Positions 1-64,000 of a DNA stretch of 64,000 nucleotides are shown here, piece by piece. Origin of the DNA: Coriobacteriaceae bacterium (GTDB lineage: Bacteria; Actinomycetota; Coriobacteriia; Anaerosomatales; SLCP01). The notes under the pieces were generated by a model. That model did not search any database. It was not told where the DNA came from and worked only from the letters and a program-made list of their open reading frames with translations. Both the position numbers and the translations under genes were made by a program. How positions within the stretch are numbered: position 1 is the stretch's first letter; each line of letters begins with the position of its first letter. The DNA is taken from the NCBI GenBank assembly GCA_003563465.1, contig PWVH01000129.1:429-64428 (forward strand), in the 5' to 3' direction.

Positions 1-92
1 GTTTCGCGATTCAGGTGGTGGACGAGGAATACGCCAACGAGACACTCGAGCTGTTCAAGCAGCTGGACATAGTGGAACCTGAGGACGTGTAG
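1..92 (+). CDS. hypC: HypC/HupF-type hydrogenase maturation chaperone, C-terminal fragment (5' end lies outside the window)
   Basis: Frame 3 reads FAIQVVDEEYANETLELFKQLDIVEPEDV* with TAG at 90-92, 5 nt before the hypD start. This resembles the conserved HypC tail, and the hypC-hypD-hypE order fits. It is not in the ORF track because it is open at the window edge. Confidence 0.7.
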   Translation, partial: FAIQVVDEEYANETLELFKQLDIVEPEDV

Positions 93-97
93 TCCGC

Positions 98-1192
98 GTG
101 GATCTATCAACGGGCTTCCGCGACCCGGATTTAGCGGCCCGGCTCATCAAGGCTATCCACGATACTGCGACTCGGCCGATGACGCTGATGGAAGTATGCG
201 GAACCCATACCATGGCCATAGCCAAGTACGGTCTACGCGGTGTGCTTCCCGAAGACGTGCGGCTGCTTTCCGGACCGGGTTGCCCGGTCTGCGTCACCAG
301 CAACACCGACATCGACATCGCCATAGAGTTCGCTCGTCAGCCGAACGTCACCGTTGCGACATTCGGCGACATGATGAAAGTCCCCGGATCGCGTTCCTCG
401 CTCTCTCGCGAAAAGGCTGACGGTAGGGATGTGCGTATCGTCTATTCCCCTCTCGATGCCCTGGCACTAGCAGAGGGCCAACCCGACCGCCAAGTGGTCT
501 TCATCGGCGTCGGATTCGAGACCACGGTGCCTCTGATTGCAGCGGCCATCAAACGCGCGGCCGAGACAGGACTCGGCAACTTCTCAGTGTTTTCTGCTCA
601 CAAGACGGTTCCCATAGCTCTCGGAGCACTGGTCAACGATCCCGAGGTCGCTATCGAGGCCTTCATTCTTCCCGGTCACGTCTCCACGATCATCGGGCTT
701 GAGCCCTACCGCTTTCTTGCCGAGGAGTACTCCGTACCGAGCGTGATCACAGGTTTCGAGCCGGTCGACGTTCTGCAGGGTGTATGGATGCTGGCCAAGC
801 AGCTTGCCGAGGGCAGGGCCGACATCGAGATCGCATATACCCGGGGAGTTGACCCCCAAGGCAATACGACCGCCCTCAAGCTGATGAACGAAGTCTTCGA
901 GCCGGCCGATGCGGAGTGGCGGGGCATCGGCATCATCCCCGGCACGGGACTGGTGCTTCGCGAGCATTACGCTGAGTTCGATGCGCTCCAAAGAGTCCCT
1001 GTCTCTCCGGAGCCCCCTAAGGAAAACCCCGGCTGTCAGTGCGGGGAGGTGCTCAGGGGCGCAACCCTTCCCTACGAATGCCGCCTGTTCGCCAATGCCT
1101 GTACTCCAGAGCACCCCATTGGGCCTTGCATGGTGTCCTCGGAGGGCTCTTGCGCGGCCTATTACCGTTACACGGACTATGGCAAGTCCTAG
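98..1192 (+). CDS. hypD: [NiFe]-hydrogenase maturation protein HypD
   Basis: 364 aa with MEVCGTHT, GPGCPVCVT and a C-terminal Cys-rich region (GCQCGEV...PIGPCMVSSEGSCAAYY) typical of HypD. GTG start. Confidence 0.95.
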   Translation: MDLSTGFRDPDLAARLIKAIHDTATRPMTLMEVCGTHTMAIAKYGLRGVLPEDVRLLSGPGCPVCVTSNTDIDIAIEFARQPNVTVATFGDMMKVPGSRSSLSREKADGRDVRIVYSPLDALALAEGQPDRQVVFIGVGFETTVPLIAAAIKRAAETGLGNFSVFSAHKTVPIALGALVNDPEVAIEAFILPGHVSTIIGLEPYRFLAEEYSVPSVITGFEPVDVLQGVWMLAKQLAEGRADIEIAYTRGVDPQGNTTALKLMNEVFEPADAEWRGIGIIPGTGLVLREHYAEFDALQRVPVSPEPPKENPGCQCGEVLRGATLPYECRLFANACTPEHPIGPCMVSSEGSCAAYYRYTDYGKS

Positions 1193-1234
1193 AACAGGGC
1201 GGCCCACTCCGGTCGGACCTGCCCGGACGGGAGC

Positions 1235-2248
1235 ATGATGCAGCAAGACACCATCCTTCTTTCGCACGGCAGCGGCGGATCGCTCATGCATCGTCTGATC
1301 GACGAGGTTTTCGTCACGGGTTTCGGTGCCGCCGGCACGCCCGCGCTCGATGACGCTGCCTCGCTCGATGTCGCTGGCGGTCGTGTTGCGATGTCCACCG
1401 ACACTTATGTGGTCTCGCCCCTGTTCTTCCCGGGAGGCGACATCGGACGCCTGGCAGTGTGCGGCACCGTCAACGACGTCGCGACTTCAGGTGCACGGCC
1501 GCTCTACCTCTCTGTCGGCTTCGTGCTCGAAGAAGGCCTGCCAATAGAGGACCTCAAGCGTGTCTTGGTCTCCATGCGGGATGCAGCCGAAGAGGCAGGT
1601 GTGCGCATCGTGACCGGGGACACCAAGGTAGTCGAACGCGGGCACGGCGACGGCATGTATATCAACACCACCGGTCTGGGCGTCCTTGCCGAAGGAGTCG
1701 ACCTGTCCGGCTCCCACTGCCGACCAGGTGACGTCGTGCTGCTGTCCGGGACTTTGGGAGACCACGGAATCACGGTGGTCTCGACTCGCGAGGGTCTAGA
1801 GTTTTCGACCGACTTGCGCTCGGATGCGGCCCCTCTCAACCACATGGTGGCGGTGACGCTCGATGCCGCACCTGACGCCCGCTGCTTCCGTGATCCCACC
1901 CGCGGCGGACTCGCCTCCACCCTCAACGAGCTCGCCTCCGCATCTGGGGTCTCCATCACCGTAGACGAGCTGGCAGTTCCAGTGCACGACCAGGTTCGCG
2001 GTGCATGCGAGATGCTCGGATACGACGTCTTCCAGGTGGCCAACGAAGGCAAGATGGTGACAGTGGTGCCCGCCGACCAAGCAGAGGCTGCGCTTTCCGC
2101 GATGCGTTCGGCGCCATATGGTGAAGAAGCGGCCATCATAGGAGAGGTCGGCGAGTCACCCGCAGGCAAGGCCTACGTCCGCACGTCTTTCGGTGCCACG
2201 CGCATCATGGATATGTTGGTCGGAGAGCAGCTGCCGAGAATCTGCTAG
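1235..2248 (+). CDS. hypE: Hydrogenase maturation carbamoyl dehydratase HypE
   Basis: 337 aa, AIR-synthase-like fold, ending in the HypE signature PRIC. Directly follows hypD. Confidence 0.95.
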   Translation: MMQQDTILLSHGSGGSLMHRLIDEVFVTGFGAAGTPALDDAASLDVAGGRVAMSTDTYVVSPLFFPGGDIGRLAVCGTVNDVATSGARPLYLSVGFVLEEGLPIEDLKRVLVSMRDAAEEAGVRIVTGDTKVVERGHGDGMYINTTGLGVLAEGVDLSGSHCRPGDVVLLSGTLGDHGITVVSTREGLEFSTDLRSDAAPLNHMVAVTLDAAPDARCFRDPTRGGLASTLNELASASGVSITVDELAVPVHDQVRGACEMLGYDVFQVANEGKMVTVVPADQAEAALSAMRSAPYGEEAAIIGEVGESPAGKAYVRTSFGATRIMDMLVGEQLPRIC

Positions 2249-2367
2249 CGTTGACCGCGTGGCAGGTAACAGCCGCCTGCACGCCGAGAGGCACGCCGGG
2301 AGCTCTTGCTACCGAGACGCTATACTCTCAATTGGGCAAGCATTCCGGCTGAACCGAGGGGGATCCG

Positions 2368-4020
2368 ATGAACGCCATGGAGCGGCTTATCGAAGCCGAT
2401 GCGATCGCGCGCCTCGTGGACCGCGACCCCACTCTCTTCTCATCAGACGTGGACCTTCGCCAGCCGATAATGCAGCGGCTGGGATGGACCGACCTCGCCG
2501 AGAAGGCTTCCTCACGTCTGCCTCTGGTGACAAACATCGCGATGGGTCTCTCCGACGAGGGCGTCACTGATGTCGTGCTGCTGGGCATGGGCGGATCATC
2601 GCTTGCGGCTCTCGTGATGAACGAGGTATTGGGTCCCGTGCCGGGATCACCCCGGCTGCACGTTCTCGACACCACCTCGCCAACGTCTGCGACCACCCTG
2701 ATGGCCACTCTTCACCCCTCGAGAACCGCGTTCGTGGTTGCAAGCAAGTCAGGGACGACGGTAGAGCCGCTCTCCCTCTACAGTGTCTTCCGTGAATGGA
2801 TGGATGACTCCCTCGGACACGTGGGTGCCGGGAAGCGCTTCGTCGTCATAACCGATCCCGGGACACCGCTCGAAGACCTTCGCCAGCAAGACGTGATGAG
2901 GGTCGCCGTCAAAGCCCTCGCCACAGTGGGTGGACGCTTCTCGGCGTTGTCGGTGTTCGGAATAGCTCCCGCCGCGCTGGCGGGACTCGACGTCCAGGCC
3001 GTGGTCGATCACGCTCTCGAGATGGAACGGCGGTGTCACGTCCCCGATGAGTCCAACCCCGGATGCGTGCTGGCGGCCTGGATGGTCGACGCATTCGAAT
3101 CGGGACGCGACAAGCTCACGCTGGTCTCCTCCAAACGCTATAGGGCCTTCGGCTTGTGGATCGAACAGCTCGTCGCCGAGTCGACCGGCAAGCAGGGCAA
3201 GGGAATCGTCCCCGTGATAGAAGACGCAAGCGTTCCCGTGCAATCCTACGGAAGCGATAGGGCTATGTTCGTGCTACGCGAGCCGGACGATGCCGCGATC
3301 GCATCGTATGCCGAGGAGGCTCGCACTGAAGGAATACCAGTCTTCGAGAGCCTGTTAGACAGCGCCGGAGCCATCGGAGCGGAATTCGTCAGATGGACCT
3401 TTGCCATCGCGCTGACCGGACATCTGATGAGTGTCAATCCGTTCGACGAGCCCAACGTCGCCGAGGCCAAACAGGCGACTGTCGAAGTGCTGGAGGGAAC
3501 CATCAACGTGCCGAGGGCCTCTGCGGACTTGGGCGGCATTTGGCCCACAGCCGCCGGTGCGCTTTCTGAGCTGCCCGCTCCGGAGAACCTCGATGATGCG
3601 ATTGCGCCGCTGATCAAGCCCTTGTCGCCTGGTAACTACCTTGCCATCCTGGCCTTTCTACCAGATGACGAGGCGTTGTTCGTACCTCTCCGGCGCGCCG
3701 CTTACGCGGTGTCAGCTACCCGAGGCGTACCCGTGTGCGTCGAGATGGGGCCCCGCTACCTGCACTCCACAGGACAACTCCACAAGGGTGGTCCCGACAC
3801 GGGCGCGTTCCTGATGATCACAAATCGAGAGCAGGCGAATCTCGAGATTCCCAATCGGCCCTTCTCGCTCGCCGAGCTCTTCCGGGCACAAGCCGAGGGC
3901 GACCTGGTCACGCTGGCGGGACTGGGCCGTCGCATAGTGCGTCTGGACCTGCCGGGAGATGACACGACCGCCCTGTCGGCGGTCACGACGGCGCTCACGC
4001 GAGTCGCCAAGGGTCCGTGA
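2368..4020 (+). CDS. pgi: Glucose-6-phosphate isomerase-like SIS-domain protein
   Basis: 550 aa with LLGMGGSSLA and ASKSGTTVEP (PGI/SIS signatures). It resembles the PGI half of actinobacterial Tal-Pgi proteins. Confidence 0.75.
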   Translation: MNAMERLIEADAIARLVDRDPTLFSSDVDLRQPIMQRLGWTDLAEKASSRLPLVTNIAMGLSDEGVTDVVLLGMGGSSLAALVMNEVLGPVPGSPRLHVLDTTSPTSATTLMATLHPSRTAFVVASKSGTTVEPLSLYSVFREWMDDSLGHVGAGKRFVVITDPGTPLEDLRQQDVMRVAVKALATVGGRFSALSVFGIAPAALAGLDVQAVVDHALEMERRCHVPDESNPGCVLAAWMVDAFESGRDKLTLVSSKRYRAFGLWIEQLVAESTGKQGKGIVPVIEDASVPVQSYGSDRAMFVLREPDDAAIASYAEEARTEGIPVFESLLDSAGAIGAEFVRWTFAIALTGHLMSVNPFDEPNVAEAKQATVEVLEGTINVPRASADLGGIWPTAAGALSELPAPENLDDAIAPLIKPLSPGNYLAILAFLPDDEALFVPLRRAAYAVSATRGVPVCVEMGPRYLHSTGQLHKGGPDTGAFLMITNREQANLEIPNRPFSLAELFRAQAEGDLVTLAGLGRRIVRLDLPGDDTTALSAVTTALTRVAKGP

Positions 4021-4075
4021 AGCGAGCAGCCTCGAGAAGACACATGACCGAAGACTTTCCAGCGGTCGAAAAGGC

Positions 4076-4113
4076 GCGGACCCGGTCCCTGGGACTTCAG
4101 GGACCGGGTCCGC
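4076..4113 (-). terminator. Intrinsic terminator hairpin between convergent pgi and the symporter gene
   Basis: Perfect 16-bp stem GCGGACCCGGTCCCTG / CAGGGACCGGGTCCGC with a 6-nt loop. On the minus strand it is followed by CCTTTTCG (U-tract). It could also stop pgi transcription. Confidence 0.65.
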
Positions 4114-4154
4114 GATTCCAAGAAGCCCTCCGGGGAGAAGCCTCTTGATAAGGA

Positions 4155-6017
4155 TTACTCGTCTTTGGTGCTCGAGAGCATCCCGCCGACCTTGTGCAGA
4201 CCCAGGTCACGCTCGTGACGCTCGCTCGCGGTTCCATGGATCCGCATCCAAATCTCGTCAACGTTTTTGGGAAGCCTTCCGTCGAGCTTGCTCACGATGA
4301 TGACCGTGAGTATAGCGGCAGGGAACGTGAACAGTGTCGGGAAGGTCAGGCTGCCAAGGAAGGCGAGCACTCCCGTGTCCCCAAGATGACCGAGCTGCTT
4401 GAGGACGTTGAGGAAGATGAAGAGGAGCGAACCGCCGCCGCCGACCACCATCCCCGATATCGCGCCAAGCTCGGTGGTTTGCCTCCACCATATACCTGTG
4501 AGCAACAGTGGAACGAATGCGCCAGCCCCAAAAGCGAACGCCCACGTCACCATCATGGCGATGAGTGCGGGATAGGCCTGATCCAAGCCGATCACCGGAA
4601 TACCGATGCCTATCGCCAACGCCAGCAGGGAGAAGAACATGACTGCTATCTTCCCTACGATGACCCTTCTAAGCTCGGGCGCATCGGGGTTGACATATTT
4701 CTCGTAGACGTCGTGGCCGACCGCCGAAGCGGACGCGATGAGCAGACCGCCGGTCGTGGAGAACATGGCCGCGAACGCGCCGGCGGCCACCGCGCCCATC
4801 AGCCACTCTCCGCCAATGATCTGTGCGATCGTGGGCATGATGGCGTCCGATCTGACCAGGATACCGTCGACGTAGGCAGCATTGGCCGGAGCCGTGCCCG
4901 CACGCCAGGCGTCATCGATGATCAAGCGACCTGCCAGACCTGCGATCGGCGCCATGATGTAGAACAATCCTATGAACACGAGCACCCAGAAGGTGGAGCG
5001 CCGGGCTGCCGCACCCGAAGGGTTCGTGTAGTAGCGATTCAGGATGTGCGGTAGACCAGCGGTCCCTAGCACTAGCGCCATCACCATCGAGAATTGGTCG
5101 AACGCATTGTAGCGATGGCCAGGCTCGTTGAAGAACATATCGCGCAATTCGTGTAGCTTGTTCGTCGCCGGAACGGTCACGGGCACACTCGCCTCCGGAT
5201 CGCCTGCCTCGATGGCAGCCTCAATGTCCTCCAGCCCCCTGGGACTCATCTGCTCGCGCAATTCGTCGATTGGGGCAAGGCCCGTCTCCGGATCCTCGGC
5301 GGTCAATTCGGCGACCGTCATCGTCTTCACGTCGAGATGGGTCTCGGCGGTGACCTCTTCGAGCGCTGCGGGATAGTTGAATCTATGACTGCCGAAAAAG
5401 GCGAACATGACGACAAGGAACATCGCTACGAAAAGCCACCAGAACTGGAAGATCTGGTTGAGCGTGGTGGCTTTCATGCCTCCTACGGCCACGTAGAACA
5501 TGATGATCGCTACGACGACCAAGACTCCGGTGTTATAGGGCGACAAGCCAAAGATACCGGCACCGACAAGAACGGTCCACGTGGTGCCCGCGCCATACAT
5601 CTGAGGAGCCATGTAGAACAGACTTGTCACAAGCACCATGAGCACGGTCAAGAGCCTGATGCGGTCCGAACCGAATCGACCGTAGGCGAAGTCCGCAACG
5701 GTGTATTCGCCGAATCGGCGCAATGCCGAAGCGATGAAAAGGACCACCACTATGAAGCCGCCGCAAAAACCGGCCGCATACCAGACACCGTCGAGGCCGG
5801 AAGCGTAGACCGCCGCAGCGACACCCAGGAACGAGGCAGCGGAGAGATAATCGCCCGAGATCGCCGAGGCGTTCGCAAGTGTGCCGACCTTGCGTCCCGC
5901 AAGATAGAAGTCAGCGGTCGTACGTGTGAAACGGCGGACGAGTATAGCCAACCCGACCGTGAAGACCGTTACGATGACGACCATCAAGATCGCGAAGACG
6001 TTGAGTTCGCCTCCCAT
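4155..6017 (-). CDS. Sodium:solute symporter family transporter (cation/acetate symporter ActP-like)
   Basis: Multi-TM SSS-family sequence. The start was moved to MGGELNVFAIL (ATG 6017) because GGGAGGTGAGTAGC sits in front of it, 1 nt after the upstream gene's stop. It contains an acidic hydrophilic insertion of about 100 aa. Confidence 0.85.
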   Translation of the reverse strand: MGGELNVFAILMVVIVTVFTVGLAILVRRFTRTTADFYLAGRKVGTLANASAISGDYLSAASFLGVAAAVYASGLDGVWYAAGFCGGFIVVVLFIASALRRFGEYTVADFAYGRFGSDRIRLLTVLMVLVTSLFYMAPQMYGAGTTWTVLVGAGIFGLSPYNTGVLVVVAIIMFYVAVGGMKATTLNQIFQFWWLFVAMFLVVMFAFFGSHRFNYPAALEEVTAETHLDVKTMTVAELTAEDPETGLAPIDELREQMSPRGLEDIEAAIEAGDPEASVPVTVPATNKLHELRDMFFNEPGHRYNAFDQFSMVMALVLGTAGLPHILNRYYTNPSGAAARRSTFWVLVFIGLFYIMAPIAGLAGRLIIDDAWRAGTAPANAAYVDGILVRSDAIMPTIAQIIGGEWLMGAVAAGAFAAMFSTTGGLLIASASAVGHDVYEKYVNPDAPELRRVIVGKIAVMFFSLLALAIGIGIPVIGLDQAYPALIAMMVTWAFAFGAGAFVPLLLTGIWWRQTTELGAISGMVVGGGGSLLFIFLNVLKQLGHLGDTGVLAFLGSLTFPTLFTFPAAILTVIIVSKLDGRLPKNVDEIWMRIHGTASERHERDLGLHKVGGMLSSTKDE

Positions 6018-6018
6018 G

Positions 6019-6447
6019 CTACTCACCTCCCTCTGACTCGAGAGCGCTAGAGGTAGTGATGGTGGCGACCTCATCAGTCTCCCGAGCAGTAGCGGCGGCG
6101 ATCTCGTCAGCCAGATGCGCCAGATTAGCGTCGAGCTTGTCCGCCTTCTTGATGTAGGTGAAACTCAACATCCACAAGAAGAAGTAGTACAACAGAGATA
6201 CAACCAGGTAGTTCATGGTGAAACCACCCCAGATGGGGGTGGCATACCATGCCTTCCACCAAATCGTCATGACTGGAATAGACAGCGTCACGATGAAGAA
6301 CACAGCCGCGAATGTGAAGCTCAGCTTTCGCTGCTCACGAAAGACCACGTCTACGCTCTCGATGGTGTCGATGTGATCGCCATGTTGCATCTGGACGCCT
6401 GACGCTTTCTTGGCGTTCGCAGCGTTGCCTCCGGCATTGCTCGCCAT
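6019..6447 (-). CDS. Small two-TM membrane protein, DUF485/YjcH-like companion of the acetate-type symporter
   Basis: Two hydrophobic helices followed by YIKKADKLD, and it abuts the symporter start (TAG, 1 nt, ATG). Start chosen at ATG 6447 (GGAGGTG 7 nt upstream). Family assignment is from memory (DUF485 versus DUF4212). Confidence 0.6.
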   Translation of the reverse strand: MASNAGGNAANAKKASGVQMQHGDHIDTIESVDVVFREQRKLSFTFAAVFFIVTLSIPVMTIWWKAWYATPIWGGFTMNYLVVSLLYYFFLWMLSFTYIKKADKLDANLAHLADEIAAATARETDEVATITTSSALESEGGE

Positions 6448-6554
6448 CTCCTGCACCTCCCTACATAGTCATGGCCGCGCGCGGCGACCGGGGTTGGTTG
6501 TCGCGATCCAGCCACTCGATGGCCGAGAATCGCTTTCATCCCGACCCTTTCGTC

Positions 6555-7049
6555 TCAGTCGAGCTTGACGACCAGCACCGGAAACGGTGAGGCCTTGACC
6601 ACTGTCTCGGCCACCGAACCAAGCGCGATGCGTTTCAGACCGGTCCGACCGGTATCACCGATCACGATCAGATCGGCTTCCCACTCCGTCGCGGTGGCTA
6701 CGATACGCTTCGCCACGCCGCCCTGGACCACTTCGACCTCACACTCGACACCGTTGCGCTCGCACATGGTCTTCGCGATGACAAGCCCTTTGATGGATGG
6801 GTGAACGCCTTCGAACAATGCCTCGTCCATCGCTTCCTCGGGATACTCAAGCTGCTCATAGCCGGTATCCACGTAGATCGCCTTCATCTTCGCTCCGAAC
6901 GTCTTGGCCATGACCGCTGCGAACTCGGTTGCGGCAACCGACGGCTCGGAACCGTCGGTAGGAACCAGGATACGGTCGATCTCGACACAAACCTCCTGGA
7001 TATCACCGAGTTTCACATCCTCGGCAGCACCTCTGATGCAGACCTTCAT
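6555..7049 (-). CDS. Universal stress protein (UspA family)
   Basis: ILVPTDGSEPS ... VIGDTGRTGLKRIALGSVAETV motifs. Start at MKVCIRG (ATG 7049) preceded by GGAGGTGAGTCGC. The longer ORF-track start lacks an RBS. Confidence 0.85.
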   Translation of the reverse strand: MKVCIRGAAEDVKLGDIQEVCVEIDRILVPTDGSEPSVAATEFAAVMAKTFGAKMKAIYVDTGYEQLEYPEEAMDEALFEGVHPSIKGLVIAKTMCERNGVECEVEVVQGGVAKRIVATATEWEADLIVIGDTGRTGLKRIALGSVAETVVKASPFPVLVVKLD

Positions 7050-7191
7050 GCGACTCACCTCCATCCATCGAGGAGCGCGCTTCGCCCCCCGGATCCGCAT
7101 GTCCCACGGGTAACGTATCGCTGCAAGGATTCCAATGCGACGAGGTTGCCGCGTACGGGAGCGATGTCTCGGCAAGAGGGGGTGAGACGGC

Positions 7192-7219
7192 AGCATACGG
7201 CAGAAGACTGCCACTTCAA
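7192..7219 (-). promoter_or_regulatory. Putative sigma70-type promoter upstream of the USP gene
   Basis: Minus strand reads TTGAAG (7219-7214), a 16-nt spacer, then TATGCT (7197-7192). The nearest TGAACGG repeat lies 12 nt upstream of the -35. Confidence 0.4.
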
Positions 7220-7231
7220 GAAAGTCCCAGT

Positions 7232-7280
7232 CCGTTCACCGCCTCCAAACGGCCGTTCAGAGAACGGGCCGTCCCGTTCA
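7232..7280 (-). promoter_or_regulatory. Three direct repeats TGAACGG at exact 21-bp spacing (candidate LytTR-regulator binding array)
   Basis: Plus-strand CCGTTCA occurs at 7232-7238, 7253-7259 and 7274-7280. Minus-strand contexts are GTGAACGGACT, CTGAACGGCCG and GTGAACGGGAC. The array lies between the LytTR gene stop (7367) and the USP promoter-like element. Confidence 0.5.
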
Positions 7281-7366
7281 CGGCGTCGTCGACGGACTAG
7301 GTAAGTGGCTAGAGATACGCGATACCAGAAAGGGTGCCGATTCTCAGCGTCAGCGTTATGCGCATC

Positions 7367-8077
7367 CTACAGTCCGATTGCTTTCTTGAGTGCGGGCACG
7401 CGCCGACGCGAGACTGGCACTTGCGTAGATTCGGCATCCGTAAGCGTGAGCAGCAGAGTGCCGCCATACATCGGAACCACCTCTCTGACCTGAGCCAGAT
7501 TGACCAGGTAGCGCCGGTGCACTCGGAAGAAACCGCTAGGCTCCAGACGTCGTTCGAGCTGTGCAAGCGAGATGGTGGAGAGATAGCGTTCGCCATCGGT
7601 GTGCAAGTATGAGTAGTCGTCTTTGGCCATGACGTAGAAGATGTCCTCGACTTGAAGCAGCAGTTTCCTGCCCGCCTTCTCCACGGGTATGCGCTCAACC
7701 CGCACACCTTCCTGCTGAGCTGGCACCAGGCGTTCGATCGCAGTGCGTAGTCTATCCAGTTCGACGGGCTTCACCAGATAGTCGGTCGCAGCGACTTCGA
7801 AAGCCTTGACCGCATGTTCGCTATGTGCGGTGACGAAAACGATCGAAGGCTGGCGGTCTAGGTTCGAAAGGGTCTCTGCAAGCTGCACCCCCGAGAGCCC
7901 CGGCATGTCGATGTCGAGAAAGACGACATCGTAGGGTATGGCTTTGATGAGCTGGAACGCCTCGGAGGCGTTCGATGCCTCGCCGACCACCTCCACCCCT
8001 CCCGCCTCATCGAGCAAGAACCGCAGCTCGGAGCGGGCCGGAGCCTCATCATCTACCACTAGTGCCTTCAGTACCAT
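7367..8077 (-). CDS. LytR/AlgR-family response regulator (REC + LytTR DNA-binding domain)
   Basis: KALVVDDE...DVVFLDIDMPG receiver, with a C-terminal LytTR region (FFRVHRRYLVNL). Start at ATG 8077 (GGGAG 6 nt upstream). Confidence 0.9.
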   Translation of the reverse strand: MVLKALVVDDEAPARSELRFLLDEAGGVEVVGEASNASEAFQLIKAIPYDVVFLDIDMPGLSGVQLAETLSNLDRQPSIVFVTAHSEHAVKAFEVAATDYLVKPVELDRLRTAIERLVPAQQEGVRVERIPVEKAGRKLLLQVEDIFYVMAKDDYSYLHTDGERYLSTISLAQLERRLEPSGFFRVHRRYLVNLAQVREVVPMYGGTLLLTLTDAESTQVPVSRRRVPALKKAIGL

Positions 8078-9380
8078 CAGCATCTCCCTCGGCAAGTCCT
8101 ACCGGCGCGATAGTAATCAGCACCCTCGTGCCGACTCCGAGTTCGCTGGCGACTGTGAGTCCTGATTCGGGACCGTAGTGCCCTTTGAGTCTATCGTCCA
8201 CGTTTTTCAAAGCTATTCCTAGTCCCTTGCCGAAACCCGGTTCCAGCACTCGCTTCACGTCCTCTTCGGACATGCCGGCCCCATCATCGACGACTTCTAC
8301 TTCCAATCTATCGTCAACATGGCATGCACAGATGCTGACGCGCAGTGTTTCCCCAGACTTCATCCCGTGCTGAACCGCATTCTCGACAATCGGCTGCACG
8401 GCGAACGCCGGTATCTGAACGTCTAGCAGCGAAGGATCCACGTCTTCGTCGACGATGAGACGCTCGCCGAAGCGGGCCGTCTCGAAGGCAAGATACGTTC
8501 GAGCGTACTGGATCTCTTGCTCGAGCGCCACAAGCTCTGCAGTCTCTTCCAGCGTCCGCCGGTAGAACCGGGCGAACTCGCGCAGAAGCGTGCGGGCTTG
8601 CTCCGGCTCGGTGCGTACCAGCATCGCGATGGTGTTTATTGTGTTGAACAGGAAGTGCGGGTGAATCTGCGCCTGAAGTGCCCTGAGCTCCATGCGACAG
8701 GCGAGTTCGGTCTGCCGGTCGAGTTCGGAGAGCTCGAGTTGCGTGGATAGCAATCTTGCCAGGCCCTCGGCCATCGCGATCTGCGTATCGTTCAGCAACC
8801 GTCTGTGCGTGTAGTAGAACTTCAGCGTTCCCACAGGCCGGTCGCGCATCTCGAGCGGTACTACGATGGCCGCCTTGAGCAGACATGTGCGTTCGGGACA
8901 GCCGATTGCTGCCTTGTTCTCCAGGATACGGTGCTCGTTGGATTCGACAGCCTCGCGCGTGGCACGAGTCAGAATCGGTCCTCCCGCGAAATGGTGATCC
9001 TCCCCAAGCCCGGCGAAACCCAGCACGCGCTCTGTATCGGTGATCGCCACGGCGGTTGCCTCGGTCTGTGCAAGCGCAAGCTGGCACACGGCTCCAGCCG
9101 TCTCTCGTGTCAATCCTTTGCGAAGGTGTGAGAGGCTCTCGTTGGCGATCTGCAGTATCTGATCGGAATGCATCGCTTTGAGATGGTCTGGGCGACTGAT
9201 CCAGCGAGCAATCACGCTTCCCATCGCGATGAGCGTAAGACCGCTGATCGATGCGTAGAGCACCCAGCGTGGCACATCCGCGCCTACGAGCACCCATCCC
9301 ACAACCGCCGCAAGCACCGTGACGGCAAAGAGAAGAAGCGAGTCGAAGAGGATAGTGCGCCTCTGAGTCATCGACACCAT
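8049..9380 (-). CDS. LytS/YehU-type sensor histidine kinase (2 TM + GAF + His_kinase + HATPase_c)
   Basis: QAQIHPHFLFNTINTI (PF06580-type H-box) and a C-terminal GxGxG ATPase region. Two N-terminal TM helices and a GAF-like middle domain. Confidence 0.9.
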   Translation of the reverse strand: MVSMTQRRTILFDSLLLFAVTVLAAVVGWVLVGADVPRWVLYASISGLTLIAMGSVIARWISRPDHLKAMHSDQILQIANESLSHLRKGLTRETAGAVCQLALAQTEATAVAITDTERVLGFAGLGEDHHFAGGPILTRATREAVESNEHRILENKAAIGCPERTCLLKAAIVVPLEMRDRPVGTLKFYYTHRRLLNDTQIAMAEGLARLLSTQLELSELDRQTELACRMELRALQAQIHPHFLFNTINTIAMLVRTEPEQARTLLREFARFYRRTLEETAELVALEQEIQYARTYLAFETARFGERLIVDEDVDPSLLDVQIPAFAVQPIVENAVQHGMKSGETLRVSICACHVDDRLEVEVVDDGAGMSEEDVKRVLEPGFGKGLGIALKNVDDRLKGHYGPESGLTVASELGVGTRVLITIAPVGLAEGDADGTEGTSGR

Positions 9381-9381
9381 C

Positions 9382-10224
9382 TCAACTCATATCCTCAGCT
9401 TCGGTCGATCCGACCAGGAATAGGAGACGACCGGGGGACTCCCTGAGGCCAGCTCTTCGGTAGAGAGCACGCGACGCCAGATTCTCTTCCTGGGTGCAGA
9501 TACTAACGTCGCCGACACCGGCTCGAAGCAGGTAGGCTACCGCCTCGACAAGAAGTGCCTCGCCTATACCGCGTCGCCGTTGCGAAGGCCGCACCGCCAA
9601 CCGCCCAAGAGTCCCGCTATCACCCATGACTGTCGCCAGAGTATAGCCGATGACCCCGTATTCGGACTCGGCAACGACGATGCGATCCTCCGCGAGGTGA
9701 CTATTCAGACGCTCATGATCGCAACGCCAGAAGGAATCGAAGCACTCGTTTTCTATACACATCAGCTCGTCTAAGTCTCCCTGGCTTCCCAGACGCAACC
9801 GCACGCCCGTCGGCAGCGCTCGGCCGCTTTGCTGTGCCGAGCGGTGATCGTATCGAAGCACGACGATCGTGCAGTAAGGAGTCATCCCCGCACGCTCGTA
9901 AGGCGAAGCAGCCCCCGTAGGCACCAGCGGACTGAGTAGACGGCCGAAACCTTGTTGGCGCGCAATCCGATTTAGCTGCCCGACCAGAGCAGGGATGCGC
10001 CGTGCCGAGCACCACAGCCCCTTCACGGCCAGCACATCCAGATGGCTCCGCCACCGTTCAAGGACCGCTAACTCGCCACTTTCGGTGACCTGCACTCGCC
10101 AAGGTGCATCTGCCCGAAAGCGCTCGAGGCCCTCGAGCGTGTCAAAGAGTCCGGCACCCTGGACCACGGGCCAAAGCCTGAGGACCTCTTCGTCTCTTGC
10201 GGGATGAAGACCGTGCTCGCTCAC
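9382..10224 (-). CDS. GNAT-family N-acetyltransferase with an uncharacterised N-terminal domain of about 150 aa
   Basis: C-terminal LAVRPSQRRRGIGEALL (acetyl-CoA motif A). Start set at GTG 10224, which overlaps the upstream TGA (GTGA) and follows GAGGTGGG. The ORF-track N-terminal extension overlaps the TauE gene. Confidence 0.75.
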   Translation of the reverse strand: MSEHGLHPARDEEVLRLWPVVQGAGLFDTLEGLERFRADAPWRVQVTESGELAVLERWRSHLDVLAVKGLWCSARRIPALVGQLNRIARQQGFGRLLSPLVPTGAASPYERAGMTPYCTIVVLRYDHRSAQQSGRALPTGVRLRLGSQGDLDELMCIENECFDSFWRCDHERLNSHLAEDRIVVAESEYGVIGYTLATVMGDSGTLGRLAVRPSQRRRGIGEALLVEAVAYLLRAGVGDVSICTQEENLASRALYRRAGLRESPGRLLFLVGSTEAEDMS

Positions 10225-10991
10225 CACACGCCCACCTCGCCCACCTCGTTGAAAGCGAGTATCGCTGCCAAGACGATCAGGAAGAGGGCGAAGGCCAGTC
10301 GCACATGGTGCTCTCGTGCAACGCCCGTCAATCGAGCGCCCAAAAAGGCTCCCGGCACAGCGCCGATCGTGAGGGCGAAGGCCAGGGGTACGTCTACGTT
10401 GCCTATCGCCCAATGCGTGATCGAGCCCGGGACCGAGATCACCGTTATGGCGACCAGGCTGGTTCCTATGGCCTCCTTAAGACGCAAGCCGAAGAAGCGG
10501 TGCAGTACCGGCACGAGAACGAATCCTCCTCCAAGACCCAGAAAACCCGAGTAGAGGCCTGCGAGAGACCCGAAGAGAGCCCAGCCGCGCCACGTCCGCC
10601 GCGCCTCGCCTCCGTACTCGCCGGGAGAACCCGTAAGACCGCGCAGCAGGTCGATAGCCACCAACACTATCAGGCCCGCCGTAATCAACAGCACCACGGT
10701 GCCGCCAGCCACTCGACTCGCCATGGCACCGAGAGCGGCAGTCGGGATTCCCCATGCTCCCAGGACAAGACCGCTCCGGACTCTGGCCGACCCGCTCCAT
10801 GCATGGGTCGCAGCACCAGCCAGAGCCGCTGGCAAGACAACAGGTAGCGGAGTGCCCACCGCGATCAGCCCCGGATAGCCGAGTACGAGACGTATCGCCG
10901 GGGTGGTCACCACACCACCGCCCACTCCGAACGCCCCCGAAAGCACGCCAGCCCCAAAGCCGACCGCTGCCGTGAGCAGAGTAGCTGTCAC
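10221..10991 (-). CDS. TauE/SafE (DUF81) family sulfite/anion exporter
   Basis: 256 aa, about 8 TM helices, Gly-rich repeats (GAFGVGGGVV, GFLGLGGGFVLVP) typical of the family. Confidence 0.85.
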   Translation of the reverse strand: MTATLLTAAVGFGAGVLSGAFGVGGGVVTTPAIRLVLGYPGLIAVGTPLPVVLPAALAGAATHAWSGSARVRSGLVLGAWGIPTAALGAMASRVAGGTVVLLITAGLIVLVAIDLLRGLTGSPGEYGGEARRTWRGWALFGSLAGLYSGFLGLGGGFVLVPVLHRFFGLRLKEAIGTSLVAITVISVPGSITHWAIGNVDVPLAFALTIGAVPGAFLGARLTGVAREHHVRLAFALFLIVLAAILAFNEVGEVGVW

Positions 10992-12238
10992 AACTCCGAA
11001 TCGCCTTGCGCTACGGGGAAACGGCCCGTGATAGCGCTTCGGTCCAGACTACGTTCGCCGGTGAAAAGGGGCTTCAACGCGACATCGTTCCAGATCCTGT
11101 CCATCAGCAGCGGCCATCGACGCTGAAAATCGAAGTAGTTCTGACAGTTCTCGCGAGCGTATTCCGATGCATCCTTCAGGGCCACGCGCGCGACTCGAAG
11201 ATAGCGCCCCCCCTCCTTGCGAGAAACGCCACGCATCAGCGAGGTCGCCACGGCCCGCCATGTCACGGCGGAGGAGATGAAGATTCCTGGGTAGGGCTGC
11301 ATAGACTCCGGAGTCACCTGGCGCAGATCCAGTTGTGACTTCGCGAACTCAAGCTTACGATGCTCGTATATGAACCTGTAAACATCTTGCCTGAACTGCA
11401 ACGCCTCGCTAGAAAGCCGCGGCGGGCGGTGTATCACGGACCACTCGCCGTCGAGGAACACGTCCCCACCGTGCATTCGTGCGTTGATGACGTAGTCGAC
11501 GTCCTCTCCGCGAACCACCCAGGGGTCGAACGAGACGTTGGAGAACATATCCCTATGCAGGGTCAGACAGCCGCCGAAGGCCACGGGTGTGGGAGTGATG
11601 CGCGGTGGCCTATCGACGATCGAAAGAGTCTCGTTGAACAGGTCGCTACGGCGCCAGAAGACATCGGCCCAGTGCGGATCGTCGTGTCGCTGGTAGTTGC
11701 CTTGCTCGTCGGTGTAAAAACCAGTCTTCGCCAGGACCTTCCTTTCGCCTTCGTAGGACTCTCCTACGCCTTCGATCGATCTCTTGAGGAATGTCGGATC
11801 GTCTATGACCTGGTCATCATCGATGAACAGCACGGTCTCGGAGCCGAGGATCGCGCCAGCGATGAGACCGACATTGCGCAGTGCCCCGTAGCCCACGAGA
11901 CTCACGCCTGGAATCATGTCTGCGAACTCGAGCTGCTCCAGACGACGGTGAAGCGAGCCTAGCTCTGCAGGACCGAAAACGAACGCGTCGATGCCAGGGT
12001 AGCTTGCAAGAATCCGGCGTACTCGGTCTTCGGCCGCATGCTCAGCGGACGGGTCGGCCGACGCAACGATCACGCACACGCGTCCAAGGCCTTCGAGCTG
12101 CTCGAGTGAGCGAAGGCAGTCCGGCAGGGTGCCATCGGAGTCGATGGGTGTCGGGTGGTCGTAGACCGATAGCAGATTGTCTGAGACACGTCCACGGCGG
12201 CCCGTCCAGAATGTGGGTATTATCACACAGGGTGTCAC
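10988..12238 (-). CDS. Glycosyltransferase-like protein (GT-A fold with DxD), specific function unknown
   Basis: 416 aa with N-terminal VIIPTF and LFIDDDQVIDD (DxD-like). No TM helices. The stop overlaps the TauE start (GTGA). Family not recognised with confidence. Confidence 0.4.
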   Translation of the reverse strand: MTPCVIIPTFWTGRRGRVSDNLLSVYDHPTPIDSDGTLPDCLRSLEQLEGLGRVCVIVASADPSAEHAAEDRVRRILASYPGIDAFVFGPAELGSLHRRLEQLEFADMIPGVSLVGYGALRNVGLIAGAILGSETVLFIDDDQVIDDPTFLKRSIEGVGESYEGERKVLAKTGFYTDEQGNYQRHDDPHWADVFWRRSDLFNETLSIVDRPPRITPTPVAFGGCLTLHRDMFSNVSFDPWVVRGEDVDYVINARMHGGDVFLDGEWSVIHRPPRLSSEALQFRQDVYRFIYEHRKLEFAKSQLDLRQVTPESMQPYPGIFISSAVTWRAVATSLMRGVSRKEGGRYLRVARVALKDASEYARENCQNYFDFQRRWPLLMDRIWNDVALKPLFTGERSLDRSAITGRFPVAQGDSEL

Positions 12239-12287
12239 GTGCCGGTCGCTTTCTGATTGCGGAGTATGCTCGGCCGTTGCCGCGCAG

Positions 12288-13043
12288 CTACGATTCTACC
12301 CCTTCGGCACTAGTGGTGTGAGTGCCGTTCTGATCGTCCGCTAGTTCAGCGGGTTGTGCCCTTGTGTCGTTCTCGATTGTGTCGGCATCTCCTGCTTCAG
12401 CATGCGAGCCACATCGCTCAAGGGCATCGCGGAGGACTCCCATCGGCCGCGACCCGACGAAGAGCTCGTTGCAGATTAATGCAGCCGGCGTGGCGTCGAG
12501 ACCGAGGTGCAGCGCGACATGGCGGAAACTGTCAAGCCGCTCGTCGTAGATGCCTTCATCCCATGCACGCCTCACGTGGTCGGACTCGATTCCGACTCCT
12601 TCGGCGATATCGAGCAGAACCTCTCGCGAGCCGATGTCCCGCTCCTCGGCGAAGTAGGCACTGAAGATTGCGCGATGTACTTCTTCGTGGATGGAGTCGC
12701 CTGCATCCCGAGCAATCTCGCCGAGGACCAGTGCCTTGTGTGTGTTCGGTAGCAGGCCAGGCTGAACGAAGCGGAAGCCTTCCTTTTCTGCGATCCGCTT
12801 CAGATACTCGTCCACCCGTTCGGAGTGACCCGATCCAGTCTCATCAAGATCGATACCTTCCTCGGGCAGAGTGGGCCTGAGTTCGAAGGGCACGAGCACA
12901 GTATCGAATTCGAGTTCCTCGTCCAAAACGTCGAATCTATTCTGATCGACGTAACAGAACGGACAGGCGTAGTCGAAGAAGACGAGAACTCGCGGACGCT
13001 CCGGGACTGCTCGCTCCTGCTCGGGTGCGTGCTTCTCGGCCAT
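12288..13043 (-). CDS. DsbA/FrnE-family thiol:disulfide oxidoreductase (cytoplasmic type, no signal peptide seen)
   Basis: VLVFFDYACPFCY (CPFC active site) plus a DSBA-like helical insert. Confidence 0.8.
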   Translation of the reverse strand: MAEKHAPEQERAVPERPRVLVFFDYACPFCYVDQNRFDVLDEELEFDTVLVPFELRPTLPEEGIDLDETGSGHSERVDEYLKRIAEKEGFRFVQPGLLPNTHKALVLGEIARDAGDSIHEEVHRAIFSAYFAEERDIGSREVLLDIAEGVGIESDHVRRAWDEGIYDERLDSFRHVALHLGLDATPAALICNELFVGSRPMGVLRDALERCGSHAEAGDADTIENDTRAQPAELADDQNGTHTTSAEGVES

Positions 13044-13058
13044 CTGAAGTAAGCCCCC

Positions 13059-14072
13059 CTATTCGACGATTCCGAGTTCTCGCCCGCACTGGGAGCAGGC
13101 GCCGTTGCGCAGCGAGCTCTCGACAATGGTGTACCCTTCCCGTACCACCGCGCGTGAGCCACACGATGGACATACACTGTCCTCGCCACCCTTCTCGGCC
13201 ACGTTGCCCAGAAACACGAAGTTCAACCCCTCTTCCTTCCCGATACGTGCCGCCTCACGCAAAGTCGCAACCGGTGTCGGCTCGAGATGAGAGAAGTCCA
13301 GATACGGGAAGAAACGCGTGACGTGCCATGGCGTGTCCGGCCCTAGTCCTGACGCTATCCAGGACGCGACGGCTCTGAGTTCCTCCGCGGAGTCGTTTAT
13401 CGTGGGCACGACGTTCGTGACCACTTCGAGATGCATGCCCCAGCGATGCTTCGCAGCTTCGGCAGCCTCGAACACAGGGGCTGGTGAGGGTATCTTGCAT
13501 AGTTCGCGGTAAGCGCGGTCGGTAGCGCCCTTGACATCGACGCGCCACACGTCGACATGTTCGCCGAGGAAGTCCATGCCTTCCCTTGTGATGTAACCGT
13601 TGGTGACCATGATCGTGAACAGCCCGGCGCTGTGACACTTCTCAGCGCAGTCGCGGACGAACTCGGCCCAGATGATCGGTTCGTTGTAGGTGAAGGCGAC
13701 GCCTGGACAGCCGTTCTCGCGAGCAAGCTCGACCACTGACGTGGGCGAAAGACGCCTCGTGTGTACGGTCGAATCCTCGAGATCGGCTCGGCTGATCTGC
13801 CAGTTCTGGCAGTGCCCGCATCGCATGGAGCAGCCCAGGCTGCCGAGGGATAGAACTAGAGACCCTGGGTGATAGTGGAAGACGGGCTTCTTTTCCACGG
13901 GATCGGCGGCCACCGAGGAGACGACACCATACGTGGCCGCCTCGAGTGTCCCGCCCGAGTTCCGCCTGACTCCGCACACGCCGGTCTTGCCCTCAGCGAT
14001 CAAGCATCTCCACGGACACAGATCGCATCGGACGCGCTCGCCCTCGGCGTGCCAGACTCGCGCGACATGCAT
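13059..14072 (-). CDS. AmmeMemoRadiSam-system-type radical SAM enzyme (PFL-activase-like)
   Basis: N-terminal CDLCPWRC...GVCGVR, DPVEKKP, GCSMRCGHCQNWQIS (CxxxCxxC with the QNW-IS signature), and a C-terminal zinc ribbon CPSCG...CSQCG. Confidence 0.8.
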   Translation of the reverse strand: MHVARVWHAEGERVRCDLCPWRCLIAEGKTGVCGVRRNSGGTLEAATYGVVSSVAADPVEKKPVFHYHPGSLVLSLGSLGCSMRCGHCQNWQISRADLEDSTVHTRRLSPTSVVELARENGCPGVAFTYNEPIIWAEFVRDCAEKCHSAGLFTIMVTNGYITREGMDFLGEHVDVWRVDVKGATDRAYRELCKIPSPAPVFEAAEAAKHRWGMHLEVVTNVVPTINDSAEELRAVASWIASGLGPDTPWHVTRFFPYLDFSHLEPTPVATLREAARIGKEEGLNFVFLGNVAEKGGEDSVCPSCGSRAVVREGYTIVESSLRNGACSQCGRELGIVE

Positions 14073-14085
14073 TTGCGGCCTCCCG

Positions 14086-15879
14086 TCAGCCTGGGGCGAT
14101 CCTCACCTGGTCGCGTCCACGTCCCTTGGCTCCGTACAGTGCCCTGTCAGCCGCTTCGAGCAGTGCGTCGGCATCCGCGATTCCGGGGCCTGCCGATGCC
14201 AAGCCGATCGAGATGGTCACCGCGACGTCTCCGGTGCGATCGGGTCCTGGCAAAGGCACTTCGCGTTCAGCGACTGCCGCTCTCAGCTTCTCAGCTACAG
14301 CATAGCCCGCTGTCTTGCTGACGCCGGGCAGGATCAGAGCGAACTCGTCGCCTCCGAAGCGGGAGGGGATATCGGTCTCGCGCAGCACCTCTTTCATGAT
14401 TTCAGCGGTGGCCGAGAGGACCGCGTCTCCGGTGACGTGCCCGTATCGATCGTTTACCGCCTTGAAGCCGTCGATATCTATCATGAGCAGCGTCAGCGGT
14501 GTGCCATAGCGCTGGAAACGTGCGAACTCGCTCGCCAACCTCTCAGAAAACGCACGCCGGTTCCAAAGCCCTGTCAGCGAATCGAGCGTCGCCGACTCCT
14601 TCAGAATGCTGTTGGCCTCCTCGAGACGCTTTCGTTGCAGCGGGAAACACATATCCCAAGTCGAATCGGCGGCCAGTATGGCCTCCGCGTGCTCAACGCA
14701 CGTATCATGCCCGCACGCGCCGCAGTCCAGCACGGTTTGACGATCGAATTCTCCTTCGACTAGGCAAGCGTCGATCTCCTGGGTGGTGAACACCCGCCTG
14801 AGCACGGGAGCGGCCGTGAAGGAGCGAGCAAGTTCGATCCGCGGCAAGTGTGCAAGCAGTGAGGTCGTATCGAAAGGGATCGATGGCCCTTGCGAGCCTG
14901 AGGAGGCGATCGCCCTTTTCGCGAACACCGATAGTTCGGAACCCGTTGCCGGACCGTCGATGCATCCGTCACAACAGAGCATGTCGACCACGAAGGGCTC
15001 AGTCTCTCCTCTCTGGATGCCGCCCAAAAGATCGTCTATCTCCTTCAGGCCGCGCACGGTCACCACGTCTCGAGACGTCATGTCGTACGACGCGAGTGTG
15101 CGCCGCGGAAACCCGTCGATCAGCGACAGCTCTTTCACCGGCGCAGGGCGGCGAGAACCAAGCTCAACACCCACTGGAGACGAGCGTTGGCTCGAAGACG
15201 CCGAGAGCATGTCCCTCAACTCTCCGAAATCGATTGTGACATCCACCGAGCCATCGAAAGCTGGATCGTCGACCTCGTCCTTGCGAGCGAAGCACGGCGA
15301 GACGTACACGACGGCCACGTCCTCGGGATACAGCGCCTTGATAAGTCTTGCTTGTGCCACATATGGCGGAACTATTGGTGCCAGCGCCGGGACGAGTGCG
15401 GGATGGAATCGGCGCACCCATGCGACAGCCACCGGACAAGTCGAGCGCAAGACGATAGACTTCGTCCGCTGATCATGGCAGCGCTCGTACTCCAACGCCA
15501 CCATCTCTTCGCCAAGCAGGGTGGTCTCCACGGAGAAGAAGCCTGCATCCTCGAGAGACGCCTCCACCTCAGCAGGACCCATCGGGTGCAGGGCAGCGAT
15601 GAACTCCGTGGCAAGCAACGCCACGACTGGCCGCTCTCCTGCCAGCAGTTCGTGTACCAGGGGCAGGTCGTCACGGACCGTGTGCGCTCCTCGCGAGCAC
15701 GCTGTCACGCAGGCACCACACTTGACGCAACGCTCCTGGATGACCTTCGATCGCCTGTCCACGACACGGATGGCTCCCGCAGGACAGACCCGAACGCAGC
15801 CCCAGCATTCCCGACAGGATTCGCCCGGTCCTTCGATGAGTAGGCCGCTCTCGGACGGCGGATGTACTGGACGGCCCAT
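14086..15879 (-). CDS. Sensory-type [FeFe]-hydrogenase-like protein fused to a GGDEF diguanylate cyclase
   Basis: Contains 2x CxxCxxCxxxC(P). H-domain motifs are RSTCP, SPCFARKDE and VDMLCCDGCIDGP. These are followed by CGACGHDTC-x16-C, then RETD-x5-GGDEF. Start at ATG 15879 (AGGAGG 5 nt upstream). Confidence 0.85.
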   Translation of the reverse strand: MGRPVHPPSESGLLIEGPGESCRECWGCVRVCPAGAIRVVDRRSKVIQERCVKCGACVTACSRGAHTVRDDLPLVHELLAGERPVVALLATEFIAALHPMGPAEVEASLEDAGFFSVETTLLGEEMVALEYERCHDQRTKSIVLRSTCPVAVAWVRRFHPALVPALAPIVPPYVAQARLIKALYPEDVAVVYVSPCFARKDEVDDPAFDGSVDVTIDFGELRDMLSASSSQRSSPVGVELGSRRPAPVKELSLIDGFPRRTLASYDMTSRDVVTVRGLKEIDDLLGGIQRGETEPFVVDMLCCDGCIDGPATGSELSVFAKRAIASSGSQGPSIPFDTTSLLAHLPRIELARSFTAAPVLRRVFTTQEIDACLVEGEFDRQTVLDCGACGHDTCVEHAEAILAADSTWDMCFPLQRKRLEEANSILKESATLDSLTGLWNRRAFSERLASEFARFQRYGTPLTLLMIDIDGFKAVNDRYGHVTGDAVLSATAEIMKEVLRETDIPSRFGGDEFALILPGVSKTAGYAVAEKLRAAVAEREVPLPGPDRTGDVAVTISIGLASAGPGIADADALLEAADRALYGAKGRGRDQVRIAPG

Positions 15880-15952
15880 CAACACCTCCTGCAAGACATC
15901 CGTCTTGCCGTCTGCCGTGAATCAAAGCTCTATTCGCTGTTCACTCTCTAGA

Positions 15953-16522
15953 CTAGCCGTGGTTTCTTCCGCCGAGAAGCCCCGCTGCATCCAAGCGCCT
16001 CATAAGCGTGGCCAACGGCAACCCCAAACCGTAGACGACGACCGCTTGACCGAAGCCCACGGTAGCCACTCCGAGCAGGTATATGACAACCCGTCCACTA
16101 CCGACATCCAGACCCAAGAACTGTTGCTGGTCGAGGCCTAGAGCCGCCAGAAGCACTGGGAGATACACTGGGACAATCAGCGCGTTGCTGAAAACGGGGC
16201 CTGCAAGCGCAAATCCGACTCGCTCACGAAAGCGCCACGTCCATGCCGCGCCGAGCAGGGTCGCGATGGATCCGAAGACCACATCAAGAAGTCCCACCGG
16301 GCCGACCGCCCCGACGAGGGTCGCGTTTGCGGCAGCCGTGCCTATCGCAAGACCCGGAACCGCTGCTGGAGTGAACAGAGCGAGCACGGTGAGCGCTTCA
16401 CTCAGGCGGAACTGCACCGGACCCCATCCCAATTGAGCGGGCATCTGAAGAACGGCAAGCGTCGCTGCAGCATGGACTGCGGCGATGACTCCCGCCTGGG
16501 CGATGTAGCGCGTCCTGTTCAC
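15953..16522 (-). CDS. queT: QueT-family queuosine-precursor transporter
   Basis: 189 aa, 5-6 TM helices, with the PVQFRLSEALTVL motif typical of QueT (PF06177). GTG start with GGGAG upstream. Confidence 0.75.
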   Translation of the reverse strand: MNRTRYIAQAGVIAAVHAAATLAVLQMPAQLGWGPVQFRLSEALTVLALFTPAAVPGLAIGTAAANATLVGAVGPVGLLDVVFGSIATLLGAAWTWRFRERVGFALAGPVFSNALIVPVYLPVLLAALGLDQQQFLGLDVGSGRVVIYLLGVATVGFGQAVVVYGLGLPLATLMRRLDAAGLLGGRNHG

Positions 16523-16628
16523 CGGCGGACTCCCATGTGCGGATGCTCGCGGATTCTAGCATACGGCCGGAACGGGCGTGCGCTCGAGCGAGAGGTCGAG
16601 TGCTTCGCTCCCCATCCGAGATGGCTGC

Positions 16629-18113
16629 TCAGGACAGCTTGTTTCTGGGAAGGCTCACGGTGAACGTCGTCCCCTCGCCCAGCGAACTGTGCACCTCGAT
16701 GCTCCCGCCCATCACATCCACGTTCGCCTTCGCGATAGCCAAACCCAGCCCGAAACCACCGTGAGAGTCGGAGCGTGAACTCTCCGAGCGATAGAAGCGC
16801 TCAAAGATGCTGTCCATCTCCTCGGCAGGAATGCCGATTCCCGTATCTTCTACCTCGAAGACGAGCACGTCACCCTTGACGCGTGTAGATAGCGAGACCC
16901 GACCGCCGGGAGGCGTGTACTTACAGGCATTGTCGAGCAGGACGGAAAGCACGGTCTCGATGCGGCTCGGGTTGCCGATCATGTCGATAGTGCCCTCATC
17001 CGGTCCCTCGAACGCCAGCCCCTTGGATTGATAACGAGTTGCACTCATCGCCAAGACCTCACGGCAGAGCGCATTCGCGTCGAGAGACTCCCGGCCCAAG
17101 TCGGCGACCTGTTCGCTCCTCAAAAGAATCAGCAGATCGCCACAGAGCCTGGCCATTCGGCGTGACTCGCGATCGATTGCAGACACTGCCTCATCTCGAA
17201 CCTCAGCGTCGTCCCCTCCCCAGGCCTTCAAGATGTTCGTATACCCTCTGATTCCAGCAACTGGCGTCGACAACTCGTGAGAGACGTCCGCCATGAATCT
17301 GGTCTGCATCTCCGCCCGTCGGCTGAGTCTATCGATGAGCCTGTTGACCGATCGAGCGAGCTCGACGATCTCGCGCCATCCTTCCTCGGGAAGCCTCACG
17401 TCGAGCCGTCCTGCATCAATCGAGTCCGCCGCCCTGCGCAGGTTTCCCACCGGCCCCAGAGCCCATCCCACAGCGACTCGCACCACGACCAAAACGATCA
17501 ATACGGCAAGGACTGCCAGTGCAGCCATCAGGGCACGAGCAGAGTCGATGACCGCTTCCTCGCGATCGGGCAGGTAGACGACATCTAGCACACCGCGAAC
17601 TCCGCCGGGAACATCGACAGGAACGTGAACGGCGTAGATTCCCAGCCGAGCCGGGCCGATCATGTTCGAAAACACGCTGCGACGCTCGACCGTGTGCTCC
17701 AACGGCTGACCTAACGACAGGGCACGCTCCCGCTCGTGGACGCCGTCGACTACGGCTCGTCCGCTGCTGGACCACTCCGGTTCAATCCTGTCGCCGTAGT
17801 AGAAGGCGAACTCGCCCGTCGATGGGTAAGCGATGCGCAGGGCCAGCGGGAATTCTTCAAAGAAGCGAGCCTCCGTCTCCCGGTCCCAGTCGTCGCCTGT
17901 CAGTCCGATTGCGCTCGATTCGACTGAGACTTCTGATGACAGTGCTCGAGCGACCTTATCGGCGTTGGCGGCCAACGCCGTGACCTGCTCGTTCGCGGCG
18001 TCAGCCATCCCGTCCAAGACCACATAGAGAGCAAGCGCAAACCCACCTGAGATAAGCAAGGCGAGCGGGAGCGAAACGAGAAGCATCCACGTACTGAATG
18101 ACGAACGGCGCAT
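16629..18113 (-). CDS. Sensor histidine kinase (2 TM, periplasmic domain, HAMP, HisKA, HATPase_c)
   Basis: FMADVSHELSTPV H-box, LLDNACKYT N-box, DTGIGIP and GGFGLGLAI G-boxes. Confidence 0.9.
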   Translation of the reverse strand: MRRSSFSTWMLLVSLPLALLISGGFALALYVVLDGMADAANEQVTALAANADKVARALSSEVSVESSAIGLTGDDWDRETEARFFEEFPLALRIAYPSTGEFAFYYGDRIEPEWSSSGRAVVDGVHERERALSLGQPLEHTVERRSVFSNMIGPARLGIYAVHVPVDVPGGVRGVLDVVYLPDREEAVIDSARALMAALAVLAVLIVLVVVRVAVGWALGPVGNLRRAADSIDAGRLDVRLPEEGWREIVELARSVNRLIDRLSRRAEMQTRFMADVSHELSTPVAGIRGYTNILKAWGGDDAEVRDEAVSAIDRESRRMARLCGDLLILLRSEQVADLGRESLDANALCREVLAMSATRYQSKGLAFEGPDEGTIDMIGNPSRIETVLSVLLDNACKYTPPGGRVSLSTRVKGDVLVFEVEDTGIGIPAEEMDSIFERFYRSESSRSDSHGGFGLGLAIAKANVDVMGGSIEVHSSLGEGTTFTVSLPRNKLS

Positions 18114-18794
18114 CTAACCCCTTGCGAAGAAGTACCCTACGCCTCTGATGGTCTGGATGATGGTGTTCTCACGATCGGAGATCTTGTTTCGCAGATGACA
18201 GACGAACACCTCTATGACGTTGCTGCCCGTCGCGTTCCCCGATCCCCACACCGCTTCCAGAATCTCATCACGAGGGATAACTCGCCCTGCGTTGCGTACC
18301 AGATACGCAAGCAGATCGAACTCTTTGGCGGTGAGGTCCAGGGGATTGCCGTCACGCGCCGCCCGTCTGGATAGCATGTCGACTTCGATACCGCTAGCCA
18401 CTAGCTTCTGGCCGCCCCGGTCCCGCTCGGTACGCTTCAGCAGTGCCCTGACCCGAGAGAGCAGTTCCGGAATCTCGAAGGGCTTCTTCAGGTAATCATC
18501 CGCTCCCGCATCGAACCCTTCGACCACGTCATGGGTCTCAGCCTTTGCGGTGAGCATCAGTATGGGTACCGCGCTCTCGGAGTCCCGCAACCTTCGGGCC
18601 ACTTCGATGCCGTCGAAGCCCGGTAGCATCAGGTCGAGGATGAGCAGATCCGGCTCTTCGGCGGCTATGGCTTCTAGAGCAGAGGAACCGTCGTCAACCC
18701 TGCTGACCTGATATCCCACATGCATGAGCTCGAGTTCAACGAAGCGGGCTATTGTGCGGTCGTCCTCTACGACCAGTATCTTCTCGCCACTCAT
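18114..18794 (-). CDS. OmpR/PhoB-family response regulator
   Basis: KILVVEDD...DLLILDLMLPG receiver and a winged-helix C-terminus (TIRGVGY). Start at ATG 18794 with GGGAGGCGTG upstream. Its stop abuts the kinase start. Confidence 0.9.
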   Translation of the reverse strand: MSGEKILVVEDDRTIARFVELELMHVGYQVSRVDDGSSALEAIAAEEPDLLILDLMLPGFDGIEVARRLRDSESAVPILMLTAKAETHDVVEGFDAGADDYLKKPFEIPELLSRVRALLKRTERDRGGQKLVASGIEVDMLSRRAARDGNPLDLTAKEFDLLAYLVRNAGRVIPRDEILEAVWGSGNATGSNVIEVFVCHLRNKISDRENTIIQTIRGVGYFFARG

Positions 18795-18847
18795 CACGCC
18801 TCCCGCTGTCGTGGTCGAGCCTCCCAGTCGATGATACACGCTTTCTG

Positions 18848-19882
18848 TCAGGTTCTTACCAGCCCCATCAGAGTCTCCGCGATCTGCACGGCGTTCAGGG
18901 CTCCGCCCTTTCTCAGCTGGTCTGACACAACCCACATCGAAACGCCACCCGGCACGGTCGGGTCGATCCTAAGACGTCCCACGTATGTCTCGTCGGTGCC
19001 CTCCAGCATTGCCGGCATCGGATACTTCGACTCGGAGGGTTCGTCCATAACCACAACGCCTGGCGCCACCTCGAGCGCCGCGCGCACTTCGGCCAAGGTG
19101 ACTTCGCGTGTGAACTCCACGTTGAGCGCCTCGGAATGACAGCGTAGCACGGGCACTCTCACGCATGTAGCGTTAACCGCCAGATCGGGAGCATGCATGA
19201 TCTTCCTTGTCTCGACGACCATCTTCCACTCTTCTTTGGTGGAACCGTCATCGAGGAAGACATCGATCTGGGGGATGCAGTTGAACGCGATTCTATGGGC
19301 GAAGTGTTCGGGTTCGTAATCCTCGCCCAGAAGGAAACTGCGGGTCTGCTTGTAGAGCTCATCCATCGCCGCAGCACCGGCACCTGATGCCGCCTGGTAT
19401 GTGGAAGCGATCACCCGTTGGATCGGGGCGAGGTCGTGCAGCGGTTTGAGCACTACGACCATCTGGATCGTAGAACAGTTGGGGTTCGCAATGACGCCGG
19501 AGTGCCAGGCGACATCCTCCGGATTCACCTCGGGAATCACCAGCGGCACGTCGTCTTCCATTCTGAATGCCGAGGAGTTGTCGATCATCACGCAACCGGA
19601 AGATACCACCGTCTCGCGAAAGCGCCTGGATACCGAAGCTCCGGCACTGAAGAGTGCGATGTCCGCCTCCTCGAAAGAGCGCTCAGTCATCTCCTCGACG
19701 ATCAGCTCACCGTCACGGAAGGGCAGACGCATGCCGGCGCTGCGGCTGGAGGCGAGCGCCACAACCCGCTCCGCTGGAAAGCAGCGCTGCTCCAGGACCT
19801 CGAGCATCTCGCGCCCGACTGCGCCAGTAACCCCCGCCACTGCCACCACCGGCCAATCCGGCAGAGGCCTATCCCACACCAC
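18848..19882 (-). CDS. asd: Aspartate-semialdehyde dehydrogenase
   Basis: VAVAGVTGAVG Rossmann N-terminus, NPNCSTI active-site Cys motif, and the lysC-asd order. Confidence 0.95.
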   Translation of the reverse strand: MVWDRPLPDWPVVAVAGVTGAVGREMLEVLEQRCFPAERVVALASSRSAGMRLPFRDGELIVEEMTERSFEEADIALFSAGASVSRRFRETVVSSGCVMIDNSSAFRMEDDVPLVIPEVNPEDVAWHSGVIANPNCSTIQMVVVLKPLHDLAPIQRVIASTYQAASGAGAAAMDELYKQTRSFLLGEDYEPEHFAHRIAFNCIPQIDVFLDDGSTKEEWKMVVETRKIMHAPDLAVNATCVRVPVLRCHSEALNVEFTREVTLAEVRAALEVAPGVVVMDEPSESKYPMPAMLEGTDETYVGRLRIDPTVPGGVSMWVVSDQLRKGGALNAVQIAETLMGLVRT

Positions 19883-21143
19883 CGTCAGCTCCCTCCCCGC
19901 AGGCAGGCGAAGCTTCTGCGCTAATCTCCTCGCTGTCGAGCCCGAAACTGCTGTGCAGCGCCCGAACCGCTCGTTCGACCTCAGCAGCAGAGATCACGCA
20001 AGAGATGCGTATCGACGAAGTCGCTATCATGTCGAGGTTCACACCCGCGTCGGCAAGTGCACGGAACATTTGTGCAGCGACGCCCGGGTGAGTCTTCATC
20101 CCTGCACCTATGAGCGAGACCTTCGCCACCGATTCGTCGAGGCTCCACCGGCGTGCGCCTAGCTCGAGCACGACCTTCTCCGTTGCCTTCTTGGCTCGGG
20201 CCAGGTCTTCTTTGGGAACCGTAAAGGATATGTCTGTCGTACCCGACTCAGAAACGTTCTGGATTATCATGTCCACGTTCGCGTTGGCGTCAGCGAGCGT
20301 GCCAAAGACCGATGCGGCCACCCCGGGACGGTCGGGCACGTCGCGGATCGTGATTTTGGCCTCGGATATGTCGTGGGTGACACCGGAGATGATCGCCTGT
20401 TCCATGCTCTCGTCCGCCTCCTTGACGATCGTGCCGGGTGTGTCTTCGAAACTCGAACGGCAGTGTATCGCCACACCGTGATTGCGTGCGAACTCCACCG
20501 CTCGAAGCTGTAGAACGCGTGCTCCGGTCGCAGCCATCTCGAGCATCTCCTCGTAGGAGACAACGTCGATTCTGCGTGCCGAGGGCACGATTCTCGGATC
20601 CGCAGTATAGACCCCATCGACGTCCGAGTAGATCTCGCAGACCTCGGCTCCTATACCCGCCGCCACGGCTATCGCGGTCGTATCCGAGCCGCCTCGACCC
20701 AATGTCGTGATGTGGCCATCTTCAGTGACCCCCTGAAAACCCGCTACTATCACGATCAAGCCCTGGTCGAGTGCTGCGCGCACGCGCTCGGCCCGAACCT
20801 CGCGAATCTTTGCTTTGGTGTGCCCCGAGTCAGTGACTATCCCTACCTGAGGTCCAGTGAACGAAATCGCCTGGTGGCCCAGGGAGTGTATCGCCATGGC
20901 TAGCAGGGCGATCGTGACCTGCTCCCCAGTCGCAAGAAGCATGTCCATCTCGCGCTCGGGAGGATAGGGTGAAATCTCTTCGGCCATTGCGACCAGTTCG
21001 TCCGTTACGTCTCCCATTGCGGAAACTACCGCTACAACGCCGCTCCCGACCTCCTTCAGAGCGATGAGACGCTGCGCGACCCGCATGATCCGTTCGGTGT
21101 TGACGACAGATGTACCGCCGAACTTCATGACTACGAGGGACAT
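19869..21143 (-). CDS. lysC: Aspartate kinase (with two C-terminal ACT domains)
   Basis: VVMKFGGTSV, LGRGGSDTTA and ACT repeats. Start at ATG 21143 (GGAGG 7 nt upstream). The ORF-track extension is unsupported. Confidence 0.95.
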   Translation of the reverse strand: MSLVVMKFGGTSVVNTERIMRVAQRLIALKEVGSGVVAVVSAMGDVTDELVAMAEEISPYPPEREMDMLLATGEQVTIALLAMAIHSLGHQAISFTGPQVGIVTDSGHTKAKIREVRAERVRAALDQGLIVIVAGFQGVTEDGHITTLGRGGSDTTAIAVAAGIGAEVCEIYSDVDGVYTADPRIVPSARRIDVVSYEEMLEMAATGARVLQLRAVEFARNHGVAIHCRSSFEDTPGTIVKEADESMEQAIISGVTHDISEAKITIRDVPDRPGVAASVFGTLADANANVDMIIQNVSESGTTDISFTVPKEDLARAKKATEKVVLELGARRWSLDESVAKVSLIGAGMKTHPGVAAQMFRALADAGVNLDMIATSSIRISCVISAAEVERAVRALHSSFGLDSEEISAEASPACGEGADGGVG

Positions 21144-21212
21144 CGAGTTGCCTCCGGTTCCGTGCCCTCCGGGGCCGCCATGAGCCCCGAAAGTCGCGCA
21201 TAGTGTAGCATC

Positions 21213-21252
21213 CGCGAAAACCAAGGAGGGCCCCGGATTCGAATCAGGGGCC
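21213..21252 (-). terminator. Probable intrinsic terminator after the oxidoreductase beta-subunit gene
   Basis: The minus strand reads GGCCCCTGATTCGAATCCGGGGCC, a GC stem, followed by CTCCTTGGTTTTCG. Confidence 0.45.
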
Positions 21253-21297
21253 TTCCGAGACAAAGACAGCATTACTACGAGTCAAGGCCGGATACTG

Positions 21298-22227
21298 CTA
21301 CTCTCCGCAGCGACCGAGGATGTACTCCCAGTGGGCATCCACTTCGGCCTGTATCTCTGCCAGCAACTCGGCGTTCTCGGGCTTGAGCAGATGGCGGAAG
21401 CGGCCCTGGGACTTCAGGAACTCCTCTATCGGCTTGCGCTCGCGCACCTTGACGGTCATGCGCCACACACCGTCCTCAACCTCGAACAGCGGCCAGTATC
21501 CTGTCTGTACTCCGACCTTCGCGATCTCGACCGATTTGTTGTAGGCGCAACGCCAGCCACGAGGGCAACTTGCAAGGACGTTCAGGAAAGCCGGCCCTTC
21601 GACAGCGAACGCCTTCTCGGATTTCGTGGTGAGATCCTTCCAGTGGCTTATCGACGCCTGCGCCGCGTAGGGAATGCCATGAGCCGCTATGATCGAAGTC
21701 AGATCCTTCCGCTTCTCGATCTTGCCTTGCTGGGCTTTGCCGACCTCTGCGGTGGTGGCCCAAGCGCCTCTTGGTGTGGCCGAAGAGCGCTGGATGCCAG
21801 TGTTCATGTAGGCACCGTTGTCGTAGCACACATACACCATGTCGTGCCCTCGCTCCATCGCCCCGGAGAGCGCCTGGAGACCTATATCGTAGGTGCCTCC
21901 GTCCCCGCCGAACGCGACGAACTTGACCTTCTTGTCGGCAGGAATCTTCCCGGCTCGCTTCAGTCCTTTGAAGGCAGCCTCGACGCCCGAAATCGTAGCC
22001 GAGGAATTCTCGAACGCGTTATGGATGAAAGGAACCTTCCACGAAGAGTAGGGATAGATGGTGGTGGAGACCTCCAGACACCCGGTCGCGCACCCGGCGA
22101 TGACTGGATCCGTTCCGGCACCCAGAAGAATCTGCCTGACGGCGATCGAGGCGCCACAGCCAGCACACAACCGATGACCACCTTCTAGGCGATCCTCCCG
22201 GTGAGTAAGCTCACGCAGTGTAGGCAT
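21298..22227 (-). CDS. porB: Pyruvate/2-oxoacid:ferredoxin oxidoreductase, beta (TPP-binding) subunit
   Basis: CAGCG...GCLE, FGGDGGTYDIG (TPP motif), 309 aa. Confidence 0.9.
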   Translation of the reverse strand: MPTLRELTHREDRLEGGHRLCAGCGASIAVRQILLGAGTDPVIAGCATGCLEVSTTIYPYSSWKVPFIHNAFENSSATISGVEAAFKGLKRAGKIPADKKVKFVAFGGDGGTYDIGLQALSGAMERGHDMVYVCYDNGAYMNTGIQRSSATPRGAWATTAEVGKAQQGKIEKRKDLTSIIAAHGIPYAAQASISHWKDLTTKSEKAFAVEGPAFLNVLASCPRGWRCAYNKSVEIAKVGVQTGYWPLFEVEDGVWRMTVKVRERKPIEEFLKSQGRFRHLLKPENAELLAEIQAEVDAHWEYILGRCGE

Positions 22228-22239
22228 TTCCGCTCCCTC

Positions 22240-23427
22240 CTACCGCGCACCGAGATACTGCATGCCGTGCAAAGATGCAGAACCCGCGGCGATGTCGGAC
22301 AGATCGGTGTAGACAGTGCGGATGAGGTCGAGCCGCACGTCGCTTCCGCCAAGACCGTAGATGTAGTTGACGACGGGAACACGGCTCTCGAGATCGTACA
22401 GCGCACTGCGCGTCTCGAGAAAAACGGGCCCGCCCTCGGCTCCGAAGGAATCGGCGCGGTCGAGAACGCCGACGGCCTTCATATCAGAAAGCGCGCTTAC
22501 CATTTCTTCTACCGGGAAGGGCCGGAAGCACCGGATCTTCACGAGACCCGCTTTCACGCCCTCCGCACGCATCTGTTTGGCCACGTAACGCACGTTACCG
22601 GCAGTCGAACCGAGAACGACGATCGCGACTTCCGCATCGTCCATCATGTCGGTCTCGATCAGGCCGAACGGCCGGCCGGAAAGCTTGGAGAAGGCTTCGC
22701 CAACCCGCTCGATCACGCCCTTCGAGCAATCGATGGCAAGGCGCTGGGTCTTCTTGAACTCGAAGTAGGGGCCGCCTAGACCGGCAAAGTTGCCGTGGCT
22801 TACTGGGTTGTCGGTGTCGAGCAGTGCGTTCTGGGGCTCGTAGTCACCGACGAACGCGGTCACCGAGTCATCGTCCATCAGCTGTACCCTGTCTATCGAG
22901 TGCGTTGTGATGAAGCCGTCCAGGCAGGTCATCACTGGAAGCAGCACCTCTGGATCCTCGCCGATCGGCACGGCCATGATGGTGTTGTCGTAGACTTCTT
23001 GTGCGGTTTCGGCGAACAGTATTATCCAGCCGGAGTCGCGAGCGCCCATGACATCTGAATGGTCGCAGTGGATGTTGATGGGAGCGGAAAGCGCCCGGTT
23101 CGTGTTCGCCATGATGATGGGCAGGCGCATCCCGCTCGCGATGTACAGCTCCTCCCACATCAGAGCCAGGCCTTGGCTCGCAGTGGCGGTCATCACGCGG
23201 GCGCCCGCAGCCGCAGCGCCGATGCAAGCACTCATGGCCGAATGCTCGGATTCTACCGTGACGTACTCTGTGTGCACCCGCCCCTGGGCGACGATCTTCG
23301 CGAACTCCTCGACGATGGTGGTCTGCGGGGTGATCGGATATGCAGCGACCACATCGGGGGCGCACTGTCGAAAGGCCTCGGCCACAACGGAGTTGCCCGT
23401 AGTGGCTACAGTCTTCTGCTCGGCCAT
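22240..23427 (-). CDS. porA: Pyruvate/2-oxoacid:ferredoxin oxidoreductase, alpha subunit
   Basis: 395 aa with YPITPQT and the other alpha-subunit conserved blocks. Substrate (pyruvate versus branched 2-oxoacids) is not resolvable by eye. Confidence 0.9.
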   Translation of the reverse strand: MAEQKTVATTGNSVVAEAFRQCAPDVVAAYPITPQTTIVEEFAKIVAQGRVHTEYVTVESEHSAMSACIGAAAAGARVMTATASQGLALMWEELYIASGMRLPIIMANTNRALSAPINIHCDHSDVMGARDSGWIILFAETAQEVYDNTIMAVPIGEDPEVLLPVMTCLDGFITTHSIDRVQLMDDDSVTAFVGDYEPQNALLDTDNPVSHGNFAGLGGPYFEFKKTQRLAIDCSKGVIERVGEAFSKLSGRPFGLIETDMMDDAEVAIVVLGSTAGNVRYVAKQMRAEGVKAGLVKIRCFRPFPVEEMVSALSDMKAVGVLDRADSFGAEGGPVFLETRSALYDLESRVPVVNYIYGLGGSDVRLDLIRTVYTDLSDIAAGSASLHGMQYLGAR

Positions 23428-23428
23428 G

Positions 23429-23758
23429 CTACTTCACCTCCGGGAGTTCGCAGCCCTCGGGCACCATCGTGATGGCCTCCACGGGACATTCGTTGGCGCA
23501 GACACCACAGCCTTTGCAGTGGTCGAGATCGAAAGTGTCGTCGGCCAGTTTCTCGTTCTCAACCCGCACCGCGGTATCCGGGCAGAACACCCAGCAAAGA
23601 AGACAATCTGTGCACGTCTCCACATCACGGACGGGACGCTCGCTACGCCAGCCACCGGTAACATAGTCGCGCGAGTTGCCAGCGTCCGGAATGACACCGC
23701 GGAGGGGGAACTGCTCCGCTTTCCAGGCGTTCATCTTCGAGATATCCCATTTGCTCAT
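23429..23758 (-). CDS. porD: Pyruvate/2-oxoacid:ferredoxin oxidoreductase, delta (2x[4Fe-4S]) subunit
   Basis: 109 aa with CTDCLLCWVFCP and CKGCGVCANECP. Confidence 0.9.
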   Translation of the reverse strand: MSKWDISKMNAWKAEQFPLRGVIPDAGNSRDYVTGGWRSERPVRDVETCTDCLLCWVFCPDTAVRVENEKLADDTFDLDHCKGCGVCANECPVEAITMVPEGCELPEVK

Positions 23759-24330
23759 GCTACGACCACCTCCTCGTATGCGCGATCCACTGATGCAATA
23801 TTGGCGTCGATGATCTCCTGGCCGAACTTCTTGCCGAAGGTCACCTCAAGTAGCGACTTCACCGTGTCTATGTCTACCGCCTCCGTGACTTTGGCGAGTG
23901 CGCCGATCATCGGAGTGTTCGGGATGTCGCGCTTGATAGTATCTAGAGCGATGCCCGAAGCATCCAGGCACGCGACGGTGACGCCATCCGCCACCCCTAA
24001 AGAGCGCTTCGCCGCATCAGGGGGAGTGCAGGTGTTTATGATGACCGTTCCATCGTCGACCAGGCCCTCGGTGACATCCACGACGTCGAGCAGGGAATCA
24101 TCGAGGACGATAACCACATTGGGGTGCTCGATGTTGCAGTGGATGTCGATGGGGTCGGGACTGATACGGGTGAACGCCTTGATCGGAGCTCCCATACGCT
24201 CGGGGCCATACTCGGGCATCGCCTGCATGTACTTGTCTGCTGCAAGCGCAGTCTCGGCCACCAGTTTGGCGGCGGTCACTGCTCCTTGGCCGGCACGTGC
24301 ATGCCAGCGAATCTCGGTGAGTTGCTCCAT
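23755..24330 (-). CDS. porG: Pyruvate/2-oxoacid:ferredoxin oxidoreductase, gamma subunit
   Basis: 191 aa with HARAGQG...AA motifs. 4-nt overlap with the delta gene. Confidence 0.9.
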   Translation of the reverse strand: MEQLTEIRWHARAGQGAVTAAKLVAETALAADKYMQAMPEYGPERMGAPIKAFTRISPDPIDIHCNIEHPNVVIVLDDSLLDVVDVTEGLVDDGTVIINTCTPPDAAKRSLGVADGVTVACLDASGIALDTIKRDIPNTPMIGALAKVTEAVDIDTVKSLLEVTFGKKFGQEIIDANIASVDRAYEEVVVA

Positions 24331-24510
24331 TCTCTTCCCTTTCTCGCTTCACCGCCGCCCGGGCTTGAGCTTTGGAGCCGGTGTCGGCGCGACATATGCG
24401 GGCAGGTCACCCAAGGATACGGGGGTGACGACGGCAAGCGGATTCGCAGGGCCGGTCAGCGGCTTTCACAAATCGGTAAGCGGTGAACAAATAATGGAAA
24501 CTCCCAACGT

Positions 24511-25107
24511 CTACAGTTCTCTACGCGCCTCCAAGGCGCGCCCCAGGGTCACTTCATCGGCGTAGTCAAGGTCTCCTCCGACCGGCAAGCCCGAGGCGAT
24601 TCGGGTCACCTGGACTCCGAGTGGCTTGAGAAGACGGGCGAGATACAGCGCCGTGGTCTCCCCTTCAACCGTCGGATTGGTAGCGATTATAACCTCGGTG
24701 ACCTCTCCTTGAGCGAGGCGGTCTAGCAACTCGCGTACGCGAAGCTGTTCCGGACCGATCCCATCCACCGGCGAGATGACGCCCCCCAGCACATGGTAAA
24801 GACCGCGAAACTCGCCTGTGCGCTCGACCGCCGCCACATCTCTTGTTTCCTCGACAACGCAGATGATCGATACATCGCGTTCCGAGTCGGCGCAGACCTC
24901 GCACACTTCACCCTCAGCAAAATCGAAGCAGAGCGGGCAGAAGTGAATCGCTCGTTTGATGTCGAGAAGCGCCTCGGCCAACCGTTCGGCCACCTCCTCG
25001 TCGGAGCGCAAGACGAAGTAGGCAATCCTCTGAGCTGATTTCGGACCGATGCCGGGAAGCCGCTCGAGTTCATCGAGCAGTCGCGCTATCGGGGCTGCAT
25101 ATCGCAC
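24511..25107 (-). CDS. recR: Recombination protein RecR
   Basis: [11 protein letters not shown] helix-hairpin-helix, CxxC...CxxC zinc finger, and a Toprim region. Confidence 0.95.
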
Positions 25108-25117
25108 TTTGCGCCCG

Positions 25118-25432
25118 CTACATTAGGCCGGGGATGTCCATACCCCCGGTTACGGCTGCCATCCTCTCGGAGGCCATCTCTTGAGACTGTCGGATGGCCT
25201 CGTTCACAGCAGCTGCAATCAAGTCCTCTAGCATGGCGACGTCATCTGGATCGACCGTCGCCGGATCGATGACTACCCGCTCCAGCCTTGTGTCTCCAGT
25301 CATCACGGCCTTGACGGCACCGCCACCGACCGAGGCTTCCACGCGCTCTTCGGCAAGCTCGGCCTGAACGCGGGCCATCTCCTCCTGCATTTTCTGCGCC
25401 TGCTTCATCATGTTGGCGAAGTTGGGTTTCAC
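25118..25432 (-). CDS. ybaB: YbaB/EbfC nucleoid-associated protein
   Basis: 104 aa, [12 protein letters not shown]... typical of the family. Lies in the dnaX-ybaB-recR order. Confidence 0.95.
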
Positions 25433-25436
25433 GCTA

Positions 25437-27263
25437 TCAATCCTTCCTCTCGGGTTGATGCGGCTGTTCAGAAATCACTTCTGCCCCGAGACCTTCGACG
25501 AGCAAGCGCTCTAGCTCGTCGCTGGCTGAGGCATCCGCCCGTTCGGACAACGGCTCTGTCAGGGACTGTGGGGGCGTCTCGTCGTCGTCAACAACTGGCA
25601 GAACCTCGGCACTCGGCTCTGATGGCTCGGGTGTGGACTCCGCAGATCGCACTGCTCCGCGCCCAAGCTGGTAGCGGAAGGGCGGAGTCCCTCCCAGTAC
25701 GGTCGCCAAGGCCCGTCGCACCAAGTCTACGTTGTCGGGATCGCCTGCCTGCTTCATGGGGAACTTCGCACCTGCCGGGAATTCGACGACCAGAGTCTCC
25801 CCGTCGACGTCGACATCGGCTTCCGTCCCGTCGAATATCGCCCCTCGTGCCGCCTTGAGCTTGCGTATCTCCGCCACTACCGCAGGCCAAGACCGTTTCA
25901 TGTGGGCTCGGTCGAGCTGCCCGGTCGACGCAGCAGACTTGATGCCCTCGGTTTCGGTCTCAGTCGTCTCGGGTGTCGCCGCAGCCTCTTCGCCGGGCTC
26001 GGAGACGAGTTCCTCGCAAGCTTCGTGAACAGGCTCGCCGGGTGAAGGAGCTGACGGCTCCTCGAAATCGGAGTCCGCCTCCGAAGATGCGGGCAGGAAC
26101 TGTGGCGCCGTTAGCGCAGCCCCTGACTCGAGTGCGGCGACACGCTCGGCGATTGCTTCCAAGGTCAGTTCGCCTTGCGGACGCGCAAGACGGGTGAGCG
26201 CGACTTCCAGCACGAGGCGTGGATCCGGGCTCCATCTGAGCTCGCCGCTCACTTCGCCCAAAACGTCCAGCACACGAGCGAGGCGATCCGGCCCGAACCC
26301 GGCCGCCTGCCTTGACGAGCGGACCGCCTCTTCACCGGTCATGTCGACGATTTCCGCAGCATCCCCGACGGCTGCCAAAACGTACAGATCGCGAATGTGA
26401 CCGACCAATTCACGCACGAACTCGGGGATGTCGACGCCGGCTGCGCTCAACCGCGCGACGAATCGGAACGAACCGGCTACATCACGGGCGGCTATCAGGT
26501 CGGCTACCTCGAAAAGAAGGGCGCTGTCCACTTCGCCAAGCAGGCTCTCCACATCTTCGAGTGAGATCCGCCTCCCGGTGAAGGCTGCGAGCTGCTCAAG
26601 AGTGGAGATGGCATCGCGCATACCCCCACCTGCGTGCTTGGCCACGAGTGCTAGGGCCCCCTCGGCCACTTCCATGCCCTCATCGGTGACGATGCGCTCG
26701 AGACGCTCGACAAGCCGGTCCACTCCGATGCGATGGAAGTCGAAACGCTGGCAGCGAGAATGAATCGTCTCGGGCACTTTGTGCGGATGTGTGGTGCACA
26801 GCACGAACAGGGTGTGAGATGGTGGCTCCTCGATGCTCTTCAGAAGTGCGTTGAAGGAGTGCGTCGAGAGCATATGAACCTCGTCGATGATGTAAACCTT
26901 CCAACGACCTCGTGTGGGCGCATACGCGAGACGCCCGATGATCTCCTCGCGCACGTTGTCGACTTGCGTGCGCGATGCCGCATCGAGTTCGTGTACGTCC
27001 GGATGGCGTCCTTCGGCCACATCCTTGCACTGTTCACAAGTGTTGTCGGGGTCAGGCGTGGGGCCCTTCTCGCACTCGAGAGCCTTCGCCAGGATTCGTG
27101 CAGTGGTGGTCTTTCCAGTGCCGCGAGGACCTGTGAAAAGATAAGCGTGCGACACCGTCCCTTCGGCCACCGCGTTGCGCAACGTGCGCGTGACGTGTTC
27201 TTGTCCGACCACATCATCGAAACTCTGAGGACGATACTTGCGATACAGGGACTGGTGACTCAT
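25437..27263 (-). CDS. dnaX: DNA polymerase III subunit gamma/tau
   Basis: True start is MSHQSLYRKYRPQSFDDVVGQEHV (ATG 27263, GGAAGGGA upstream), followed by GPRGTGKTT. The 296-codon ORF-track extension covers the SRP RNA and a divergent gene. Confidence 0.95.
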   Translation of the reverse strand: MSHQSLYRKYRPQSFDDVVGQEHVTRTLRNAVAEGTVSHAYLFTGPRGTGKTTTARILAKALECEKGPTPDPDNTCEQCKDVAEGRHPDVHELDAASRTQVDNVREEIIGRLAYAPTRGRWKVYIIDEVHMLSTHSFNALLKSIEEPPSHTLFVLCTTHPHKVPETIHSRCQRFDFHRIGVDRLVERLERIVTDEGMEVAEGALALVAKHAGGGMRDAISTLEQLAAFTGRRISLEDVESLLGEVDSALLFEVADLIAARDVAGSFRFVARLSAAGVDIPEFVRELVGHIRDLYVLAAVGDAAEIVDMTGEEAVRSSRQAAGFGPDRLARVLDVLGEVSGELRWSPDPRLVLEVALTRLARPQGELTLEAIAERVAALESGAALTAPQFLPASSEADSDFEEPSAPSPGEPVHEACEELVSEPGEEAAATPETTETETEGIKSAASTGQLDRAHMKRSWPAVVAEIRKLKAARGAIFDGTEADVDVDGETLVVEFPAGAKFPMKQAGDPDNVDLVRRALATVLGGTPPFRYQLGRGAVRSAESTPEPSEPSAEVLPVVDDDETPPQSLTEPLSERADASASDELERLLVEGLGAEVISEQPHQPERKD

Positions 27264-27337
27264 CTGATCCCTTCCACACTCCGACAGCTTGCGTATCAGA
27301 CCCCGAGTATAGCGGGACGCACCGATGGGGCATCGGA

Positions 27338-27458
27338 CATGCAACGCCCCCGAGCGGGGCCCGAACACCCGGCAGAGGACGCTTATGGCTGCTTCCTCCC
27401 GGATCTGACCAGGTTCACGCCTTACCGCCGTCCGGACCCCGCTCGGGGGCGTCCATGC
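27338..27458 (-). ncRNA. ffs: Signal recognition particle RNA (small/4.5S-type)
   Basis: Minus strand contains CCUGGUCAGAUCCGGGAGGAAGCAGCCAUAAGCG, near-identical to the E. coli 4.5S domain IV CCAGGUCAGGUCCGGAAGGAAGCAGCCAAGGCAG. It is closed by a perfect 16-bp helix ACGCCCCCGAGCGGGG / CCCCGCTCGGGGGCGT. TATACT (-10) lies at 27474-27469. Immediately upstream of dnaX, the classic synteny. Ends are good to about +/-5 nt. Confidence 0.85.
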
Positions 27459-27557
27459 GCGAGCGTACAGTATATGCCCGGCGGTTGTCTTCGGCCACAC
27501 ATCCGCTCGTTCACTGCCTTTCCGGGGAACACTATTGTTACACGGGAAGGAGGCCAG

Positions 27558-28727
27558 ATGATGGAAGCTCTTGATCGTGACACTGTTCTCTCGCTGGCCC
27601 AGCATGACGAGTGGCCCGCAATCTCCATCTATCTCCCCGCTCACCGGGCCGGCACCGAAAAACAGCAGGACCCGATTCGCCTCAAGAACCTCCTCAAACA
27701 AGCCGAGGAGGTTCTCGCCCAGCATGGCATCCGGACGCCCGAAGTCACCACACTTCTGGCACCGGCGTGGGGCGTTCAGAAGGATCCTGCTGTATGGCGG
27801 GAAGGATTCGAGGGTCTCGCGCTCTTCCTCGGAGAGCAGTCGTTTCGCGCAGTCCGTACCTCTCGGACGCTCCCGGAGCGTACTCGCGTTGGCGAGCGGT
27901 TCCTCATCCGTCCTCTGCTTACTGCGCTCGCTCCAGAAGTGCACTTCTACGTGCTGGCCCTGAGCAAGAACCGGATACGGCTGTTCGAGGGAAGTACCAA
28001 CGAGATACGAGAGATGGATCCCGCAGGCATCCCTCAGGGCCTGGCCGAGACCCTCAAATACGATGACTACGAGAAGCAGGTTCAGTTCCACTCGCGCACA
28101 CCGGCAGCCGCAGCAGGACGTGGACGCCGGGCTGCCGTCTTCCACGGGCACGGAGGGACCGCGGATACGGCGAAAGAGGATCTCTTGCGATACTTCCGCC
28201 AGGTAGACCGTGGTCTGAAGGAGCTCCTCGGCGACAGTAGTTCATCGCTGTTGCTCGCAGGAGTGGATTATCTGCTGCCTATCTACGGGGAGGCCAACAC
28301 CTATCCTCGGCTCGTCCCCGAGGGAATCAAGGGAAACGTCGACGAGCAGCCTGCAGGCGAGATCCACGCAGAGGCGCTAGACCTGCTCCAGCCGTATCTC
28401 CGACACGAACTCGAATCTGACCTTGCCGCACTGGCAGAAGCGCACAAAGGCCCTATGGCTTCCACGGAGATCGCCGACATCATCGCTGCTGCTCACGTAG
28501 GCCGCGTGCGCACTCTGTTCGTAAGCGACGACAACGGTGCATGGGGAAGATTCGAGCCCGCAACAGGCGAGGTTGAGATTCGTGACGAGCCTCAGCCCCA
28601 AGACCACGATCTTCTCGACTTGGCAGCTTCGCAGACCTTGCTGCACGGAGGCTCGGTCTACGTCATGACACCCGAGGAGGCCGTCACCGAGGTCGGAGCA
28701 TCGGCGGCAGCCATCTTCCGCTACTGA
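27558..28727 (+). CDS. Conserved hypothetical protein, probable bacterial archaeo-eukaryotic release-factor-like (baeRF) family
   Basis: Real start at ATG 27558 (GGAAGGAGG upstream). N-terminal PAISIYLPAHRAGTEKQQDPIRLKNLL motif. The C-terminal GRVRTLFVSDD...LLHGGSVYV...AAIFRY resembles eRF1/Pelota domain 3. Family assignment is from memory. Confidence 0.55.
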   Translation: MMEALDRDTVLSLAQHDEWPAISIYLPAHRAGTEKQQDPIRLKNLLKQAEEVLAQHGIRTPEVTTLLAPAWGVQKDPAVWREGFEGLALFLGEQSFRAVRTSRTLPERTRVGERFLIRPLLTALAPEVHFYVLALSKNRIRLFEGSTNEIREMDPAGIPQGLAETLKYDDYEKQVQFHSRTPAAAAGRGRRAAVFHGHGGTADTAKEDLLRYFRQVDRGLKELLGDSSSSLLLAGVDYLLPIYGEANTYPRLVPEGIKGNVDEQPAGEIHAEALDLLQPYLRHELESDLAALAEAHKGPMASTEIADIIAAAHVGRVRTLFVSDDNGAWGRFEPATGEVEIRDEPQPQDHDLLDLAASQTLLHGGSVYVMTPEEAVTEVGASAAAIFRY

Positions 28728-28824
28728 AACAGCGCCGCGGCCCAAAAGGACTCGAACGGCGCGATCACGATACCGACAAGAACGCAAGTAGCGTTCGCGC
28801 GATCGCTTAGGGCATGGAGGAGCT

Positions 28825-29232
28825 ATGGAGCCGGTCGAGCCCAACAATCGATGTAACGACTTAAGGCCCGTCGACATCCAGCAAGAACTCGCCGAAGAAC
28901 GCACGATTATGGCCCTTCAGCGCACCGTGTTGTCGAACGAGCGTACCCTCAACTCGTGGTTGCGCACCGGGCTGGCCACCGTGGCAGCCGGATTCACACT
29001 TGGTCTGCTGTTAGGAAGAGAGGGCGAGATCGGTCCCGCCCGCAGCTTCGGGGTGATTCTCATCGCGGCAGGCGGACTGATCTGTGTCGCTGGTCTTGCA
29101 CGATATCGTGCTCTGCGAAAACGTCTCGAACCGGAGGACATCTCCTCCGTTCCCGTCTGGCTACTCGAGTTGCTCGTGGGATTCTTCTTACTGGTATCGC
29201 TGGTAGGGATAGGCATCCTTCTGCGGGCATGA
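28825..29232 (+). CDS. DUF202 (YidH-family) membrane protein
   Basis: LAEERTIMALQRTVLSNERTLNSWLRT motif plus three TM helices. Confidence 0.75.
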   Translation: MEPVEPNNRCNDLRPVDIQQELAEERTIMALQRTVLSNERTLNSWLRTGLATVAAGFTLGLLLGREGEIGPARSFGVILIAAGGLICVAGLARYRALRKRLEPEDISSVPVWLLELLVGFFLLVSLVGIGILLRA

Positions 29233-29367
29233 ACGGCTTTGGCGATGACCTATCGAGTAACCCGCACTGCAGCGAGATGCCAAAACCTTGAAGCGCCAGT
29301 TGCGACGAGCCTTCGGTAGGGAAGAAACCCTGGAGCAGACCCGACGTCGCTGGAAGGCGGGAATCAC

Positions 29368-29772
29368 ATGGCCAAACTCTTGCAGCTCTATCTTCTGACA
29401 GTAGTGGTGTTCTTCGTGATCGACATCGTGTGGCTCGGGGCGGTCGCAAACCGTTTTTATCAGGACCAGCTAGGTCCGATGCTGAAGTCACCTCCGAACT
29501 GGCCCGTCGCAGCAGGATTCTACCTGTTCTACATAGTCGGAATCATCGTCTTTGCCGTGCTGCCGGGTATCGACAGGGGGTCTCTGCTCGAAACGGTCTG
29601 GCGCGGAGCCCTGTTCGGCGCACTGGCTTATGCTACATACGACCTGACCAACCTCTCCACTCTGAAGGGATGGCCGTGGCAGGTCGCGGTCGTTGACATA
29701 CTCTGGGGAACCGTCCTGACGGGAACTGTGGCCGCGGCAAGTCACCAGATAGCGCGCTGGCTCAACGTTTGA
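29368..29772 (+). CDS. DUF2177-family small membrane protein
   Basis: 134 aa, four TM helices, N-terminal LLTVVVFFVIDIVWLG...FY pattern remembered for DUF2177. Confidence 0.65.
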   Translation: MAKLLQLYLLTVVVFFVIDIVWLGAVANRFYQDQLGPMLKSPPNWPVAAGFYLFYIVGIIVFAVLPGIDRGSLLETVWRGALFGALAYATYDLTNLSTLKGWPWQVAVVDILWGTVLTGTVAAASHQIARWLNV

Positions 29773-30055
29773 GACCGTGTCTCTTCCTGCATGCGTGAAG
29801 CCCCTCCGTGATCCGGCCTTCTATGGGACTCGGCCGGGACGGAGCCTAGTCGAGCCAGGCCCACTCAGCCATCACCGGGCAAGCTGCATCTCCACGCGTA
29901 CGCGAAGCTCCGACTGTTGGGTTTTTCTGCAGAAACATCCTTGAGCAGCTCGCCGAAGATGCCGATTAGAGAGTCTAGGGGCGTATTCGAAAAGAGGACT
30001 TGCTTCGGTGCAAGGATAAAGGCCTCCCGCACCGGAGGGGGTGGCAGGGACCGAA

Positions 30056-32527
30056 ATGGCGATCGACGAGCGATTGATCGAACTGGTCAGGCGTGCCCAT
30101 GAGAGCGCGTCACATCCGGTCGTGTGCTTCCTGCCGGACTGTACCGTCGCCTACTACAACCCACCTGCACAAGAGCTCGTTCGGGATCACTCCGGATCTA
30201 CGAAGTGCGTCCACTATGCCGATGATCCCGAAGGGGACATTGCTCCTTGCGAAACCTGCCCGCTCGAGTCGATCTTCCGTGACGGAGTTCCGCGCAACCA
30301 AGTGCTCCGAACGGTCGACTCGGCCGGACAGACCCGCTGGATAGATCAGGAATGGCATGCTATCCGCGACCATGATGGTGCCATTGCATGTGTCGTCAGG
30401 GAGTCGCTCGAGCTGGTTCCCGATGTGAAGGCCGCCAAAGGCTCATCTTGGGCAGATGACTCCGGGCTCGAAGGCCTCGACAGGAACCGGACTCAGCGGC
30501 TGCTCGACGTCGCAGCAGCGGCCGTCTTGGTGCTCGACTTCAACGGCCGGGTCACGTTGGTCAACCACAAGGCGCTCGAACTCCTCGGACTTCCCGAAGA
30601 GAAGGTCGTCGGCCGATCTTGGATTCGGGACTTCGTGCCGGAAAGCTACCGCGAACAGTGCAGGAGCCGTTTCGAGTACGCGCTCGATGAAAGCGGCCCC
30701 GTGTTCCCGCCGTGCGAGCACCCCATCGCAAGACCCGATGGGACGGCACTTGTGATCGAGTGGCACAACACTTTGTTCACCGACGAGAACGGGAACACGA
30801 CGGGCATCTTGGCGTCCGGAATCGATGTGACCAGGCGCAAGGATGTCGAAGCTGAGTTGCGCTTCCGCTCCACCGTGCTCGACAAAGCCAACGACGCGGT
30901 GGTCGTGCACGAGCTCGATGGAACACCTGTTTATGCGAACGAGCGCGTATGCACGATGTGCGGATTCACGCGTGAGGAGTTCCTCGGCATGCCCCCGTTC
31001 GGTTGGCTCGACCCGGAGCACCGAGAAGTGCATCAGCCTGTGCGAGAAGCGCTCTCGCACACGGGTGCCGCCATCTTCGAGACGCTCTTCCTCGCGAGTG
31101 ACGGCACTCGCCTGCCTGTAGAGGTTCACGCTAAGGTCACGACCGTCGGTGAACGAGAGGTCGTGGTAGCGGCGGCCAGAGACATCACCGAACGCAAACG
31201 TGCCGGGCAGACAATGACCCGTCTGGCTTTCTACGACCCGCTCACCGGACTTGCGAACCGCGCCCTGTTCTTGGACCGCCTGCGTCACACGGCCTCAGCG
31301 AGCCGTCGTTCGGGTGAGCGCATTGCACTGGCGTTCTTGGATATCGACCACTTCAAGTCCATCAACGACAGTCTCGGTCACTCGGCCGGAGATGCGGTGC
31401 TGATCGAACTCGCAAGCCGAATCAAGGCGCGCATGCGCGACGCCGACACGGTCGCGCGCCTCGGCGGCGATGAGTTCACCGTGTTGATGTCGGGAATCCG
31501 TTCGGCCGAAGACGCTGAGCGAGTAGCCCACAAGCTACTTCAGTGCTTCCGTGATCCGGTGATTGCATGCGGGCAGGAAGTGTACGTGACCGCCAGTATA
31601 GGCGTCGCGATCGGCTCCCCTGACGCAAAGGAGGATGTCGGCACGCTTCTGGGCAGGGCGGACACAGCTATGTATCGCGCCAAGCACGATGGCCGCGACA
31701 CCTTCTGCCTGCACGACTCGATTTGCGAAGACGACTCGCGCGAGTTGTTCACTCTCAAGAACGACCTGCACGGTGCGCTGGCCCGAGAAGAGATCGAGCT
31801 TGCCTTCCAGCCCATCGTAGGAGTCAGCGATGGCGCACTGACCGCGGTAGAGGCGCTCGTGCGGTGGAACCACCCGGTCTCAGGCTACGTACCGCCTTCC
31901 ACCTTTCTGCCTCTGGCCGAGGAGTCGGAGCTCATCGTCACTCTCGGTGACTGGATCGTCCGCAAAGCCTGCGAGCAGTTCCGGGTCTGGCGCAGGAACG
32001 GCTTGGCGGCCGACGTCAGATTGACAGTCAACCTCTCGGCCAGGCAATTCGCCGATCCCGAGCTTCCGAAGAAGATTGGTACGCTCATCTACGAGAACGG
32101 CATTCCCCCTTCGATACTCGAACTCGAGATCACCGAGGGAACCTTCATGCGTGGCGAGGGACTCCACACCACCTGGAACGATCTGCGCGACCTCGGAGTT
32201 CGCATCGCCATAGACGACTTCGGAAGTGGCTACTCCTCCCTCGAGCAGCTCTTGCGCTTCGAAGTCGACTCGCTCAAGATCGACCGTGCGTTCATCAGGG
32301 GCCTGGGCCGCAGTCCACGGTCGACTGCAGTGTGTCGCGCCGTAATCTCGATCGGACGCCAGCTCGGCTTGACCATAGTGGCCGAGGGAGTGGAGACCCG
32401 CATACAGCACGCGTGCCTGCGAGCCGAGAAGTGCGATGAGATGCAAGGCTTTTTGGTCAGCAGAGCCGTGACAGCCGAGTCGCTCGCGGCACTTCTGACC
32501 GAAACACAACTGCTGCCTCAGCGATAG
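30056..32527 (+). CDS. Multi-PAS GGDEF-EAL protein (c-di-GMP cyclase/phosphodiesterase)
   Basis: Three PAS-like segments, LGGDEF with an adjacent RDAD, and an EAL domain (ELAFQPIV, EITE, DDFGSGYSSL). Start is probably ATG 30056 rather than GTG 30041. Confidence 0.9.
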   Translation: MAIDERLIELVRRAHESASHPVVCFLPDCTVAYYNPPAQELVRDHSGSTKCVHYADDPEGDIAPCETCPLESIFRDGVPRNQVLRTVDSAGQTRWIDQEWHAIRDHDGAIACVVRESLELVPDVKAAKGSSWADDSGLEGLDRNRTQRLLDVAAAAVLVLDFNGRVTLVNHKALELLGLPEEKVVGRSWIRDFVPESYREQCRSRFEYALDESGPVFPPCEHPIARPDGTALVIEWHNTLFTDENGNTTGILASGIDVTRRKDVEAELRFRSTVLDKANDAVVVHELDGTPVYANERVCTMCGFTREEFLGMPPFGWLDPEHREVHQPVREALSHTGAAIFETLFLASDGTRLPVEVHAKVTTVGEREVVVAAARDITERKRAGQTMTRLAFYDPLTGLANRALFLDRLRHTASASRRSGERIALAFLDIDHFKSINDSLGHSAGDAVLIELASRIKARMRDADTVARLGGDEFTVLMSGIRSAEDAERVAHKLLQCFRDPVIACGQEVYVTASIGVAIGSPDAKEDVGTLLGRADTAMYRAKHDGRDTFCLHDSICEDDSRELFTLKNDLHGALAREEIELAFQPIVGVSDGALTAVEALVRWNHPVSGYVPPSTFLPLAEESELIVTLGDWIVRKACEQFRVWRRNGLAADVRLTVNLSARQFADPELPKKIGTLIYENGIPPSILELEITEGTFMRGEGLHTTWNDLRDLGVRIAIDDFGSGYSSLEQLLRFEVDSLKIDRAFIRGLGRSPRSTAVCRAVISIGRQLGLTIVAEGVETRIQHACLRAEKCDEMQGFLVSRAVTAESLAALLTETQLLPQR

Positions 32528-32584
32528 CTACCCCTATAGCAGCGCGGCTGGCGCGGGAGTCTCGGCATTCGAACGGCGTGTCTA

Positions 32585-33688
32585 TCACGACAACGCGCTT
32601 TCCTTGGTCTCTGGATCGAATATGTGCATGCGCTCCATATCGATGACGACCTCCACCCGATCTCCTGCACGCATGGCCGTTCGCGGGTCCACCCGCGCGA
32701 GCAGTTTGGTATCTCCCGCCATGAGATGGAGAAACACTTCATTACCCATCGGCTCGGTGACATCCACCTTAACCGCCGTCGGGGCGGCTGTGATGCCTGC
32801 AGGAACGTAGTCCTTGTCGTGGATGTTCTCGGGACGAACACCGAAAACCATCCGGCGTCCCAGGAATCCACGGACATCGTCGGCACGATCGTCAGGCACA
32901 TCCACCACGAAACCTTCACCCTCAAGGCGCACTCCTTCACCGTTCTCGACCACTTCGGCCTCGAAGAAGTTCATCGACGGCGAGCCGATGAACCCTGCGA
33001 CGAATACGTTCACCGGCTCGTCGTAGAGCTTCTGAGGGCTCCCGACCTGCTGTATTATCCCCTCATTCATCACTGCGATACGGTCGGCCATCGTCATGGC
33101 TTCGACCTGATCGTGCGTTACGTACACGAACGTCGTGCCGAGGCGCTGGTGGAGCTTACTAATCTCCGCACGCGTGTGGACACGCAGCTTCGCATCGAGG
33201 TTGGAAAGCGGTTCATCGAGCAGGAAGACCTTGGGTTCTCGTACTATCGCGCGCGCCACAGCGACACGCTGGCGTTGCCCGCCTGAGAGCTGCCCCGGCT
33301 TGCGGTCGAGCAAGGTGTCCACACCGAGTATGCTGGCTGCCTCCTTGACCTTCGGGTCCATCTCGTCCTTGGGCATCCTGCGCAAACGCAAGCCGAAGGC
33401 GATGTTGTCGTAGACCGTCATATGCGGATAAAGGGCGTAGGATTGGAACACCATCGCTATGTCGCGATCCTTTGCGGGAACACCGTTGACCCGCCGCTCT
33501 TCGATGAAGATCGAGCCCTCAGTGATGTCCTCGAGTCCGGCAAGCATGCGAAGCGCGGTAGACTTGCCGCAGCCGGACGGCCCGACTAGCACCAGGAACT
33601 CCTTGTCGGCGATCTCTAGGTTGAAGTCGCGCAAGGCCGTGAACTCGCCGAATCGCTTGGTCACGTGATCAAAAAGCACTCGAGCCAT
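32585..33688 (-). CDS. Sugar ABC transporter ATP-binding protein (MalK/UgpC/MsmK type)
   Basis: GPSGCGKST Walker A, LSGGQRQR signature, FLLDEP Walker B, and a C-terminal TOBE-like regulatory domain. Confidence 0.92.
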   Translation of the reverse strand: MARVLFDHVTKRFGEFTALRDFNLEIADKEFLVLVGPSGCGKSTALRMLAGLEDITEGSIFIEERRVNGVPAKDRDIAMVFQSYALYPHMTVYDNIAFGLRLRRMPKDEMDPKVKEAASILGVDTLLDRKPGQLSGGQRQRVAVARAIVREPKVFLLDEPLSNLDAKLRVHTRAEISKLHQRLGTTFVYVTHDQVEAMTMADRIAVMNEGIIQQVGSPQKLYDEPVNVFVAGFIGSPSMNFFEAEVVENGEGVRLEGEGFVVDVPDDRADDVRGFLGRRMVFGVRPENIHDKDYVPAGITAAPTAVKVDVTEPMGNEVFLHLMAGDTKLLARVDPRTAMRAGDRVEVVIDMERMHIFDPETKESALS

Positions 33689-33692
33689 CTCT

Positions 33693-34571
33693 CTACCCTT
33701 TCACCGCACCGGCCAAGATGCCCTGGACGAAGTAACGCTGCAGGGCGAAGAAGACTACTAGCGGCAGCATCATCGATATGAATGCGGCAGAGGTCAGCAG
33801 ATGCCATTCACTGCCGAAGGAGCTGACAAGGTTGGAGATAGTCACAGTCATCGGCGCTACGTTGCGAAAACCGCCCAAGTAGACCAGCGCCACCAAGAGG
33901 TCGTTCCAGAGCCATAGGAACTGGAAGATGAAAAGCGCCGCCAAAGATGGTACCGAGAGCGGCATCACGATGCGGAAGAACACCCGCATATGCCCGGCAC
34001 CCTCGAGGAAGGCCGACTCCAGAAGATCTTTCGGCAACGCGATGAAGAAGTTGCGCAGCAGAAACACTGCGAACGGCAATCCATACGCGGTGTGTGCGAG
34101 CCAGACCGCCGGGAACGTACCCGTCAGTCCTGCGGATGCGAACATGCGAAGCACCGGGATGAGCGTGAGCTGGATCGGGACCACTAGAAGCCCGACGACC
34201 ACCAGGAATATGATCTCTCCGCCGGGAAGATCCATCCATGCGAAGGCATAAGCCGCGAACGCCGCCACTGCAACGGTGAGCAACGTGGCGGGAAGGGCAA
34301 TGATCAGACTGTTCATGAAGCTCTGCGCCATGCCTTGAGCCGTCAGCACCTGTTGATAGTTGGCCAGCGTGAACTCTGACGCCGTGGAGAACGCGGTCCA
34401 CCAGCCAGTCGTCGCAATCGCATCCTTGGGGCGAAACGAGCTTACGAAAAGGCCCGTGGATGGAACCATCCACATAAGGCAGATTGCAATGATCGCCACG
34501 TGCAGTGGTCCTCGCGAGACGGCACGCAGAAGCCGTTCCCGCTTGCTCAATGCTATGACTTGCTTGGCCAT
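33693..34571 (-). CDS. Carbohydrate ABC transporter permease (MalG-like)
   Basis: Six TM helices and an EAA-type loop (LESAFLEGAGHMRVFFRIVMP). Confidence 0.9.
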   Translation of the reverse strand: MAKQVIALSKRERLLRAVSRGPLHVAIIAICLMWMVPSTGLFVSSFRPKDAIATTGWWTAFSTASEFTLANYQQVLTAQGMAQSFMNSLIIALPATLLTVAVAAFAAYAFAWMDLPGGEIIFLVVVGLLVVPIQLTLIPVLRMFASAGLTGTFPAVWLAHTAYGLPFAVFLLRNFFIALPKDLLESAFLEGAGHMRVFFRIVMPLSVPSLAALFIFQFLWLWNDLLVALVYLGGFRNVAPMTVTISNLVSSFGSEWHLLTSAAFISMMLPLVVFFALQRYFVQGILAGAVKG

Positions 34572-34574
34572 CGC

Positions 34575-35435
34575 TCACTCCCTCCTGAAGCGCCGGACGT
34601 TGGAGAGCATCATCGGCACGATGGCGAGCAGAAGCACGACAGCCACCGCGCTGGCTCTGCCGAAGTTGCCGAAGGTGAACATCTCCTTGAACATGCGATT
34701 CGCCAGAACATCCGTCGCGAAGTTGCCAAATGTCATCACGTAGACGAGGTCGAAGACCTTGAGCGAGTTGATGATGAGAGTCACAGCGACCACTACTAGA
34801 ACCGACCGCAGCATCGGGAGGATCACGTGCCAGAATATCTGGATCTCGTTGGCCCCGTCGACGCGAGCGGCCTCCAATACCTCGGCAGATATTCCTTTCA
34901 GACCAGCCGAGATGACCACCAATGCGAAGCCTGTCCACATCCAGATGCCTGCTGCGATGAGAGCGTAGTTGTTGACACTCGGGTTCGTAATCCAGGGAAT
35001 GGGGTCGAAACCCAGCGCCGTGAAGGCGGCGTTGACGACTCCGGTCTGCTCGAACTGGGGCGGTCTGAAGATATACATGAAGCGCCAGATGACCGCCGCA
35101 GCAGTGAACGAGACAGCCATAGGAATGAAGATGATGGCCTTCGCGAGAGCCTCGTAGCGCACTTGATTCGAAAGAACCGCCAAGAGCAGCCCGAGTGCGA
35201 CGGTGGTGGCAGTGAAGAGCACCAACCAAAGGAGGTTATTGCGGAAGACGGTTATCGTCTCGGGGTGGGTGACGAGATAGACGTAGTTGTCCAATCCCAC
35301 AAACGTCGACATGTCACGTCCGCTGAAGAAGCTCAGATAGACCGTGTTCACGACCGGATAGACCAAGAAGACGCCGAGCAACACGAAGGCCGGCAGCACC
35401 CACAGCCAAGCGGCTGTGACCAGTCTGGTCCTCAT
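34575..35435 (-). CDS. Carbohydrate ABC transporter permease (MalF-like)
   Basis: Six TM helices and an EAA loop (LEAARVDGANEIQIFWHVILP). Confidence 0.9.
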   Translation of the reverse strand: MRTRLVTAAWLWVLPAFVLLGVFLVYPVVNTVYLSFFSGRDMSTFVGLDNYVYLVTHPETITVFRNNLLWLVLFTATTVALGLLLAVLSNQVRYEALAKAIIFIPMAVSFTAAAVIWRFMYIFRPPQFEQTGVVNAAFTALGFDPIPWITNPSVNNYALIAAGIWMWTGFALVVISAGLKGISAEVLEAARVDGANEIQIFWHVILPMLRSVLVVVAVTLIINSLKVFDLVYVMTFGNFATDVLANRMFKEMFTFGNFGRASAVAVVLLLAIVPMMLSNVRRFRRE

Positions 35436-35544
35436 CCGCCCCTCCTACACCGCTGACCCGGCGGACGGGGCGACCCTCAGATGCGGGCCGCCCCGGTTTC
35501 GCCGGGTCTCAGATAAGACCGGATCCTTGCGAAACGAACCTACC

Positions 35545-36858
35545 TCATTGCGCATATGCCTCAACAGCCACAGCCTCGATCTCTTCGAGGATGGCGTCGA
35601 GACGATCGGAATCCTGCAGGTAGTTCACAACACCCGTCCAGAACGCGTTCTGCACTTCAGAGGGCATCATGTCGCCGGCACCGAAACGGAAGATCTCCGA
35701 CTCGGTGAGCTGTTCCGCAGCCTTCGCTGACAGCGGATCGGGATAGACCGACAGGTCGAGTGAACGGTTGGGTGACGAGTAGCCTCCGGCCTCAGCCCAA
35801 GGTATCCAAGCGTCAGCAGTGGCCAGATAATTCACGAGCGAGCGGGCAGAGGGAGTGTCGTTGAACATGACCACGACGTCCGCGCCACCTGTAACCGCGC
35901 CCTCATAGGCCGGATCGATGTACGGGAACTTGAAGAAGTCGTAGTCCTCCTCTGGCACGAGGTCTGGGAACTGTGCTTCGATGAAACCCTGAGTGAATGC
36001 GCCGAGGAAGTACATATGCGCCTGAGGCGGATCCTCGAACGGCAGATAGGACGCATCTTCGAAGTTGATCGACAGAATCGCGTCCGCGCCTCCGGGCACG
36101 TAGCCTTCAGTCAGCGCTGCTTGACCGAACTTCTCGAAAGCGGACTTGATTGCGGGATCGGTCCACGGAATCTCATGGTCGACCCACTGGTCGTAGACAT
36201 CGGGCCCCGACTCGGCCAAAAGGATCTCCGCGATCCAGTCGGTCGCTGGCCAACCAGTGGCCCCGCCGCTCTCGATACCTATAGACCATGGCGCCACTCC
36301 ATCAGTCAGCATCTGGTCGGAAAGCGCCATCAGCTCGTCCCAAGTCTCGGGGATCTCGTAACCTGCCTCGTCGAAGTTCTTGGGGCTGTGCCATACCGTG
36401 CTCTTAGTGGCGGCCTTGATGAACAGGCCGTACAGGTCGCCATCTACGGTGCCGAGATCGATCCAGGCATCGCCGTAGTCGTTCTCTATCTGGGACATGT
36501 CGAGAACATCGTCCAAAGCGAGAAGGTCGTCCGTCTGTGCGAAATCTGCAAGCAGAGCCGGGTTGGGCAGGATCGCCAGATCCGGCGGGTTCCCTCCTGC
36601 GACTCTCGCTCTCAGGATCGCGGAGAGGTCCCGAGTGCCTTCGAACTCCATGGTGCCGCCGGTATCGGTCTCCCAACCTGCGACCACGTCTTCGAAGGCT
36701 TCGATCTCGCCGCCTCCCCAGACGCCCATGACTGTAACCGTGCCGATGGGGTCCTCGTCATCGACGACGGGCTCCGGCTCTTCCGCTGCACACGAAGCAA
36801 GCACGACTATCATCGCCAGCGAAAGGGCGAGGAGCGAGGTCTTTTTGAACCAGGCCAT
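35545..36858 (-). CDS. Extracellular sugar-binding lipoprotein of the ABC transporter
   Basis: Start at MAWFKKTSLLALSLAMIVVLASC (lipobox LASC, GGGGGA RBS). Family-1 solute-binding protein features. Confidence 0.88.
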   Translation of the reverse strand: MAWFKKTSLLALSLAMIVVLASCAAEEPEPVVDDEDPIGTVTVMGVWGGGEIEAFEDVVAGWETDTGGTMEFEGTRDLSAILRARVAGGNPPDLAILPNPALLADFAQTDDLLALDDVLDMSQIENDYGDAWIDLGTVDGDLYGLFIKAATKSTVWHSPKNFDEAGYEIPETWDELMALSDQMLTDGVAPWSIGIESGGATGWPATDWIAEILLAESGPDVYDQWVDHEIPWTDPAIKSAFEKFGQAALTEGYVPGGADAILSINFEDASYLPFEDPPQAHMYFLGAFTQGFIEAQFPDLVPEEDYDFFKFPYIDPAYEGAVTGGADVVVMFNDTPSARSLVNYLATADAWIPWAEAGGYSSPNRSLDLSVYPDPLSAKAAEQLTESEIFRFGAGDMMPSEVQNAFWTGVVNYLQDSDRLDAILEEIEAVAVEAYAQ

Positions 36859-37006
36859 ATAGCATCCCCCTTTCATATCGGGATACAAACCACCAACCAT
36901 GCCTGTCTTTTAATGTACCCGGCCGCCCGTCCATCGTACCGTGAAGATAGGAAAAGAGCACGTCACAGTGTCAAGCCTTGTCGATGACTCGTGCTGGAGC
37001 ACAACC

Positions 37007-38374
37007 TCAGCGAGTCATCCCGCCGAAGAGCAGAGCACTCGCTATCGCGAAGTAGATCATCAGGCCGACGGCATCGGTTATCGAAGTCACCAGCGGGCTC
37101 GAAGCTACCGTCGGATCGCGACCGAGGCGCACGAGTATGAAGGGCAGTAGGGTCCCGATAAGGTTGGCCGAGATGACTATCGAAGCCATGGACAGACCCA
37201 CGACCACCCCTACGACAGAATCGGCCCGGAGCAGGCCGAGGAGGAAGGCGCCCACGCCTAGAGTCAGGCCTATAAGCACTCCTACGCCGACCTCTTTCAG
37301 AACAGTGCTGCGCCACTCCTTGACTTCGATGTCCTCCGTCACGAGCGCACGTACCACGAGCATCGAGGATTGAGACCCGGTGTTGCCACCGGTATCAGCC
37401 AGCAAGGGAATGAAGAAGGCCAGCGCGACTACCGAAGCCAGCACGCTCTCGTACGCGGCTATAACGCCCGAGGAGGCCAGGCTGAACACGAGCAATGCCA
37501 TCAGCCACCCGACTCGTTTCCTATAGAGCCGAAACGAAGACAGGTCTCTGTAGCTTGCCCGCAAAGGGGAGACCGAAGCCGTTCTGTGCACGTCCTCGGT
37601 GGCCTCTTCCTCGAAGACGTCAAAGATGTCGTCGGCCGTCACTATGCCGATCAGTATGCCGGCCGAATCGACCACGGGAAGGGCCACAGTGTCGTAGCGA
37701 CGCATCTGGCGCACGGCTTCCTCCCGGTCGTCGAACGCCAAAAGAGTCGCGAAAGGGGGCTGCATGATGTCTTCGACCGTCTTCCCTGGGTCGGCCAGGA
37801 TGAGGCGTCTGAGCTCGCACACGGCTACGAGACGCCAGCCGCGATCCGCAACGTAGATGATGTCGATCGTCTCGGAATCCTTCCCGCGGCGGCGTAAGTG
37901 TTCTAGCGCCTCTTCGACCGACCAGTCTGGACCCACTGCCACGTAGTCCGGTGTGGCCAAGCGTCCGACGCTTTCCTCGGGATAGCCGAGGAAATGACGC
38001 ACCTCCGCCAAGTCCTCATTGGATAGCAGGTTCAGCAGCTTCTGCGTCATCTCGCCAGGTAGCTCCTCGAACAGGTCGGTCCGGTCATCGGGAGCAAGTG
38101 AGGCGAGCAGGTTCTTGGTCTCGGTGTCCGTGAGTGCGTGCAGTATCTCGTCACGTTCGTGACGAGTCAGGTCCGAGAAGACATCAGCAGCCTTCTGCCG
38201 CGGCAGAATCCGCATCAAAGCGGCACGCTCCGGGAGCGAAAGCTCGACCAGCAAGTCGGCGATCTCGGGCACCGACATCGGCTCGAGAACACTGCGGGCT
38301 TCGCGAAGACGGCGAGCCCCCAGATGCTCGCGAATCGATGCTATCGTGAGTTCGTCTTGTTCGCGCACGGTCAT
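37007..38374 (-). CDS. mgtE: Magnesium transporter MgtE
   Basis: N-domain, tandem CBS domains, and a C-terminal 5-TM domain with the ADTGGNTGSQS motif. Confidence 0.93.
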   Translation of the reverse strand: MTVREQDELTIASIREHLGARRLREARSVLEPMSVPEIADLLVELSLPERAALMRILPRQKAADVFSDLTRHERDEILHALTDTETKNLLASLAPDDRTDLFEELPGEMTQKLLNLLSNEDLAEVRHFLGYPEESVGRLATPDYVAVGPDWSVEEALEHLRRRGKDSETIDIIYVADRGWRLVAVCELRRLILADPGKTVEDIMQPPFATLLAFDDREEAVRQMRRYDTVALPVVDSAGILIGIVTADDIFDVFEEEATEDVHRTASVSPLRASYRDLSSFRLYRKRVGWLMALLVFSLASSGVIAAYESVLASVVALAFFIPLLADTGGNTGSQSSMLVVRALVTEDIEVKEWRSTVLKEVGVGVLIGLTLGVGAFLLGLLRADSVVGVVVGLSMASIVISANLIGTLLPFILVRLGRDPTVASSPLVTSITDAVGLMIYFAIASALLFGGMTR

Positions 38375-38558
38375 GCGTCAGCTCCAAGTCGGCCCGCTTC
38401 AGGCCTCAAGATTAGATCATCTGGCCTAGTAAGCGTCGCCCCCTACTTTCAGAGAGCTATGTCGATACCTTCGAAGGGTGGCGCTATCATTATCCTTCTA
38501 AACCTTTTCAGACAGGGTAACAACTACCGCAAGAGTCGTTGGGCCGAAGGGATGATCG

Positions 38559-39497
38559 ATGGCGACAGCCACAGAACCGCAAGACGTCTACGACGTGCTG
38601 ATCGTAGGGGCCGGTCCGGCGGGCCTGACTGCCGGAATGTACTGCGCGCGCCAGGGACTGACTACTGCTGTAGTGGCTGGTGAGGTCGGCGGCCAAGCGG
38701 CATGGGCGGGCACGATCGAGAACTACCTGGGTTGGCAAGCTGTGACAGGACCCGAACTCGTAGGGCGCTTTCGCGAACACGTGTCCCAGTTCGATGTCGT
38801 CTGCTTCGAAGGACAGCTCGTGAATGCGATAGTTCCTACTGAAGACGTCCGTTTCGAAGTCTACACTCGTGAGGGCACGGTGCTATCGGCCAGGACGGTC
38901 ATCGTCGCGACCGGGAAAGCCCCGAACCGGCTCTCGGTACCCGGCGAGACAGAACTCATCGGAAAGGGAGTTTCTTACTGCGCCACTTGTGACGCGGCGT
39001 TCTTCGTCGGGTCCGACGTAGCGGTAGTGGGTCCAGGAGAATCCGCGGCTGATGCGGCCCTGCAGCTCTCAAAGCTGGGCGCACATCCCATTCTGATGTC
39101 CGAACGCGCGCTCAAGGTGGAAGAGGCCGTGCTCGCCGCTTTAGAGCGCGACGAGAAGGTGACGATACGCACCGGCGTGAAAGTCCTCGGCATAGAGGGA
39201 GCCGACGCTGTCACAGGCATCAGGATACGCAACACCGATTCGAATACCGAGGAGACCTTGTCTGTCAGCGGTGTGTTCATAGAGACAGGTGCGATCGCCG
39301 CGACTGAGTTCACGGGCGGCCTCGTCGAGACGAACGAAAAGGGCGAGGTCATCGTGGACAAGCGGTGTGCTACGAGTCATCAGGGCATCTACGCTGCCGG
39401 AGACGTGACCGACGGCCTGGGCAAACAGGTCATCATCGCCGCAGGTGAGGGTGCTCGCGCAGGTGTGGCAGTGGGCCAAGACCTGAAACGCCGGTGA
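38559..39497 (+). CDS. Thioredoxin-reductase-like FAD-dependent pyridine nucleotide-disulfide oxidoreductase
   Basis: VLIVGAGPAGLTAG FAD motif, redox-active CATCD, GIYAAGDV. The NADPH-site motif is divergent (GPGESAADAA). Confidence 0.8.
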   Translation: MATATEPQDVYDVLIVGAGPAGLTAGMYCARQGLTTAVVAGEVGGQAAWAGTIENYLGWQAVTGPELVGRFREHVSQFDVVCFEGQLVNAIVPTEDVRFEVYTREGTVLSARTVIVATGKAPNRLSVPGETELIGKGVSYCATCDAAFFVGSDVAVVGPGESAADAALQLSKLGAHPILMSERALKVEEAVLAALERDEKVTIRTGVKVLGIEGADAVTGIRIRNTDSNTEETLSVSGVFIETGAIAATEFTGGLVETNEKGEVIVDKRCATSHQGIYAAGDVTDGLGKQVIIAAGEGARAGVAVGQDLKRR

Positions 39498-39503
39498 ACA
39501 GCG

Positions 39504-40328
39504 GTGCGAGGTTATCTTCCGATCGGCGCATTCCTGATTCTCGCTGCGGTTCTTGGCGGTTGGTGGCTCGCAACAGGAGGTCTTCCGCCCCCTGATGCGC
39601 CACCTTCGTGGCTGGAAAGCGCCCGAATCGCTCATCGCGGCCTCCATACAGACGACGCACGGCGGCCCGAGAATTCGCTTGCCGCTTTTGGGGCGGCGGT
39701 CCAACAAGGCTACCCTATCGAGCTGGACGTCCACCTGACGGCCGACGGTGTCGTGGTGGTGCTGCACGACAACACATTGGAGCGGATGACCGGAGATCCA
39801 CGACGTGTTGCCGAAATCGAACTAGGCGAGCTACGCGAATTGCGACTTCTCGGAACGGATGAGCGCGTGCCCACTCTGCGTGAAGTACTCGATCTCGTTG
39901 ACGGCGCCGTGCCATTGCTCGTCGAAGTCAAGAACCCTAGTGATACGGTAGGGCCTCTGGAGAACGCAGTCGTAGATGAGCTCAAGGACTACCGGGGAGA
40001 GGTCGCGATACAGTCGTTCAACCCGTTCTCCCTGGCGGCAGTCCGCGATGCGGCGCCGGAGATTCCGCGTGGACAGCTATCCGGAAGCTTCGAGGGCGAG
40101 GACCTCGCGTTGCATGAGGTGTTCGTCTTGCGCAACCTGCTCATGAACTGGAAGAGCCGTCCCGTCTTCATCGCATACGAGCTGGATGCGCTTCCCACAT
40201 GGGGAACGACTCTGCAGCGTACGAGAGGGTGGCTGCTATTGGGCTGGACCGCCACCAGCCCTGAAGAGCTCGCTCGCGCCGACGAACTCTGCGATGGCGT
40301 GATCTTCGACCCCGGGACCTTGGAGTGA
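39504..40328 (+). CDS. Glycerophosphodiester phosphodiesterase family protein with an N-terminal TM anchor
   Basis: AHRGLH...ENSLAAF...IELDVHLTADGVVVVLHD (GDPD catalytic motifs). GTG start. Confidence 0.85.
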   Translation: MRGYLPIGAFLILAAVLGGWWLATGGLPPPDAPPSWLESARIAHRGLHTDDARRPENSLAAFGAAVQQGYPIELDVHLTADGVVVVLHDNTLERMTGDPRRVAEIELGELRELRLLGTDERVPTLREVLDLVDGAVPLLVEVKNPSDTVGPLENAVVDELKDYRGEVAIQSFNPFSLAAVRDAAPEIPRGQLSGSFEGEDLALHEVFVLRNLLMNWKSRPVFIAYELDALPTWGTTLQRTRGWLLLGWTATSPEELARADELCDGVIFDPGTLE

Positions 40329-40338
40329 CAGTGGCAGA

Positions 40339-41067
40339 CTACATCTCGCCCAGGTAGGCTCGGCGCAGCTCCTCGTTCGCGAGAAGGTCCTTCGCGTCGC
40401 CTTCTATCACGACGCGACCAGTCTGAAGCACGTAGCCCCGATTCGCGATCGAGAGCGCAGCGTGTGCATTCTGCTCCACCACGAAGATGGTGACACCCTG
40501 TTCGTTGATCGCCTGAATGATCTCGAATGCCTGTTCTACGAGCGCAGGCGCGAGTCCCATGGACGGTTCGTCCATGATCACGAGCCTCGGCTTGGACATC
40601 AACGCCCGGCCAAAGGCAACCATCTGCTGCTCACCGCCGGACAGCGTGCCCGCCCGTTGTGTACGACGCTCGTGCACTTTCGGGAAGAACTCGAAGACCC
40701 GCTCGAGGTCCTCGGCGATGCCCTGTTTGTCCGAGCGTGTGTAGGCACCCATCTCCAGATTCTCCAACACTGTGAGATGCGGGAACAGTCGGCGATTCTC
40801 TGGTACCGTCGCGATGCCACGTTTGATGCGCTCGGAAGTCCGTACGTTGTTGACGACCTTCCCGTCGAAGAGCACATCGCCTGTCGTCGGGCGCACGATG
40901 CCGAGAACGGTCTTCATAGTGGTCGACTTGCCCGAGGCGTTGCCACCCAGCAGGCACACGATCTCGCCTTCGTTCACTCTGCAGTCGATACTCTTGAGCA
41001 CCTCGATCCGCCCGTAGTGGGTGTGGACCTTCCGGAACTCAAGCAATGCTCGCGGCGCGCTTTCCAA
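40339..41067 (-). CDS. livF: Branched-chain amino acid ABC transporter ATP-binding protein (LivF type)
   Basis: GGNASGKST, LSGGEQQM, VIMDEP. Confidence 0.9.
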   Translation of the reverse strand: MESAPRALLEFRKVHTHYGRIEVLKSIDCRVNEGEIVCLLGGNASGKSTTMKTVLGIVRPTTGDVLFDGKVVNNVRTSERIKRGIATVPENRRLFPHLTVLENLEMGAYTRSDKQGIAEDLERVFEFFPKVHERRTQRAGTLSGGEQQMVAFGRALMSKPRLVIMDEPSMGLAPALVEQAFEIIQAINEQGVTIFVVEQNAHAALSIANRGYVLQTGRVVIEGDAKDLLANEELRRAYLGEM

Positions 41068-41824
41068 GGTAAGCCTCCACCACTAAGGGATCCTTGGCCA
41101 CGACGTCTGGTATGCCCTCGGCGATCTTCTCGCCATGGTCCATGACGATGACACGGTCAGAGGCTCCCATAATCACTTTCATGTCGTGCTCGATCAGCAA
41201 GATCGTGCGTCCGGCTTCGCGCAGATCGCGGATCTGATGCATCAACTCCATGGTTTCGGCAGGGTTCATGCCTGCTACTGGCTCGTCTAGGAGCAACAAC
41301 TTGGGGTCAGAGGCGAGCGCTCTCGCTATCTCGAGACGCCTACGGTTCGCGTAGGACAGCGCTTGGGCTGGCTGGCCCTGACGGCCTTCAGAGAAACGTC
41401 CTGGGAACAGCGCGAGTATCTCCTTGGCCTTCGCCTTCGCCTTCCGCTCCTCCTTGACAACAGAGGGAAGCCTCAGTATCGCCGAGAACACCCCGGTGCG
41501 CATACGGCCGTGCATACCCACCAAGACGTTCTCGAGTACGGTCATGCTCGAGAACAACCTGAGCAGCTGGAAGGTCCTTGCGATACCGAGCCCTTGCACC
41601 TGATCCGGGCGCAGACCGACCACGCTCTGGCCCTCGTAGAGGATGTCACCGTAGTCAGGCTGGTAGATTCCCGTGATCAGATTGAAAGCGGTGGTCTTGC
41701 CCGAGCCGTTCGGGCCGATGATGCTGACGATCTCTCCACGGTCTACCGTGAAGCTCAGATTCTTGACAGCGCTGAGACCCCCGAAGGTCTTGGTCACGTT
41801 CTTGAACTCAAGGATCGGAGTCAC
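41039..41824 (-). CDS. livG: Branched-chain amino acid ABC transporter ATP-binding protein (LivG type)
   Basis: GPNGSGKTT, YANRRRLEIARAL, LLLDEP. Confidence 0.9.
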   Translation of the reverse strand: MTPILEFKNVTKTFGGLSAVKNLSFTVDRGEIVSIIGPNGSGKTTAFNLITGIYQPDYGDILYEGQSVVGLRPDQVQGLGIARTFQLLRLFSSMTVLENVLVGMHGRMRTGVFSAILRLPSVVKEERKAKAKAKEILALFPGRFSEGRQGQPAQALSYANRRRLEIARALASDPKLLLLDEPVAGMNPAETMELMHQIRDLREAGRTILLIEHDMKVIMGASDRVIVMDHGEKIAEGIPDVVAKDPLVVEAYLGKRAASIA

Positions 41825-41831
41825 TACGGTG

Positions 41832-42986
41832 TCACACCTCCAAGTCCTGCTTGCCCTCTTCGATATCGAAAAGGGTCTGCAAGGTGTGTTCCTGCTCGCG
41901 AGGATCCTCCTGATGCACTTCGCGACGCCATAGCGCGTCGGGTATCAGACCTTCGGGCCTGAAGATGACCATGACGACGATGACGAGGCCGACGATCAGC
42001 ATCCTGTACTGATCGAAGTCTAAGAAGAACGTTCGCAGGAAATCCGGCCATCCTGCCATGAAGTCTCGACCGAAAATCGCCGGAAGCCATGAGGAAAAGG
42101 ACTGGCGAGTGAACTCCGGCAGAGAGTCGAGCACGACGGCACCCAGCACTGCACCAGGGATCGATCCCAGGCCTCCAAGCACAATCATGCAGACGATGAT
42201 GACCGACTGCATGAAAACGAAGTACGTAGGGTTGATGAACTGCTGATAATAGGCGAAAAGCGATCCCGCCACACCGGCTATGGCTGCACTGATGACGAGT
42301 GCGACCATCTTGGCACGCATCCCGTGTATCCCCGCAGCTTCGGCGGCGATTTCATCTTCCCGCAGCGCGTTCCACGCTCTCCCCACTCGCGAGTTCTTCA
42401 AGTTCGCCACAAGCAGCACTGCAAGGACGACGAACACCAGGATGAGGTAATAGAACTCGATCGGCCGCTCCACCAGATACCCGAAGACGGTGGGCCGGTA
42501 GATTCCTGGGATGCCGCCAGGTCCGTTCGTCACGCTCTCCCAATTGTTGAACGTATACCGTGTGACCTCACCGAATGCCAGCGTCACGATAGCAAGGTAA
42601 TCACCTCGTAACCGTAAGCTCGGCAACCCCACGAGATAGCCTGCTAGCATCGCCAGTCCGGCACTCATGACCAGAAGAGGCCAGAATGGGACCTCGAATC
42701 CGAAGCGAGGCGAACTGAACAAGGCGGTCGTGTACGCACCTATCGCGAAGAACGCTATGTAGCCGAGATTCAGCATCCCTGTCTCGCCCATGATCAGATT
42801 CAGGCCCACGGCAAGCAGGACGTACACCAGTGCACGTGTGCCGACACGAATCCATACGGTCTGGATAACCCCATACTCGACCAGCAGGGGGAATGCTGCC
42901 GCCGCCAGCAATGCGGCGAGCGCCAGCATCCATCTGGGGATCCACGGAAGAGCAGGCGCATTCGATGTGTTGCGTATCCGGCTCAT
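41832..42986 (-). CDS. livM: Branched-chain amino acid ABC transporter permease (LivM type)
   Basis: Start at MSRIRNTS (ATG 42986), directly after the livH stop. The upstream ORF-track extension overlaps livH in another frame. Confidence 0.88.
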   Translation of the reverse strand: MSRIRNTSNAPALPWIPRWMLALAALLAAAAFPLLVEYGVIQTVWIRVGTRALVYVLLAVGLNLIMGETGMLNLGYIAFFAIGAYTTALFSSPRFGFEVPFWPLLVMSAGLAMLAGYLVGLPSLRLRGDYLAIVTLAFGEVTRYTFNNWESVTNGPGGIPGIYRPTVFGYLVERPIEFYYLILVFVVLAVLLVANLKNSRVGRAWNALREDEIAAEAAGIHGMRAKMVALVISAAIAGVAGSLFAYYQQFINPTYFVFMQSVIIVCMIVLGGLGSIPGAVLGAVVLDSLPEFTRQSFSSWLPAIFGRDFMAGWPDFLRTFFLDFDQYRMLIVGLVIVVMVIFRPEGLIPDALWRREVHQEDPREQEHTLQTLFDIEEGKQDLEV

Positions 42987-42988
42987 GC

Positions 42989-44158
42989 TCAGACCTTCTC
43001 CTGGATATGCTCGCCTAGGATGCCTGACGGACGGAACATAAGCACCAGCATCAACACTATGAAAGAAATCGCATGTTGCCATTTCGACGAGAACTGATAA
43101 CCGGCGTTGAGCACGAAGGCCACCAGCATCCCCGATAGAAACACGTTCCCGAGCGTAAGGCGGACAGCGTGTCTGGCAGTCAGGCGCAAGACGGCATCGC
43201 GCCGCTCGGTGAGCACTGTCTTCACTGCGTGGTACGGAGCCAGGCGGTATAGGCGCAAGATGCGCTCGCGATACTCTTCGGCACGACCATCGGCAGCCAG
43301 AATCGCGATCCGTTTGTTCGGCGCTCTCCACAACTGTATGTAGAGACCCACCGCCAGCCCCACAGCGACCAGACCAGCGAGCCAACCCAGTGTCAGCCCG
43401 ACACCGTAGTTCTCGACCAAGCCCAAGACGAGCGCGCCGGTCACCGCACCGGGGATATTTCCTATGCCGCCCAGCACCGCCGCTGTGAAGGCCTTGAGCC
43501 CATAAAGAAACCCTGTGTCGAACTTGAGCGAGCCATAGTACATCGCCACCAGCACGCCACCCACTGCAGCGAGCGCAGAACCGACCACGAACGTGAAGGA
43601 AATGGTGCGGTTCGTCTCGATTCCCATCATCTCGGCGGCCTCGCGATCCTGCGATGTAGCTCGCATGGCCTTGCCGATGCGGGTGGCCTTCAGGAGATAG
43701 GTGAGGCCAACCATCAGCATTATCGACAGTACGATTATCCCGATGGCCAGCACCCGCACTCTGACGCCCATCAGACTCACGAACCCGCTCGGTATCACAG
43801 CCGTCGGCATGATCACCGGTTGAGAGCCGAAGATCACGATGACCATATTCTGCAGGAATATCGAGGCGCCAATCGCCGACAGAAGAGGGATGATTCGCGA
43901 AGCACCGCGCAACGGTCTGTAAGCCACCCGTTCCAGAAGCCAGCCCAACCCTGCTGTCAACACCACGGAAATAGCGAATCCAGCGGCCAGATAGAGGACC
44001 TTCGCGTACAGAGGCGTGCCGTCATCCACGCCCACCCAGATAAGGAAGGTGGCTCCGATGAAGCCTCCGATAGTGAATACCTCGCCATGTGCGAAGTTGA
44101 TGAACTCCAGTACGCCGTAGACCATCGTATACCCGAGCGCAATCAGCGCGTAGATCAT
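42989..44158 (-). CDS. livH: Branched-chain amino acid ABC transporter permease (LivH type); N-terminus unresolved and contains an insertion of about 90 aa
   Basis: IYALIALGYTMVYG ... FRPSGILG family motifs. Conserved N-terminal residues continue upstream of ATG 44158 without a canonical start (see findings). Confidence 0.85.
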   Translation of the reverse strand: MIYALIALGYTMVYGVLEFINFAHGEVFTIGGFIGATFLIWVGVDDGTPLYAKVLYLAAGFAISVVLTAGLGWLLERVAYRPLRGASRIIPLLSAIGASIFLQNMVIVIFGSQPVIMPTAVIPSGFVSLMGVRVRVLAIGIIVLSIMLMVGLTYLLKATRIGKAMRATSQDREAAEMMGIETNRTISFTFVVGSALAAVGGVLVAMYYGSLKFDTGFLYGLKAFTAAVLGGIGNIPGAVTGALVLGLVENYGVGLTLGWLAGLVAVGLAVGLYIQLWRAPNKRIAILAADGRAEEYRERILRLYRLAPYHAVKTVLTERRDAVLRLTARHAVRLTLGNVFLSGMLVAFVLNAGYQFSSKWQHAISFIVLMLVLMFRPSGILGEHIQEKV

Positions 44159-44353
44159 CCCGAGCGTCAGGCCTCCGACAGTGAGGCTGAGAAGGTGGTC
44201 CAGTGTCCATCGACTCCTTTCGGGATATCCTCACCCGGCTAACCCGGGTTTCAAATCGTCACGTAACCTATCACATCGATGCGCACAGTAGGGAGGCGCA
44301 GGTCAACCTGCGCCTCCCATGTGAACCGGGTACTACCTGGCTCGAAAGCGTTG

Positions 44354-45544
44354 CTAGCCTATGTACTCCCAGGTATCGCCTTTGAGCTCGAAGCGGGGAA
44401 TCAGATCTATGCCGGTCTTGTCGGGTGCCTCGATGTCACCGATCTCGTTGAAGCCGAAGCTCCCCATCACGCCTTGATACTCGATCTCGTGTAGCGCAGC
44501 GATGATGTCGGCTCCTTCGAAGGACTGTGCATCGACGATGGCCGTGATCAGCGCACCGAGGGCATCGTAGTTGTTCTCGGCGTAGGGGCCGGCGGGACGG
44601 CCAGTGGCCTCTTCGAATCTATCGGCAAACTCAGAAAAACCAGGCATGTCGTCTGGGCTGAACCCGCTGAACGTCGATAGCATCCCATCGGCGTTCTCCA
44701 CGCCACCGGCCTCATCGACGATCTCGTCGGACTTGATGCCGTCGCCGCCCATGAACTGCACGTCTGCCATGCCGGCTTCGACCATCTGCTTACGCACGAG
44801 ACCTGCCTCGCGGTGGTAGCCGGTGAAGATGGCCACGTCAGGATCGAAGGCGCGCATGTTGGCCACCTGAGCTGAGAAGTCCGTGTCGCCTTCCTGGCCT
44901 TCCTCGCGAAGCACCTCCACGCCACCGGCCTCAAGCGTCGCCTGCACTTCGTTACCGAGACCGACAGCGTAGTCTCCGCGGTCGTCCATCACGACGGCTC
45001 TCTCGAACCCGAGCTCGATTACCCACTCTCCGAGCGCAGCGCCCTGCAAATCGTCACGCAGGCAGGTCCGGAAGAACACGTCGAAGCCTTCCTCGGTGAT
45101 ATCGGGCAGAGTCGCCGAACCCGAGATCATCGGGATGACCGCCTCTTCGTAGATCGGCAGAGCGGCGTTCGTGTTTCCAGACGTGAGAGCACCTATGACA
45201 CCGACAACGCCCTGATCCACCAGGTTCTGGGCCACGACCGGCGACTCGGCCGGCTCGCCCTTGTCATCTAGGATGACAAGCTCGATGTCGTACTCCACAC
45301 CATCGACCACGAAACCCGAGAAGTCCTCGGCCGCCAGCTTGATTCCCTCCCGTGCAGCGAAGCCGTAGTCGGCCAGACCTCCGGTCAGCGACGTATGCAC
45401 ACCGACCTTCACGGTCTCGCGCTCGCTGACTTCAGGCTCTTCGACTTCCTCGGGCTCTGCACAACCGATGAGGCCCATGGTCGCCAGCAGCAGGGCCGCG
45501 ACGAGAATCGCCGCCACTCTACTGCTCATTCGCTTGCTGAACAC
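44354..45544 (-). CDS. Branched-chain amino acid ABC transporter substrate-binding lipoprotein (LivJ/K-like)
   Basis: Type-1 periplasmic binding fold features, lipobox LIGC. Start chosen at GTG 45544 (GGGAGG 7 nt upstream); ATG 45529 is the alternative. Confidence 0.85.
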   Translation of the reverse strand: MFSKRMSSRVAAILVAALLLATMGLIGCAEPEEVEEPEVSERETVKVGVHTSLTGGLADYGFAAREGIKLAAEDFSGFVVDGVEYDIELVILDDKGEPAESPVVAQNLVDQGVVGVIGALTSGNTNAALPIYEEAVIPMISGSATLPDITEEGFDVFFRTCLRDDLQGAALGEWVIELGFERAVVMDDRGDYAVGLGNEVQATLEAGGVEVLREEGQEGDTDFSAQVANMRAFDPDVAIFTGYHREAGLVRKQMVEAGMADVQFMGGDGIKSDEIVDEAGGVENADGMLSTFSGFSPDDMPGFSEFADRFEEATGRPAGPYAENNYDALGALITAIVDAQSFEGADIIAALHEIEYQGVMGSFGFNEIGDIEAPDKTGIDLIPRFELKGDTWEYIG

Positions 45545-45823
45545 ACAGATCAGCCTCCCTCCAATGACGCTCACGCTCCGACTACGCGCTTCCTACGCAT
45601 AGTTCGAAGGTACAATATACATGATTTGGCTTTCGCGCATACTCATCGGCGTTCTGCAAGAGAACTCCCGATATCACACGGCCGCCTGCGTTCACCTGCG
45701 AGACGACCGTGTATCCGTGCCGAGGACCGATTCGTCAGCGTGTATCTCCATGTCGTTGATAGCCGTTTTGGACGAGCGCACGCCCGGCGGCATCCAGCTC
45801 GGCTCCAACATCATCGGGACGAG

Positions 45824-47206
45824 CTAGTTCGGCGGTTGTCCCATTCCCGAGCCGTACGAGCCGTCTTCGCCAAGCTGAGGAATAACGTCCTGTCTCGTAG
45901 GCGTCGGAGCTTCGTCCCGGCCGCGAATGTCGAGCGGGTCCACATCTTGAAGAGCTGGCGCAGTGAAGTCCGGGAGTGGAATCTGCTCATCCTGCAGTGC
46001 GCTCCCTGGTGATGAGCCCTCGGGCGGCATGCTGCCGGAAATCGGATGAACTTCTTCGCCCATCGCGCGCGACGCGGCGTCGGGGACGGGAACGGAAACA
46101 ACGTCCGCGCCGGTGACCCGCAGCGCGGGTGCCCGGCCGATCTCTACGTGCATCCCGTCGGTCGCAAGGCTCTGAACGGCATCGAATACTGTCGGGGCCT
46201 CAACCCGCTGCAGGGGAGTCCTTGTCATCGCACTCCCCCGGAGAGCGTCCCGCTGGGCACGGACCTGAGCAAGGCCTTTGTCGGACGTGGTGTCGCCCGC
46301 AGGCAGAAGCGCCAGAGCAAGCACTAGCACCGTCCCGGCAGCCACGGCAGCGCCGCGCCCAGCTCCTTCCAGAACTCCGGGCGAGACACGCGCAGCCTCC
46401 ATGGCCCGCACGAAGATGCCCATGGCTGAACCTTCGGCCACAAGGAAAGGCAGGAAAACCTTCAGGTGTTGTGGGCCCTTCGCGTGACGCATCTCCGCCG
46501 CACAGCTGGAGCACGACCGCAGATGGGCCTCCAACCAGACCTGCTCACTGCGCGAAACACCGCTGCCAAGCGAACGATAGATGTCCTCGACCGCCCGACG
46601 GCAATCGACCGGCATTTCGCCTAACTGCGAGTAAGCCACACCGAAAGCATCGCGAGCCCGCGACACGAGCGTGTCCACTGCCCCGGGGCTGATACCCATG
46701 GTTTCCCCGATCTCCACCGATGAGAGTCCATGCATCTCGCGTAGTATCAGCGCCGAACGGTAACGAGGTCGCAGCTTCCGCAGAGCCAGGAAGACGTTTC
46801 GCGCTCCCTCGCGCTTGAAGAGCTCCTCGGCCGTATCTGCCTGCTTACTGGCAATCGACTCGAGTTCGGCAGCCGGCTCCGTCTCTTTGCGACGTCCTTT
46901 CGCGCGCAACTGGTCTACACATACGTTACGCGAGACTGTGAAAAGCCATGCCCGGGCGCTGTCCACTTGCTGACCTTGGACACGCAGAACCCTCAGGAAG
47001 ACCTCTTGGGTCGCGTCCTCTGCAGCTTGCACGTCTAACAAGCGAGCAAGACAGAAACCGTATACGAGCCCGTGGAAACGACGATACAACTCTGCGAAAG
47101 CGGCATCTTGACCTATGAAGGCGCGCTCGAGCACCGCCTCATCGCTAAGGCGACGGAGCGGCAAGGCCCTCCATGTTAGAGAACGCGTACTCATCCCGGG
47201 CCTCAT
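45824..47206 (-). CDS. ECF sigma-70 factor fused to a zinc anti-sigma (ZAS) motif, a TM helix and an extracytoplasmic tail
   Basis: Region 2 (QEVFLRV...W) and region 4 (SSVEIGETMGISPGAVDTLVSRAR) are followed by HLRSCSSC (Hx3Cx2C), then AAVAAGTVLVLALALLPAG, then a Pro/Asp-rich tail. Confidence 0.8.
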   Translation of the reverse strand: MRPGMSTRSLTWRALPLRRLSDEAVLERAFIGQDAAFAELYRRFHGLVYGFCLARLLDVQAAEDATQEVFLRVLRVQGQQVDSARAWLFTVSRNVCVDQLRAKGRRKETEPAAELESIASKQADTAEELFKREGARNVFLALRKLRPRYRSALILREMHGLSSVEIGETMGISPGAVDTLVSRARDAFGVAYSQLGEMPVDCRRAVEDIYRSLGSGVSRSEQVWLEAHLRSCSSCAAEMRHAKGPQHLKVFLPFLVAEGSAMGIFVRAMEAARVSPGVLEGAGRGAAVAAGTVLVLALALLPAGDTTSDKGLAQVRAQRDALRGSAMTRTPLQRVEAPTVFDAVQSLATDGMHVEIGRAPALRVTGADVVSVPVPDAASRAMGEEVHPISGSMPPEGSSPGSALQDEQIPLPDFTAPALQDVDPLDIRGRDEAPTPTRQDVIPQLGEDGSYGSGMGQPPN

Positions 47207-47263
47207 GACGTTTCCGCATGTTCAATCTTACACTCTCTGACCTACGATACCGGATATGGCAGC

Positions 47264-48106
47264 TCACGGAAGCGCGGTCATCACGACGGCGACGAGGGCC
47301 ATTGCGACCCCGACACGCTGCATGCCGTGAAGTCGCTCGCCAAGGATCGTGCGGGCGAGCAGAATCGTCACCACGGGGTGCATGGCACCGAGAACAGCGA
47401 CCACAGCGAGGGGCCCGATTCTAAGGGCAGTGATCAGTGCGACATTAGCGAACGAATCCAACATACCCGAGCCGCTGGCGAAACCGCGCGCGGCACGATT
47501 CACGACATACCGGCGACTGCGCAAGACGGTAAGCGCGCCGAGGATGACGGCAGAAGTCACACGTGCTGACGCAAGGGGAACGAATCCGCTTTCCGCTCCG
47601 CTGAATGAGAACGCAAGCAGCGTGCCGGAGAAGGCCACGCCTGCCACGACGGCGAGCACGGTCGCACGCACGGACATCGTCTTGCGGGACTCCTCGTCGG
47701 AAGCTGCGCTCACGACTATCACCGCAACGAACGCTAGTGCGATTCCGGCACCGGTGACCGGACGCAGCACCGTGCCTTGGGCGACATCGTAGAGGGTCGG
47801 CAGCGCGGCGGATATGGCTGCCGTCACCGGAGCCACGATGCTCATGCGTCCGATCGCAAGTGCTGCGTAGAGGGCGACCACGGCGAAACCGCTAGTCACG
47901 CCCGCCACGGCGCCCCACACCACGTCTGCAGCCTCGACGGCACGCGCGGGAAAGACGAACGCTGCCAAAGAGAGTATCAGCGCTCCCAGCATGTGCGCGT
48001 TTGCGGTCACGGCGAGCGCGGTGTCGCGCTTGCTCGCTTGTCCGCCCAGGAAGTTCGCAACTCCGAAACATGTTGCAGCAGCGGTCGCCATCAAGGCGGT
48101 GATCAC
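47264..48106 (-). CDS. EamA/DMT-superfamily transporter
   Basis: 280 aa, 10 TM helices, with the two-repeat architecture typical of EamA. Confidence 0.85.
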   Translation of the reverse strand: MITALMATAAATCFGVANFLGGQASKRDTALAVTANAHMLGALILSLAAFVFPARAVEAADVVWGAVAGVTSGFAVVALYAALAIGRMSIVAPVTAAISAALPTLYDVAQGTVLRPVTGAGIALAFVAVIVVSAASDEESRKTMSVRATVLAVVAGVAFSGTLLAFSFSGAESGFVPLASARVTSAVILGALTVLRSRRYVVNRAARGFASGSGMLDSFANVALITALRIGPLAVVAVLGAMHPVVTILLARTILGERLHGMQRVGVAMALVAVVMTALP

Positions 48107-48230
48107 AGAGCGCCACCCTTCTGCGCGCTTGTCCGATCATTCACCCTAGCTTATCTGCATGGTTCCAGCCTCATGCGGCCCACCATGCTACCATCGCGTA
48201 TCCGTTTCGAATGCTGAAACCGGAGGCGTT

Positions 48231-48944
48231 TTGTCCCGTACATCACGTACAGCCAGAAGCATGCTCGCCGGAGCCAAAGAGGTCTCACCCATCATGGTGG
48301 GCATCATCCCGTTCGGTCTCGTGGCTGGAGCCGCGGTGATCAGCGCGGGCTTCGGACTGGCCGAAGTCATCGGTATGTCCCTGCTGGTGAACGCTGGGGC
48401 GTCACAGATTGCAGCGACCGCACTCTTCGCCGAAGGAGCACCTCTTCTCTTGGTGGTCGGGACCGCATTGGTGATCAATGCTCGCCTGTTCATCTACAGC
48501 ACCTCTATCGCCCCGCTCCTGGTACCGCGAGTGGGGTGGTCTCGCCTTCTCCTCGGACATCCACTTGTGGACCAGTCATATGCGATCACGATGACACGAG
48601 GCCGCTACCGCGATGACGTCGACATCGTGCCGTACTACGTAGGTTCGTGGCTCCTGCTAGCTGTGACGTGGCAGGTCTCGAACGTCATCGGGGCACTCGG
48701 TGGGGCCCTCGTGCCTTCATCGTGGTCGCTGGATTTCGCGGTGCCTCTCGTGTTCCTGGCGATGCTCGTACCTGCGCTGAAGTGTCGCGCCGACGTCGAA
48801 GCGGCCGTGGCCACCGCCGTCGCTGCTGCGATTCTGGTACCGCTGATGCCGATGCAGACCGGGCTGATCGTCGCAATCGTGATCGGAATCTCCTGGGGAG
48901 CAGCCCGGTACCGCGAGCGGACTTCCGAGGAGCCGGCCCGGTGA
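48231..48944 (+). CDS. azlC: AzlC-family branched-chain amino acid exporter subunit
   Basis: AzlC-like TM pattern (IPFGLVAGAA, NARLFIYS). Start chosen at TTG 48231 (GGAGG 4 nt upstream); ATG 48261 is the alternative. Confidence 0.8.
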   Translation: MSRTSRTARSMLAGAKEVSPIMVGIIPFGLVAGAAVISAGFGLAEVIGMSLLVNAGASQIAATALFAEGAPLLLVVGTALVINARLFIYSTSIAPLLVPRVGWSRLLLGHPLVDQSYAITMTRGRYRDDVDIVPYYVGSWLLLAVTWQVSNVIGALGGALVPSSWSLDFAVPLVFLAMLVPALKCRADVEAAVATAVAAAILVPLMPMQTGLIVAIVIGISWGAARYRERTSEEPAR

Positions 48945-49279
48945 ACGACACGGTCGCATTCTGGGTGGTCGTCATCTCGCTTGCTGCGGGCACTTTCCTG
49001 TTGCGGAGCATTCCTCTGTGGCTGCACGGACACGGACCTGCCCCCAGGTGGTTGAAGCGGCTGCTCAGACATGTGCCCGCCGCAGCGCTAACCGCACTGG
49101 TGATTCCCGGCTCGCTCTACGTGAAGGCCAACGGTTCCTACGACTTCGCGCCCGCTCGCACAGCCGCCGCAGTCGCAGCACTTCTCGTCGCGGTACGAAC
49201 TCGCAACGTGCTCGCCACTCTCGCCACGGGAATGGCCGTGCTCTGGACAGTCCAGGCACTCATCACGGTAATGGGGTGA
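48941..49279 (+). CDS. azlD: AzlD-family small membrane subunit
   Basis: GTG 48941 overlaps the azlC TGA (GTGA). 112 aa, with AGTFLLRSIPLW typical of AzlD. It lies inside a longer spurious ORF-track entry. Confidence 0.8.
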   Translation: MNDTVAFWVVVISLAAGTFLLRSIPLWLHGHGPAPRWLKRLLRHVPAAALTALVIPGSLYVKANGSYDFAPARTAAAVAALLVAVRTRNVLATLATGMAVLWTVQALITVMG

Positions 49280-49345
49280 GCGGACACTAGATACTCGGCC
49301 TGGTCTATACTACCCGCCATCAGGACCTGCAGACCCGGAGCGCCT

Positions 49346-50491
49346 ATGAGCCGACCCGCGTCCCTTGCAAGCCTCGCGCACATGATCGGGAACACGCCGC
49401 TGCTGGCGATCGACGTGCTCCTGCGCGGCCGCAGCTATCGCGTGTTCGCCAAGGCCGAGCACCTGAATCTCACCGGCTCCATCAAAGACCGTATGGCGCT
49501 CCATGTCCTGCGCCGTGCTACAGAGCGCGGAGAGCTCGCCCCGGCCTCCCCTATCGCCGAAGCCACCAGCGGCAACACCGGCATAGCTGTCGCGGCTATC
49601 GGCCGTGCTCTCGGCCATCCGGTCACAATCTTCATGCCCGACTGGATGAGCGGAGAACGTCGCGACCTGATGCGTTCGCTTGGCGCCGACATCCGATTGG
49701 TGAGCGCGCAGGAGGGTGGTTTCCTCGGCTCTATAGCGCTGGCCGAAGAATTCGCCGCCTCCACTGAGGGCTGCTTCTTGCCGAGGCAGTTCGCCAACGA
49801 TGACAACCCCGGCGCCCATTATGCGACGACCGGACCGGAACTCATGTGGCAGCTGGCTTTCGAGGGTCTTTCGCCCTCGGCATTCGTGGCAGGCGTGGGA
49901 ACCGGCGGCACCGTCATGGGCGTCGGGCTCTATCTGCGCGAACGCGTCGATGGAGTCAGAGTGCATCCGTTGGAGCCATCTAACTCGCCGACGCTGTCCA
50001 CCGGCCATCGCACGGGCTCTCATCGCATCCAGGGAATCTCCGATGAGTTCATTCCACCCATAGTCGATCTCGATTCCCTCGATGCCGTGGTAGCCGTGCA
50101 CGACGGCGACGCCATACTGATGGCCCAGCGCCTGGCTGCCGAACTCGGGCTGGCTGTCGGCATATCGAGTGGAGCGAACTTGCTGGGGGCACTACTCGTC
50201 GCCGAGGAGATGGGTCCGTCTTCTGTGATAGTCACCGTCTTTCCCGATGACAACAAGAAGTACCTTTCCACCGATCTGCTGCGCAAAGAGACGCCCGGTC
50301 CCGATTTCCTATCCCCGGATGTGGTGCTTGAAGGCTTCCGGGCGATAAAGCGCGTCTGCTTCGTGTGCTGTGAGGGAGAGGAGTGCGAGCGGGCCCAGAC
50401 TATGGATAGGTTCTACGCAGGATGTCCGGGTCTGAAGGCGGATCCCACTCGATCAACGCCGTGTAATCCTGCTCGTAGTCCTCAAGAGTGA
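49346..50491 (+). CDS. PLP-dependent cysteine synthase family protein with a Cys-rich C-terminal extension of about 70 aa
   Basis: [16 protein letters not shown] (PLP lysine), [13 protein letters not shown]. The tail [12 protein letters not shown] extends past the usual CysK end. Confidence 0.85.
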
Positions 50492-51404
50492 GCGGCGCGG
50501 GGGGCGCATGGTACGGGAACTCCCATCGGTCCTCGGTCAAACTGGGAAAACTCGTGCGCACTAATCGGCGTGTAGTGACGAAATCCATCATCGTGTCGAA
50601 GACAGACATTCCGAAAAGGCAGGCCACCTCGTAAGAACCGGTGAGATCATCCGAGCTGATCGTCAGAAGCTCCTCGGTCTGAGCCAAGAGCACGTCTAGT
50701 GATTGCGGCGTGAACGCCGCGAGCCGGGCGCGCAAATCCGAAGGGGACTCGAACCTTCCCGCCGAACGCATGAACCACGAAACGAAGGTCGAGCCGGCCG
50801 GCGAGCGCAAAGCTGTCATCATCCCCCGTCGAGCGATTTCCGGCCTGAGTGCCCCGATGGCAGCCTTCAGGCTCAGCAGATCGCGTCGGGAGTGCCTGAG
50901 TGCTTCGCGCCCCACGTAAGGCGCGAGCAAGCAGACGCGATCCACACGCTCGGCACACCTCTGCAAAGTGCGTAGGACGAACAGCCCGCCGAACGAGAAG
51001 CCGACGAGACCGAATCGTTGCACCCCGACCGCGTCGGCGAGTTCCTCCACCAGCCTGGCGACCAGTTCGCTGTGGTACGGCTGTTCGAAAGCGACGCTGC
51101 CTCCATAGCCCGGAAGCTCGAAGAAGTGCACGGTGTAGCGCTGACCGATGAAACGTATCAGCGGCTCCCACTCGTCGATCAGCGAGATGGTCGCCGGAAC
51201 GGCTATCAGTGGAGGCCCCTCCCCGCACGTGCAGACACGCACGGTAGTCAGGGGCAGCTCCAGCGAACGGCAGACGAGAGAGGGTCGCACTAGAAAGGAT
51301 GCGTGCGCGGGCGCGAGAACCTCGACCACCGGCGAATCCTTTCTGATGGAAGCGTGCGGGAAGTGTGAGACACGAATACGAACACGATTCTCTGTCGAAA
51401 ACAC
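50400..51404 (-). CDS. Alpha/beta-hydrolase fold protein (start uncertain)
   Basis: [10 protein letters not shown] and the nucleophile-elbow-like GFSFGG motif. The N-terminal 40-50 codons of the ORF may not be translated. Confidence 0.7.
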
Positions 51405-51440
51405 GCCGAACGCAATTCTTGACGAAGCGCCATGTAATAG

Positions 51441-51475
51441 AAAAGCCCCGGTCCCTTGCTGGGACCGGGGCTTTC
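51441..51475 (-). terminator. Intrinsic terminator downstream of cspA
   Basis: AAAGCCCCGGTCCC / GGGACCGGGGCTTT stem with a 5-nt loop. The minus strand continues CTTTTCTATT. Confidence 0.8.
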
Positions 51476-51525
51476 ATCTCAAGCAATGAGAGGCGAGACG
51501 TGACCTCCCGCCACAGCTCAGGTGC

Positions 51526-51729
51526 TTAGAGCTTGCGGACGTTGCTCGCCTGCAGTTTGCCGTTCTGGCCGGTAGTAATCTCAAATGCCACAGCCTGGCC
51601 CTCATCGAGACTCTTGAAGCCTTCGCCCTGGATCTCGCTGTAGTGGACGAACACGTCGTCTCCATCCTCGTGCGAGATGAAGCCGTAGCCCTTGTCAGCG
51701 TTGAACCACTTCACAGTACCTTCAGCCAT
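51526..51729 (-). CDS. cspA: Cold-shock protein (CspA family)
   Basis: [18 protein letters not shown]...VFVHYS: RNP1/RNP2 motifs, 67 aa. Confidence 0.95.
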
Positions 51730-51865
51730 TCCTATTCATCCTTCCGCCCTACTGGGCAAAACAAAGCGACGTGCCCTGTTCTCCGTTCCCTGCGATGTCA
51801 CGATACGCAGGGTGGAGGGGTCACGCCGCGAATCCGTGGGCCACTACGTGTGGCCTCACCGAGGC

Positions 51866-51871
51866 ATTATA
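51866..51871 (-). promoter_or_regulatory. Possible cspA promoter -10 element (TATAAT) implying a 5' UTR of about 130 nt
   Basis: The minus strand reads GCGTATAATGCC. The -35 is poor (CTGGAC). Long csp leaders are typical. Confidence 0.3.
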
Positions 51872-51901
51872 CGCATTCGCCCACGCAAGTCCAGTCAGCG
51901 A

Positions 51902-51965
51902 GTTGCCTCACCAGAAATGTCGTCGAAACCGCTTCGTTGCCTCACGTAAGGATGTCGCCGAACGG
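51902..51965 (+). repeat. Two tandem left-end repeats of the IS (51902-51930 and 51936-51965)
   Basis: GTTGCCTCACCAGAAATGTCGTCGAAACC and GTTGCCTCACGTAAGGATGTCGCCGAACGG. Both match the reverse complement of the right end. Confidence 0.75.
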
Positions 51966-52014
51966 TTAGCGTCGATCCGTCGGTCGTTCCAGACGGCGGG
52001 GAGGCGCAACCAGG

Positions 52015-53050
52015 GTGTCTATGACGATGGCGGAGAAGCACGCGGTGACGAGGAAGCTTTCCGAGAGGTACCGGCGGGCGCGCAAGCTGGAGAAGAGCGC
52101 GCTCATCGACATGTGCTGCGAGGTGACCGGATACAGCCGGGACCACGCCGCGCGCCTGCTGCGCGCAGGCCCGCCCGCAAAGCGGCCGGCGAAACGCCGG
52201 AGGGTGCGCAGACGGACCTACGACGCCGAGGTGCTGTTCGCGCTGAGACGGGTGTGGGCCACACTGGACGGCGCATGCGGCAAGCGGGTCGCCGCGGTCA
52301 TGGGGCAGACCGTCGGCGCGATGGAGCGCCACGGCGAGCTCATGATCTCTTCTGAGGCCCGCGCAAAGCTCCTTGCCGTATCGGCGGCCACGATCGACCG
52401 TATGCTCGCGCCGGATAGGGCCAAGCTCGCCTTGAAGGGACGTGTCGGGACCAAGCCCGGCACGCTGCTCAAGCACCAGATCCCGGTCAAGACGTTTGCG
52501 GAGTGGGACGAGGCGCGTCCGGGCTTCGTCGAGATCGATCTGGTGGGCCACGACGGAGGTGTTCTGCGCGGGGAGCACTGCCAGACCCTCGACGTCACCG
52601 ACGTGGCGACAGGCTGGACTTAAGACGCGAGCGGTGCGCAACAAAGCGCAGGTCCACGTCTTTGCCGCACTGAAGGAGATCCGCGCGGCCCTTCCCTTTC
52701 CGCTGCTCGGCATCGACTCGGACAACGGCAGCGAGTTCATCAACCATGAACTCTACCGCTACTGCCAAGACAAGCGGATCACGTTCACCCGCTCGCGCGC
52801 CTACCGCAAGAACGACAGCTGCTACGTCGAGCAGAAGAACTGGTCGGTGGTGCGGCGCAATGTCGGCTACGCGCGCTACGACACCCTCAACCCCGTTGCG
52901 CTCAAGCGTGAGATCGCAGGCTCACAGAAGCGGCTCTACGAGCTCGTCTCGCTCAAGGAATCGATCAGGAGAAGGGAGGTGCAGACACCCGATCTCGACG
53001 ACATCTATGATGAGTCAACGAATGTGTCCTTCGACGACATTCTTACGTGA
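52015..53050 (+). pseudogene. DDE (integrase-core/rve-like) transposase, frameshifted near 52621 and probably internally deleted
   Basis: ORF 52015-52623 ends ...DVTDVATGWT*, and the reading continues in the +1 frame as ..TRAVRNKAQ...GIDSDNGSEFIN...EQKN. The D, D, E candidates are present. The combined length of about 345 aa looks short, and YDT is joined directly to LNPVALKREI. Confidence 0.75.
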
Positions 53051-53056
53051 GGCAAC
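53027..53056 (+). repeat. Right terminal inverted repeat of the IS
   Basis: TCCTTCGACGACATTCTTACGTGAGGCAAC. The transposase stop codon (53048-53050) lies inside it. Confidence 0.75.
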
Positions 53057-53130
53057 GGGGCGGGAGAACGCATTTGGCGTCTTCTCGAGACCGTTGACTA
53101 CGCTTCACTGTACGTGGGAACCAACTCGGC

Positions 53131-54717
53131 ATGGACGGACTCAGCACTTCCGAGATAGACAAAGCCACGCGATTCCGGGTCTTGGTTGTCACGATCCTTG
53201 GGGCGGGCGTCGTCTTTCTCGACTCGAGCGTCGCCAACATCGCCTTGCCTGCGATCCAGCGCGACCTCGATGTGTCAACAGCGCTTCTGCAGTGGGTCGC
53301 CTCGGGTTATCTGCTGACACTCTCTGTCCTTCTACTCGTCGGCGGTAGATTGGCGGATGTGTTCGGCAGACGACGGATGTTCGTCGCCGGGCTGACCTTC
53401 TATGCACTGCTTGCCGCAGCGGCAGGACTGGCCCCAAACGGTCTGGCGCTGGCCGGAGTGCGCTCCGTGCAGGGCATCGCCGGAGCCATGCTGGTTCCGA
53501 CTACACTCGCGTTGATCAACGCGACCCATCCCGTCAACGAACGAGGGCGAGCAATCGGCATCTGGGCGGGCTGGTCCGGCATTACGACCATTCTGGGGCC
53601 TGTCCTGGGCGGATTCGTGATCGACAATCTATCTTGGCGTTATGCTTTCTTCATCACGCCTGTGGTCGCGTTGGTGGCGCTCGCGCTGTCGCGCAGGGTG
53701 CCCGAATCCAGCGACCCAGACGCCTCTCGCGCCGCGGATCTCCTCGGCGTGCTGCTGTCCTGTGCCGCATTCGGTGGCATCGTGTTCGCCCTCATCCAAG
53801 GTCCGATAGCCGGTTGGGACTCCACCGAGGTAATCGCTGCCGGGACGATCGGCCTCTTGCTGCTTCCGATCTTCGTGATGTGGGAGCGACGTGCAAGCGA
53901 CCCGATGCTCCCGCTAGAGATGTTCGCAAACCGCAACCTCGTCGCGGCCAACGCGGTCACCCTGTTCGTGTACGCCGGCCTGTACGGAACCTTCTTCTAC
54001 GTCGCCCTGTACATCCAGACGACTCTAGCCGGATCCGCAACGATCGCCGGAGGCATGTTCGTCCCGATCACAGTGCTGCTCTTCTTCCTCTCGCCATACG
54101 CAGGCCGTCTGAACGACCGTTTCGGGCCGAGGTGGCTCATGTGCTTCGGACCTCTTGTCGCCGCAGCCGGACTCGTGGTTGCCAGCCTTACCGGACCTGG
54201 TCAGCTTTGGACTGTGTTGATGCCGGGTATCGTTCTCTTCGGCATCGGACTCGGATTCACAGTCGCCCCCGTGACCGCAACCGCCATAGGCGCCGCCGAA
54301 GAACGCTTTTCTGGAGTGGCCTCGGGTTTCAACAACGCGGTCTCACGCGTCGCTGGCCTGCTGGCAATCGCGGCGATGGGAGTGATAGTCGTGCAGCTTT
54401 GGCAGACCGGAATCACCGTGGAGAGCGCCAGTGCCTCCCCAGCGGTCGCGACCGCTCTGGAGGCCGTCGGATTCCAGGCCTTCGTGCTGCCCGACACCAG
54501 CGAGCTAACAGCTCAGCAGGCAGCCGAGGCGACTCGCCTGGCGGGCGAGGTGGCCCGCCGGTCCTTCCGTAACGGAATGCTGCTCGCGGCTGCCTTGGTG
54601 GGGCTCGGCGGGCTGATATCCGCCGTATTCGTGCGCAGTCCCTCCCGCACGGACGGTCAAGAGATATCAGTCACCCGCTCCCCCAGCCAGCTAGAGTGCG
54701 TCACGCGAGAATGCTAG
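53131..54717 (+). CDS. MFS transporter, DHA2 (EmrB/QacA, 14-TMS) drug:H+ antiporter family
   Basis: 528 aa, LDSSVANIALPAIQ N-terminus, GRLADVFGRRR motif A, 14 predicted TM helices. Confidence 0.9.
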   Translation: MDGLSTSEIDKATRFRVLVVTILGAGVVFLDSSVANIALPAIQRDLDVSTALLQWVASGYLLTLSVLLLVGGRLADVFGRRRMFVAGLTFYALLAAAAGLAPNGLALAGVRSVQGIAGAMLVPTTLALINATHPVNERGRAIGIWAGWSGITTILGPVLGGFVIDNLSWRYAFFITPVVALVALALSRRVPESSDPDASRAADLLGVLLSCAAFGGIVFALIQGPIAGWDSTEVIAAGTIGLLLLPIFVMWERRASDPMLPLEMFANRNLVAANAVTLFVYAGLYGTFFYVALYIQTTLAGSATIAGGMFVPITVLLFFLSPYAGRLNDRFGPRWLMCFGPLVAAAGLVVASLTGPGQLWTVLMPGIVLFGIGLGFTVAPVTATAIGAAEERFSGVASGFNNAVSRVAGLLAIAAMGVIVVQLWQTGITVESASASPAVATALEAVGFQAFVLPDTSELTAQQAAEATRLAGEVARRSFRNGMLLAAALVGLGGLISAVFVRSPSRTDGQEISVTRSPSQLECVTREC

Positions 54718-54779
54718 TTTCCTCGGCTATCGCAGATTCCCGAGTGCGAGATAGCACGAAAGTGGAATGTACTTGACAT

Positions 54780-55220
54780 ATGGCAGATCGAATTGACGGG
54801 GTGACCGAGGTGAAGATTGAAGAACTCAAGGACCGGATTCCCGATGTCCGAGAACGCCTGCCTGAGGTTCGCGAACGCATAGAGTCATGGCGCGAGAACC
54901 TTCCAGAGACCCAGACCACAGAAGCCGCCGCAGGTGCTGCGCTTTTCGGCCTCGGGACTCTTGTAGCTGCACTGAATCTTCTTGCAGAACGTCGCAGCGC
55001 GTGGGCCTGGGCTCTCCCTGCCGTCCTGCTTAGCGGAGGAGCAGCTTTGCTCGTCGCGGCGGCCTTGGAGCAACGCAAGGGCCGTATCCTGCAAGCTGAG
55101 GAAGTGGTCCGTGAAGAACTCGACCGACTGGATCCGGTTGCTCGTGCCCAGGTACTCAAAGAGGTGGCAGAGGGCGAAATCGCACGGTTCAGCAAGCAGC
55201 CAAGTGGTGCAGAGGCCTGA
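54780..55220 (+). CDS. Hypothetical membrane protein (two TM helices flanked by charged helical segments)
   Basis: Codon usage looks coding and the competing antisense ORF is Ser/Arg-rich junk. No recognised family, and the RBS is weak. Confidence 0.5.
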   Translation: MADRIDGVTEVKIEELKDRIPDVRERLPEVRERIESWRENLPETQTTEAAAGAALFGLGTLVAALNLLAERRSAWAWALPAVLLSGGAALLVAAALEQRKGRILQAEEVVREELDRLDPVARAQVLKEVAEGEIARFSKQPSGAEA

Positions 55221-55381
55221 GCACGCCCGCAAGCCCCGGCTTCGGCGCCCGCGCTGCCCCGCGGACCTGAAAGACGCTGACGGGCACGGTTTCTTGAACG
55301 GCCTCGGCTCTCCGGTCGCGCTACGCTTCATATGCGAGCCGCTGCGGAATCTGGAATGAAAAGCAGCACAAGAAACGGAGA

Positions 55382-56242
55382 CTAGACGCCCACCCCTGTC
55401 AACGCCGCGCTCACTTCCCAGAGCCGACGCTGTCCTTCCTTATCCATGCTCACTGGCAGCGAACGGTGGGTTCGCCGTTTGAAGAAGTAGGCTCCGCTGA
55501 TCCCGTCCACCTTTTCCGATGATGCAAGCCATACAAGAGTGTCGGCACCCTGCTCAGGGCTGACGGCGATCAACTCGGTCGCTCGACCGACGACCGTTCC
55601 GAACAGGCCGTAGCCCTCCTTACCGAAATCACTCCTTACCCGACCCGGATGCATGACCGTACTCGTAACACCGGTGCCCTCCACACGGCGTGCGTGCTCG
55701 TAACAGAACATGATGTTCGCCAGTTTCGAGTGGGCGTAGGCACCGAACGGCCACCATCCCGTTTCGAACGTGAGATCGTCAAAGCGTATACCTCGCCACG
55801 CCAAGTAGTGGGAATCGCTGGATACAGTCACCACTCGTGCAGGTGCCGATGCGCGCAAGAGTGGCTCCAGAATGGAGCAGAGCATGAAGTGAGCGAGATG
55901 ATTGACCTGGAAGGTCATCTCGTTGCCATGTTCGGTTATGCGACGCTCCGGGTAGATCGCCCCTGCGTTGGCTATTAACACGTCGAGACGGTCATACCTC
56001 CGAATGTACTCGTTTGCCGCGGAACAGACGGAGAAAAGGTCGGACAGGTCGCAGATGAGAAGCTCGGTGCGCTCGTTGCCGGTCTCCTCGGCGATTGCAC
56101 GGCATGCTGCCTCACCTCGCTCGGCACTGCGCACGAGCATCACCACATCGGCGCCCATTCGCGCAAGATCGCGGGCCGCGACCAGACCGATGCCCCTGCT
56201 GGCACCTGTTATGAGCACTCGCTTTCCGCGCATGTCAACCAT
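55382..56242 (-). CDS. Short-chain dehydrogenase/reductase (SDR, retinol-dehydrogenase-like)
   Basis: VLITGASRGIG, NAG, YAHSK (YxxxK). Start at ATG 56242 (GGGAGG 6 nt upstream). Confidence 0.88.
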   Translation of the reverse strand: MVDMRGKRVLITGASRGIGLVAARDLARMGADVVMLVRSAERGEAACRAIAEETGNERTELLICDLSDLFSVCSAANEYIRRYDRLDVLIANAGAIYPERRITEHGNEMTFQVNHLAHFMLCSILEPLLRASAPARVVTVSSDSHYLAWRGIRFDDLTFETGWWPFGAYAHSKLANIMFCYEHARRVEGTGVTSTVMHPGRVRSDFGKEGYGLFGTVVGRATELIAVSPEQGADTLVWLASSEKVDGISGAYFFKRRTHRSLPVSMDKEGQRRLWEVSAALTGVGV

Positions 56243-56317
56243 GTGCCGCCTCCCACTCAAAGAACGGAACGCTCAAGTGTCCCGACAGATGATACCCGGA
56301 ACGCTCCGCTTTCTGCT

Positions 56318-57223
56318 TCACGCCCGCGAGTCGACGCCGATAAGCCCACCGACGGCACGCCATGCGGAGACGACCGCGGCCATGCCCGGAGAGGCGGTGC
56401 CCGGCTCGTAATCCCGCCATCCGAATCGCATGGTAGGTAAAGCGGCTATGTCCGGTGCGTACGGTATCTCGGCGATCAGAGGCAGACCCCTTTCGGCACA
56501 GAACTCGCGTATCCAGTCGGCTCCCTCGGCTGAAAGGTCCGCCTTGTTCAGAATGACTGCCACCCCAAGATCGAAGCGATAGGCCAACTCCGCCAGCCTG
56601 GCCAGATCGTGGACCCCGGAGACGGTAGGTTCTGCTATGGCTACGAGCAGGTCCGTATCTGCTAAGGCAGCGATAGCCGGGCACCCCACACCCGGCGGGC
56701 CGTCGATGAGCAGCAGATCCGCATCGCAGTCATCGGCTTCCTTCAGGCCGAGGCGACGCACCTCGGTCACCAGCTTACCGGACAGGTCTTCGCCAGGCAG
56801 CAAGCTGCCGAACGACATCCGGCCTGCCGAACTCGTCCCGGCGCACATGCTCCCCGCCGCACCGGTTTCCATCTTGATCGCACCGGCCTTGCAGACACGA
56901 GCGCACGCTCCGCACCCTTCACAGGAGAGCTGGTCGAAAACGTAGACGCCCGCTTCGTCCCGCAAGATCGCCCCGAAGCGGCACACTGTCTGACAGGCTC
57001 CACAGGCTTTGCAGGACTCCGTATCGACCGTTGCCTTGGCGCCACCTTTGAAGTCCTCGCACGAAGCTTCCTCGACTCCGAGGGCGATAGGTAGATTGGA
57101 GCCCTCGACATCCGCGTCAACCAAGACCGTACAACAGCTTTTCGCGGCGAGGTGGGCAAAGAGTGCCGTCAGCGTAGTCTTTCCGGTGCCTCCCTTGCCG
57201 GAGGCGATCACGACACTCTTCAT
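56318..57223 (-). CDS. MinD/ParA-superfamily P-loop ATPase with an inserted 2x[4Fe-4S] ferredoxin domain (COG1149 type)
   Basis: SGKGGTGKTT deviant Walker A. Ferredoxin insert CKACGACQTVCRFGAI and CEGCGACARVCKAGAI. ATGA overlap with the upstream paralog. Confidence 0.85.
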   Translation of the reverse strand: MKSVVIASGKGGTGKTTLTALFAHLAAKSCCTVLVDADVEGSNLPIALGVEEASCEDFKGGAKATVDTESCKACGACQTVCRFGAILRDEAGVYVFDQLSCEGCGACARVCKAGAIKMETGAAGSMCAGTSSAGRMSFGSLLPGEDLSGKLVTEVRRLGLKEADDCDADLLLIDGPPGVGCPAIAALADTDLLVAIAEPTVSGVHDLARLAELAYRFDLGVAVILNKADLSAEGADWIREFCAERGLPLIAEIPYAPDIAALPTMRFGWRDYEPGTASPGMAAVVSAWRAVGGLIGVDSRA

Positions 57224-58182
57224 CGGCCCGCTCTCTCTCGAAGACCGTCGGCCGCACTCGGAGCACTTCCTTCGGCGACATCTTCGATCCAGCTGGAGAT
57301 TGTCCGGAGCCAGCTCGTCGCCTCGGGTAGTTCGTCCACTATCAGCCCTCCCCGAGCATAGACCTCGGCTATCCTGCGATCGAAGGGAATCCGTCCGACC
57401 ACATCTACACGCTGGGCCGTCGCGAACTCAGCGATGTCCGTCGGGCCACTGCCATCGCGATTCACCACAACGCCGATCGGTAGACCCATGTCGCTTCCGA
57501 GCATCAGACTGAGTTCCAGGTCGTGCAGGCCAAAAGCAGTCGGCTCCGTGACCAGAAGCAGTGCGTCAGCATGGCGCACGGCGGCCACCGCCGAACATGC
57601 CACACCAGGTGGAGCGTCGAGAACCAGGATGTCGGCATCCCACCGCTCGGCCTCTTCGCGAGTCGCACCGATCAAAGAGGGGGCCTTAACCTGGCCGATA
57701 TCCAGCCTACCCGTCACGAGTCGAAGACGCTGTGAGCGTTTGGCGACGCCGGTGGATACCTCTCCGACACGTAGAGAGCATTCGCCCATAGCCCCTGTCG
57801 GGCATGAAGACACGCAAACACCGCACCCGTGGCATATCTCCTCGAAGACCACCGGTGTTCCGCCGAGGATACGGACCGCACCGAAGGCGCAAAGATCGCT
57901 GCACGTGCCGCAAGCGTTGCACGCCTGGGAATCCGGCCGAGCTACCTTCGACTCGACAGACGTGAGTTTGTCCGTACGCGCGGGAAGAAAGAGATGGCTG
58001 TTAGGAGCTTCTACATCGCAATCGGCAAGCAGTACAGAAAGACCGGCGTCGGCCCAGAGAACCGCAAGGTTGGTGGCCACCAACGTCTTTCCTGTACCGC
58101 CTTTACCTGAAGCGACCGCAAGGATGAAGGGGGCGTATCCGTCTGCCAGCTCGCAACGATCAGCAGCTGCTCTCGATCTCAC
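57220..58182 (-). CDS. Second MinD/ParA-type P-loop ATPase with an inserted ferredoxin domain (COG1149 type)
   Basis: SGKGGTGKT; CNACGTCSDLCAFGAV and CHGCGVCVSSCPTGAM. Start chosen at GTG 58182 (GGAGG 9 nt upstream); GTG 58200 is the alternative. Confidence 0.85.
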   Translation of the reverse strand: MRSRAAADRCELADGYAPFILAVASGKGGTGKTLVATNLAVLWADAGLSVLLADCDVEAPNSHLFLPARTDKLTSVESKVARPDSQACNACGTCSDLCAFGAVRILGGTPVVFEEICHGCGVCVSSCPTGAMGECSLRVGEVSTGVAKRSQRLRLVTGRLDIGQVKAPSLIGATREEAERWDADILVLDAPPGVACSAVAAVRHADALLLVTEPTAFGLHDLELSLMLGSDMGLPIGVVVNRDGSGPTDIAEFATAQRVDVVGRIPFDRRIAEVYARGGLIVDELPEATSWLRTISSWIEDVAEGSAPSAADGLRERAGR

Positions 58183-58184
58183 GC

Positions 58185-58562
58185 CTAGTGGCCTCCGCAC
58201 ACGAACCTGTCATCCATGGGCTCGACCTCGCCAGCCAAAAGGAGGTCGACCACATCGCCGATTCCCGGCGTGACGTTGTCGAAGTATACGTCGATGCCGA
58301 CCTCATTGAACCCCGCAAGCGGGCGAGCCCCCATGCCAGCAACCACGAGAGCGTTCACTCCGTGCGATGCAAGCAGCTGGACTGGCTGAAGACAACCACC
58401 ATCGACATGCGGTGGATTGTCAATGACCCGGACGTCGGAGACCTTGCCGTCACTGATCTCTACGAGAGTGAACTTATCGCAACGGCCGAAGTGACCCGAC
58501 CGCTCGCCTTCGAGTCCGCCCTCCCCGACAGAGGGGACCGCAAGCAGAATGCTGTCTGGCAT
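58185..58562 (-). CDS. NifX/NifB-C-terminal-like (dinitrogenase FeMo-cofactor-binding domain, COG1433) protein
   Basis: SGHFGRCDKFTLVEI ... VNALVVAGMGARP pattern of PF02579. Start at ATG 58562 (GGAG 6 nt upstream). Confidence 0.85.
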   Translation of the reverse strand: MPDSILLAVPSVGEGGLEGERSGHFGRCDKFTLVEISDGKVSDVRVIDNPPHVDGGCLQPVQLLASHGVNALVVAGMGARPLAGFNEVGIDVYFDNVTPGIGDVVDLLLAGEVEPMDDRFVCGGH

Positions 58563-58610
58563 GCCTATCTCCATTCCGTTTCGGTAACCATTTCCCAGCT
58601 TGCCAACGCT

Positions 58611-58973
58611 CTATCGCATGCCAGCATGAGCGGTTCCTTCGTCAAGAGCAGGAAGACGCCCCTCAGCGAGCGCTTTCACTGCCTCTCGGACAGTAAGTCC
58701 CGTCCCTTTGTAACCTGTGATTCCCGCCGCGCCGAGTGCACGGTAGGCTTTCGGACCGAGATGACCCGTGATCACTGCATCGGAACCGCGTTCGCTGACC
58801 AGTTCTGCAGCGCCTATGCCGGCTCCTTGGAGCGCATCGACGTTCGCTGCGTTATCCACAGCATCGAAGGACATCGATTCAGAGTCGACGATCACGAGGT
58901 ATCGCGCTCTGCCGAAGCGCTCATCCACCTGATCGTCTAACGTGGGGCCGAGGGCGGCGACTGCGACCTTCAC
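58611..58973 (-). CDS. Second NifX/NifB-like (COG1433) protein
   Basis: ERFGRARYLVIVD ... DAVITGHLGPKA. GTG 58973 overlaps the DUF5320 TGA (GTGA). Confidence 0.8.
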   Translation of the reverse strand: MKVAVAALGPTLDDQVDERFGRARYLVIVDSESMSFDAVDNAANVDALQGAGIGAAELVSERGSDAVITGHLGPKAYRALGAAGITGYKGTGLTVREAVKALAEGRLPALDEGTAHAGMR

Positions 58974-59194
58974 AGCCACCGACCCCATCCACGTCGATAT
59001 CCGAGGCCAAGGTGCCGCCTTTCGGCGGGCGATCTCATGCCGCGACCCGGTCGAAGCCCTCTGCCGAAAGCAGCGAATCTTCGCAAGCCTGTAGCGCGCC
59101 TGCGAAAGACTTCCGCGTCTTCTATGCAGTAGCCGCGACCGCCACCGGTCATCTCTCCCTCGCCGAGCGGTCCTGTCCTATCGAATCCAGGCAT
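58970..59194 (-). CDS. DUF5320-family small Gly/Arg-rich protein
   Basis: MPGFDRTGPLGEGEMTGGGRGYC matches the remembered DUF5320 N-terminus (MPRGDGTGPMG..MTGRG.GYC). Confidence 0.7.
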   Translation of the reverse strand: MPGFDRTGPLGEGEMTGGGRGYCIEDAEVFRRRATGLRRFAAFGRGLRPGRGMRSPAERRHLGLGYRRGWGRWL

Positions 59195-59220
59195 CGTTGC
59201 ACCTCCGTTCCAGTAAGGTC

Positions 59221-59625
59221 CTACTTCTCTGTCTTCTCGCTTCCGAGCGCGCTTTCCAGCGCATCGGAGAGCACGCTGGCAAGCCTCTCGCGTTCTCGAA
59301 GATGGGCGACCCAGTGAGCTGCCAACTCGCGTCCGTCTTCGGTGAGCTGGTACTCACGCCTTTGTGGTCCGGACTCGCCCTCGGCCCAATTGGATGTGAC
59401 CAAGCCCTCTTCTTCCATCCGCCTGAGAACACGGTAGAGACCGCCAGCATCGACAAGTATCTCGCCGTCTGTCAGTTCTTCGATCACTCTCCGGAGGTCG
59501 TAGCCGTGACCGCTCGAAGAGACTAGCGCCGCAAGGGCAGCCGGCTCAACGAGAGCGCCTCGGCCTCCGCCTCGACCGCGCCCGACGCCGCAACAGCGTC
59601 TATGGCCTGGCCCGTAATCGCGCAA
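59221..59625 (-). CDS. PadR-family transcriptional regulator with a Gly/Arg/Cys-rich N-terminal extension
   Basis: GYDLRRVIEE...GGLYRVLRRMEEEGLV...REYQLTEDGRE winged-helix motifs. TTG start with AGGAGG 8 nt upstream. Confidence 0.85.
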   Translation of the reverse strand: MRDYGPGHRRCCGVGRGRGGGRGALVEPAALAALVSSSGHGYDLRRVIEELTDGEILVDAGGLYRVLRRMEEEGLVTSNWAEGESGPQRREYQLTEDGRELAAHWVAHLRERERLASVLSDALESALGSEKTEK

Positions 59626-59670
59626 AGAAAGCGACCTCCTCTGATTAGCGCGAGATATATGTCCAAAACA

Positions 59671-59699
59671 ACTATATGCGGTTCACATCTAGATGTCAA
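59671..59699 (-). promoter_or_regulatory. Near-consensus sigma70 promoter of the padR-led operon, with an overlapping 12-bp palindrome
   Basis: Minus strand reads TTGACA (59699-59694), a 17-nt spacer, then TATAGT (59676-59671). The perfect palindrome ACATCTAGATGT at 59685-59696 overlaps the -35 and spacer. Confidence 0.6.
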
Positions 59700-59799
59700 C
59701 GTCTGTTTCTTGCTTGATTCTTACTGCGCTGGGATTGCGGACGCCCGCCGAGTCTCTTCGGCATGGGTTCTCGACTGGCGCTGGGCTGGGCTGGCTGGG

Positions 59800-60171
59800 C
59801 TAGTCCGGCAGCTCCAGCTCGTTCACCACTTCGGTCTTCAGCATCTTGACCAGAGCCAGGAGGGCCTCCACGACGTTTTCTCGGATGTCGCCAGCCACGA
59901 GCACGTACATGATGTCATCACCCACGGCCAGCTTGCCTTCGTTCACCCAGGCGCGCACGTGTTTCACGCCCTCCATGAGGCGAGCCGTGTCGAGCACCTC
60001 AGCCAATCTCGTACGGTCGACCGAGAGCTCCATACCGGTCACCGGATCTCCGCCACGTGAATGGCCACGCACGACTCCGTTGTGAACCAGGTACATGCCC
60101 ACACCTTCGACCTCCCCGCCACCCTTGATCTCCGCCAGCCAAGTGTCCAGTGATGGTCTCGTATCATGCAT
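59800..60171 (-). CDS. Small MoaE-like (molybdopterin-synthase large-subunit fold) protein, function unknown
   Basis: 123 aa. The pattern G..LVHNGVVRG...V..ME....(helix)...V.VNEGKLAVGDDIMYVLVAGDIRENV..AL...V..LK resembles the MoaE core but lacks the PIWKKE tail. Assignment is from memory. Confidence 0.5.
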   Translation of the reverse strand: MHDTRPSLDTWLAEIKGGGEVEGVGMYLVHNGVVRGHSRGGDPVTGMELSVDRTRLAEVLDTARLMEGVKHVRAWVNEGKLAVGDDIMYVLVAGDIRENVVEALLALVKMLKTEVVNELELPD

Positions 60172-60268
60172 GGCACACCCGCCTATCCGCTCTCATGGTT
60201 TCACTTCGGCGACCTTCGCAGACAAGTGTAGATCAGCCGTTGCCGGCAACGAAGGCTGAGTCTCGCTC

Positions 60269-61855
60269 TCATGACGAGCATGGGAATCGCAGACGGTCCA
60301 GGAAACTCAGGTACGCGGGATCGCGCATGAAAGCACGGATGCGTTTGCGGCCGATCGCAAGAAAACTCGTCGGCGCGTACTTGTACTCCGCGTGAATCCT
60401 TACCCACTCGAACAGCCGCTTCGGGAATGCAAGTTCGGCCAGATAGGCACGTTGGCCCTTCCCCAGCAACCTGTGCCGGAAGAACGTGCCTCTCAGCGCG
60501 GAGAGAGCAACCCGCCAGATGGAGTAGAAGCGTCGGTACTCCTTGGTCACGAAGCGCTGCATCTCCTGCGGTGTCATCCGATCCGGTTTCAAGACCACAT
60601 GCATTCCATCAAATAGCGCCAGGTCTTCAATTCTCGAGAACAGCATTCTGTTCGTCTTGAGATGCTCGCGCGTCCGTTTGGTCCCCGGCAAGGGCGTCTC
60701 GAACAGGTATTGCAGCGACGTGACGCACTTCTTCGCGTAGTCGCAGTTGCGACGGATGATCTCGCGCGTATCACTCGGCAAGGCTATGAACATACCGTGC
60801 ACTACTAGCCCGTAGCGTCGCATGGCGCGTAACGCGCGGGACATGCGAGAGCTATCTATGAGCTTGTGGAGCTGATCTAGGTTCGCATCATCCGCAGACT
60901 CTACGCCCACGCACACGACAGTGACCCCCGCCACCTTCTTCAGCAGACGCAAGAGCTCGCGATCGAGCCGGCCTTCGGACGTAAGTGCGGCGCTCGCGTG
61001 CATCTGGACGACCAGCATGCGGCTGAAGCCCTTTTCGGACACCGAGCGCAGGAACTGCTTGAACGAGGGTTTGTTAGCCGCGGCGTTGTCGTCGATCAGG
61101 AATGTGGTGCGAAAACCTTCGTCCCAGGCTCGCACCATCTCGCCGACGCTAGACCCATCTTGACGCACTACGTAGCGTGGCCAGATCTCGCACACCTCAC
61201 AGAAGTCGCATCTGCGTGTACATCCCCGAGAACGCCAGACAGCGGCCACGGAGATACGATGCGCTTGGTGCACGAGCGACCTGTCCACAAATGGCAACGC
61301 GTCGAGCTCTTCCCGGCTCAGCTGCTGTGGTGGAGGCCCTTTGCGGAGTCGGTCTTCCTCCCTCCAGACGAGCCCGGGAATGGCTTCAAGTGATTCGCCG
61401 TCTTGCCCCAGAAGTGCCACCACCAAACGAGGCAGCGTTATCTCGGCCTCTCCACGCAGAACGTAGTCTGCGCCGACAAGGATGCTCCGCTCAGGTTCAC
61501 ACGTAGGCTCGGGACCGCCGAAGACGATCTTCGCCTGCGGGTTGATCGCCCGTGCCTGCTCGAGCAAGCGTTGCGTCCTGGGCACCGTGCAAGTGATCGC
61601 CGAGAAACCGACCACATCGGCGCCGGCTACGAAATCCCAGTCGACGGAACCCTCGCCGCTGATGTCCTCGATGAATGCCTTGGCGTCGTGTCCTGCATCT
61701 CGCAGCACCGTGGCAAGCAGCGGAATCCCTCGGCCCATAGCCACGTGAGAGTAGATATTGAGACCGGGTGACCCGGCTTCGATGAGGGCCACGCGTCCAC
61801 TGCGCGGCGCCTCGGTGGTCGCCACAGCAGCCTCCTTAGGATCGTCTTGCTCCAT
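60269..61855 (-). CDS. B12-binding-domain radical SAM protein (COG1032 type)
   Basis: N-terminal Rossmann-like cobalamin-binding region, SRGCTRRCDFCEV (CxxxCxxC), and a long C-terminal domain. Start uncertain (ATG 61855, 61900 or 61936). Confidence 0.85.
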   Translation of the reverse strand: MEQDDPKEAAVATTEAPRSGRVALIEAGSPGLNIYSHVAMGRGIPLLATVLRDAGHDAKAFIEDISGEGSVDWDFVAGADVVGFSAITCTVPRTQRLLEQARAINPQAKIVFGGPEPTCEPERSILVGADYVLRGEAEITLPRLVVALLGQDGESLEAIPGLVWREEDRLRKGPPPQQLSREELDALPFVDRSLVHQAHRISVAAVWRSRGCTRRCDFCEVCEIWPRYVVRQDGSSVGEMVRAWDEGFRTTFLIDDNAAANKPSFKQFLRSVSEKGFSRMLVVQMHASAALTSEGRLDRELLRLLKKVAGVTVVCVGVESADDANLDQLHKLIDSSRMSRALRAMRRYGLVVHGMFIALPSDTREIIRRNCDYAKKCVTSLQYLFETPLPGTKRTREHLKTNRMLFSRIEDLALFDGMHVVLKPDRMTPQEMQRFVTKEYRRFYSIWRVALSALRGTFFRHRLLGKGQRAYLAELAFPKRLFEWVRIHAEYKYAPTSFLAIGRKRIRAFMRDPAYLSFLDRLRFPCSS

Positions 61856-61980
61856 CCTCCTCGGCACATGCGCACCACGCGCCCCGCTCACATGCCGCAT
61901 GATTGTTATCTTCCCACACCATGACTCAAGGCGCATGAAGGTTGGTTATGCTCTCACCGTACGATGAATCGGGAGCGATG

Positions 61981-62880
61981 ATGACTCGATATACCGATCT
62001 AAGTACGACCGGAGAACTAGCCCGCCGAGCAGAGCGGGCACGGGCCGAACTCGTGAACTGCAAGGTATGCCCACACGAGTGCCTGGTAGACCGCCTAGCA
62101 AGGCAGCGAGGCCTTTGTCGTGCTGGAGCCCTTGCGCGCATCTCGAGCGCGGGACCACACTTCGGCGAGGAGGCCCCCCTCGTCGGGAGACGTGGATCTG
62201 GCACGGTGTTCTTCGCTTGGTGCAACCTTCACTGCGAGTTCTGCCAGAACGCCGACATATCCCAGTTCGGACACGGAGAGGATATGGCCGCCGAGGAGCT
62301 TGCCGAAGTCTTCGTCGGCATTCAGACCGCTGAATGCGAGAACCTCAACCTCGTAAGCCCCACGCATTTCACTCCGCAGATCCTCGCCGCACTCGATATC
62401 GCAGCCGAACAGGGTCTTACCCTCCCCATCGTGTGGAACACCGGCGGCTACGAATCCCTCGACACACTGGAGCTTCTCGATGGAGTGGTCGACATCTACA
62501 TGCCCGACTTGAAATACGCCGACGCCGAGACCGCATTGCGTCTCGCGGGAGCGAGCGACTATCCCGACCGGGCGTTCGCTGCCGTGCGTGAGATGCATCG
62601 ACAGGTCGGCGACCTCGCGATCGGGAAGCACGGTTCCGCTACCAGGGGTTTGCTCGTGCGTCACCTCGTCCTACCAGCTGAGCTTTCGGGGACCGCCGAG
62701 GTCATGCGTTTTCTTGCCGAGGAGGTTTCCAGCGACACGTACGTAAACGTCATGGACCAATACCGCCCCTGTCACAGAGCTCACGAAACGCCCGAGCTAT
62801 CCAGACCTGTCACAGCAAGCGAGTACGAAGCTGCCCTCGACAGCGCGCGTGTCGCCGGGCTGCACCGATTCGCACGGTAA
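61981..62880 (+). CDS. PflX-type radical SAM protein (COG1313, PFL-activase homolog)
   Basis: CKVCPHEC...GLC N-terminal Cys motif, GEEAPL, FFAWCNLHCEFCQNADIS. Start is probably ATG 61978/61981 (GGGAG upstream) rather than 61942. Confidence 0.85.
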   Translation: MTRYTDLSTTGELARRAERARAELVNCKVCPHECLVDRLARQRGLCRAGALARISSAGPHFGEEAPLVGRRGSGTVFFAWCNLHCEFCQNADISQFGHGEDMAAEELAEVFVGIQTAECENLNLVSPTHFTPQILAALDIAAEQGLTLPIVWNTGGYESLDTLELLDGVVDIYMPDLKYADAETALRLAGASDYPDRAFAAVREMHRQVGDLAIGKHGSATRGLLVRHLVLPAELSGTAEVMRFLAEEVSSDTYVNVMDQYRPCHRAHETPELSRPVTASEYEAALDSARVAGLHRFAR

Positions 62881-62908
62881 GGAAGGAATCGGGAACACTC
62901 ATTCTACG

Positions 62909-62960
62909 ACCAACCGATTGCCACCAACCGATTGCCACCAACCGATTGCCACCAACCGAT
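62909..62960. repeat. Perfect 14-bp tandem direct repeat ACCAACCGATTGCC x3.7
   Basis: Units at 62909-62922, 62923-62936 and 62937-62950, plus a partial unit at 62951-62960. It lies 29 nt after the PflX stop and 17 nt before the next ATG. Confidence 0.9.
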
Positions 62961-62976
62961 GCGATAGGTACCGGAC

Positions 62977-64000
62977 ATGCGCAAGATCGACTTCACAGAG
63001 CTGCTCGGAGTCGACCCTGTACCGTGGCTACTGGGCTATGGAGAGCCTTATGCCGTCTGGGCTACTTTGACGGATGTCCTCGGCATGGGCCGCGACGATT
63101 CCGAAGTCACTCAGGCGCATGCGGCGGTAATCGACGACGAAGGGGTGCGCCGTCTGATAGCCGAGTTGCCAGAGTGGGGCTCGGCCGATCAGACCGCGGG
63201 GCACCACACCGCGGGCTTTCTGCCCAACAGACTGAACCTTCTCGCCGACATGGGTGTCGGAGCCGGCGACTTCGGCCGCATCGAAGAGCTGCTCGACCGG
63301 ATGCTAGAAGACCAGGACTCGAGAGGACGCTTTCGGTCACCGGAAGAGACCGCAGGACGTCCGAAGCCCGAGCGGGGATCTTTGCTGTGCGACACCAACG
63401 TCATCACCGACGTGTTGATACGTTTCGGACGCGGCGGCGACTCGCGCGTTCATGCCGCGCTCGAACGCACGGCTGCCGATTTGGCGACAACCCCGCAGGG
63501 ACGTGCTTGGCAGTGCGTTCCCGAACAGCGCTCGCTGTTCAGAGGACCGGGCCGCAGGTCCGACGTTTGCCCTCAGATAACCCTGGAGGGTCTCAGGGCC
63601 TTCTCCCACAAGCCACGCGACAAGCGGCCACCAGCTGTCGCCGACGCGGCACGTACGCCACTTGAAACCTGGCGACGTCGCACCGAAGAGCGGCCCTACG
63701 GGTTCGGACACGGCTACCAGTTCAAGAGCGTCAGATGGCCGAACTTCTTCTACGACGTTCTTTGGGTTCTGGAGACGGTCGGACGCTATCCTGAGCTGTG
63801 GCGCGGCCCGCGTGCACGCAGCGAAGACCGTCGCTCGGTGGCAGAGCTGGCAGCATGCCTGATCGAGTACAACTTCAATCGTGATGGCACCGTGACCCCT
63901 CGGCGGACATATCAAGGGTTTGAGGAGTTCTCCTTCGGCCAGAAGCAATCTCCTTCTCCGTTCGCAACGGCTCGCTCGCTCGGCGCCCTCGTACGCGTGT
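62977..64000 (+). CDS. Hypothetical protein, 5' part only (runs off the window); possibly a prenyltransferase/terpene-cyclase-like alpha/alpha-toroid repeat protein
   Basis: Open frame from ATG 62977 to the window end (341 codons), absent from the ORF track. Reads MRKIDFTELLGVDPVPWLL... with repeated Q/D-x-x-(D/Q)G-x-(F/W)-like segments (DQDSRGRF, TPQGRAW, NRDGTV). High GC3, unlike the Arg-rich ORF 62946-63665 in another frame. Confidence 0.55.
   Translation, partial: MRKIDFTELLGVDPVPWLLGYGEPYAVWATLTDVLGMGRDDSEVTQAHAAVIDDEGVRRLIAELPEWGSADQTAGHHTAGFLPNRLNLLADMGVGAGDFGRIEELLDRMLEDQDSRGRFRSPEETAGRPKPERGSLLCDTNVITDVLIRFGRGGDSRVHAALERTAADLATTPQGRAWQCVPEQRSLFRGPGRRSDVCPQITLEGLRAFSHKPRDKRPPAVADAARTPLETWRRRTEERPYGFGHGYQFKSVRWPNFFYDVLWVLETVGRYPELWRGPRARSEDRRSVAELAACLIEYNFNRDGTVTPRRTYQGFEEFSFGQKQSPSPFATARSLGALVRV

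Follow-up and report, generated by a model that had tools for sequence, protein, structure and literature searches.

A sensory [FeFe]-hydrogenase-type iron-sulfur module joined to a predicted diguanylate cyclase in anaerobic Actinomycetota

How the putative sensory [FeFe] hydrogenases of groups C and D pass their signal onward is unsolved, and no measurable output is on record for either TmHydS from Thermotoga maritima (group C/M2f) or TamHydS from Thermoanaerobacter mathranii (group D/M2e). HydS proteins are recognised by a two-[4Fe-4S] N-terminus and an H-domain without Cys299, a Cx2Cx4Cx16C motif has been described for both TmHydS and TamHydS, Ser or Thr at the M353 position together with the lack of a PAS domain is the hallmark of M2e (group D), and M2e and M2f genes are reported to be linked, frequently but not obligatorily, to a group A [FeFe] hydrogenase (PMC8163306). 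The HydDB groups C1 (histidine-kinase-linked), C2 (chemotactic) and C3 (phosphatase-linked) share a design in which a HydS-type module is combined with a signalling output; HydDB holds no diguanylate-cyclase-linked [FeFe] subtype, and its table lists [NiFe] group 2c as 'diguanylate cyclase-linked (putative)'.

A gene that joins a sensory [FeFe]-hydrogenase-type Fe-S module to a c-di-GMP-making enzyme in one polypeptide was found in a 64-kb stretch of DNA from a Coriobacteriaceae bacterium (64,000 nucleotides, hereafter the window), and the best explanation is that it encodes a cytoplasmic sensor diguanylate cyclase. All the sequence features that a first-pass annotation of this DNA had claimed for the reading frame were recovered where it had placed them, and the ATG that it had proposed as the start is preceded by a Shine-Dalgarno sequence (Table 1).

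The fusion has the N-terminus and the Cys299-less H-domain of a HydS protein. TmHydS, compared here by its published description, resembles it in the two-[4Fe-4S] N-terminus, the short H-domain, the four cluster Cys and the replacement of the proton-relay Cys299, by Ala in TmHydS and by Thr in the RSTCP motif of the fusion. It differs from the fusion in its output, which is a PAS domain instead of GGDEF, in the S232 and Lys358 positions, which are Glu and Arg/variable, respectively, in the fusion clade, and in gene context, as the fusion does not lie beside a catalytic [FeFe] hydrogenase. TamHydS and the fusion both lack a PAS domain and have M353 replaced by Ser and M497 by Leu (S194 and L301 in the fusion), so that the group D hallmark is present in this protein, and both begin P3 with an acidic residue (E289 in TamHydS, D299 in the fusion). 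In contrast, TamHydS lacks a fused output domain, its gene adjoins a bifurcating group A hydrogenase, and its proposed proton-path residue E252 appears from the alignment to lack a counterpart in the fusion, where Phe257 would be the equivalent. The [NiFe] group 2c enzymes share with the fusion a proposed route from hydrogenase-type sensing to c-di-GMP, although their metal centre and fold are unrelated, and their sensor and cyclase are separate proteins, whereas the fusion is a single polypeptide.

Table 1. Features of the sensor-cyclase gene and its neighbours, in positions of the window.
Feature	Position	Strand	Evidence
HypD	98-1192		
HypE	1235-2248		
LytTR response regulator	7367-8095	-	Pfam
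GAF + His_kinase (PF06580) + HATPase sensor kinase	8049-9380	-	Pfam
AmmeMemoRadiSam-type radical SAM gene, downstream, co-oriented	13059..14072	-	TIGR04337, 308 bits vs cut-off 220
Sensor-cyclase reading frame, 597 aa + stop	14086..15879	-	Translation; Pfam domains; exact database match
GGDEF diguanylate cyclase domain, residues 430-591	14107..14592	-	Pfam E 5e-43; TIGR00254 E 6.5e-48
Active-site motif G509-G-D-E-F513	14341..14355	-	Alignment, coordinates checked
I-site R500-E-T-D503 (allosteric product inhibition)	14371..14382	-	R500 and D503 invariant
Predicted signalling helix, C411 to GGDEF, residues 412-432	14584..14646	-	AlphaFold helix 412-431
Accessory Fe-S domain PF04060, residues 384-413	14641..14730	-	Pfam E 3.8e-5
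P3 D299-M-L301-C-C303-D-G-C306-I-D-G-P	14950..14985	-	Alignment, conservation
[FeFe]-hydrogenase H-domain PF02906 (Fe_hyd_lg_C), residues 85-310	14950..15627	-	Pfam E 2.4e-29
P2 S194-P-C196-F-A-R199-K-D-E202 (canonical MPCxxKxxE)	15274..15300	-	Alignments, conservation
P1 R145-S-T-C148-P (canonical TSCCP)	15433..15447	-	60-sequence alignment
A90-T-E92-F loop, equivalent of CpI A230-P231-S232	15601..15612	-	Alignment, conservation
Two ferredoxin-type [4Fe-4S] motifs, residues 20-66	15682..15822	-	Pfam Fer4_9, Fer4_7, Fer4_10
Shine-Dalgarno AGGAGG, 5 nt upstream of ATG 15879	15885..15890	-	Sequence read
PAS-GGDEF-EAL protein	30041-32527		

Cluster sites, linker and cyclase domain

More than 120 full-length homologue clusters were recovered for the protein, and the fusion homologues are labelled plainly as 'diguanylate cyclase' in the databases. 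In the AlphaFold model (pLDDT 87) the N-terminal part resembles [FeFe] hydrogenases and the C-terminal part GGDEF domains. The N-terminal region corresponds to a Fer4 dicluster in Pfam, and both of the ferredoxin motifs annotated earlier, CRECWGCVRVCP and CVKCGACVTAC, are present, with eight Cys (C22/25/28/32 and C51/54/57/61) that are invariant in 60 homologues. The accessory motif, C386-x2-C389-x4-C394-x16-C411, is equally invariant in these homologues and coincides with a PF04060 match (23.7 bits against a Pfam cut-off of 23), bearing out its likeness to the T. maritima HydS motif. None of the 16 cluster Cys varies among the 60 homologues (54-79% identical), and cluster Cys are kept down to about 25% identity; the four of the H-site and the four of the C-terminal cluster are likewise constant across 124 HydS-like representatives.

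Pfam gave no PAS match after the C-terminal cluster, where a 21-residue helix is followed by GGDEF; the complete GGDEF domain (RFGGDEF) described in place of PAS was thus recovered, with the RETD I-site exactly 5 residues upstream of the active-site motif. The linker from C411 to GGDEF is exactly 21 residues long in all the family members (60/60) and clade representatives (11/11), the latter down to about 34% identity, and 14 residues long in one independent fusion. The domain matched WspR in the PDB (E 1e-33) and sensor diguanylate cyclase structures generally (E 1e-25 to 1e-33; Foldseek 3ign, TM 0.96), and conservation is at least 90% at each of the partner residues D468, N476, D485, R507, K585 and R589. 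N476 and D485, which we take to be the equivalents of PleD N335 and D344, correspond to GacA N339 and S348; their conservation suggests a canonical GTP-specific GGDEF domain, and the alternative assignment to the cGAMP-making Hypr-GGDEF proteins (base-specificity residue Ala449) was rejected because both are conserved. Synthesis of c-di-GMP is accordingly a prediction drawn from the conserved catalytic and I-site residues. The arrangement of GGDEF and I-site behind a sensor-coupling helix is that of WspR, PleD, DosC and the bacteriophytochrome-diguanylate cyclase 5llw; the input of those cyclases is a receiver, globin or phytochrome domain, whereas that of the fusion is a four-cluster hydrogenase-like domain.

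A derived H-domain pocket

The motifs P1 (RSTCP), P2 (SPCFARKDE) and P3 (VDMLCCDGCIDGP) align with those of solved [FeFe] hydrogenases in phmmer searches of the PDB (H-domain E 1e-11 to 1e-8; alignments to 7p5h, 7qv7_D, 8a6t and CpI), and Foldseek matched the H-domain to 8a6t_A, 9gnk and CbA5H with probability 1.0. Candidates for the four H-cluster Cys ligands are present, as the first-pass annotation had claimed: C148, C196, C303 and C306 align with CpI C300, C355, C499 and C503. In P1, the candidate [4Fe-4S]H ligand (C148) is kept and the proton-relay Cys299 position is occupied by T147, in agreement with the earlier reading of this motif, and the P2 reading, with C196 at the CpI C355 position, likewise held. 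The identification of P3 stood, but its ligand had been placed one residue off and needs correcting, since the conserved pair, invariant in the 60 and in the 124 sequences, is C303 and C306, whereas C302 varies, with Asn in its place in 42 of the 60 homologues. The resulting Cx2C spacing is common to all 124 HydS-like representatives, in contrast to the Cx3C of group A.

The pocket was compared among the 124 representatives, which comprise 11 members of the RSTC-GGDEF clade and 113 others. At the CpI T297 position (R145 in this protein) Arg was present in 11/11 clade representatives and in 0/113 others; at the S232 position Glu was present in 10/11 and 0/113, respectively, with Ser in 99 of the 113; and at the K358 position (R199) Lys was found in only 2/11 clade representatives, against 103/113 of the other HydS-like proteins. 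The Glu of this protein, E92, is invariant in its 60/60 homologues, as are RSTCP and SPCxARKDE in the 60-sequence alignment, and the neighbouring P231 position is Thr. Ser occupies the M353 position (S194) in 58/60 family members; at clade level Ser or Thr is found there in 5/11 representatives and Gly in the remainder, indicating that it is not a clade-wide trait. The second-sphere residues expected around a [2Fe] subsite are lacking in this protein, chiefly Lys358, which in CpI is the CN-binding residue that holds this subsite. At the level of sequence, the hallmarks of the clade are P1 RSTCP, Glu at S232, the loss of Lys358 and the invariant 21-residue helix.

Clade distribution and genomic neighbourhood

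The first ~420 residues are homologous over their full length to HydS-type (group C/D-like) modules (E down to 1e-80), and these homologues carry PAS, HisKA/HATPase histidine kinase, sigma-54 or GGDEF outputs. The annotation of a HydS-type module with GGDEF where many relatives have PAS, kinase or sigma-54 was therefore upheld. In a midpoint-rooted neighbour-joining tree of the 124 representatives, built without support values and without TmHydS, TamHydS or the HydDB references, the RSTC-GGDEF clade comes out as the sister group of the kinase, sigma-54 and PAS forms taken together; neither TmHydS nor TamHydS was found among the retrieved homologues when sought by published residue numbers. Members of the fusion clade occur in no fewer than 101 species of Coriobacteriia (OPB41/Anaerosomatales) as well as in deeper relatives, which are probably Actinomycetota. 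HydDB agrees that the named [FeFe] sensory subtypes are kinase-, chemotaxis- and phosphatase-linked only, and a full-text literature search, which most subscription-journal papers lie outside, found no account of a protein that fuses an [FeFe] H-domain to GGDEF. The fusion is not rare, and this protein founds a clade that is widespread among anaerobic Actinomycetota yet undescribed.

A radical SAM gene of the AmmeMemoRadiSam type starts 13 nt after the stop codon of the sensor-cyclase gene and is directly downstream in 82/85 related loci (median gap, 18 nt); the two genes are probably co-transcribed. Its assignment as HydE or HydG was rejected, since the best NCBIfam model was TIGR04337, the others were glycyl-radical activases, and no HydE/HydG model was matched. 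The kinase and LytTR regulator neighbours are kept in 67-68 of the 85 loci and in 5/5 deep-clade loci. The conserved block also includes a gene for a DsbA-like thioredoxin-fold protein and a Usp gene. A conserved 416-aa neighbour had no match in Pfam, NCBIfam or the PDB, and Rfam and promoter/terminator scans of the 9-19 kb portion of the window were uninformative, with no preQ1 riboswitch detected by Rfam before queT.

The hyp genes reported at the start of the window and the PAS-GGDEF-EAL protein reported nearby were both found (Table 1); hypCDE(F) lie within about 10 kb of the sensor-cyclase gene in the window and in two of the related loci (L083 and L087). The absence of hydE and hydG from the 64-kb window was also corroborated, as it contains three radical-SAM-motif reading frames, none of them HydE or HydG. 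No second H-domain gene or catalytic [FeFe] hydrogenase was detected in the window and 88 related loci (1.64 Mb). Genome papers on cultured Anaerosomatales and on EMTCatB1 mention [NiFe] hydrogenases and Hyp maturases only, and among related Wood-Ljungdahl Actinobacteria an [FeFe] hydrogenase with HydEFG is present in one assembly only.

Candidate inputs to the cyclase

That an Fe-S sensor module gates an active diguanylate cyclase is very probable. The input module would be a hydrogenase-derived Fe-S chain consisting of two ferredoxin-type [4Fe-4S] clusters, [4Fe-4S]H and the C-terminal Cx2Cx4Cx16C cluster, along which the redox or ligation state would travel as far as the C-terminal cluster. 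C411, the final ligand there, caps what is predicted to be a rigid 21-residue helix running into GGDEF, and this helix may set the geometry of the GGDEF dimer, switching c-di-GMP synthesis on or off, while the RxxD I-site would add product feedback. What the chain reads is more likely the reduction state of a low-potential electron pool, or oxidant damage, than H2 at a canonical H-cluster, and the H-site that reads it is more likely [4Fe-4S]-only or re-purposed; specifically, [4Fe-4S]/redox sensing without a canonical H-cluster is put at even chances. A precedent for a [4Fe-4S]-only site is provided by Nar1/NARFL (IOP1), an H-domain homologue that keeps the [4Fe-4S] ligand Cys and works without a [2Fe] subcluster or HydEFG, although the Nar1/NARFL proteins act as Fe-S assembly factors in eukaryotes, lack both a signalling output and the Cx2Cx4Cx16C motif, and differ in their N-terminal cluster. 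Where the host is a hydrogenotroph with [NiFe] enzymes, a redox input would still report the supply of H2 or electron donor indirectly.

The proposal of the first-pass annotation, an H2/redox-to-c-di-GMP sensor, is thus supported in its hydrogenase-to-cyclase architecture, whereas its H2 part is weakened by the derived pocket (the Lys358, T297 and S232 positions), by the lack of a catalytic [FeFe] hydrogenase near the 88 loci, by the presence of only [NiFe] enzymes in the genome papers on relatives, and by the shift of the P3 ligand assignment. A direct and genuine H2 sensor, in which HydEFG from genes elsewhere would mature a complete H-cluster, is a possible but less likely reading: binding or oxidation of H2 would reduce the chain, and c-di-GMP synthesis would change by way of the C-terminal [4Fe-4S] cluster and the helix of 21 residues, making the fusion a one-polypeptide [FeFe] equivalent of [NiFe] group 2c, whose diguanylate cyclase link is putative. 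It is consistent with the conservation of the four H-cluster Cys positions, with the full-length homology to HydS-like sensors that have PAS, kinase and sigma-54 outputs, with the loss of the proton-relay Cys and the presence of Cx2Cx4Cx16C as in TmHydS and TamHydS, with the TamHydS-like changes at M353 and M497, with the invariance of pocket residues within the clade, and with hydrogenotrophic hosts that have hyp genes nearby. Against it count the lack of conservation at the Lys358 position across the clade, the charged Arg and Glu that have become fixed in place of T297 and S232, the lack of a group A hydrogenase in any locus, unlike the association reported for M2e/M2f genes, and the fact that accounts of cultured relatives mention neither an [FeFe] hydrogenase nor HydEFG. 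It is rather unlikely that a true [FeFe]-type H2 sensor operates in [NiFe]-only bacteria with Arg145 or Arg199 standing in for Lys358, and highly improbable that the H-site is matured or modified without HydEFG with the aid of the probably co-transcribed AmmeMemoRadiSam-type enzyme. Several observations nevertheless count against redox sensing alone: purifying selection acts strongly on the pocket residues, a pattern that fits a functional cofactor site as well as a structural one; Arg199 or Arg145 might substitute for Lys358; hydrogenotrophic hosts and nearby hypCDE(F) suit an H2-linked role; and TmHydS and TamHydS bind the H-cluster despite altered pockets (PMC8163306).

A sensor of oxidants (O2, ROS or NO) overlaps with the preferred Fe-S sensing, of which it would be a sub-case, and is unlikely as a separate explanation. 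One or more solvent-accessible [4Fe-4S] clusters would be degraded or nitrosylated, the C-terminal domain would relax and the cyclase would be switched, so that strict anaerobes would change their c-di-GMP behaviour, presumably attachment or biofilm, when oxidants appear. The four Cys-ligated cluster sites, the strictly anaerobic hosts, the direct attachment of the last cluster ligand to the output helix and the DsbA-like and Usp genes of the conserved block are compatible with this, but none of them is specific to oxidants, and a simple sensor of the Fnr type could do without four clusters and without a conserved H-domain pocket. The database label, which names only the diguanylate cyclase, would suit a vestigial sensor, in which the hydrogenase-like part is merely a dimerisation scaffold of a constitutive or otherwise regulated cyclase. 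This is the least probable reading, given that the 16 Cys, like many residues of the pocket, never vary, that cluster Cys persist in such distant homologues, that the linker does not vary in length, and that the module has been recruited to four output types.

The output of the fusion, as opposed to those of TmHydS and TamHydS, would be enzymatic, the conversion of GTP to c-di-GMP, which would make the signalling hypothesis directly testable in vitro. If the clade works without HydEFG, a bacterial hydrogenase scaffold would have been re-used as an Fe-S redox sensor, in parallel to Nar1. Under either reading, a diguanylate-cyclase-linked class would be added to the [FeFe] sensory enzymes, beside the putative [NiFe] group 2c, and the finding suggests that c-di-GMP controls lifestyle in the hydrogenotrophs and metal reducers of OPB41/Anaerosomatales, which are widespread in the subsurface.

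The fusion protein and its relatives

All the motifs quoted in the first-pass annotation were found in the translated fusion gene, and their coordinates were checked. The proposed start, ATG 15879, is sound because homologues span 96-100% of the length, and an AGGAGG lies upstream of it (see table). Pfam and NCBIfam agreed on the GGDEF domain, the small PF04060 domain scored marginally over its cut-off, and the NCBIfam models for groups A and B of the [FeFe] hydrogenases matched below threshold only. When the N-terminal part was compared with PDB sequences by phmmer, the H-domain signature motifs P1, P2 and P3 were in register with solved [FeFe] hydrogenases. An AlphaFold model built from 60 homologues (pLDDT 87, pTM 0.75) matched the fold of HydA subunits and CbA5H over the first ~420 residues, and GGDEF structures in its C-terminal part (3ign, TM 0.96).

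When 1.84 billion cluster representatives were searched exhaustively by HMMER, residues 1-425 gave 3365 matches at E ≤1e-3 and 431 at ≤1e-30, most of them covering residues ~20-420, the whole sensor module. In a Pfam scan of 124 full-length HydS-like representatives, Fe_hyd_lg_C was detected in 124/124 and PF04060 in 123/124, with outputs of the HisKA/HATPase_c (n = 35), PAS-family (roughly 35), sigma-54 AAA+ with or without HTH_8 (n = 12) and GGDEF (n = 14 by Pfam, 15 by a custom HMM) types. Putative sensory [FeFe] hydrogenases consist of a two-cluster N-terminal domain and an H-domain without the proton-relay Cys299, with a Cx2Cx4Cx16C cluster ahead of the signalling domain (PMC8163306; PMC10407848). 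Since the module and its varied outputs match this pattern, the initial reading of a HydS-type module joined to GGDEF was right. With the architecture of groups C and D, the window protein is predicted to work like a HydS-type sensor; it lacks the PAS domain of group C and the Lys358 expected for H-cluster binding. The named sensory [FeFe] subgroups in HydDB are, as the first-pass annotation stated, kinase-linked (C1), chemotactic (C2) and phosphatase-linked (C3), whereas this protein is diguanylate cyclase-linked, a class that HydDB holds, putatively, for [NiFe] group 2c alone.

The 11 representatives with GGDEF and P1 RSTC grouped as one clade when the sensor module (360 columns) was analysed by neighbour joining; under midpoint rooting, the sister group of this clade comprised every kinase, sigma-54 and PAS form. 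Other GGDEF-linked representatives with ordinary HydS motifs (P0139, P0142, P0198 and P0235) were nested among the kinase/PAS forms, indicating that GGDEF was recruited to the sensor module several times. On this sequence evidence the window protein belongs to a clade of its own, a diguanylate-cyclase-linked, Actinomycetota-specific branch of sensory [FeFe]-hydrogenase-like proteins. The Hyd-GGDEF fusion is not categorically new; full-text literature searches turned up no account of an [FeFe] H-domain joined to GGDEF, a domain-census mention in subscription-journal surveys being possible.

A word-indexed search retrieved >120 clusters (90% identity) of full-length homologues with identical architecture, the named ones annotated as 'diguanylate cyclase' and derived from Coriobacteriia or Actinomycetota MAGs. 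The suggested survey of the H-domain and GGDEF combination, performed with one genome per GTDB species, showed the fusion in at least 101 species. The 80 matches listed were all Coriobacteriia-type MAGs, apart from two closed chromosomes and 'Coriobacteriaceae bacterium EMTCatB1', which is near-complete; MAG labels included Anaerosomatales/OPB41 and UBA2279, some were mislabelled 'Eubacteriales', and OKU8 was classified as OPB41; UBA2279. From their gene content, we infer that the deep clade members (loci L083, L084 and L086-L088, 34-40% identity) are Actinomycetota.

Conserved cluster Cys, linker helix and output domain

In an alignment of 60 full-length members (54-79% identity), the eight ferredoxin Cys, P1 R145-S-T-C148, P2 P195-C196-x-A-R-K-D-E202, P3 residues D299, L301, C303, C306, G309 and P310, and C386, C389, C394 and C411 were all invariant. 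C302, the first Cys of the P3 'CC', was Asn in 42/60 members, hence the P3 ligand pair is C303 and C306 (Cx2C). The candidates named at first for the H-cluster Cys ligands thus stood at all four positions, but within the 'CC' only C303 was conserved and C302 was not. In the 124-representative alignment the P3 Cx2C (window 14950-14985) was one residue shorter than in group A. All the HydS-like representatives (124/124) had C-x-G-C in P3, compared with C-P-G-G-C in group A enzymes, so that the shorter spacing is no peculiarity of the window protein; no discussion of this family-wide difference was found in the literature examined.

The GGDEF domain is canonical, its residues conserved at ≥90% being D468, N476, D485, R500xxD503 (I-site), R507, G509-G-D-E-F513, K585 and R589. 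We take N476 and D485 to be the equivalents of PleD N335 and D344, the base-recognising pair, where GacA instead has N339 and S348. A Hypr-like specificity change was rejected, as N476 and D485 are conserved.

The segment between C411 and D433, the first conserved GGDEF residue, was 21 residues long in 60/60 members and also in 11/11 clade representatives, even at about 34% identity; the independent fusions had 21 (P0139), 14 (P0142) and 31 residues (P0198 and P0235) there. Residues 412-431 were predicted by AlphaFold as a single continuous helix. Its length, fixed at three heptads from the cluster ligand, is as expected for a register-sensitive signalling helix, which, by analogy with other sensor cyclases, may position two GGDEF domains in a dimer.

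Gene neighbourhood and hydrogenase context

Features of the window and domains of the fusion protein (loci: occurrence around homologues)
Feature	Position	Strand	Remarks
hypD, hypE	98-2248	+	[NiFe]-hydrogenase maturation genes
GAF + His_kinase (PF06580) + HATPase kinase and LytTR regulator	7367-9380	-	downstream, 67-68/85 loci
GNAT	9382-10413	-	TTG start 10413; downstream, 65/85 loci
TauE	10221-10991	-	downstream, 60/85 loci
Conserved 416-aa protein	10988-12238	-	downstream, 73/85 loci
AmmeMemoRadiSam-type radical SAM	13059-14072	-	TIGR04337, 308 bits
Sensor-diguanylate cyclase	14086-15879	-	597 residues
AGGAGG	15885-15890	-	upstream of ATG 15879
queT	15953-16629	-	directly upstream of fusion gene, 80/85 loci
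PAS-GGDEF-EAL protein	30041-32527	+	828 aa; best matches c-di-GMP phosphodiesterase models
B12-binding radical SAM	60269-61936	-	BchE/HpnJ-like, far under equivalog cut-offs
Small radical SAM	61942-62880	+	weak matches
Ferredoxin-type dicluster domain	residues 20-66		Pfam
Fe_hyd_lg_C	residues 85-310		Pfam, E 2.4e-29
FeS (PF04060)	residues 384-413		Pfam
GGDEF	residues 430-591		Pfam, E 5e-43

The AmmeMemoRadiSam-type gene lay directly downstream on the same strand in 82/85 loci (median gap 18 nt), beginning 13 nt past the sensor stop codon in the window; its usual partners, AMMECR1 and Memo, were seen in none of the eight loci with annotated ±10 kb neighbourhoods. At the deep-clade loci this gene was missing in 4/5 (retained in L083 alone), TauE was kept at most and the LytS-like kinase and LytTR pair in 5/5. 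The kinase, which looks cytoplasmic, and the LytTR regulator are the most persistently linked neighbours of Hyd-GGDEF, and possibly a partner or target pathway of the sensor. Before queT, an Rfam scan found no riboswitch, preQ1 or other, at E ≤0.1. The 416-aa protein matched nothing in Pfam, NCBIfam or the PDB sequences; its DDD and GEDVD motifs, by eye reminiscent of GT-A glycosyltransferases, are a possible hint of a polysaccharide function relevant to c-di-GMP. The GNAT ORF shares ~190 nt with the 3' end of the TauE ORF and encodes 343 aa (267-277 aa in homologues), its true start probably being further downstream than 10413. The PAS-GGDEF-EAL protein noticed earlier is indeed encoded in the window, indicating a wider c-di-GMP network in the organism.

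The hyp genes reported at the window start include hypD and hypE; hypCDE(F) was also near the sensor gene in L083 (19167-21507) and L087 (9687-14507), placing hyp genes within about 10 kb of an [FeFe]-like sensor gene across deeply diverged genomes. Wood-Ljungdahl genes were nearby in L086 and L088. Three window ORFs contained CxxxCxxC, all radical SAM ORFs in the table, the last two arranged divergently; none was HydE or HydG, in line with the first-pass annotation. An H-domain HMM found no second H-domain gene at any locus (1.64 Mb), whereas the M2e and M2f sensor genes are often co-located with group A hydrogenases (PMC8163306). The first cultured Anaerosomatales has group 1i and 3b [NiFe] hydrogenases and HypABCDEF, with no [FeFe] system listed (PMC9686372), [NiFe] hydrogenase is the sole hydrogenase mentioned in the EMTCatB1 study (PMC7943316), and among related Wood-Ljungdahl Actinobacteria an [FeFe] hydrogenase with HydEFG occurs in only one assembly (PMC7325909). 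On a missing [FeFe]/HydEFG system these published genomes are only suggestive, as silence in a text is not absence.

The H-site and its candidate signals

The protein is a hydrogenase-derived sensor module with four cluster sites, rigidly coupled to an apparently active, product-inhibited diguanylate cyclase. Very probably, c-di-GMP synthesis would be controlled by the state of the Fe-S chain, relayed by the C-terminal cluster and then by the 21-residue helix.

The RSTC-GGDEF clade differed from the other 113 HydS-like representatives at CpI positions T297 (Arg in 11/11 against 0/113), C299 (Thr in 11/11; mostly Ala, Pro or Ser in the others), S232 (Glu in 10/11; Ser in 99/113 and Glu in none), G418 (Ser in 11/11; mostly Pro) and K358 (Lys in 2/11 against 103/113), the last being an invariant Arg (R199) in 60 Coriobacteriia sequences. 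In group A enzymes, assembly of the H-cluster requires Lys358, which forms a hydrogen bond to a CN ligand of the [2Fe] subsite. Since this Lys is lost and two new charged residues stand near the site, canonical [2Fe] binding is not to be assumed. A genuine H2 sensor based on an H-cluster, for which the ligand Cys are in place and Lys358 is not, is a doubtful reading. The window protein's S194 and L301 mirror the M353Ser/M497Leu pair of TamHydS, a putative sensory hydrogenase (PMC8163306). Strict purifying selection on the pocket argues for a functional site of some kind, and a vestigial sensor module is scarcely credible. We give an even chance to an H-site without the canonical [2Fe] subcluster, by which the protein would report the redox state of the low-potential electron pool or exposure to oxidants; a sensor dedicated to O2 or NO seems improbable.

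If this redox or oxidant reading is true, the protein would indirectly reflect the supply of H2 or electron donor in [NiFe]-based hydrogenotrophs. Should HydEFG be absent, it would exemplify, in bacteria, the re-use of a hydrogenase scaffold for Fe-S sensing. The fusion offers an enzymatic read-out for the hypothesis of signalling by sensory [FeFe] hydrogenases, which had none.

Follow-up and report, generated by a model that had tools for sequence, protein, structure and literature searches.

What does the compact block of six genes on the minus strand of this DNA encode, and does it belong to a system that is already known? A Pfam scan of the window (the whole 64-kb stretch that was analysed) recovered six ORFs with the expected domains in the order padR, DUF5320, NifX-like-2, NifX-like-1, ATPase-2 and ATPase-1, and inspection of the sequence revealed very short junctions. 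padR and the DUF5320 gene are separated by 26 nt, and the DUF5320 and NifX-like-2 genes overlap in a GTGA (58973-58970), with an in-frame ATG at 58988 as a second possible start for NifX-like-2. The gap from NifX-like-2 to NifX-like-1 is 48 nt or 36 nt, depending on whether the latter starts at ATG 58562 or ATG 58574. ATPase-2 follows after a 2-nt gap (GTG 58182) or overlaps NifX-like-1 (GTG 58200), and the two ATPase genes share an ATGA (57223-57220). The short junctions are repeated in the gene calls of the nearest related loci. Upstream of padR lies a sigma70-type promoter, TTGACA-17 nt-TATAGT (59671..59699, minus strand), which agrees with the consensus at 11 of 12 positions, is the sole such match within 55000-62200 (7.2 kb) and has both hexamers kept in seven related loci. 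The earlier note's description of six minus-strand genes with tight junctions behind a single strong promoter matches this reading throughout.

The same six genes occur in identical order in three other loci (L001, L003 and L008), and L002, L007 and L009 share a version of five genes that lacks DUF5320; the six-gene arrangement is far above chance expectation. Beyond the last gene, a consensus scan placed a weak terminator-like hairpin (56265..56284, minus strand) between ATPase-1 and a downstream SDR gene (55382-56260); terminator-like sites in the region are no more numerous than in shuffled sequence. Apart from this operon, only that of L001, the closest relative, is followed by the SDR gene, and for that reason we place the gene outside the core.

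By homology, the operon is an actinobacterial version of the anaerobe-specific orange-protein (ORP) complex of Desulfovibrio. All four core proteins pair one-to-one by BLASTP with genes of two ORP-anchored metagenome loci (L005 and L006), and it is through these loci and D. gigas ORP that the module is tied to the D. vulgaris proteins (DVU2103-DVU2109). The Desulfovibrio core consists of the MinD-type Fe-S ATPases Orp3 and Orp4 together with the orange protein, Orp8, and Orp5, and the window has counterparts of all. The D. vulgaris ORP proteins were isolated by pull-down as a single physical complex (PMC6345978, PMC8359166). The earlier note knew of no assigned function for the module, which has been documented in the literature as the orp/ORP cluster of D. 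vulgaris. The reassignment brings a name and some biochemistry, but the function of the complex continues to be called unclear (PMC8359166). The system is a known though poorly understood one, and new here are a Cys-tagged PadR regulator, a conserved palindrome at the -35 box, DUF5320 as an accessory and the lack of an Mrp/NBP35 partner.

To follow the linkage, for which the earlier note had proposed a gene-neighbourhood check, we surveyed 80 genomes, which span some 25 phyla or more and were screened for module components alone. Recurrence in anaerobic bacteria and archaea was borne out, the module reaching Thorarchaeota, Bathyarchaeia and methanogens. ATPase A (ATPase-2) is encoded immediately upstream of ATPase B (ATPase-1) in 69 of the 80 genomes and is apparently fused to it in four more; all 32 long representative proteins (about 600 aa) proved to be A-B fusions that keep the gene order. 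In 70/80 genomes the ATPases have a PF02579 gene within 3 kb (46 of 49 among loci whose flanks were long enough), and at least two such genes are present in 43. In 20 genomes a DUF5320 gene is no more than 4 kb away from the two ATPase genes. A third, Mrp-like ATPase also occurs in 20 genomes, and the six tested were all full-length PF10609 proteins. The Desulfovibrio cluster, like roughly one in four of the loci surveyed, includes such an Mrp/NBP35 protein, the donor MrpORP, whereas the window operon does not.

The two small PF02579 proteins both carry the (H/R)FG motif, as confirmed by translation. NifX-like-2 (58611..58973, minus strand, alternative start 58988; 74.9 bits to PF02579) is of the Orp8 type and contains no cysteine. 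Its top PDB match is D. gigas ORP (2WFB, E 2.5e-24, residues 2-109 aligned), and it shares 49-51% identity with the ORP orthologues of L005 and L006 by BLASTP, which identifies it as an orange-protein orthologue. NifX-like-1 (58185..58562, or from 58574, minus strand; 65.5 bits) bears HFGRC (58479-58493), GGC (58392-58400) and a C-terminal VCGGH (58188-58202), and shares 45% identity with the product of the PF02579 gene that comes after the ATPase pair in L005/L006. Its best named partial match in NCBIfam is MrpORP (3.3e-12, over the Di-Nase part of the model), and by position it is the counterpart of Orp5. The Pfam name shared by both proteins, 'Dinitrogenase iron-molybdenum cofactor', is the sole support for the idea that they and the ATPases are bona fide NifX/NafY or CooC (CODH) maturation factors whose target enzyme lies elsewhere in the genome. 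We consider this close to refuted: neither small protein matched a NifX, NafY or NifB equivalog in NCBIfam, no NafY or NifX structure appeared among their PDB matches, and the CooC family is absent from the profile matches shown for the ATPases. As the earlier note had seen for nitrogenase, neither nitrogenase components nor CODH genes were found among the 49 window ORFs scanned against Pfam, about 39 of which lie outside the operon and its flanks, or in the neighbourhoods read gene by gene. The module is also widespread in groups not known for nitrogen fixation.

Both ATPases are MinD-type proteins with an inserted ferredoxin domain (Pfam CbiA, ParA and Fer4). ATPase A (57220..58182, alternative GTG 58200, minus strand) has its Walker A motif at 58084-58110, an insert of the 2x[4Fe-4S] type between C88 and C127 (57802-57921) and the switch-II sequence DAPPGVAC (57595-57618). 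In its paralogue ATPase B (56318..57223, minus strand) the corresponding features are at 57176-57202, 56891-57013 (C71-C111) and 56681-56704 (DGPPGVGC). The SGKGGTGKT motif and two CxxCxxCxxxC motifs were confirmed in each by translation, as were the domain assignments by Pfam. Identity with the first ATPase of L005/L006 is 37-42% for ATPase A, versus 30-32% with the second; ATPase B shares 38-43% with the second. In ATPase A the deviant Walker A, the eight ferredoxin cysteines and the one switch-II cysteine are fixed or almost fixed among 82 sequences, and each of the two ATPases keeps this set intact across about 25 phyla.

The earlier note had pictured nucleotide-driven Fe-S ATPases of the NifH/CooC kind working with cluster carriers. 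The general scheme remains plausible, but the ATPases are MinD-like rather than NifH/CooC-like. The AlphaFold2 model of ATPase B (pLDDT 92.4, pTM 0.87) has MinD proteins as its best Foldseek matches (1HYQ, 3Q9L and 1ION), with NifH and BchL further down the list, and no solved structure among the PDB matches covers the ferredoxin insert. The highest-scoring NCBIfam ATPase model is minD_arch. The complex could be a MinD-like spatial regulator that uses redox state as a cue for placing the division septum or another cellular structure, with the PF02579 proteins as regulatory subunits instead of cluster carriers. A role in cell division has been hypothesised for the ORP complex: in D. vulgaris, inactivation of OrpR leads to morphological defects, MrpORP sits at one cell pole, and Orp3 and Orp4 are said to have a C-terminal amphipathic helix (PMC6345978, PMC8359166). 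A helix containing Trp closes each of the two window ATPases (W288 in 83/85 sequences). Nevertheless, we regard spatial regulation as unlikely. At 62.6 and 76.6 bits, the two ATPases fall far short of the minD_arch cut-off of 201.75, and genes for MinC, MinE and FtsZ are absent from the operon and from all surveyed neighbourhoods; the genes conserved there encode cluster-binding proteins, Fe-S carriers (Mrp/NBP35) and DUF5320. The archaeal hosts divide with very different machineries, and the C-terminal helix (residues 281-290) is modelled with high confidence (pLDDT ~95), which may speak for a packed structural element rather than for a free membrane anchor.

A deviant Walker A dimer ATPase domain with two [4Fe-4S] clusters per subunit would also suit an ATP-coupled low-potential electron donor in the style of NifH, BchL or the benzoyl-CoA-reductase activators, serving a reductase to which the PF02579 proteins would act as adaptors. 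The conserved switch-II cysteine lies seven residues past the Walker B aspartate, a spacing equal to that of Asp125 and Cys132 in NifH, and NifH and BchL do figure, though lower in rank, among the structural neighbours. This reading appears quite improbable to us, since the neighbourhood survey yielded no candidate catalytic partner conserved beside the module, ATPase A scores 20.4 bits against the NifH Pfam cut-off of 25 (ATPase B has no match), and no equivalent of the second NifH-type cluster ligand, Cys97, was identified.

The DUF5320 gene (58970..59194, minus strand) encodes a basic protein of 74 aa (pI 11.7) with the N-terminus MPGFDRTGPLGEGEMTGGGRGYC and with 17 Gly, 16 Arg, 8 aromatic residues and 1 Cys. 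It matches PF17253 with 36.8 bits (cut-off 27), over the N-terminal half of the profile. It is a genuine accessory gene of the module, and elsewhere it is fused to ORP-type domains (PF02579-DUF5320 fusions at or above the Pfam cut-off in L025, L029, L039, L048 and L073). Its composition fits that described for the cationic Gly/Arg/aromatic tail of IssA, a PF02579-domain protein that binds thioferrate (PMC5524996). NifX-like-2 matches MTH1175 (E 5.8e-16 in the PDB search), which has been assigned to the IssA clade (PMC5524996), and a Mo-Cu-S cluster is bound non-covalently in D. gigas ORP, as cited in PMC6345978. A MoaE-like gene lies just upstream of the operon here and in L001. It is conceivable, then, that the PF02579 proteins and DUF5320 sequester thioferrate-like Fe-S or thiomolybdate/thiotungstate-copper species for storage or detoxification, in the manner of IssA, and that the ATPases merely load or release them. 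We think this improbable: storage alone leaves two conserved 2x[4Fe-4S] ATPases and the frequent Mrp/NBP35 partner unexplained, the coiled-coil half of PF17253 has no counterpart in the window DUF5320 protein, and the MoaE neighbour is limited to the closest relative. The storage reading overlaps with the explanation that we favour, the main difference being physiological purpose.

In the reading that we prefer, an inorganic metal-sulfur cluster is handled on PF02579 carriers in a process that depends on ATP and electrons. By analogy with the Desulfovibrio work, ATPases A and B would form an ATP-dependent heterodimer with two [4Fe-4S] clusters per subunit that binds the Cys-free orange protein and the Cys/His-bearing PF02579 protein. 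The heterodimer is supported by the ATGA coupling, by the A-B fusions and by the co-purification of Orp3, Orp4 and Orp8 (PMC6345978). ATP-driven closure would gate electrons passing through the ferredoxin inserts, and these may serve to build, reduce or hand over an anionic species, either an Fe-S cluster or a thiometallate like that of D. gigas ORP, held non-covalently by the orange protein and covalently by its paralogue. Such chemistry is supported by the eight plus one invariant cysteines of each ATPase, by the in vitro transfer of Fe-S clusters from MrpORP to apo-Orp3-Orp4-Orp8 (PMC6345978) and by the binding of anionic Fe-S species in the PF02579 relatives NifB, NifX, NafY and IssA (PMC5524996). 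DUF5320 may act in trans like the IssA tail, neutralising or templating the anionic cluster; the GTGA overlap with the orange-protein gene, the fusions and the composition all support this role. Taken as a whole and including its own regulator, we give this explanation an even chance. Against it we count the closest structural relatives, which are MinD positioning proteins, the lack of an MrpORP donor in the operon and the cysteine-free orange protein.

The regulator itself is a subfamily-2 (LmrR-type) PadR protein (59221..59625, minus strand; PF03551, 67.7 bits), whose gene starts with TTG and has AGGAGG 8-9 nt upstream. Its AlphaFold2 model (mean pLDDT 86.6) shows a winged HTH and a single long C-terminal helix over residues 23-133, and the best Foldseek matches are LmrR and small PadRs. 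The protein begins with a Gly/Arg/Cys extension (residues 1-22, 59560..59625, minus strand), poorly modelled (pLDDT ~50), in which Cys11 and Cys12 (59590-59595) are both invariant among 114 aligned homologues. The regulator belongs to a small PadR clade whose N-terminal extension has an invariant Cys-Cys (RPCCRR); the clade consensus is G-R-P-C-C-R-R-A-G-G-G, usually 13 residues ahead of a VEP motif. The likeness to DUF5320 that had been proposed for this extension is one of composition only, as the DUF5320 HMM gave no PadR match at E <= 0.01.

In Desulfovibrio, the orp genes are served by the sigma54 activator OrpR, whereas the window operon has the PadR with its Cys-Cys extension in that place. 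OrpR is an Fe-S redox sensor with a [4Fe-4S] PAS domain, so that control of orp genes by redox state has a precedent (PMC8359166). A 20-bp palindrome (59681..59700, unstranded), with arms GTTGACATCT and AGATGTGAAC that are 90% complementary, covers part of the -35 box and the spacer and is a candidate PadR operator. PadR bound there would repress the operon, and its Cys11-Cys12 pair, a candidate sensor, may respond to redox state or cluster availability as a functional analogue of the OrpR domain. This control is supported by the conserved promoter and palindrome, the invariant Cys-Cys and the OrpR precedent. Spacer positions T13, A14, T17, G18 and T19 are invariant across the seven related loci, and the same palindromic motif also lies upstream of padR in L087 and L088. 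The palindrome core, ACATCTAGATGT (59685-59696), occurs a single time in the 64-kb window.

Six consecutive minus-strand genes, with the domains claimed for them in the earlier note, were recovered by ORF listing and Pfam scans. The first, padR (59625-59221, minus strand), matched PF03551 at 67.7 bits against a cut-off of 27, and is followed by a DUF5320 gene (59194-58970, minus strand; PF17253, 36.8 bits against a cut-off of 27), whose assignment is upheld by a Pfam score above the gathering cut-off. The scan then placed, on the same strand, two PF02579 ("Nitro_FeMo-Co") genes with 3' ends at 58611 and 58185 (NifX-like-2 and NifX-like-1, respectively), and two CbiA/ParA-type ATPase genes with Fer4 domains at 58182/58200-57220 and 57223-56318 (ATPase-2, or A, and ATPase-1, or B). 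Translation of the exact coordinates returned SGKGGTGKT and two CxxCxxCxxxC motifs in each ATPase, as had been claimed. The tight junctions were also read from the sequence: a 26-nt gap 3' of padR, a GTGA overlap at 58973-58970, a 48-nt gap with an ATG start at 58562 (GGAG ahead of the ATG), a 2-nt gap with a GTG start at 58182, and an ATGA overlap at 57223-57220. Identical junctions are present in the gene calls of the closest relatives. The layout is that of a single operon, padR first, behind a sigma70-like promoter; the proposed promoter, TTGACA-17-TATAGT at 59699-59671, agrees with the consensus at 11 of 12 positions, with no second such site in 7.2 kb. An Rfam search of 52000-64000 at E <= 0.1 returned no regulatory RNA, and long plus-strand ORFs across the operon (e.g., 57434-58273 and 58188-58940) are read as shadows of the high-GC coding strand.

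The flanks were confirmed by Pfam as well, with an SDR on one side and MoaE-like, B12-radical SAM and second radical SAM genes on the other. Outside the window, the SDR and MoaE-like genes are found beside the operon in L001 alone, the closest relative, and are therefore taken as neighbours rather than parts of the module. The MoaE-like gene, immediately upstream of the operon promoter (59800-60171, minus strand; 123 aa; PF02391, 43.6 bits), has its counterpart at L001:156-527, this adjacency being confined to the two. A partial match to the integrase core (rve) at 52442-53050 (plus strand; 22.9 bits, below cut-off, profile positions 42-101 only), some 3 kb away from the operon, is probably left over from a decayed transposase.

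Of the named NCBIfam models, MrpORP alone matched several of the operon proteins, a pointer to the "orange protein" (ORP) system of Desulfovibrio. In the PDB, the best match of NifX-like-2 was the D. gigas orange protein (2WFB; E 2.5e-24, residues 2-109), with near whole-length alignment and equal size, and both the window protein and the 109 aligned ORP residues are free of cysteine. In two metagenome loci (L005 and L006), a protein 68-75% identical to D. gigas ORP adjoins a second PF02579 gene and a pair of ATPase genes of the MinD-Fer4 kind, and by BLASTP the core proteins of the operon pair with those of these loci one-to-one. NifX-like-2 is 49-51% identical to the ORP; NifX-like-1 is 45% identical to the second PF02579 protein, encoded 3' of the ATPase pair; ATPase-2 is 37-42% identical to the first ATPase ("A") and 30-32% to the other paralogue; and ATPase-1 is 38-43% identical to the second ATPase ("B"), which is told from the other paralogue mainly by score and E-value. 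The ATPase-ATPase-PF02579 order of the window was also found in a contig from a Desulfovibrionaceae genome (L069). The D. vulgaris locus lies outside the 80 loci that we surveyed, so that the link to it runs through the D. gigas ORP, L005, L006 and L069, and A and B are matched to Orp3 and Orp4 as a pair rather than individually.

In D. vulgaris, Orp3, Orp4, Orp5, Orp8 and Orp9 form a physical complex, Orp3 and Orp4 carry two [4Fe-4S] ferredoxin motifs each, Orp4 and Orp8 co-purify with Orp3, and MrpORP (Orp9) transfers Fe-S clusters to Orp3, Orp4 and Orp8 in vitro (PMC6345978, PMC8359166). The regulator OrpR is a sigma54 activator and [4Fe-4S] redox sensor through which the orp operons are switched off as the potential rises (PMC6345978, PMC8359166). 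The corresponding genes of D. vulgaris Hildenborough are DVU2103 (Orp3), DVU2104 (Orp4), DVU2105 (Orp5), DVU2106 (OrpR), DVU2108 (Orp8) and DVU2109 (Orp9/MrpORP). In the archaeon Archaeoglobus fulgidus, the homologues AF2378-AF2380 are expressed constitutively at a high level (PMC3949148).

Like the Desulfovibrio orp cluster, the operon encodes two paralogous MinD-type ATPases with two [4Fe-4S] motifs each, an orange-protein-type PF02579 protein, a second PF02579 protein as candidate counterpart of Orp5, and a dedicated, adjacent, cysteine-bearing transcription factor, in an anaerobic host. The two differ in several respects. The known system belongs to Desulfobacterota, whereas the host here is an actinobacterium; two divergent sigma54 operons activated by OrpR are replaced by one sigma70-type operon; and the PAS-[4Fe-4S] enhancer-binding protein OrpR is replaced by a PadR with an N-terminal Cys-Cys extension. 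The window also has a DUF5320 gene, unlike Desulfovibrio orp as compared here with Orp7 (DVU2107) left out. Finally, Desulfovibrio has the Mrp/NBP35-Di-Nase fusion MrpORP and the window does not: NCBIfam matches to this model were partial only (20-59 bits against a cut-off of 450), and no such protein turned up in the rest of the 64-kb window with our ATPase HMMs, against which Mrp-like proteins score 31-68 bits. By sequence, then, the operon is an ORP-complex cluster with another regulator, a DUF5320 accessory gene, a single-operon layout and no MrpORP. The core was already known; the observation in the earlier note is confirmed and its interpretation partly supported. Translational coupling, A-B fusions and PF02579-DUF5320 fusions lend indirect support to the idea that the window proteins may also form a physical complex.

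About 35 of the top ATPase-1 matches were proteins of approximately 600 aa, and all 32 of those tested proved to be A-B fusions that keep the gene order. Such fusions, always A then B, are seen among the library representatives P0361-P0395 and at L053:5033-6913 and L068:3829-5682. Together with the ATGA coupling in the window, they strongly suggest that A and B act as an obligate heterodimer. In 82 A-type and 88 B-type sequences from the survey, the Walker A motif SGKGGTGKT was invariant save for an occasional Thr, the eight ferredoxin cysteines of each paralogue were invariant or very nearly so, and the cysteine of the switch-II motif DxPPGxxC was invariant. This cysteine lies seven residues after the Walker B Asp, a spacing equal to that of Asp125 and Cys132 in NifH, and it could contribute to a site at the interface, possibly one for a bridging cluster or metal.

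The ATPase-1 AlphaFold model (pLDDT 92.4, pTM 0.87) was closest to solved structures of MinD (A. fulgidus 1HYQ, E. coli 3Q9L, P. horikoshii 1ION), with FlhG, Soj, HypB, Cfd1 and NifH among the lower-ranked neighbours. With bacterial and archaeal MinD the ATPases have in common their fold, a DxD switch-I motif and a deviant Walker A that includes the signature lysine, but they differ in the invariant switch-II cysteine and in a ferredoxin domain of ~60-90 residues inserted after strand 2, which was absent from all solved structures searched. In NCBIfam, the two ATPases scored 62.6 and 76.6 bits against minD_arch (cut-off 201.75) and 35-47 bits against minD_bact (cut-off 212.9). Since these scores and those for NifH fall well below the cut-offs, the ATPases are a distinct MinD-like subfamily.

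MinD as the nearest fold, along with the morphological phenotypes reported in D. vulgaris (PMC6345978, PMC8359166), counts against a model in which the module handles metal-sulfur species. A role of the module in cell division is distinctly unlikely, given that there are no Min or Fts partners in any neighbourhood and that archaea whose division systems are unrelated also have the module. No min genes were found near the operon or in the surveyed neighbourhoods, and the ATPases, unlike MinD, have no MinC or MinE partners there. The recurrent Mrp/NBP35 neighbours likewise point to Fe-S trafficking and not to cell division.

The earlier note had placed the ATPases in a NifH/CooC-like class, and here family scores and fold neighbours go against it. 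Fer4_NifH gave 20.4 bits for ATPase-2 (cut-off 25) and no match for ATPase-1, and no CooC family was among the Pfam and NCBIfam matches listed. Neither PF02579 protein matched NifX or NafY in NCBIfam, and neither family appeared among the PDB matches. The statement that nitrogenase components are absent holds for all 49 window ORFs scanned with Pfam; a nitrogenase linkage was accordingly set aside, as both proteins belong to PF02579 but have no NifX/NafY family match and the window has no nif genes. The module does share with NifH and NifX/NafY/NifB the logic of a dimeric, deviant-Walker-A Fe-S ATPase serving PF02579 carriers of an anionic metal-sulfur cluster. Its Fe-S clusters, however, would sit in an inserted ferredoxin domain, as opposed to the bridging site of NifH, and, unlike in FeMo-cofactor assembly, its PF02579 proteins fall outside the NifX/NafY families and nif genes are missing. 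A role in maturation of nitrogenase or CODH is essentially excluded.

The two PF02579 proteins differ in their cysteines. The orange-protein orthologue, NifX-like-2, has 0 Cys, which fits the non-covalent cluster binding reported for ORP; the Mo-Cu-S cluster itself is one shown for Desulfovibrio orange proteins only. NifX-like-1 and its orthologues keep HFGxC, GGC and C-terminal CGG(H) motifs, whose three cysteines and histidines are candidate ligands through which an Fe-S cluster could be bound covalently. Analogous motifs, CxHFGHCE and CDH, occur in MrpORP's Di-Nase domain (PMC6345978). Tandem PF02579-PF02579 proteins (L025:4156-4869, L032:3575-4294 and L037:3379-4092), each adjoining an Mrp/NBP35 gene, have an ORP-type domain after one that bears Cys (HFGRC...CDH).

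The window DUF5320 protein matches profile positions 1-48 of 99, the C-terminal coiled-coil half being missing, and has a pI of 11.7 with 17 Gly, 16 Arg, 8 aromatics and 1 Cys. Its N-terminal motif, MPxxDxTGPxGxGPMTGRGxGxC, is common to 23 further DUF5320-like ORFs in orp-like loci of many phyla. ORP-type PF02579 proteins are fused to DUF5320 at or above the Pfam cut-off in five loci (L025, L029, L039, L048 and L073) and just under it in two more (L022 and L032); the protein at L073:4112-4987 is a triple fusion of ORP-type PF02579, DUF5320 and a 2x[4Fe-4S] ferredoxin, in that order. In IssA of Pyrococcus furiosus, a cationic Gly/Arg/aromatic tail has been proposed to wrap anionic thioferrate (PMC5524996). 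IssA joins a PF02579/IPR003731 domain to this one-Cys tail, whereas in the window the tail-like part is the separate DUF5320 protein, fused only in other genomes. By the published description (PMC5524996), the likeness is compositional and architectural, an analogy with homology undemonstrated, and IssA needs no dedicated ATPases. Through the fusions, this uncharacterised basic family is linked to the orange protein, and an electrostatic role like that of IssA is suggested for it; that the module as a whole serves storage or detoxification we consider quite improbable.

The regulator is a subfamily-2 PadR (PF03551). Its model shows an LmrR-type fold over residues 23-133, with the extension at low confidence, and the Foldseek neighbours (LmrR and small PadRs) agree with the model. 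Like other PadRs of this type, it has a winged HTH and a single C-terminal dimerisation helix, but it differs from them in a disordered N-terminal extension of 22 residues with an invariant Cys-Cys. The PadR clade comprised 336 matches at E <= 1e-8, many of them on contigs equal in length to those of ATPase matches, a hint that the two may be on shared contigs. Cys11 and Cys12 were invariant in 114 aligned members, within a consensus G-R-P-C-C-R-R-A-G-G-G that stands mostly 13 residues ahead of the first helix. The resemblance of the extension to DUF5320 suggested earlier is one of composition only; no DUF5320 HMM match was found on PadR, and homology is rejected.

Because padR is first in its own operon, autoregulation is expected. 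Seven promoter regions align as GTTGACATCTAGATGT-N6-CATATAGT, with invariant spacer bases forming a palindrome, ACAkCTAkATGT, across the -35 box. The window copy, ACATCTAGATGT, is perfect and occurs once in 64 kb. Clear second copies are present in L003, L008 and L088; in the window, a second copy downstream of the -10 box reached 7/12 positions only, by eye, and is not claimed. Classical PadR operators have the form ATGT-N8-ACAT, whereas the candidate operator here is ACA-N6-TGT. The same promoter/palindrome motif was found at two-gene modules (L087:5001-5845 and L088:5001-5821) in which a Cys-Cys PadR gene overlaps a Cys/His-bearing PF02579 gene and which have no ATPases, orange protein or DUF5320. 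We infer that PadR may repress its own operon and, through its Cys-Cys, sense redox state or the availability of clusters, as a functional analogue of OrpR. The searchable literature gave no precedent for a PadR with a cysteine or cluster sensor; if the sensing role is true, this would be the first reported. A small PadR with a conserved palindrome and an invariant Cys-Cys makes a simple, testable switch, perhaps a parallel to OrpR with its Fe-S redox sensing.

Among 1.84 billion representatives of 50%-identity clusters, searched exhaustively, 489 ATPase-1 relatives were found at E <= 1e-30. The nearest homologues of ATPase-1 (50-71% identity) are from Coriobacteriia, Thermoleophilia and Anaerosomatales metagenome-assembled genomes. 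The six-gene order recurs in L001, L003 and L008, and a five-gene form without DUF5320 in L002, L007 and L009. For a wider survey, one genome per species was scanned with an alignment of B-type ATPases, and all ORFs of the resulting 80 loci were searched with HMMs from the window and reference loci. The loci span about 25 or more bacterial and archaeal phyla, including Desulfobacterota, Chloroflexota, Bacteroidota, Bacillota, Planctomycetota, methanogens, Bathyarchaeia and Thorarchaeota. A lies immediately upstream of B in 69 of the 80 and is apparently fused to it in 4. A PF02579 gene falls within 3 kb of the B-type ATPase in 70/80 (46/49 where there is room on both sides), and two or more are nearby in 43/80. 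DUF5320 is found within 4 kb in 20/80, a Zn_ribbon_8 protein gene within 4 kb in 14/80, and, as nearby regulators, DUF134 in 16/80 and PadR in 9/80. A third P-loop ATPase is near the B-type gene in 20/80, and all six tested were full-length Mrp/NBP35 (PF10609). The ORP complex is among the most widely conserved anaerobe-specific gene sets without proven function, and the comparative evidence makes the question of that function more directly testable.

Orp-like clusters ending in a Zn_ribbon_8 protein include L005 (10669-10917), L006 (10651-10905) and Desulfobacterota loci such as L028, L030 and L052; in L005 and L006 this protein has a Cys-rich C-terminus, GCCG...GCAGPG.CCGKA. At L005:6942-7752, a DUF134 regulator that ends in a Gly/Arg/Cys tail (CPLHGPYCRGRGRGCRRR) precedes a 112-aa Gly/Gln/Arg-repeat protein for which Pfam gave no match. 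Basic Gly/Arg/Cys tails of this kind recur on regulators and small proteins of orp-like clusters.

The model that we favour is ATP/electron-driven handling of anionic metal-sulfur species, and the chances for and against it as a whole are about even. It draws on the cysteines being invariant, on Mrp/NBP35 neighbours that recur, on the domain fusions and on the cluster transfer reported in vitro for the Desulfovibrio proteins. ATP-driven closure of the A/B heterodimer, for the obligate form of which the fusions argue, would gate electrons through the ferredoxin inserts; the electrons would act on an anionic metal-sulfur species carried by the two PF02579 proteins and stabilised by DUF5320, and expression of the operon would be restricted to reducing conditions. 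That the ATPases instead serve as an ATP-coupled electron donor is a very unlikely reading of the module. A broader version of the favoured model is speculative, and we hold it to be improbable: the module could represent a widespread anaerobe pathway for inorganic anionic metal-sulfur species, in which DUF5320, standing free, would be a cationic template like that of IssA, the carriers would be the orange protein and its Cys/His paralogue, A/B would be an ATP-driven reductase/insertase, and the RPCCRR-PadR would be a previously unrecognised PadR class sensing an Fe-S cluster, thiometallate or redox potential via its disordered Cys-Cys.

The remainder of the window encodes POR, HypD, a HypE-like protein and a HydS-like hydrogenase-GGDEF protein, indicating that the host is an anaerobe. 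HypD and the HypE-like AIR-synthase-fold protein lie at the window start (98-2248, plus strand), and the four genes of a 2-oxoacid:ferredoxin oxidoreductase (POR alpha, beta, gamma and delta) at 21298-24330 (minus strand). The 602-aa protein at 14086-15894 (minus strand) combines 2x[4Fe-4S], [FeFe]-hydrogenase large-subunit and C-terminal GGDEF diguanylate cyclase domains, and has the appearance of a HydS-like sensory hydrogenase coupled to c-di-GMP signalling. The DnaX (clamp-loader tau/gamma) ORF at 25437-28151 (minus strand) is 904 aa long with its first Pfam domain from residue 316, and has either an over-extended start or a long N-terminal extension.

Follow-up and report, generated by a model that had tools for sequence, protein, structure and literature searches.

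A short MoaE-like gene and two orphan radical SAM genes in an Anaerosomatales genome: probable chance neighbours, with an ORP-type operon as recurrent partner of the MoaE-like gene

The window, a stretch of 64,000 nucleotides, carries three genes side by side that encode a MoaE-like protein, a B12-binding radical SAM enzyme (B12-rSAM; rSAM, radical SAM) and a PflX-type rSAM. These are the three genes under study, and the genome to which the window belongs (G000) is a metagenome-assembled genome (MAG) with a completeness of 90.65%. In our judgement, the block probably does not represent one pathway: its three genes would have been inherited independently and have come together by chance. The ORP-type operon next to the block, which encodes NifX-like proteins and MinD/ferredoxin ATPases, is the sole conserved neighbour of the MoaE-like gene, and this link is new. 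The MoaE-like gene encodes a short form of MoaE that is likely to be a molybdopterin-synthase-type subunit of the Moco/Wco pathway, and both rSAM enzymes belong to orphan families. The data establish gene content, folds, distributions and synteny, and every statement on the chemistry is an inference.

The three open reading frames lie where the first-pass annotation had placed them, in the same-strand and divergent layout that it described (Table 1). The neighbouring genes that it had listed, encoding PadR, DUF5320, two Nitro_FeMo-Co, two MinD/ferredoxin and SDR proteins, are also present according to Pfam. The real length of B12-rSAM is about 518–528 aa, since its relatives align from about residue 45 and the gene caller gives 518 aa; the likely start is thus near 61855–61825. 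For the PflX-type rSAM, the relatives and the gene caller make a start at 61978 or 61981 (299–300 aa) likely. With these likely starts, the divergent gap between the two rSAM genes measures about 120–155 nt. On the other side, 97 nt separate the B12-rSAM stop from the MoaE-like start. The promoter/terminator scan of 59100–63100 found no terminator-like site, so co-transcription of B12-rSAM and the MoaE-like gene is possible in G000. The same region contains one promoter-like site, compared with 0.7 expected, and this site falls downstream of the MoaE-like stop, ahead of the PadR start.

Table 1. Features of the window in and around the three-gene block.
Feature	Position	Strand	Description
PadR-DUF5320-NifX-NifX-MinD/Fdx-MinD/Fdx (ORP-type) operon	56318..59625	-	Pfam
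Sigma-70-like promoter match TTGACA-17-TATAGT	59671..59699	-	11/12 consensus positions; consensus match only
MoaE-like gene (short-form MoaE)	59800-60171	-	123 aa; PF02391
B12-rSAM	60269-61936	-	Longest ORF 555 aa; PF02310 + PF04055
PflX-type rSAM	61942-62880	+	312 aa from TTG start; PF04055 + PF13353
Start of 803-aa ORF running off the window	62977..64000	+	N-terminal ~400 aa without family match; C-terminal AlkZ-like DNA glycosylase domain

The distribution of the genes was surveyed in 146 species genomes of the order (Anaerosomatales), where B12-rSAM is carried by 44 genomes, the short MoaE by 58 and PflX by 11. B12-rSAM and MoaE occur together in 19 genomes (17.5 expected), B12-rSAM and PflX in four (3.3 expected), and MoaE and PflX in G000 only (4.4 expected). 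None of the 145 other species genomes has any two of the three side by side, and the co-occurring pairs outside G000 lie on separate contigs or, in G061, 32 kb apart. Since many of these MAGs are fragmented, contig ends may conceal some adjacencies. We also compared the loci of each gene. A MoaE-like or PflX match is found in none of the 12 B12-rSAM ortholog loci (10–19 kb), either rSAM in none of the 80 MoaE-like loci (up to ±9 kb), and B12-rSAM in none of the 80 PflX loci. A single PflX locus out of these 80, the metagenome locus L204, contains a MoaE-like gene, 1.1 kb upstream of PflX. The closest homologues of the three genes (85, 81 and 77% identity) are each on a single 31,164-nt contig. 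This contig probably belongs to a sister MAG, which the adjacency count above excludes, so that close relatives may share the gene arrangement. The first-pass annotation had taken the two rSAMs, the MoaE-like gene and the Fe–S operon for one undescribed cofactor pathway, and had proposed to abandon this idea if co-localization was not conserved in other genomes. Outside G000 no adjacent pair was found, and co-occurrence is at chance level, so the idea falls on the annotation's own terms. The cross-genome comparison left the rSAM genes without a link, but the MoaE-like gene recurs at the ORP-type operon in six families.

The assignment of the first rSAM as a B12-binding enzyme is confirmed by Pfam, with PF02310 at 65.9 bits (residues 69–171) and PF04055 at 47.4 bits (residues 236–394); the translation contains CTRRCDFC. 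Its sequence places it in class B, with an N-terminal B12-binding domain and a core with CxxxCxxC, and cobalamin binding is predicted. This domain order and the CxxxCxxC motif are shared with BchE, HpnJ and the class B cobalamin rSAMs. The best NCBIfam models are BchE (113.7 bits), HpnJ (92.8) and HpnR (77.2), and no equivalog is reached, the cut-offs being 481–650 bits. We rejected an identification as BchE (TIGR02026), for which 113.7 bits stand against a cut-off of 481.35 and no chlorophyll-synthesis context is seen in the 12 ortholog loci. The best PDB sequence match reaches only E 2.9e-8. Besides G000, 43 genomes of the order have orthologs with 54–68% identity, and the 221 family matches at E ≤ 1e-10 bear generic names only and come from anaerobic Actinomycetota only. 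The neighbours of B12-rSAM differ across all 12 ortholog loci, and no conserved small neighbour is found in them, except an ORF of 93–111 aa common to two genomes of the same genus. As in the first-pass annotation, no RiPP precursor came to notice. Thus, unlike BchE and HpnJ, B12-rSAM has neither a chlorophyll or hopanoid context nor a conserved neighbour. It stands alone, in an orphan family confined to anaerobic Actinomycetota. The enzyme would most likely perform a cobalamin-dependent radical reaction, either a methylation or a BchE-like transformation. In G127, B12-rSAM lies 4.5 kb upstream of a PadR-NifX pair.

The second rSAM had been described as a PflX/COG1313-type protein with an additional CxxCxxxC at the N terminus, and both parts of this description stand. 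The Pfam scores are 36.1 bits for PF04055 and 25.2 bits for PF13353, and the motifs are CNLHCEFCQNADIS and the N-terminal CKVCPHEC. We take the family to be COG1313; our literature search found no paper on PflX as a radical SAM enzyme or on COG1313. The family is very large and highly conserved across phyla. All 8000 scored candidates fall at E ≤ 1e-10, and the relatives listed share 59–77% identity with the window protein over 98–100% of the length. Among the matches listed at about 60% identity, the names are from Chloroflexota, Armatimonadota, Hydrogenedentes and Clostridiales, with no Actinomycetota; the JGI name of the relatives is 'putative pyruvate formate lyase activating enzyme'. The predicted structure has a pLDDT of 95.1 and its best fold match is the E. 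coli PFL-activating enzyme (TM 0.71–0.74 on the target, E 4e-11), and no PDB chain matches the sequence at E ≤ 0.1. Compared with this enzyme (PflA, PDB 3CB8/8FO0), the PflX-type rSAM has a similar activase core and the CxxxCxxC radical SAM motif, and adds an invariant N-terminal C-x2-C-x3-C-x11-C as well as C120 and C265. The invariant cysteines of the family are C28, C31, C35, C47, C82, C86, C89, C120 and C265, and the extra N-terminal Cys4 site probably holds an auxiliary Fe–S cluster. No NCBIfam equivalog is reached, with the PflA and activase models at 16–24 bits compared with cut-offs of 131–425. A role as a glycyl-radical enzyme activase in G000 was rejected, because TIGR02493 scores 18.7 (cut-off 231.75) and TIGR02494 19.7 (cut-off 174.35), and no glycyl-radical domain (PF01228) was found in G000. 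The domain was not found in G004, G009 or G013 either, and of five holders only G032 has it.

For the short MoaE, the proposed MoaE fold was upheld by both the profile search and the predicted structure. The protein matches PF02391 at 43.6 bits (gathering cut-off 23.4) and was also matched in a six-frame genome search. G000 and the five other holder genomes tested contain no PF02391 match besides the short MoaE. The protein stays below the NCBIfam MoaE equivalogs (PRK10678, 21.0 bits with a cut-off of 175; PRK14493, 24.1 bits with a cut-off of 215); judged by these scores, it is a divergent short subfamily and not the curated equivalog. The AlphaFold model has a pLDDT of 95.2 and a pTM of 0.87. 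Foldseek gave 31 PDB matches at E ≤ 0.001, and the best 20 of the 31 are all MoaE/MOCS2B, with TM 0.67–0.78 on the query. Three residues, R35, R97 and K112, are invariant in 81 short MoaE sequences and align to residues 39, 104 and 119 of E. coli MoaE (1FM0/1NVJ). In the E. coli protein we take R39, R104, K119 and K126 to be the active-site residues. The alignment shows no lysine counterpart of K126 in the short MoaE, which ends at residue 123. The short MoaE therefore shares the Pfam family and the fold with MoaE of molybdopterin synthase (E. coli MoaD2–MoaE2, PDB 1FM0; human MOCS2B, 4AP8), but differs in having 123 aa compared with about 150. The short form stops just past the K119 region and lacks the C-terminal tail. 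It also differs from canonical MoaE in its gene context, being often fused to MoaB/MogA and, in six families, attached to the ORP-type operon.

The surroundings of the short MoaE point to molybdenum cofactor synthesis in part of its range. MoeA, MoaA or MobB-MoaC lie within 5 kb in 24 of the 80 loci, and the Clostridia show the context MoeA-MoaA-MobB/MoaC-MoaB. Fusion to a MoaB/MogA domain is seen in 16 of the 80 loci, and in four more the short MoaE comes directly after such a domain. In G000, the otherwise full Moco operon lies on contig C61, which carries TupA/ModA-like ABC genes, MobA-FdhD, MoeA, MobB, MoaA, MoaC, MOSC, MoaB and a cysteine desulfurase; no MoaE was found on this contig, and the short MoaE is on another. 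The short MoaE would most likely bind cyclic pyranopterin monophosphate and help to convert it to molybdopterin through the conserved Arg35, Arg97 and Lys112, the counterparts of E. coli R39, R104 and K119. As to the partner subunit, the PF02597 (MoaD/ThiS) profile has no match in G000 or in G019 (99% complete), and no convincing GG-ending β-grasp-like small ORF was seen in G000. In three of five Clostridia/Slackia holder genomes, no MoaD above the Pfam cut-off was detected. The absence of MoaD in a MAG is not proof of absence. A ThiF-family gene is present in G000. In the 41 nearest genomes, MoaC is found in 35 and any PF02391 match in ten, which counts against reading the short MoaE as simply a molybdopterin (MPT) synthase and sharpens the problem of the missing MPT synthase.

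The short MoaE gene lies directly upstream of a PadR-NifX-NifX-MinD-MinD operon, on the same strand, in G000, G026, G124, G142 and G148. In G019 it is the final gene of the operon, after an Mrp/NBP35 gene. This attachment is therefore seen in six families and in six of the 17 holders outside family f19; within f19, it is seen in none of the 41 holders among the places listed. The upstream neighbours of the MoaE-PadR pair in the other genomes all differ (AcrB-like, glutaredoxin, GDSL lipase, DUF6933), and neither B12-rSAM nor PflX was found near the five other MoaE–ORP modules. NifX-like genes occur in 52 of 58 MoaE holders and 48 of 88 non-holders, and outside f19 in 16 of 17 holders and 47 of 85 non-holders; these counts overstate the case, since related genomes are not independent. 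In another Actinomycetota MAG (L097), the short MoaE is divergent from DUF5320-Fdx-MinD-MinD-Mrp-rSAM. According to the part of PMC6345978 available to us, the ORP complex of Desulfovibrio vulgaris Hildenborough comprises the MinD-ferredoxin ATPases Orp3/4, Orp5, Orp8 and MrpORP, and the orange-protein homologue Orp8 binds a Mo–Cu sulfide cluster. The window operon likewise encodes a pair of MinD/ferredoxin ATPases and a pair of Nitro_FeMo-Co-domain proteins, and G019 and L097 also carry an Mrp/NBP35 gene. However, a PadR regulator takes the place of the sigma-54/OrpR control of Desulfovibrio, and the short MoaE is attached here, in six families. 'MoaE' is not mentioned in the ORP paper (PMC6345978). 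MoaE and orange protein are both named in PMC6650914 and PMC5589413, and the available part of PMC6650914 draws no link between them.

These observations allow another reading of the MoaE gene, which leaves the rSAM genes as bystanders: the short MoaE would be a working part of an ORP-type complex and not an MPT synthase of the classical kind that depends on MoaD. Its ligand would be a pterin or a Mo/W–sulfur species, exchanged with the NifX-like cluster-binding proteins, and the MinD/ferredoxin ATPases would drive the transfer step. We regard this reading as unlikely. The same-strand adjacency in five families, the position inside the operon in a sixth and the divergent arrangement in L097 speak for it, but the f19 holders lack the adjacency among the places listed, and in Clostridia the short MoaE stands in plain Moco operons and as a fusion to MoaB, where ORP genes are missing from the vicinity. 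The excess of NifX-like genes among the holders also fits, although relatedness inflates it. That MoaD was not detected in G000 or G019 speaks for this reading as well; the promoter-like site between the short MoaE and PadR in G000 speaks against it. The cluster bound by Orp8 (PMC6345978) and the missing K126 counterpart and canonical C-terminal tail agree with such a role. A bolder proposal, to which we give little credence, is that the short MoaE family may handle pterins or thiometallates independently of MoaD, in concert with ORP-type (NifX-like and MinD/ferredoxin) complexes. If true, it would tie the long-enigmatic 'orange protein' systems of anaerobes to Mo/W cofactor synthesis and help to explain molybdopterin in the many anaerobes that have MoaA and MoaC and no canonical MoaD/MoaE.

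A tie between the rSAM genes and the MoaE gene finds less room. B12-rSAM and the MoaE-like gene could be a recent two-gene operon of this genus, in which MoaE would hold a pterin or cofactor intermediate for modification by the rSAM. The shared strand and the 97-nt gap free of terminator-like sites would suit this, and each gene is found in one of the 13 members of the window's own family, which would fit joint acquisition. Yet of the 19 genomes with both genes, G000 alone has them adjacent, and the gene upstream of MoaE differs each time in the five other genomes with MoaE before PadR, so that we hold this operon to be very improbable. A single undescribed pathway for the maturation of a cofactor or metallocluster, shared by B12-rSAM, the MoaE-like gene, PflX and the ORP-type operon, is extremely doubtful. 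In its favour, the genes lie close together in G000, all their products are Fe–S, radical or cofactor-type proteins, the sister MAG probably has the same arrangement, and L204 and G127 provide isolated echoes. Against this stand the chance-level co-occurrence with no adjacent pair in the 145 other species genomes, the absence of the rSAMs from the 80 MoaE loci and the five other MoaE–ORP modules, and the PflX proteins of about 60% identity whose names point to four other lineages, all outside Actinomycetota.

Setting aside a cofactor pathway of two rSAMs and MoaE means that no follow-up is wasted on a false cluster. The recurrent MoaE neighbour gives a concrete and testable hint to Mo/W metabolism for ORP complexes, since the founding ORP protein binds a Mo–Cu–S cluster. 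Both rSAM families are well-defined orphans, that of B12-rSAM being restricted in lineage; the PflX family is a good target for functional work, because of its great size and its identity of about 60% across phyla. Finally, the 803-aa AlkZ-like ORF comes after PflX in both G000 and G013, and the assignment of its AlkZ-like domain is based on PF06224 at 156 bits on L062:1406-3817.

All three genes are present as open reading frames (ORFs) of the window (table below), and Pfam agrees with the domains that the first-pass annotation had assigned to them: MoaE in the 123-residue MoaE-like protein (short MoaE; 43.6 bits, cut-off 23.4), B12-binding (65.9 bits) and Radical_SAM (47.4 bits) in the B12-binding radical SAM protein (B12-rSAM), and Radical_SAM (36.1 bits) and Fer4_12 (25.2 bits) in the PflX-type radical SAM protein (PflX). 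None of the three reaches the equivalog level of NCBIfam. In the 555-residue ORF of B12-rSAM, for which a gene caller gives 518 residues, homologues start to align only at about residue 45, and homologues of PflX begin at residue 13–14 of its 312-residue ORF. These start positions place the divergent gap at about 120–155 nt, in agreement with the earlier estimate. Pfam likewise bears out the earlier description of the SDR gene and of the neighbouring orange protein (ORP)-type operon, with its PadR, DUF5320, two NifX-like and two MinD/ferredoxin genes. The genome (G000), a metagenome-assembled genome (MAG), totals 1.80 Mb over 167 contigs and is 90.65% complete; the neighbour gene calls used throughout rest on cross-locus conservation and Pfam. 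Elsewhere in the window, overlapping ORFs at 52015–52623 and 52442–53050 (both +) resemble, on visual inspection, a transposase or integrase broken by a frameshift.

Features of the three genes, their neighbourhoods and related loci (positions without a locus prefix are those of the window)
Feature	Position	Strand	Description
MoaE-like gene	59800-60171	-	ORF, 123 aa
B12-rSAM gene	60269-61936	-	longest ORF, 555 aa
PflX-type gene	61942-62880	+	ORF, 312 aa
AlkZ-like ORF	62977-64000 and beyond (L062:1406-3817)		803 aa in G000, 771 aa in G013; C-terminal AlkZ-like DNA glycosylase domain
Mrp/NBP35 (NUBPL-type) P-loop ATPase	L048:5736-6680 (G019)		between second MinD and short MoaE; seven-gene ORP-type operon
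ORP-type operon of another Actinomycetota MAG	L097:2-4427	-	DUF5320, 196-aa ferredoxin-like, two MinD/ferredoxin ATPases, Mrp/NBP35, radical SAM
MoaB/MogA-short MoaE fusions	among L094-L137 (16 loci), e.g. L136:8470-9387, L101:8479-9381
G000 molybdenum cofactor operon	contig C61, L144:669-15291		LysR-type regulator, PBP_like_2, permease, ABC/TOBE ATPase, MobA-FdhD fusion, MoeA, MobB, MoaA, MoaC, 166-aa MOSC, MoaB/MogA, cysteine desulfurase

The first-pass annotation had suggested that the two radical SAM genes, short MoaE and the Fe–S operon might make up one undescribed cofactor pathway, and we compared their distribution at two depths. When the 40 nearest species genomes were searched with each of the three proteins, B12-rSAM orthologs (E < 1e-100) were found in 13 genomes, short MoaE in nine and PflX (E < 1e-100) in seven, with one weaker PflX match besides; the co-occurring pairs, in G026, G034 and G040 and in G013 and G032, lay on separate contigs each time. 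Across all 146 species genomes of the order, G000 included, B12-rSAM is present in 44, short MoaE in 58 and PflX in 11. B12-rSAM occurs together with MoaE in 19 genomes (17.5 expected) and with PflX in four (3.3 expected), and MoaE occurs together with PflX in G000 alone (4.4 expected). Outside G000, the nearest pair on the same contig is 32 kb apart (G061), in a set of which many MAGs are fragmented. A tblastn search of 12 B12-rSAM ortholog loci (10–19 kb) with 13 window proteins detected neither a MoaE-like nor a PflX gene (E ≤ 1e-5), and the Pfam assignments of 89 flanking ORFs show wholly different neighbours at each locus (toxin–antitoxin pairs, transporters, surface proteins and regulators). 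Likewise, neither radical SAM gene was found in 80 short-MoaE loci of up to ±9 kb, taken from GTDB species genomes, and 80 PflX loci from metagenomes contain no B12-rSAM and a MoaE-like gene only once (L204). Conserved co-localisation, whose absence the first-pass annotation itself had listed among the results that would refute its proposal, was found neither across the order nor at the ortholog loci; a single pathway is not supported, the exception being the link of the MoaE-like gene with the ORP-type operon. The set is mostly ordinary: its three genes are unrelated, and two are orphans.

At shallow depth the arrangement may nevertheless be shared: the closest homologues of the three genes (85, 81 and 77% identity) each lie on a 31,164-nt contig, probably one and the same contig of a sister MAG. 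In the window, the 97-nt gap between B12-rSAM and the MoaE-like gene contains no terminator-like site. In G127, B12-rSAM lies 4.5 kb from a PadR–NifX pair, the latter downstream (L229; G127:C1:1049000-1064000). The PadR match in this locus is split over two frames, perhaps by a frameshift, and MinD genes are absent after the PadR–NifX2 pair.

The association that recurs is that of short MoaE with the ORP-type operon. Clustering of ORFs in the relatives placed a PadR–NifX–NifX–MinD–MinD operon beside short MoaE at three of ten loci, and order-wide coordinates together with the fetched loci extend the tie to six genomes from six families. In five of them (G000, G026, G124, G142 and G148, from families f1, f14, f18, f2 and f15, respectively), MoaE and PadR share a strand, with MoaE immediately upstream. 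In the sixth (G019, family f7), short MoaE closes the operon: the two MinD genes are followed by an Mrp/NBP35 gene and, 62 nt further on, by short MoaE. The two are 7 kb apart in G126, a further member of f18. The other flank of short MoaE differs every time: B12-rSAM occupies it in G000, and genes for an AcrB-like pump, glutaredoxin, GDSL lipase and DUF6933 occupy it elsewhere. Outside the order, short MoaE is divergent from the ORP-type operon of another Actinomycetota MAG (L097), where the NifX genes are absent and the radical SAM gene is unrelated to the two of the window; at a second locus (L109), a MinD pair and a partial MoaE-like match (70 aa, 46% identity) point away from each other, and the full-length MoaE lies 4.5 kb beyond the partial match. 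Family f19 holds short MoaE in 41 of its 44 genomes, and at none of the places listed does the gene adjoin an ORP-type operon. A NifX-like gene is present in 52/58 holders of short MoaE versus 48/88 non-holders, and in 16/17 versus 47/85 when f19 is set aside, all counted among mutually related genomes.

Between short MoaE and PadR, G000 carries a strong promoter-like site (TTGACA-17-TATAGT, 59699–59671, a match to consensus), so the ORP-type operon may be transcribed by itself. A search of sequencing runs with positions 58900–62900 of the window listed three DNA entries, one of them containing 0.90 of the words, and no RNA run. Complex prediction of NifX1 and NifX2 with short MoaE returned a score of 0.00 (mark 0.32), which speaks neither for nor against binding. 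Across five loci with MoaE and the ORP-type operon together with the G000 stretch, 55.6 kb in all, Rfam (E ≤ 0.1) detected no molybdenum cofactor (Moco) riboswitch; its only match was a fluoride riboswitch (RF01734) close to the MoaE/PadR/NifX locus of G148 (L227:734-796; 47.4 bits, E = 4e-10). Homologues of Orp8 bind an S2MoS2CuS2MoS2 cluster, according to the available part of PMC6345978, whose description of ORP there does not mention MoaE, and the available part of PMC6650914 contains no link between MoaE and the orange protein. The recurrent attachment of a short MoaE subfamily to ORP-type operons is modestly new.

The MoaE-like assignment by HMM is backed by the predicted structure. An AlphaFold2 model built from an 81-sequence alignment reached a pLDDT of 95.2 and a pTM of 0.87, and Foldseek gave 31 PDB matches at E ≤ 0.001, of which the 20 listed are all MoaE/MOCS2B (TM 0.67–0.78). 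In the phmmer alignment, Arg35, Arg97 and Lys112, which are invariant in the 81 short-MoaE sequences, pair with residues 39, 104 and 119 of E. coli MoaE; these residues and Lys126 are presumably catalytic in the E. coli enzyme. Unlike E. coli MoaE, however, the short protein stops at residue 123, without a counterpart of Lys126 and without the C-terminal tail. The family ranges over Actinomycetota and Clostridia. At least 586 stretches of species genomes match it, as do 1553 proteins (E ≤ 0.001) among those of 67–216 aa, the best 120 of which are 116–142 aa long.

In Clostridia, short MoaE stands in an ordinary Moco synthesis context with the gene order MoeA–MoaA–MobB/MoaC–MoaB/MogA–short MoaE, and at least one of these Moco genes lies within 5 kb of short MoaE at 24 of 80 loci. 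At 16 of the 80, all from Clostridia, short MoaE is fused in frame with a MoaB/MogA (MoCF_biosynth) domain in proteins of about 300–390 aa; at four others a separate MoaB gene immediately precedes it. A PBP_like_2-type ABC transporter is close by at six of the loci. Short MoaE is the sole match to PF02391 (MoaE) in G000 and in each of five other holder genomes tested, whose loci are named from Oscillibacter valericigenes, Youngiibacter fragilis, Parasporobacterium paucivorans, an Oscillibacter MAG and a Slackia MAG. The Moco operon of G000, on another contig, is otherwise complete but holds neither MoaD nor MoaE. The most economical, though provisional, reading is that short MoaE fills the MoaE function. 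On the other side, neither G000 nor G019 has a match to PF02597 (MoaD/ThiS), and no small ORF was seen in G000 as a candidate for a beta-grasp protein ending in GG; a ThiF-family gene is present. Among the 41 nearest genomes, MoaC is found in 35 and any PF02391 match in only ten. MoaD and MoaE are apparently missing from many relatives, and the genes found do not account for the molybdopterin synthase step in most of the order. The Moco operon of G000 is followed by two multihaem cytochrome c genes. In the f19-type context (12 loci, L064–L078), MetH-like, MTHFR and Metallophos_2 genes come before short MoaE, and GGDEF and Pyr_redox_2–radical SAM fusion genes come after it.

B12-rSAM belongs to an orphan family: of 8000 scored candidates, 221 match at E ≤ 1e-10, and the best 120 of these are 55–81% identical and carry generic names only. 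The top curated models are BchE, at 113.7 bits against a cut-off of 481, followed by HpnJ and HpnR, and the best matches among PDB sequences are weak (9ccb_A, E = 2.9e-8; CysS, E = 7e-4). Protein Atlas placed both B12-rSAM and PflX in generic 'radical SAM' clusters only. Methylation is the commonest chemistry for the combination of B12-binding and radical SAM domains; for B12-rSAM we commit only to a putative cobalamin-dependent radical reaction. Surface proteins with CWB2 domains lie within 2–3 kb of the gene at 7 of 13 loci and were considered as partners, but were read as background since their distance, orientation and N-terminal domains vary and the cell-wall-binding repeat is their only common part.

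PflX belongs to a very large family that shows tight conservation. Every one of the 8000 candidates scored matches at E ≤ 1e-10, and among the matches listed, those of about 60% identity are named from Chloroflexota, Armatimonadota, Hydrogenedentes and Clostridiales; Chloroflexota are densely represented. In 42 sequences the invariant cysteines are Cys28, Cys31, Cys35 and Cys47 at the N-terminus, Cys82, Cys86 and Cys89 of the SAM cluster, Cys120 and Cys265. No PDB sequence matched PflX at E ≤ 0.1; the fold closest to its model (pLDDT 95.1) is that of the E. coli PFL-activating enzyme, followed by lipoyl synthase. A glycyl-radical domain was not found in four of five holder genomes, so PflX is no classical activase in those four. 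A literature search returned nothing on PflX as a radical SAM protein or on COG1313.

Phosphoketolase and acetate kinase genes lie upstream of PflX at three of nine loci, and at two of the nine (the window and L057 of G013) PflX is followed by an ORF whose C-terminal domain is AlkZ-like; both syntenies are shallow, as all of these loci come from the window's own family. The N-terminal part of the 803-residue ORF, about 400 residues, has no family match. The metagenome neighbours of PflX vary, the commonest being metallophosphoesterases (10 + 3, or 13 of 80 loci) and acylphosphatase (6 of 80), both too infrequent to be taken as partners. A metallophosphoesterase, the commonest of these neighbours, is also found near the f19-type short MoaE.
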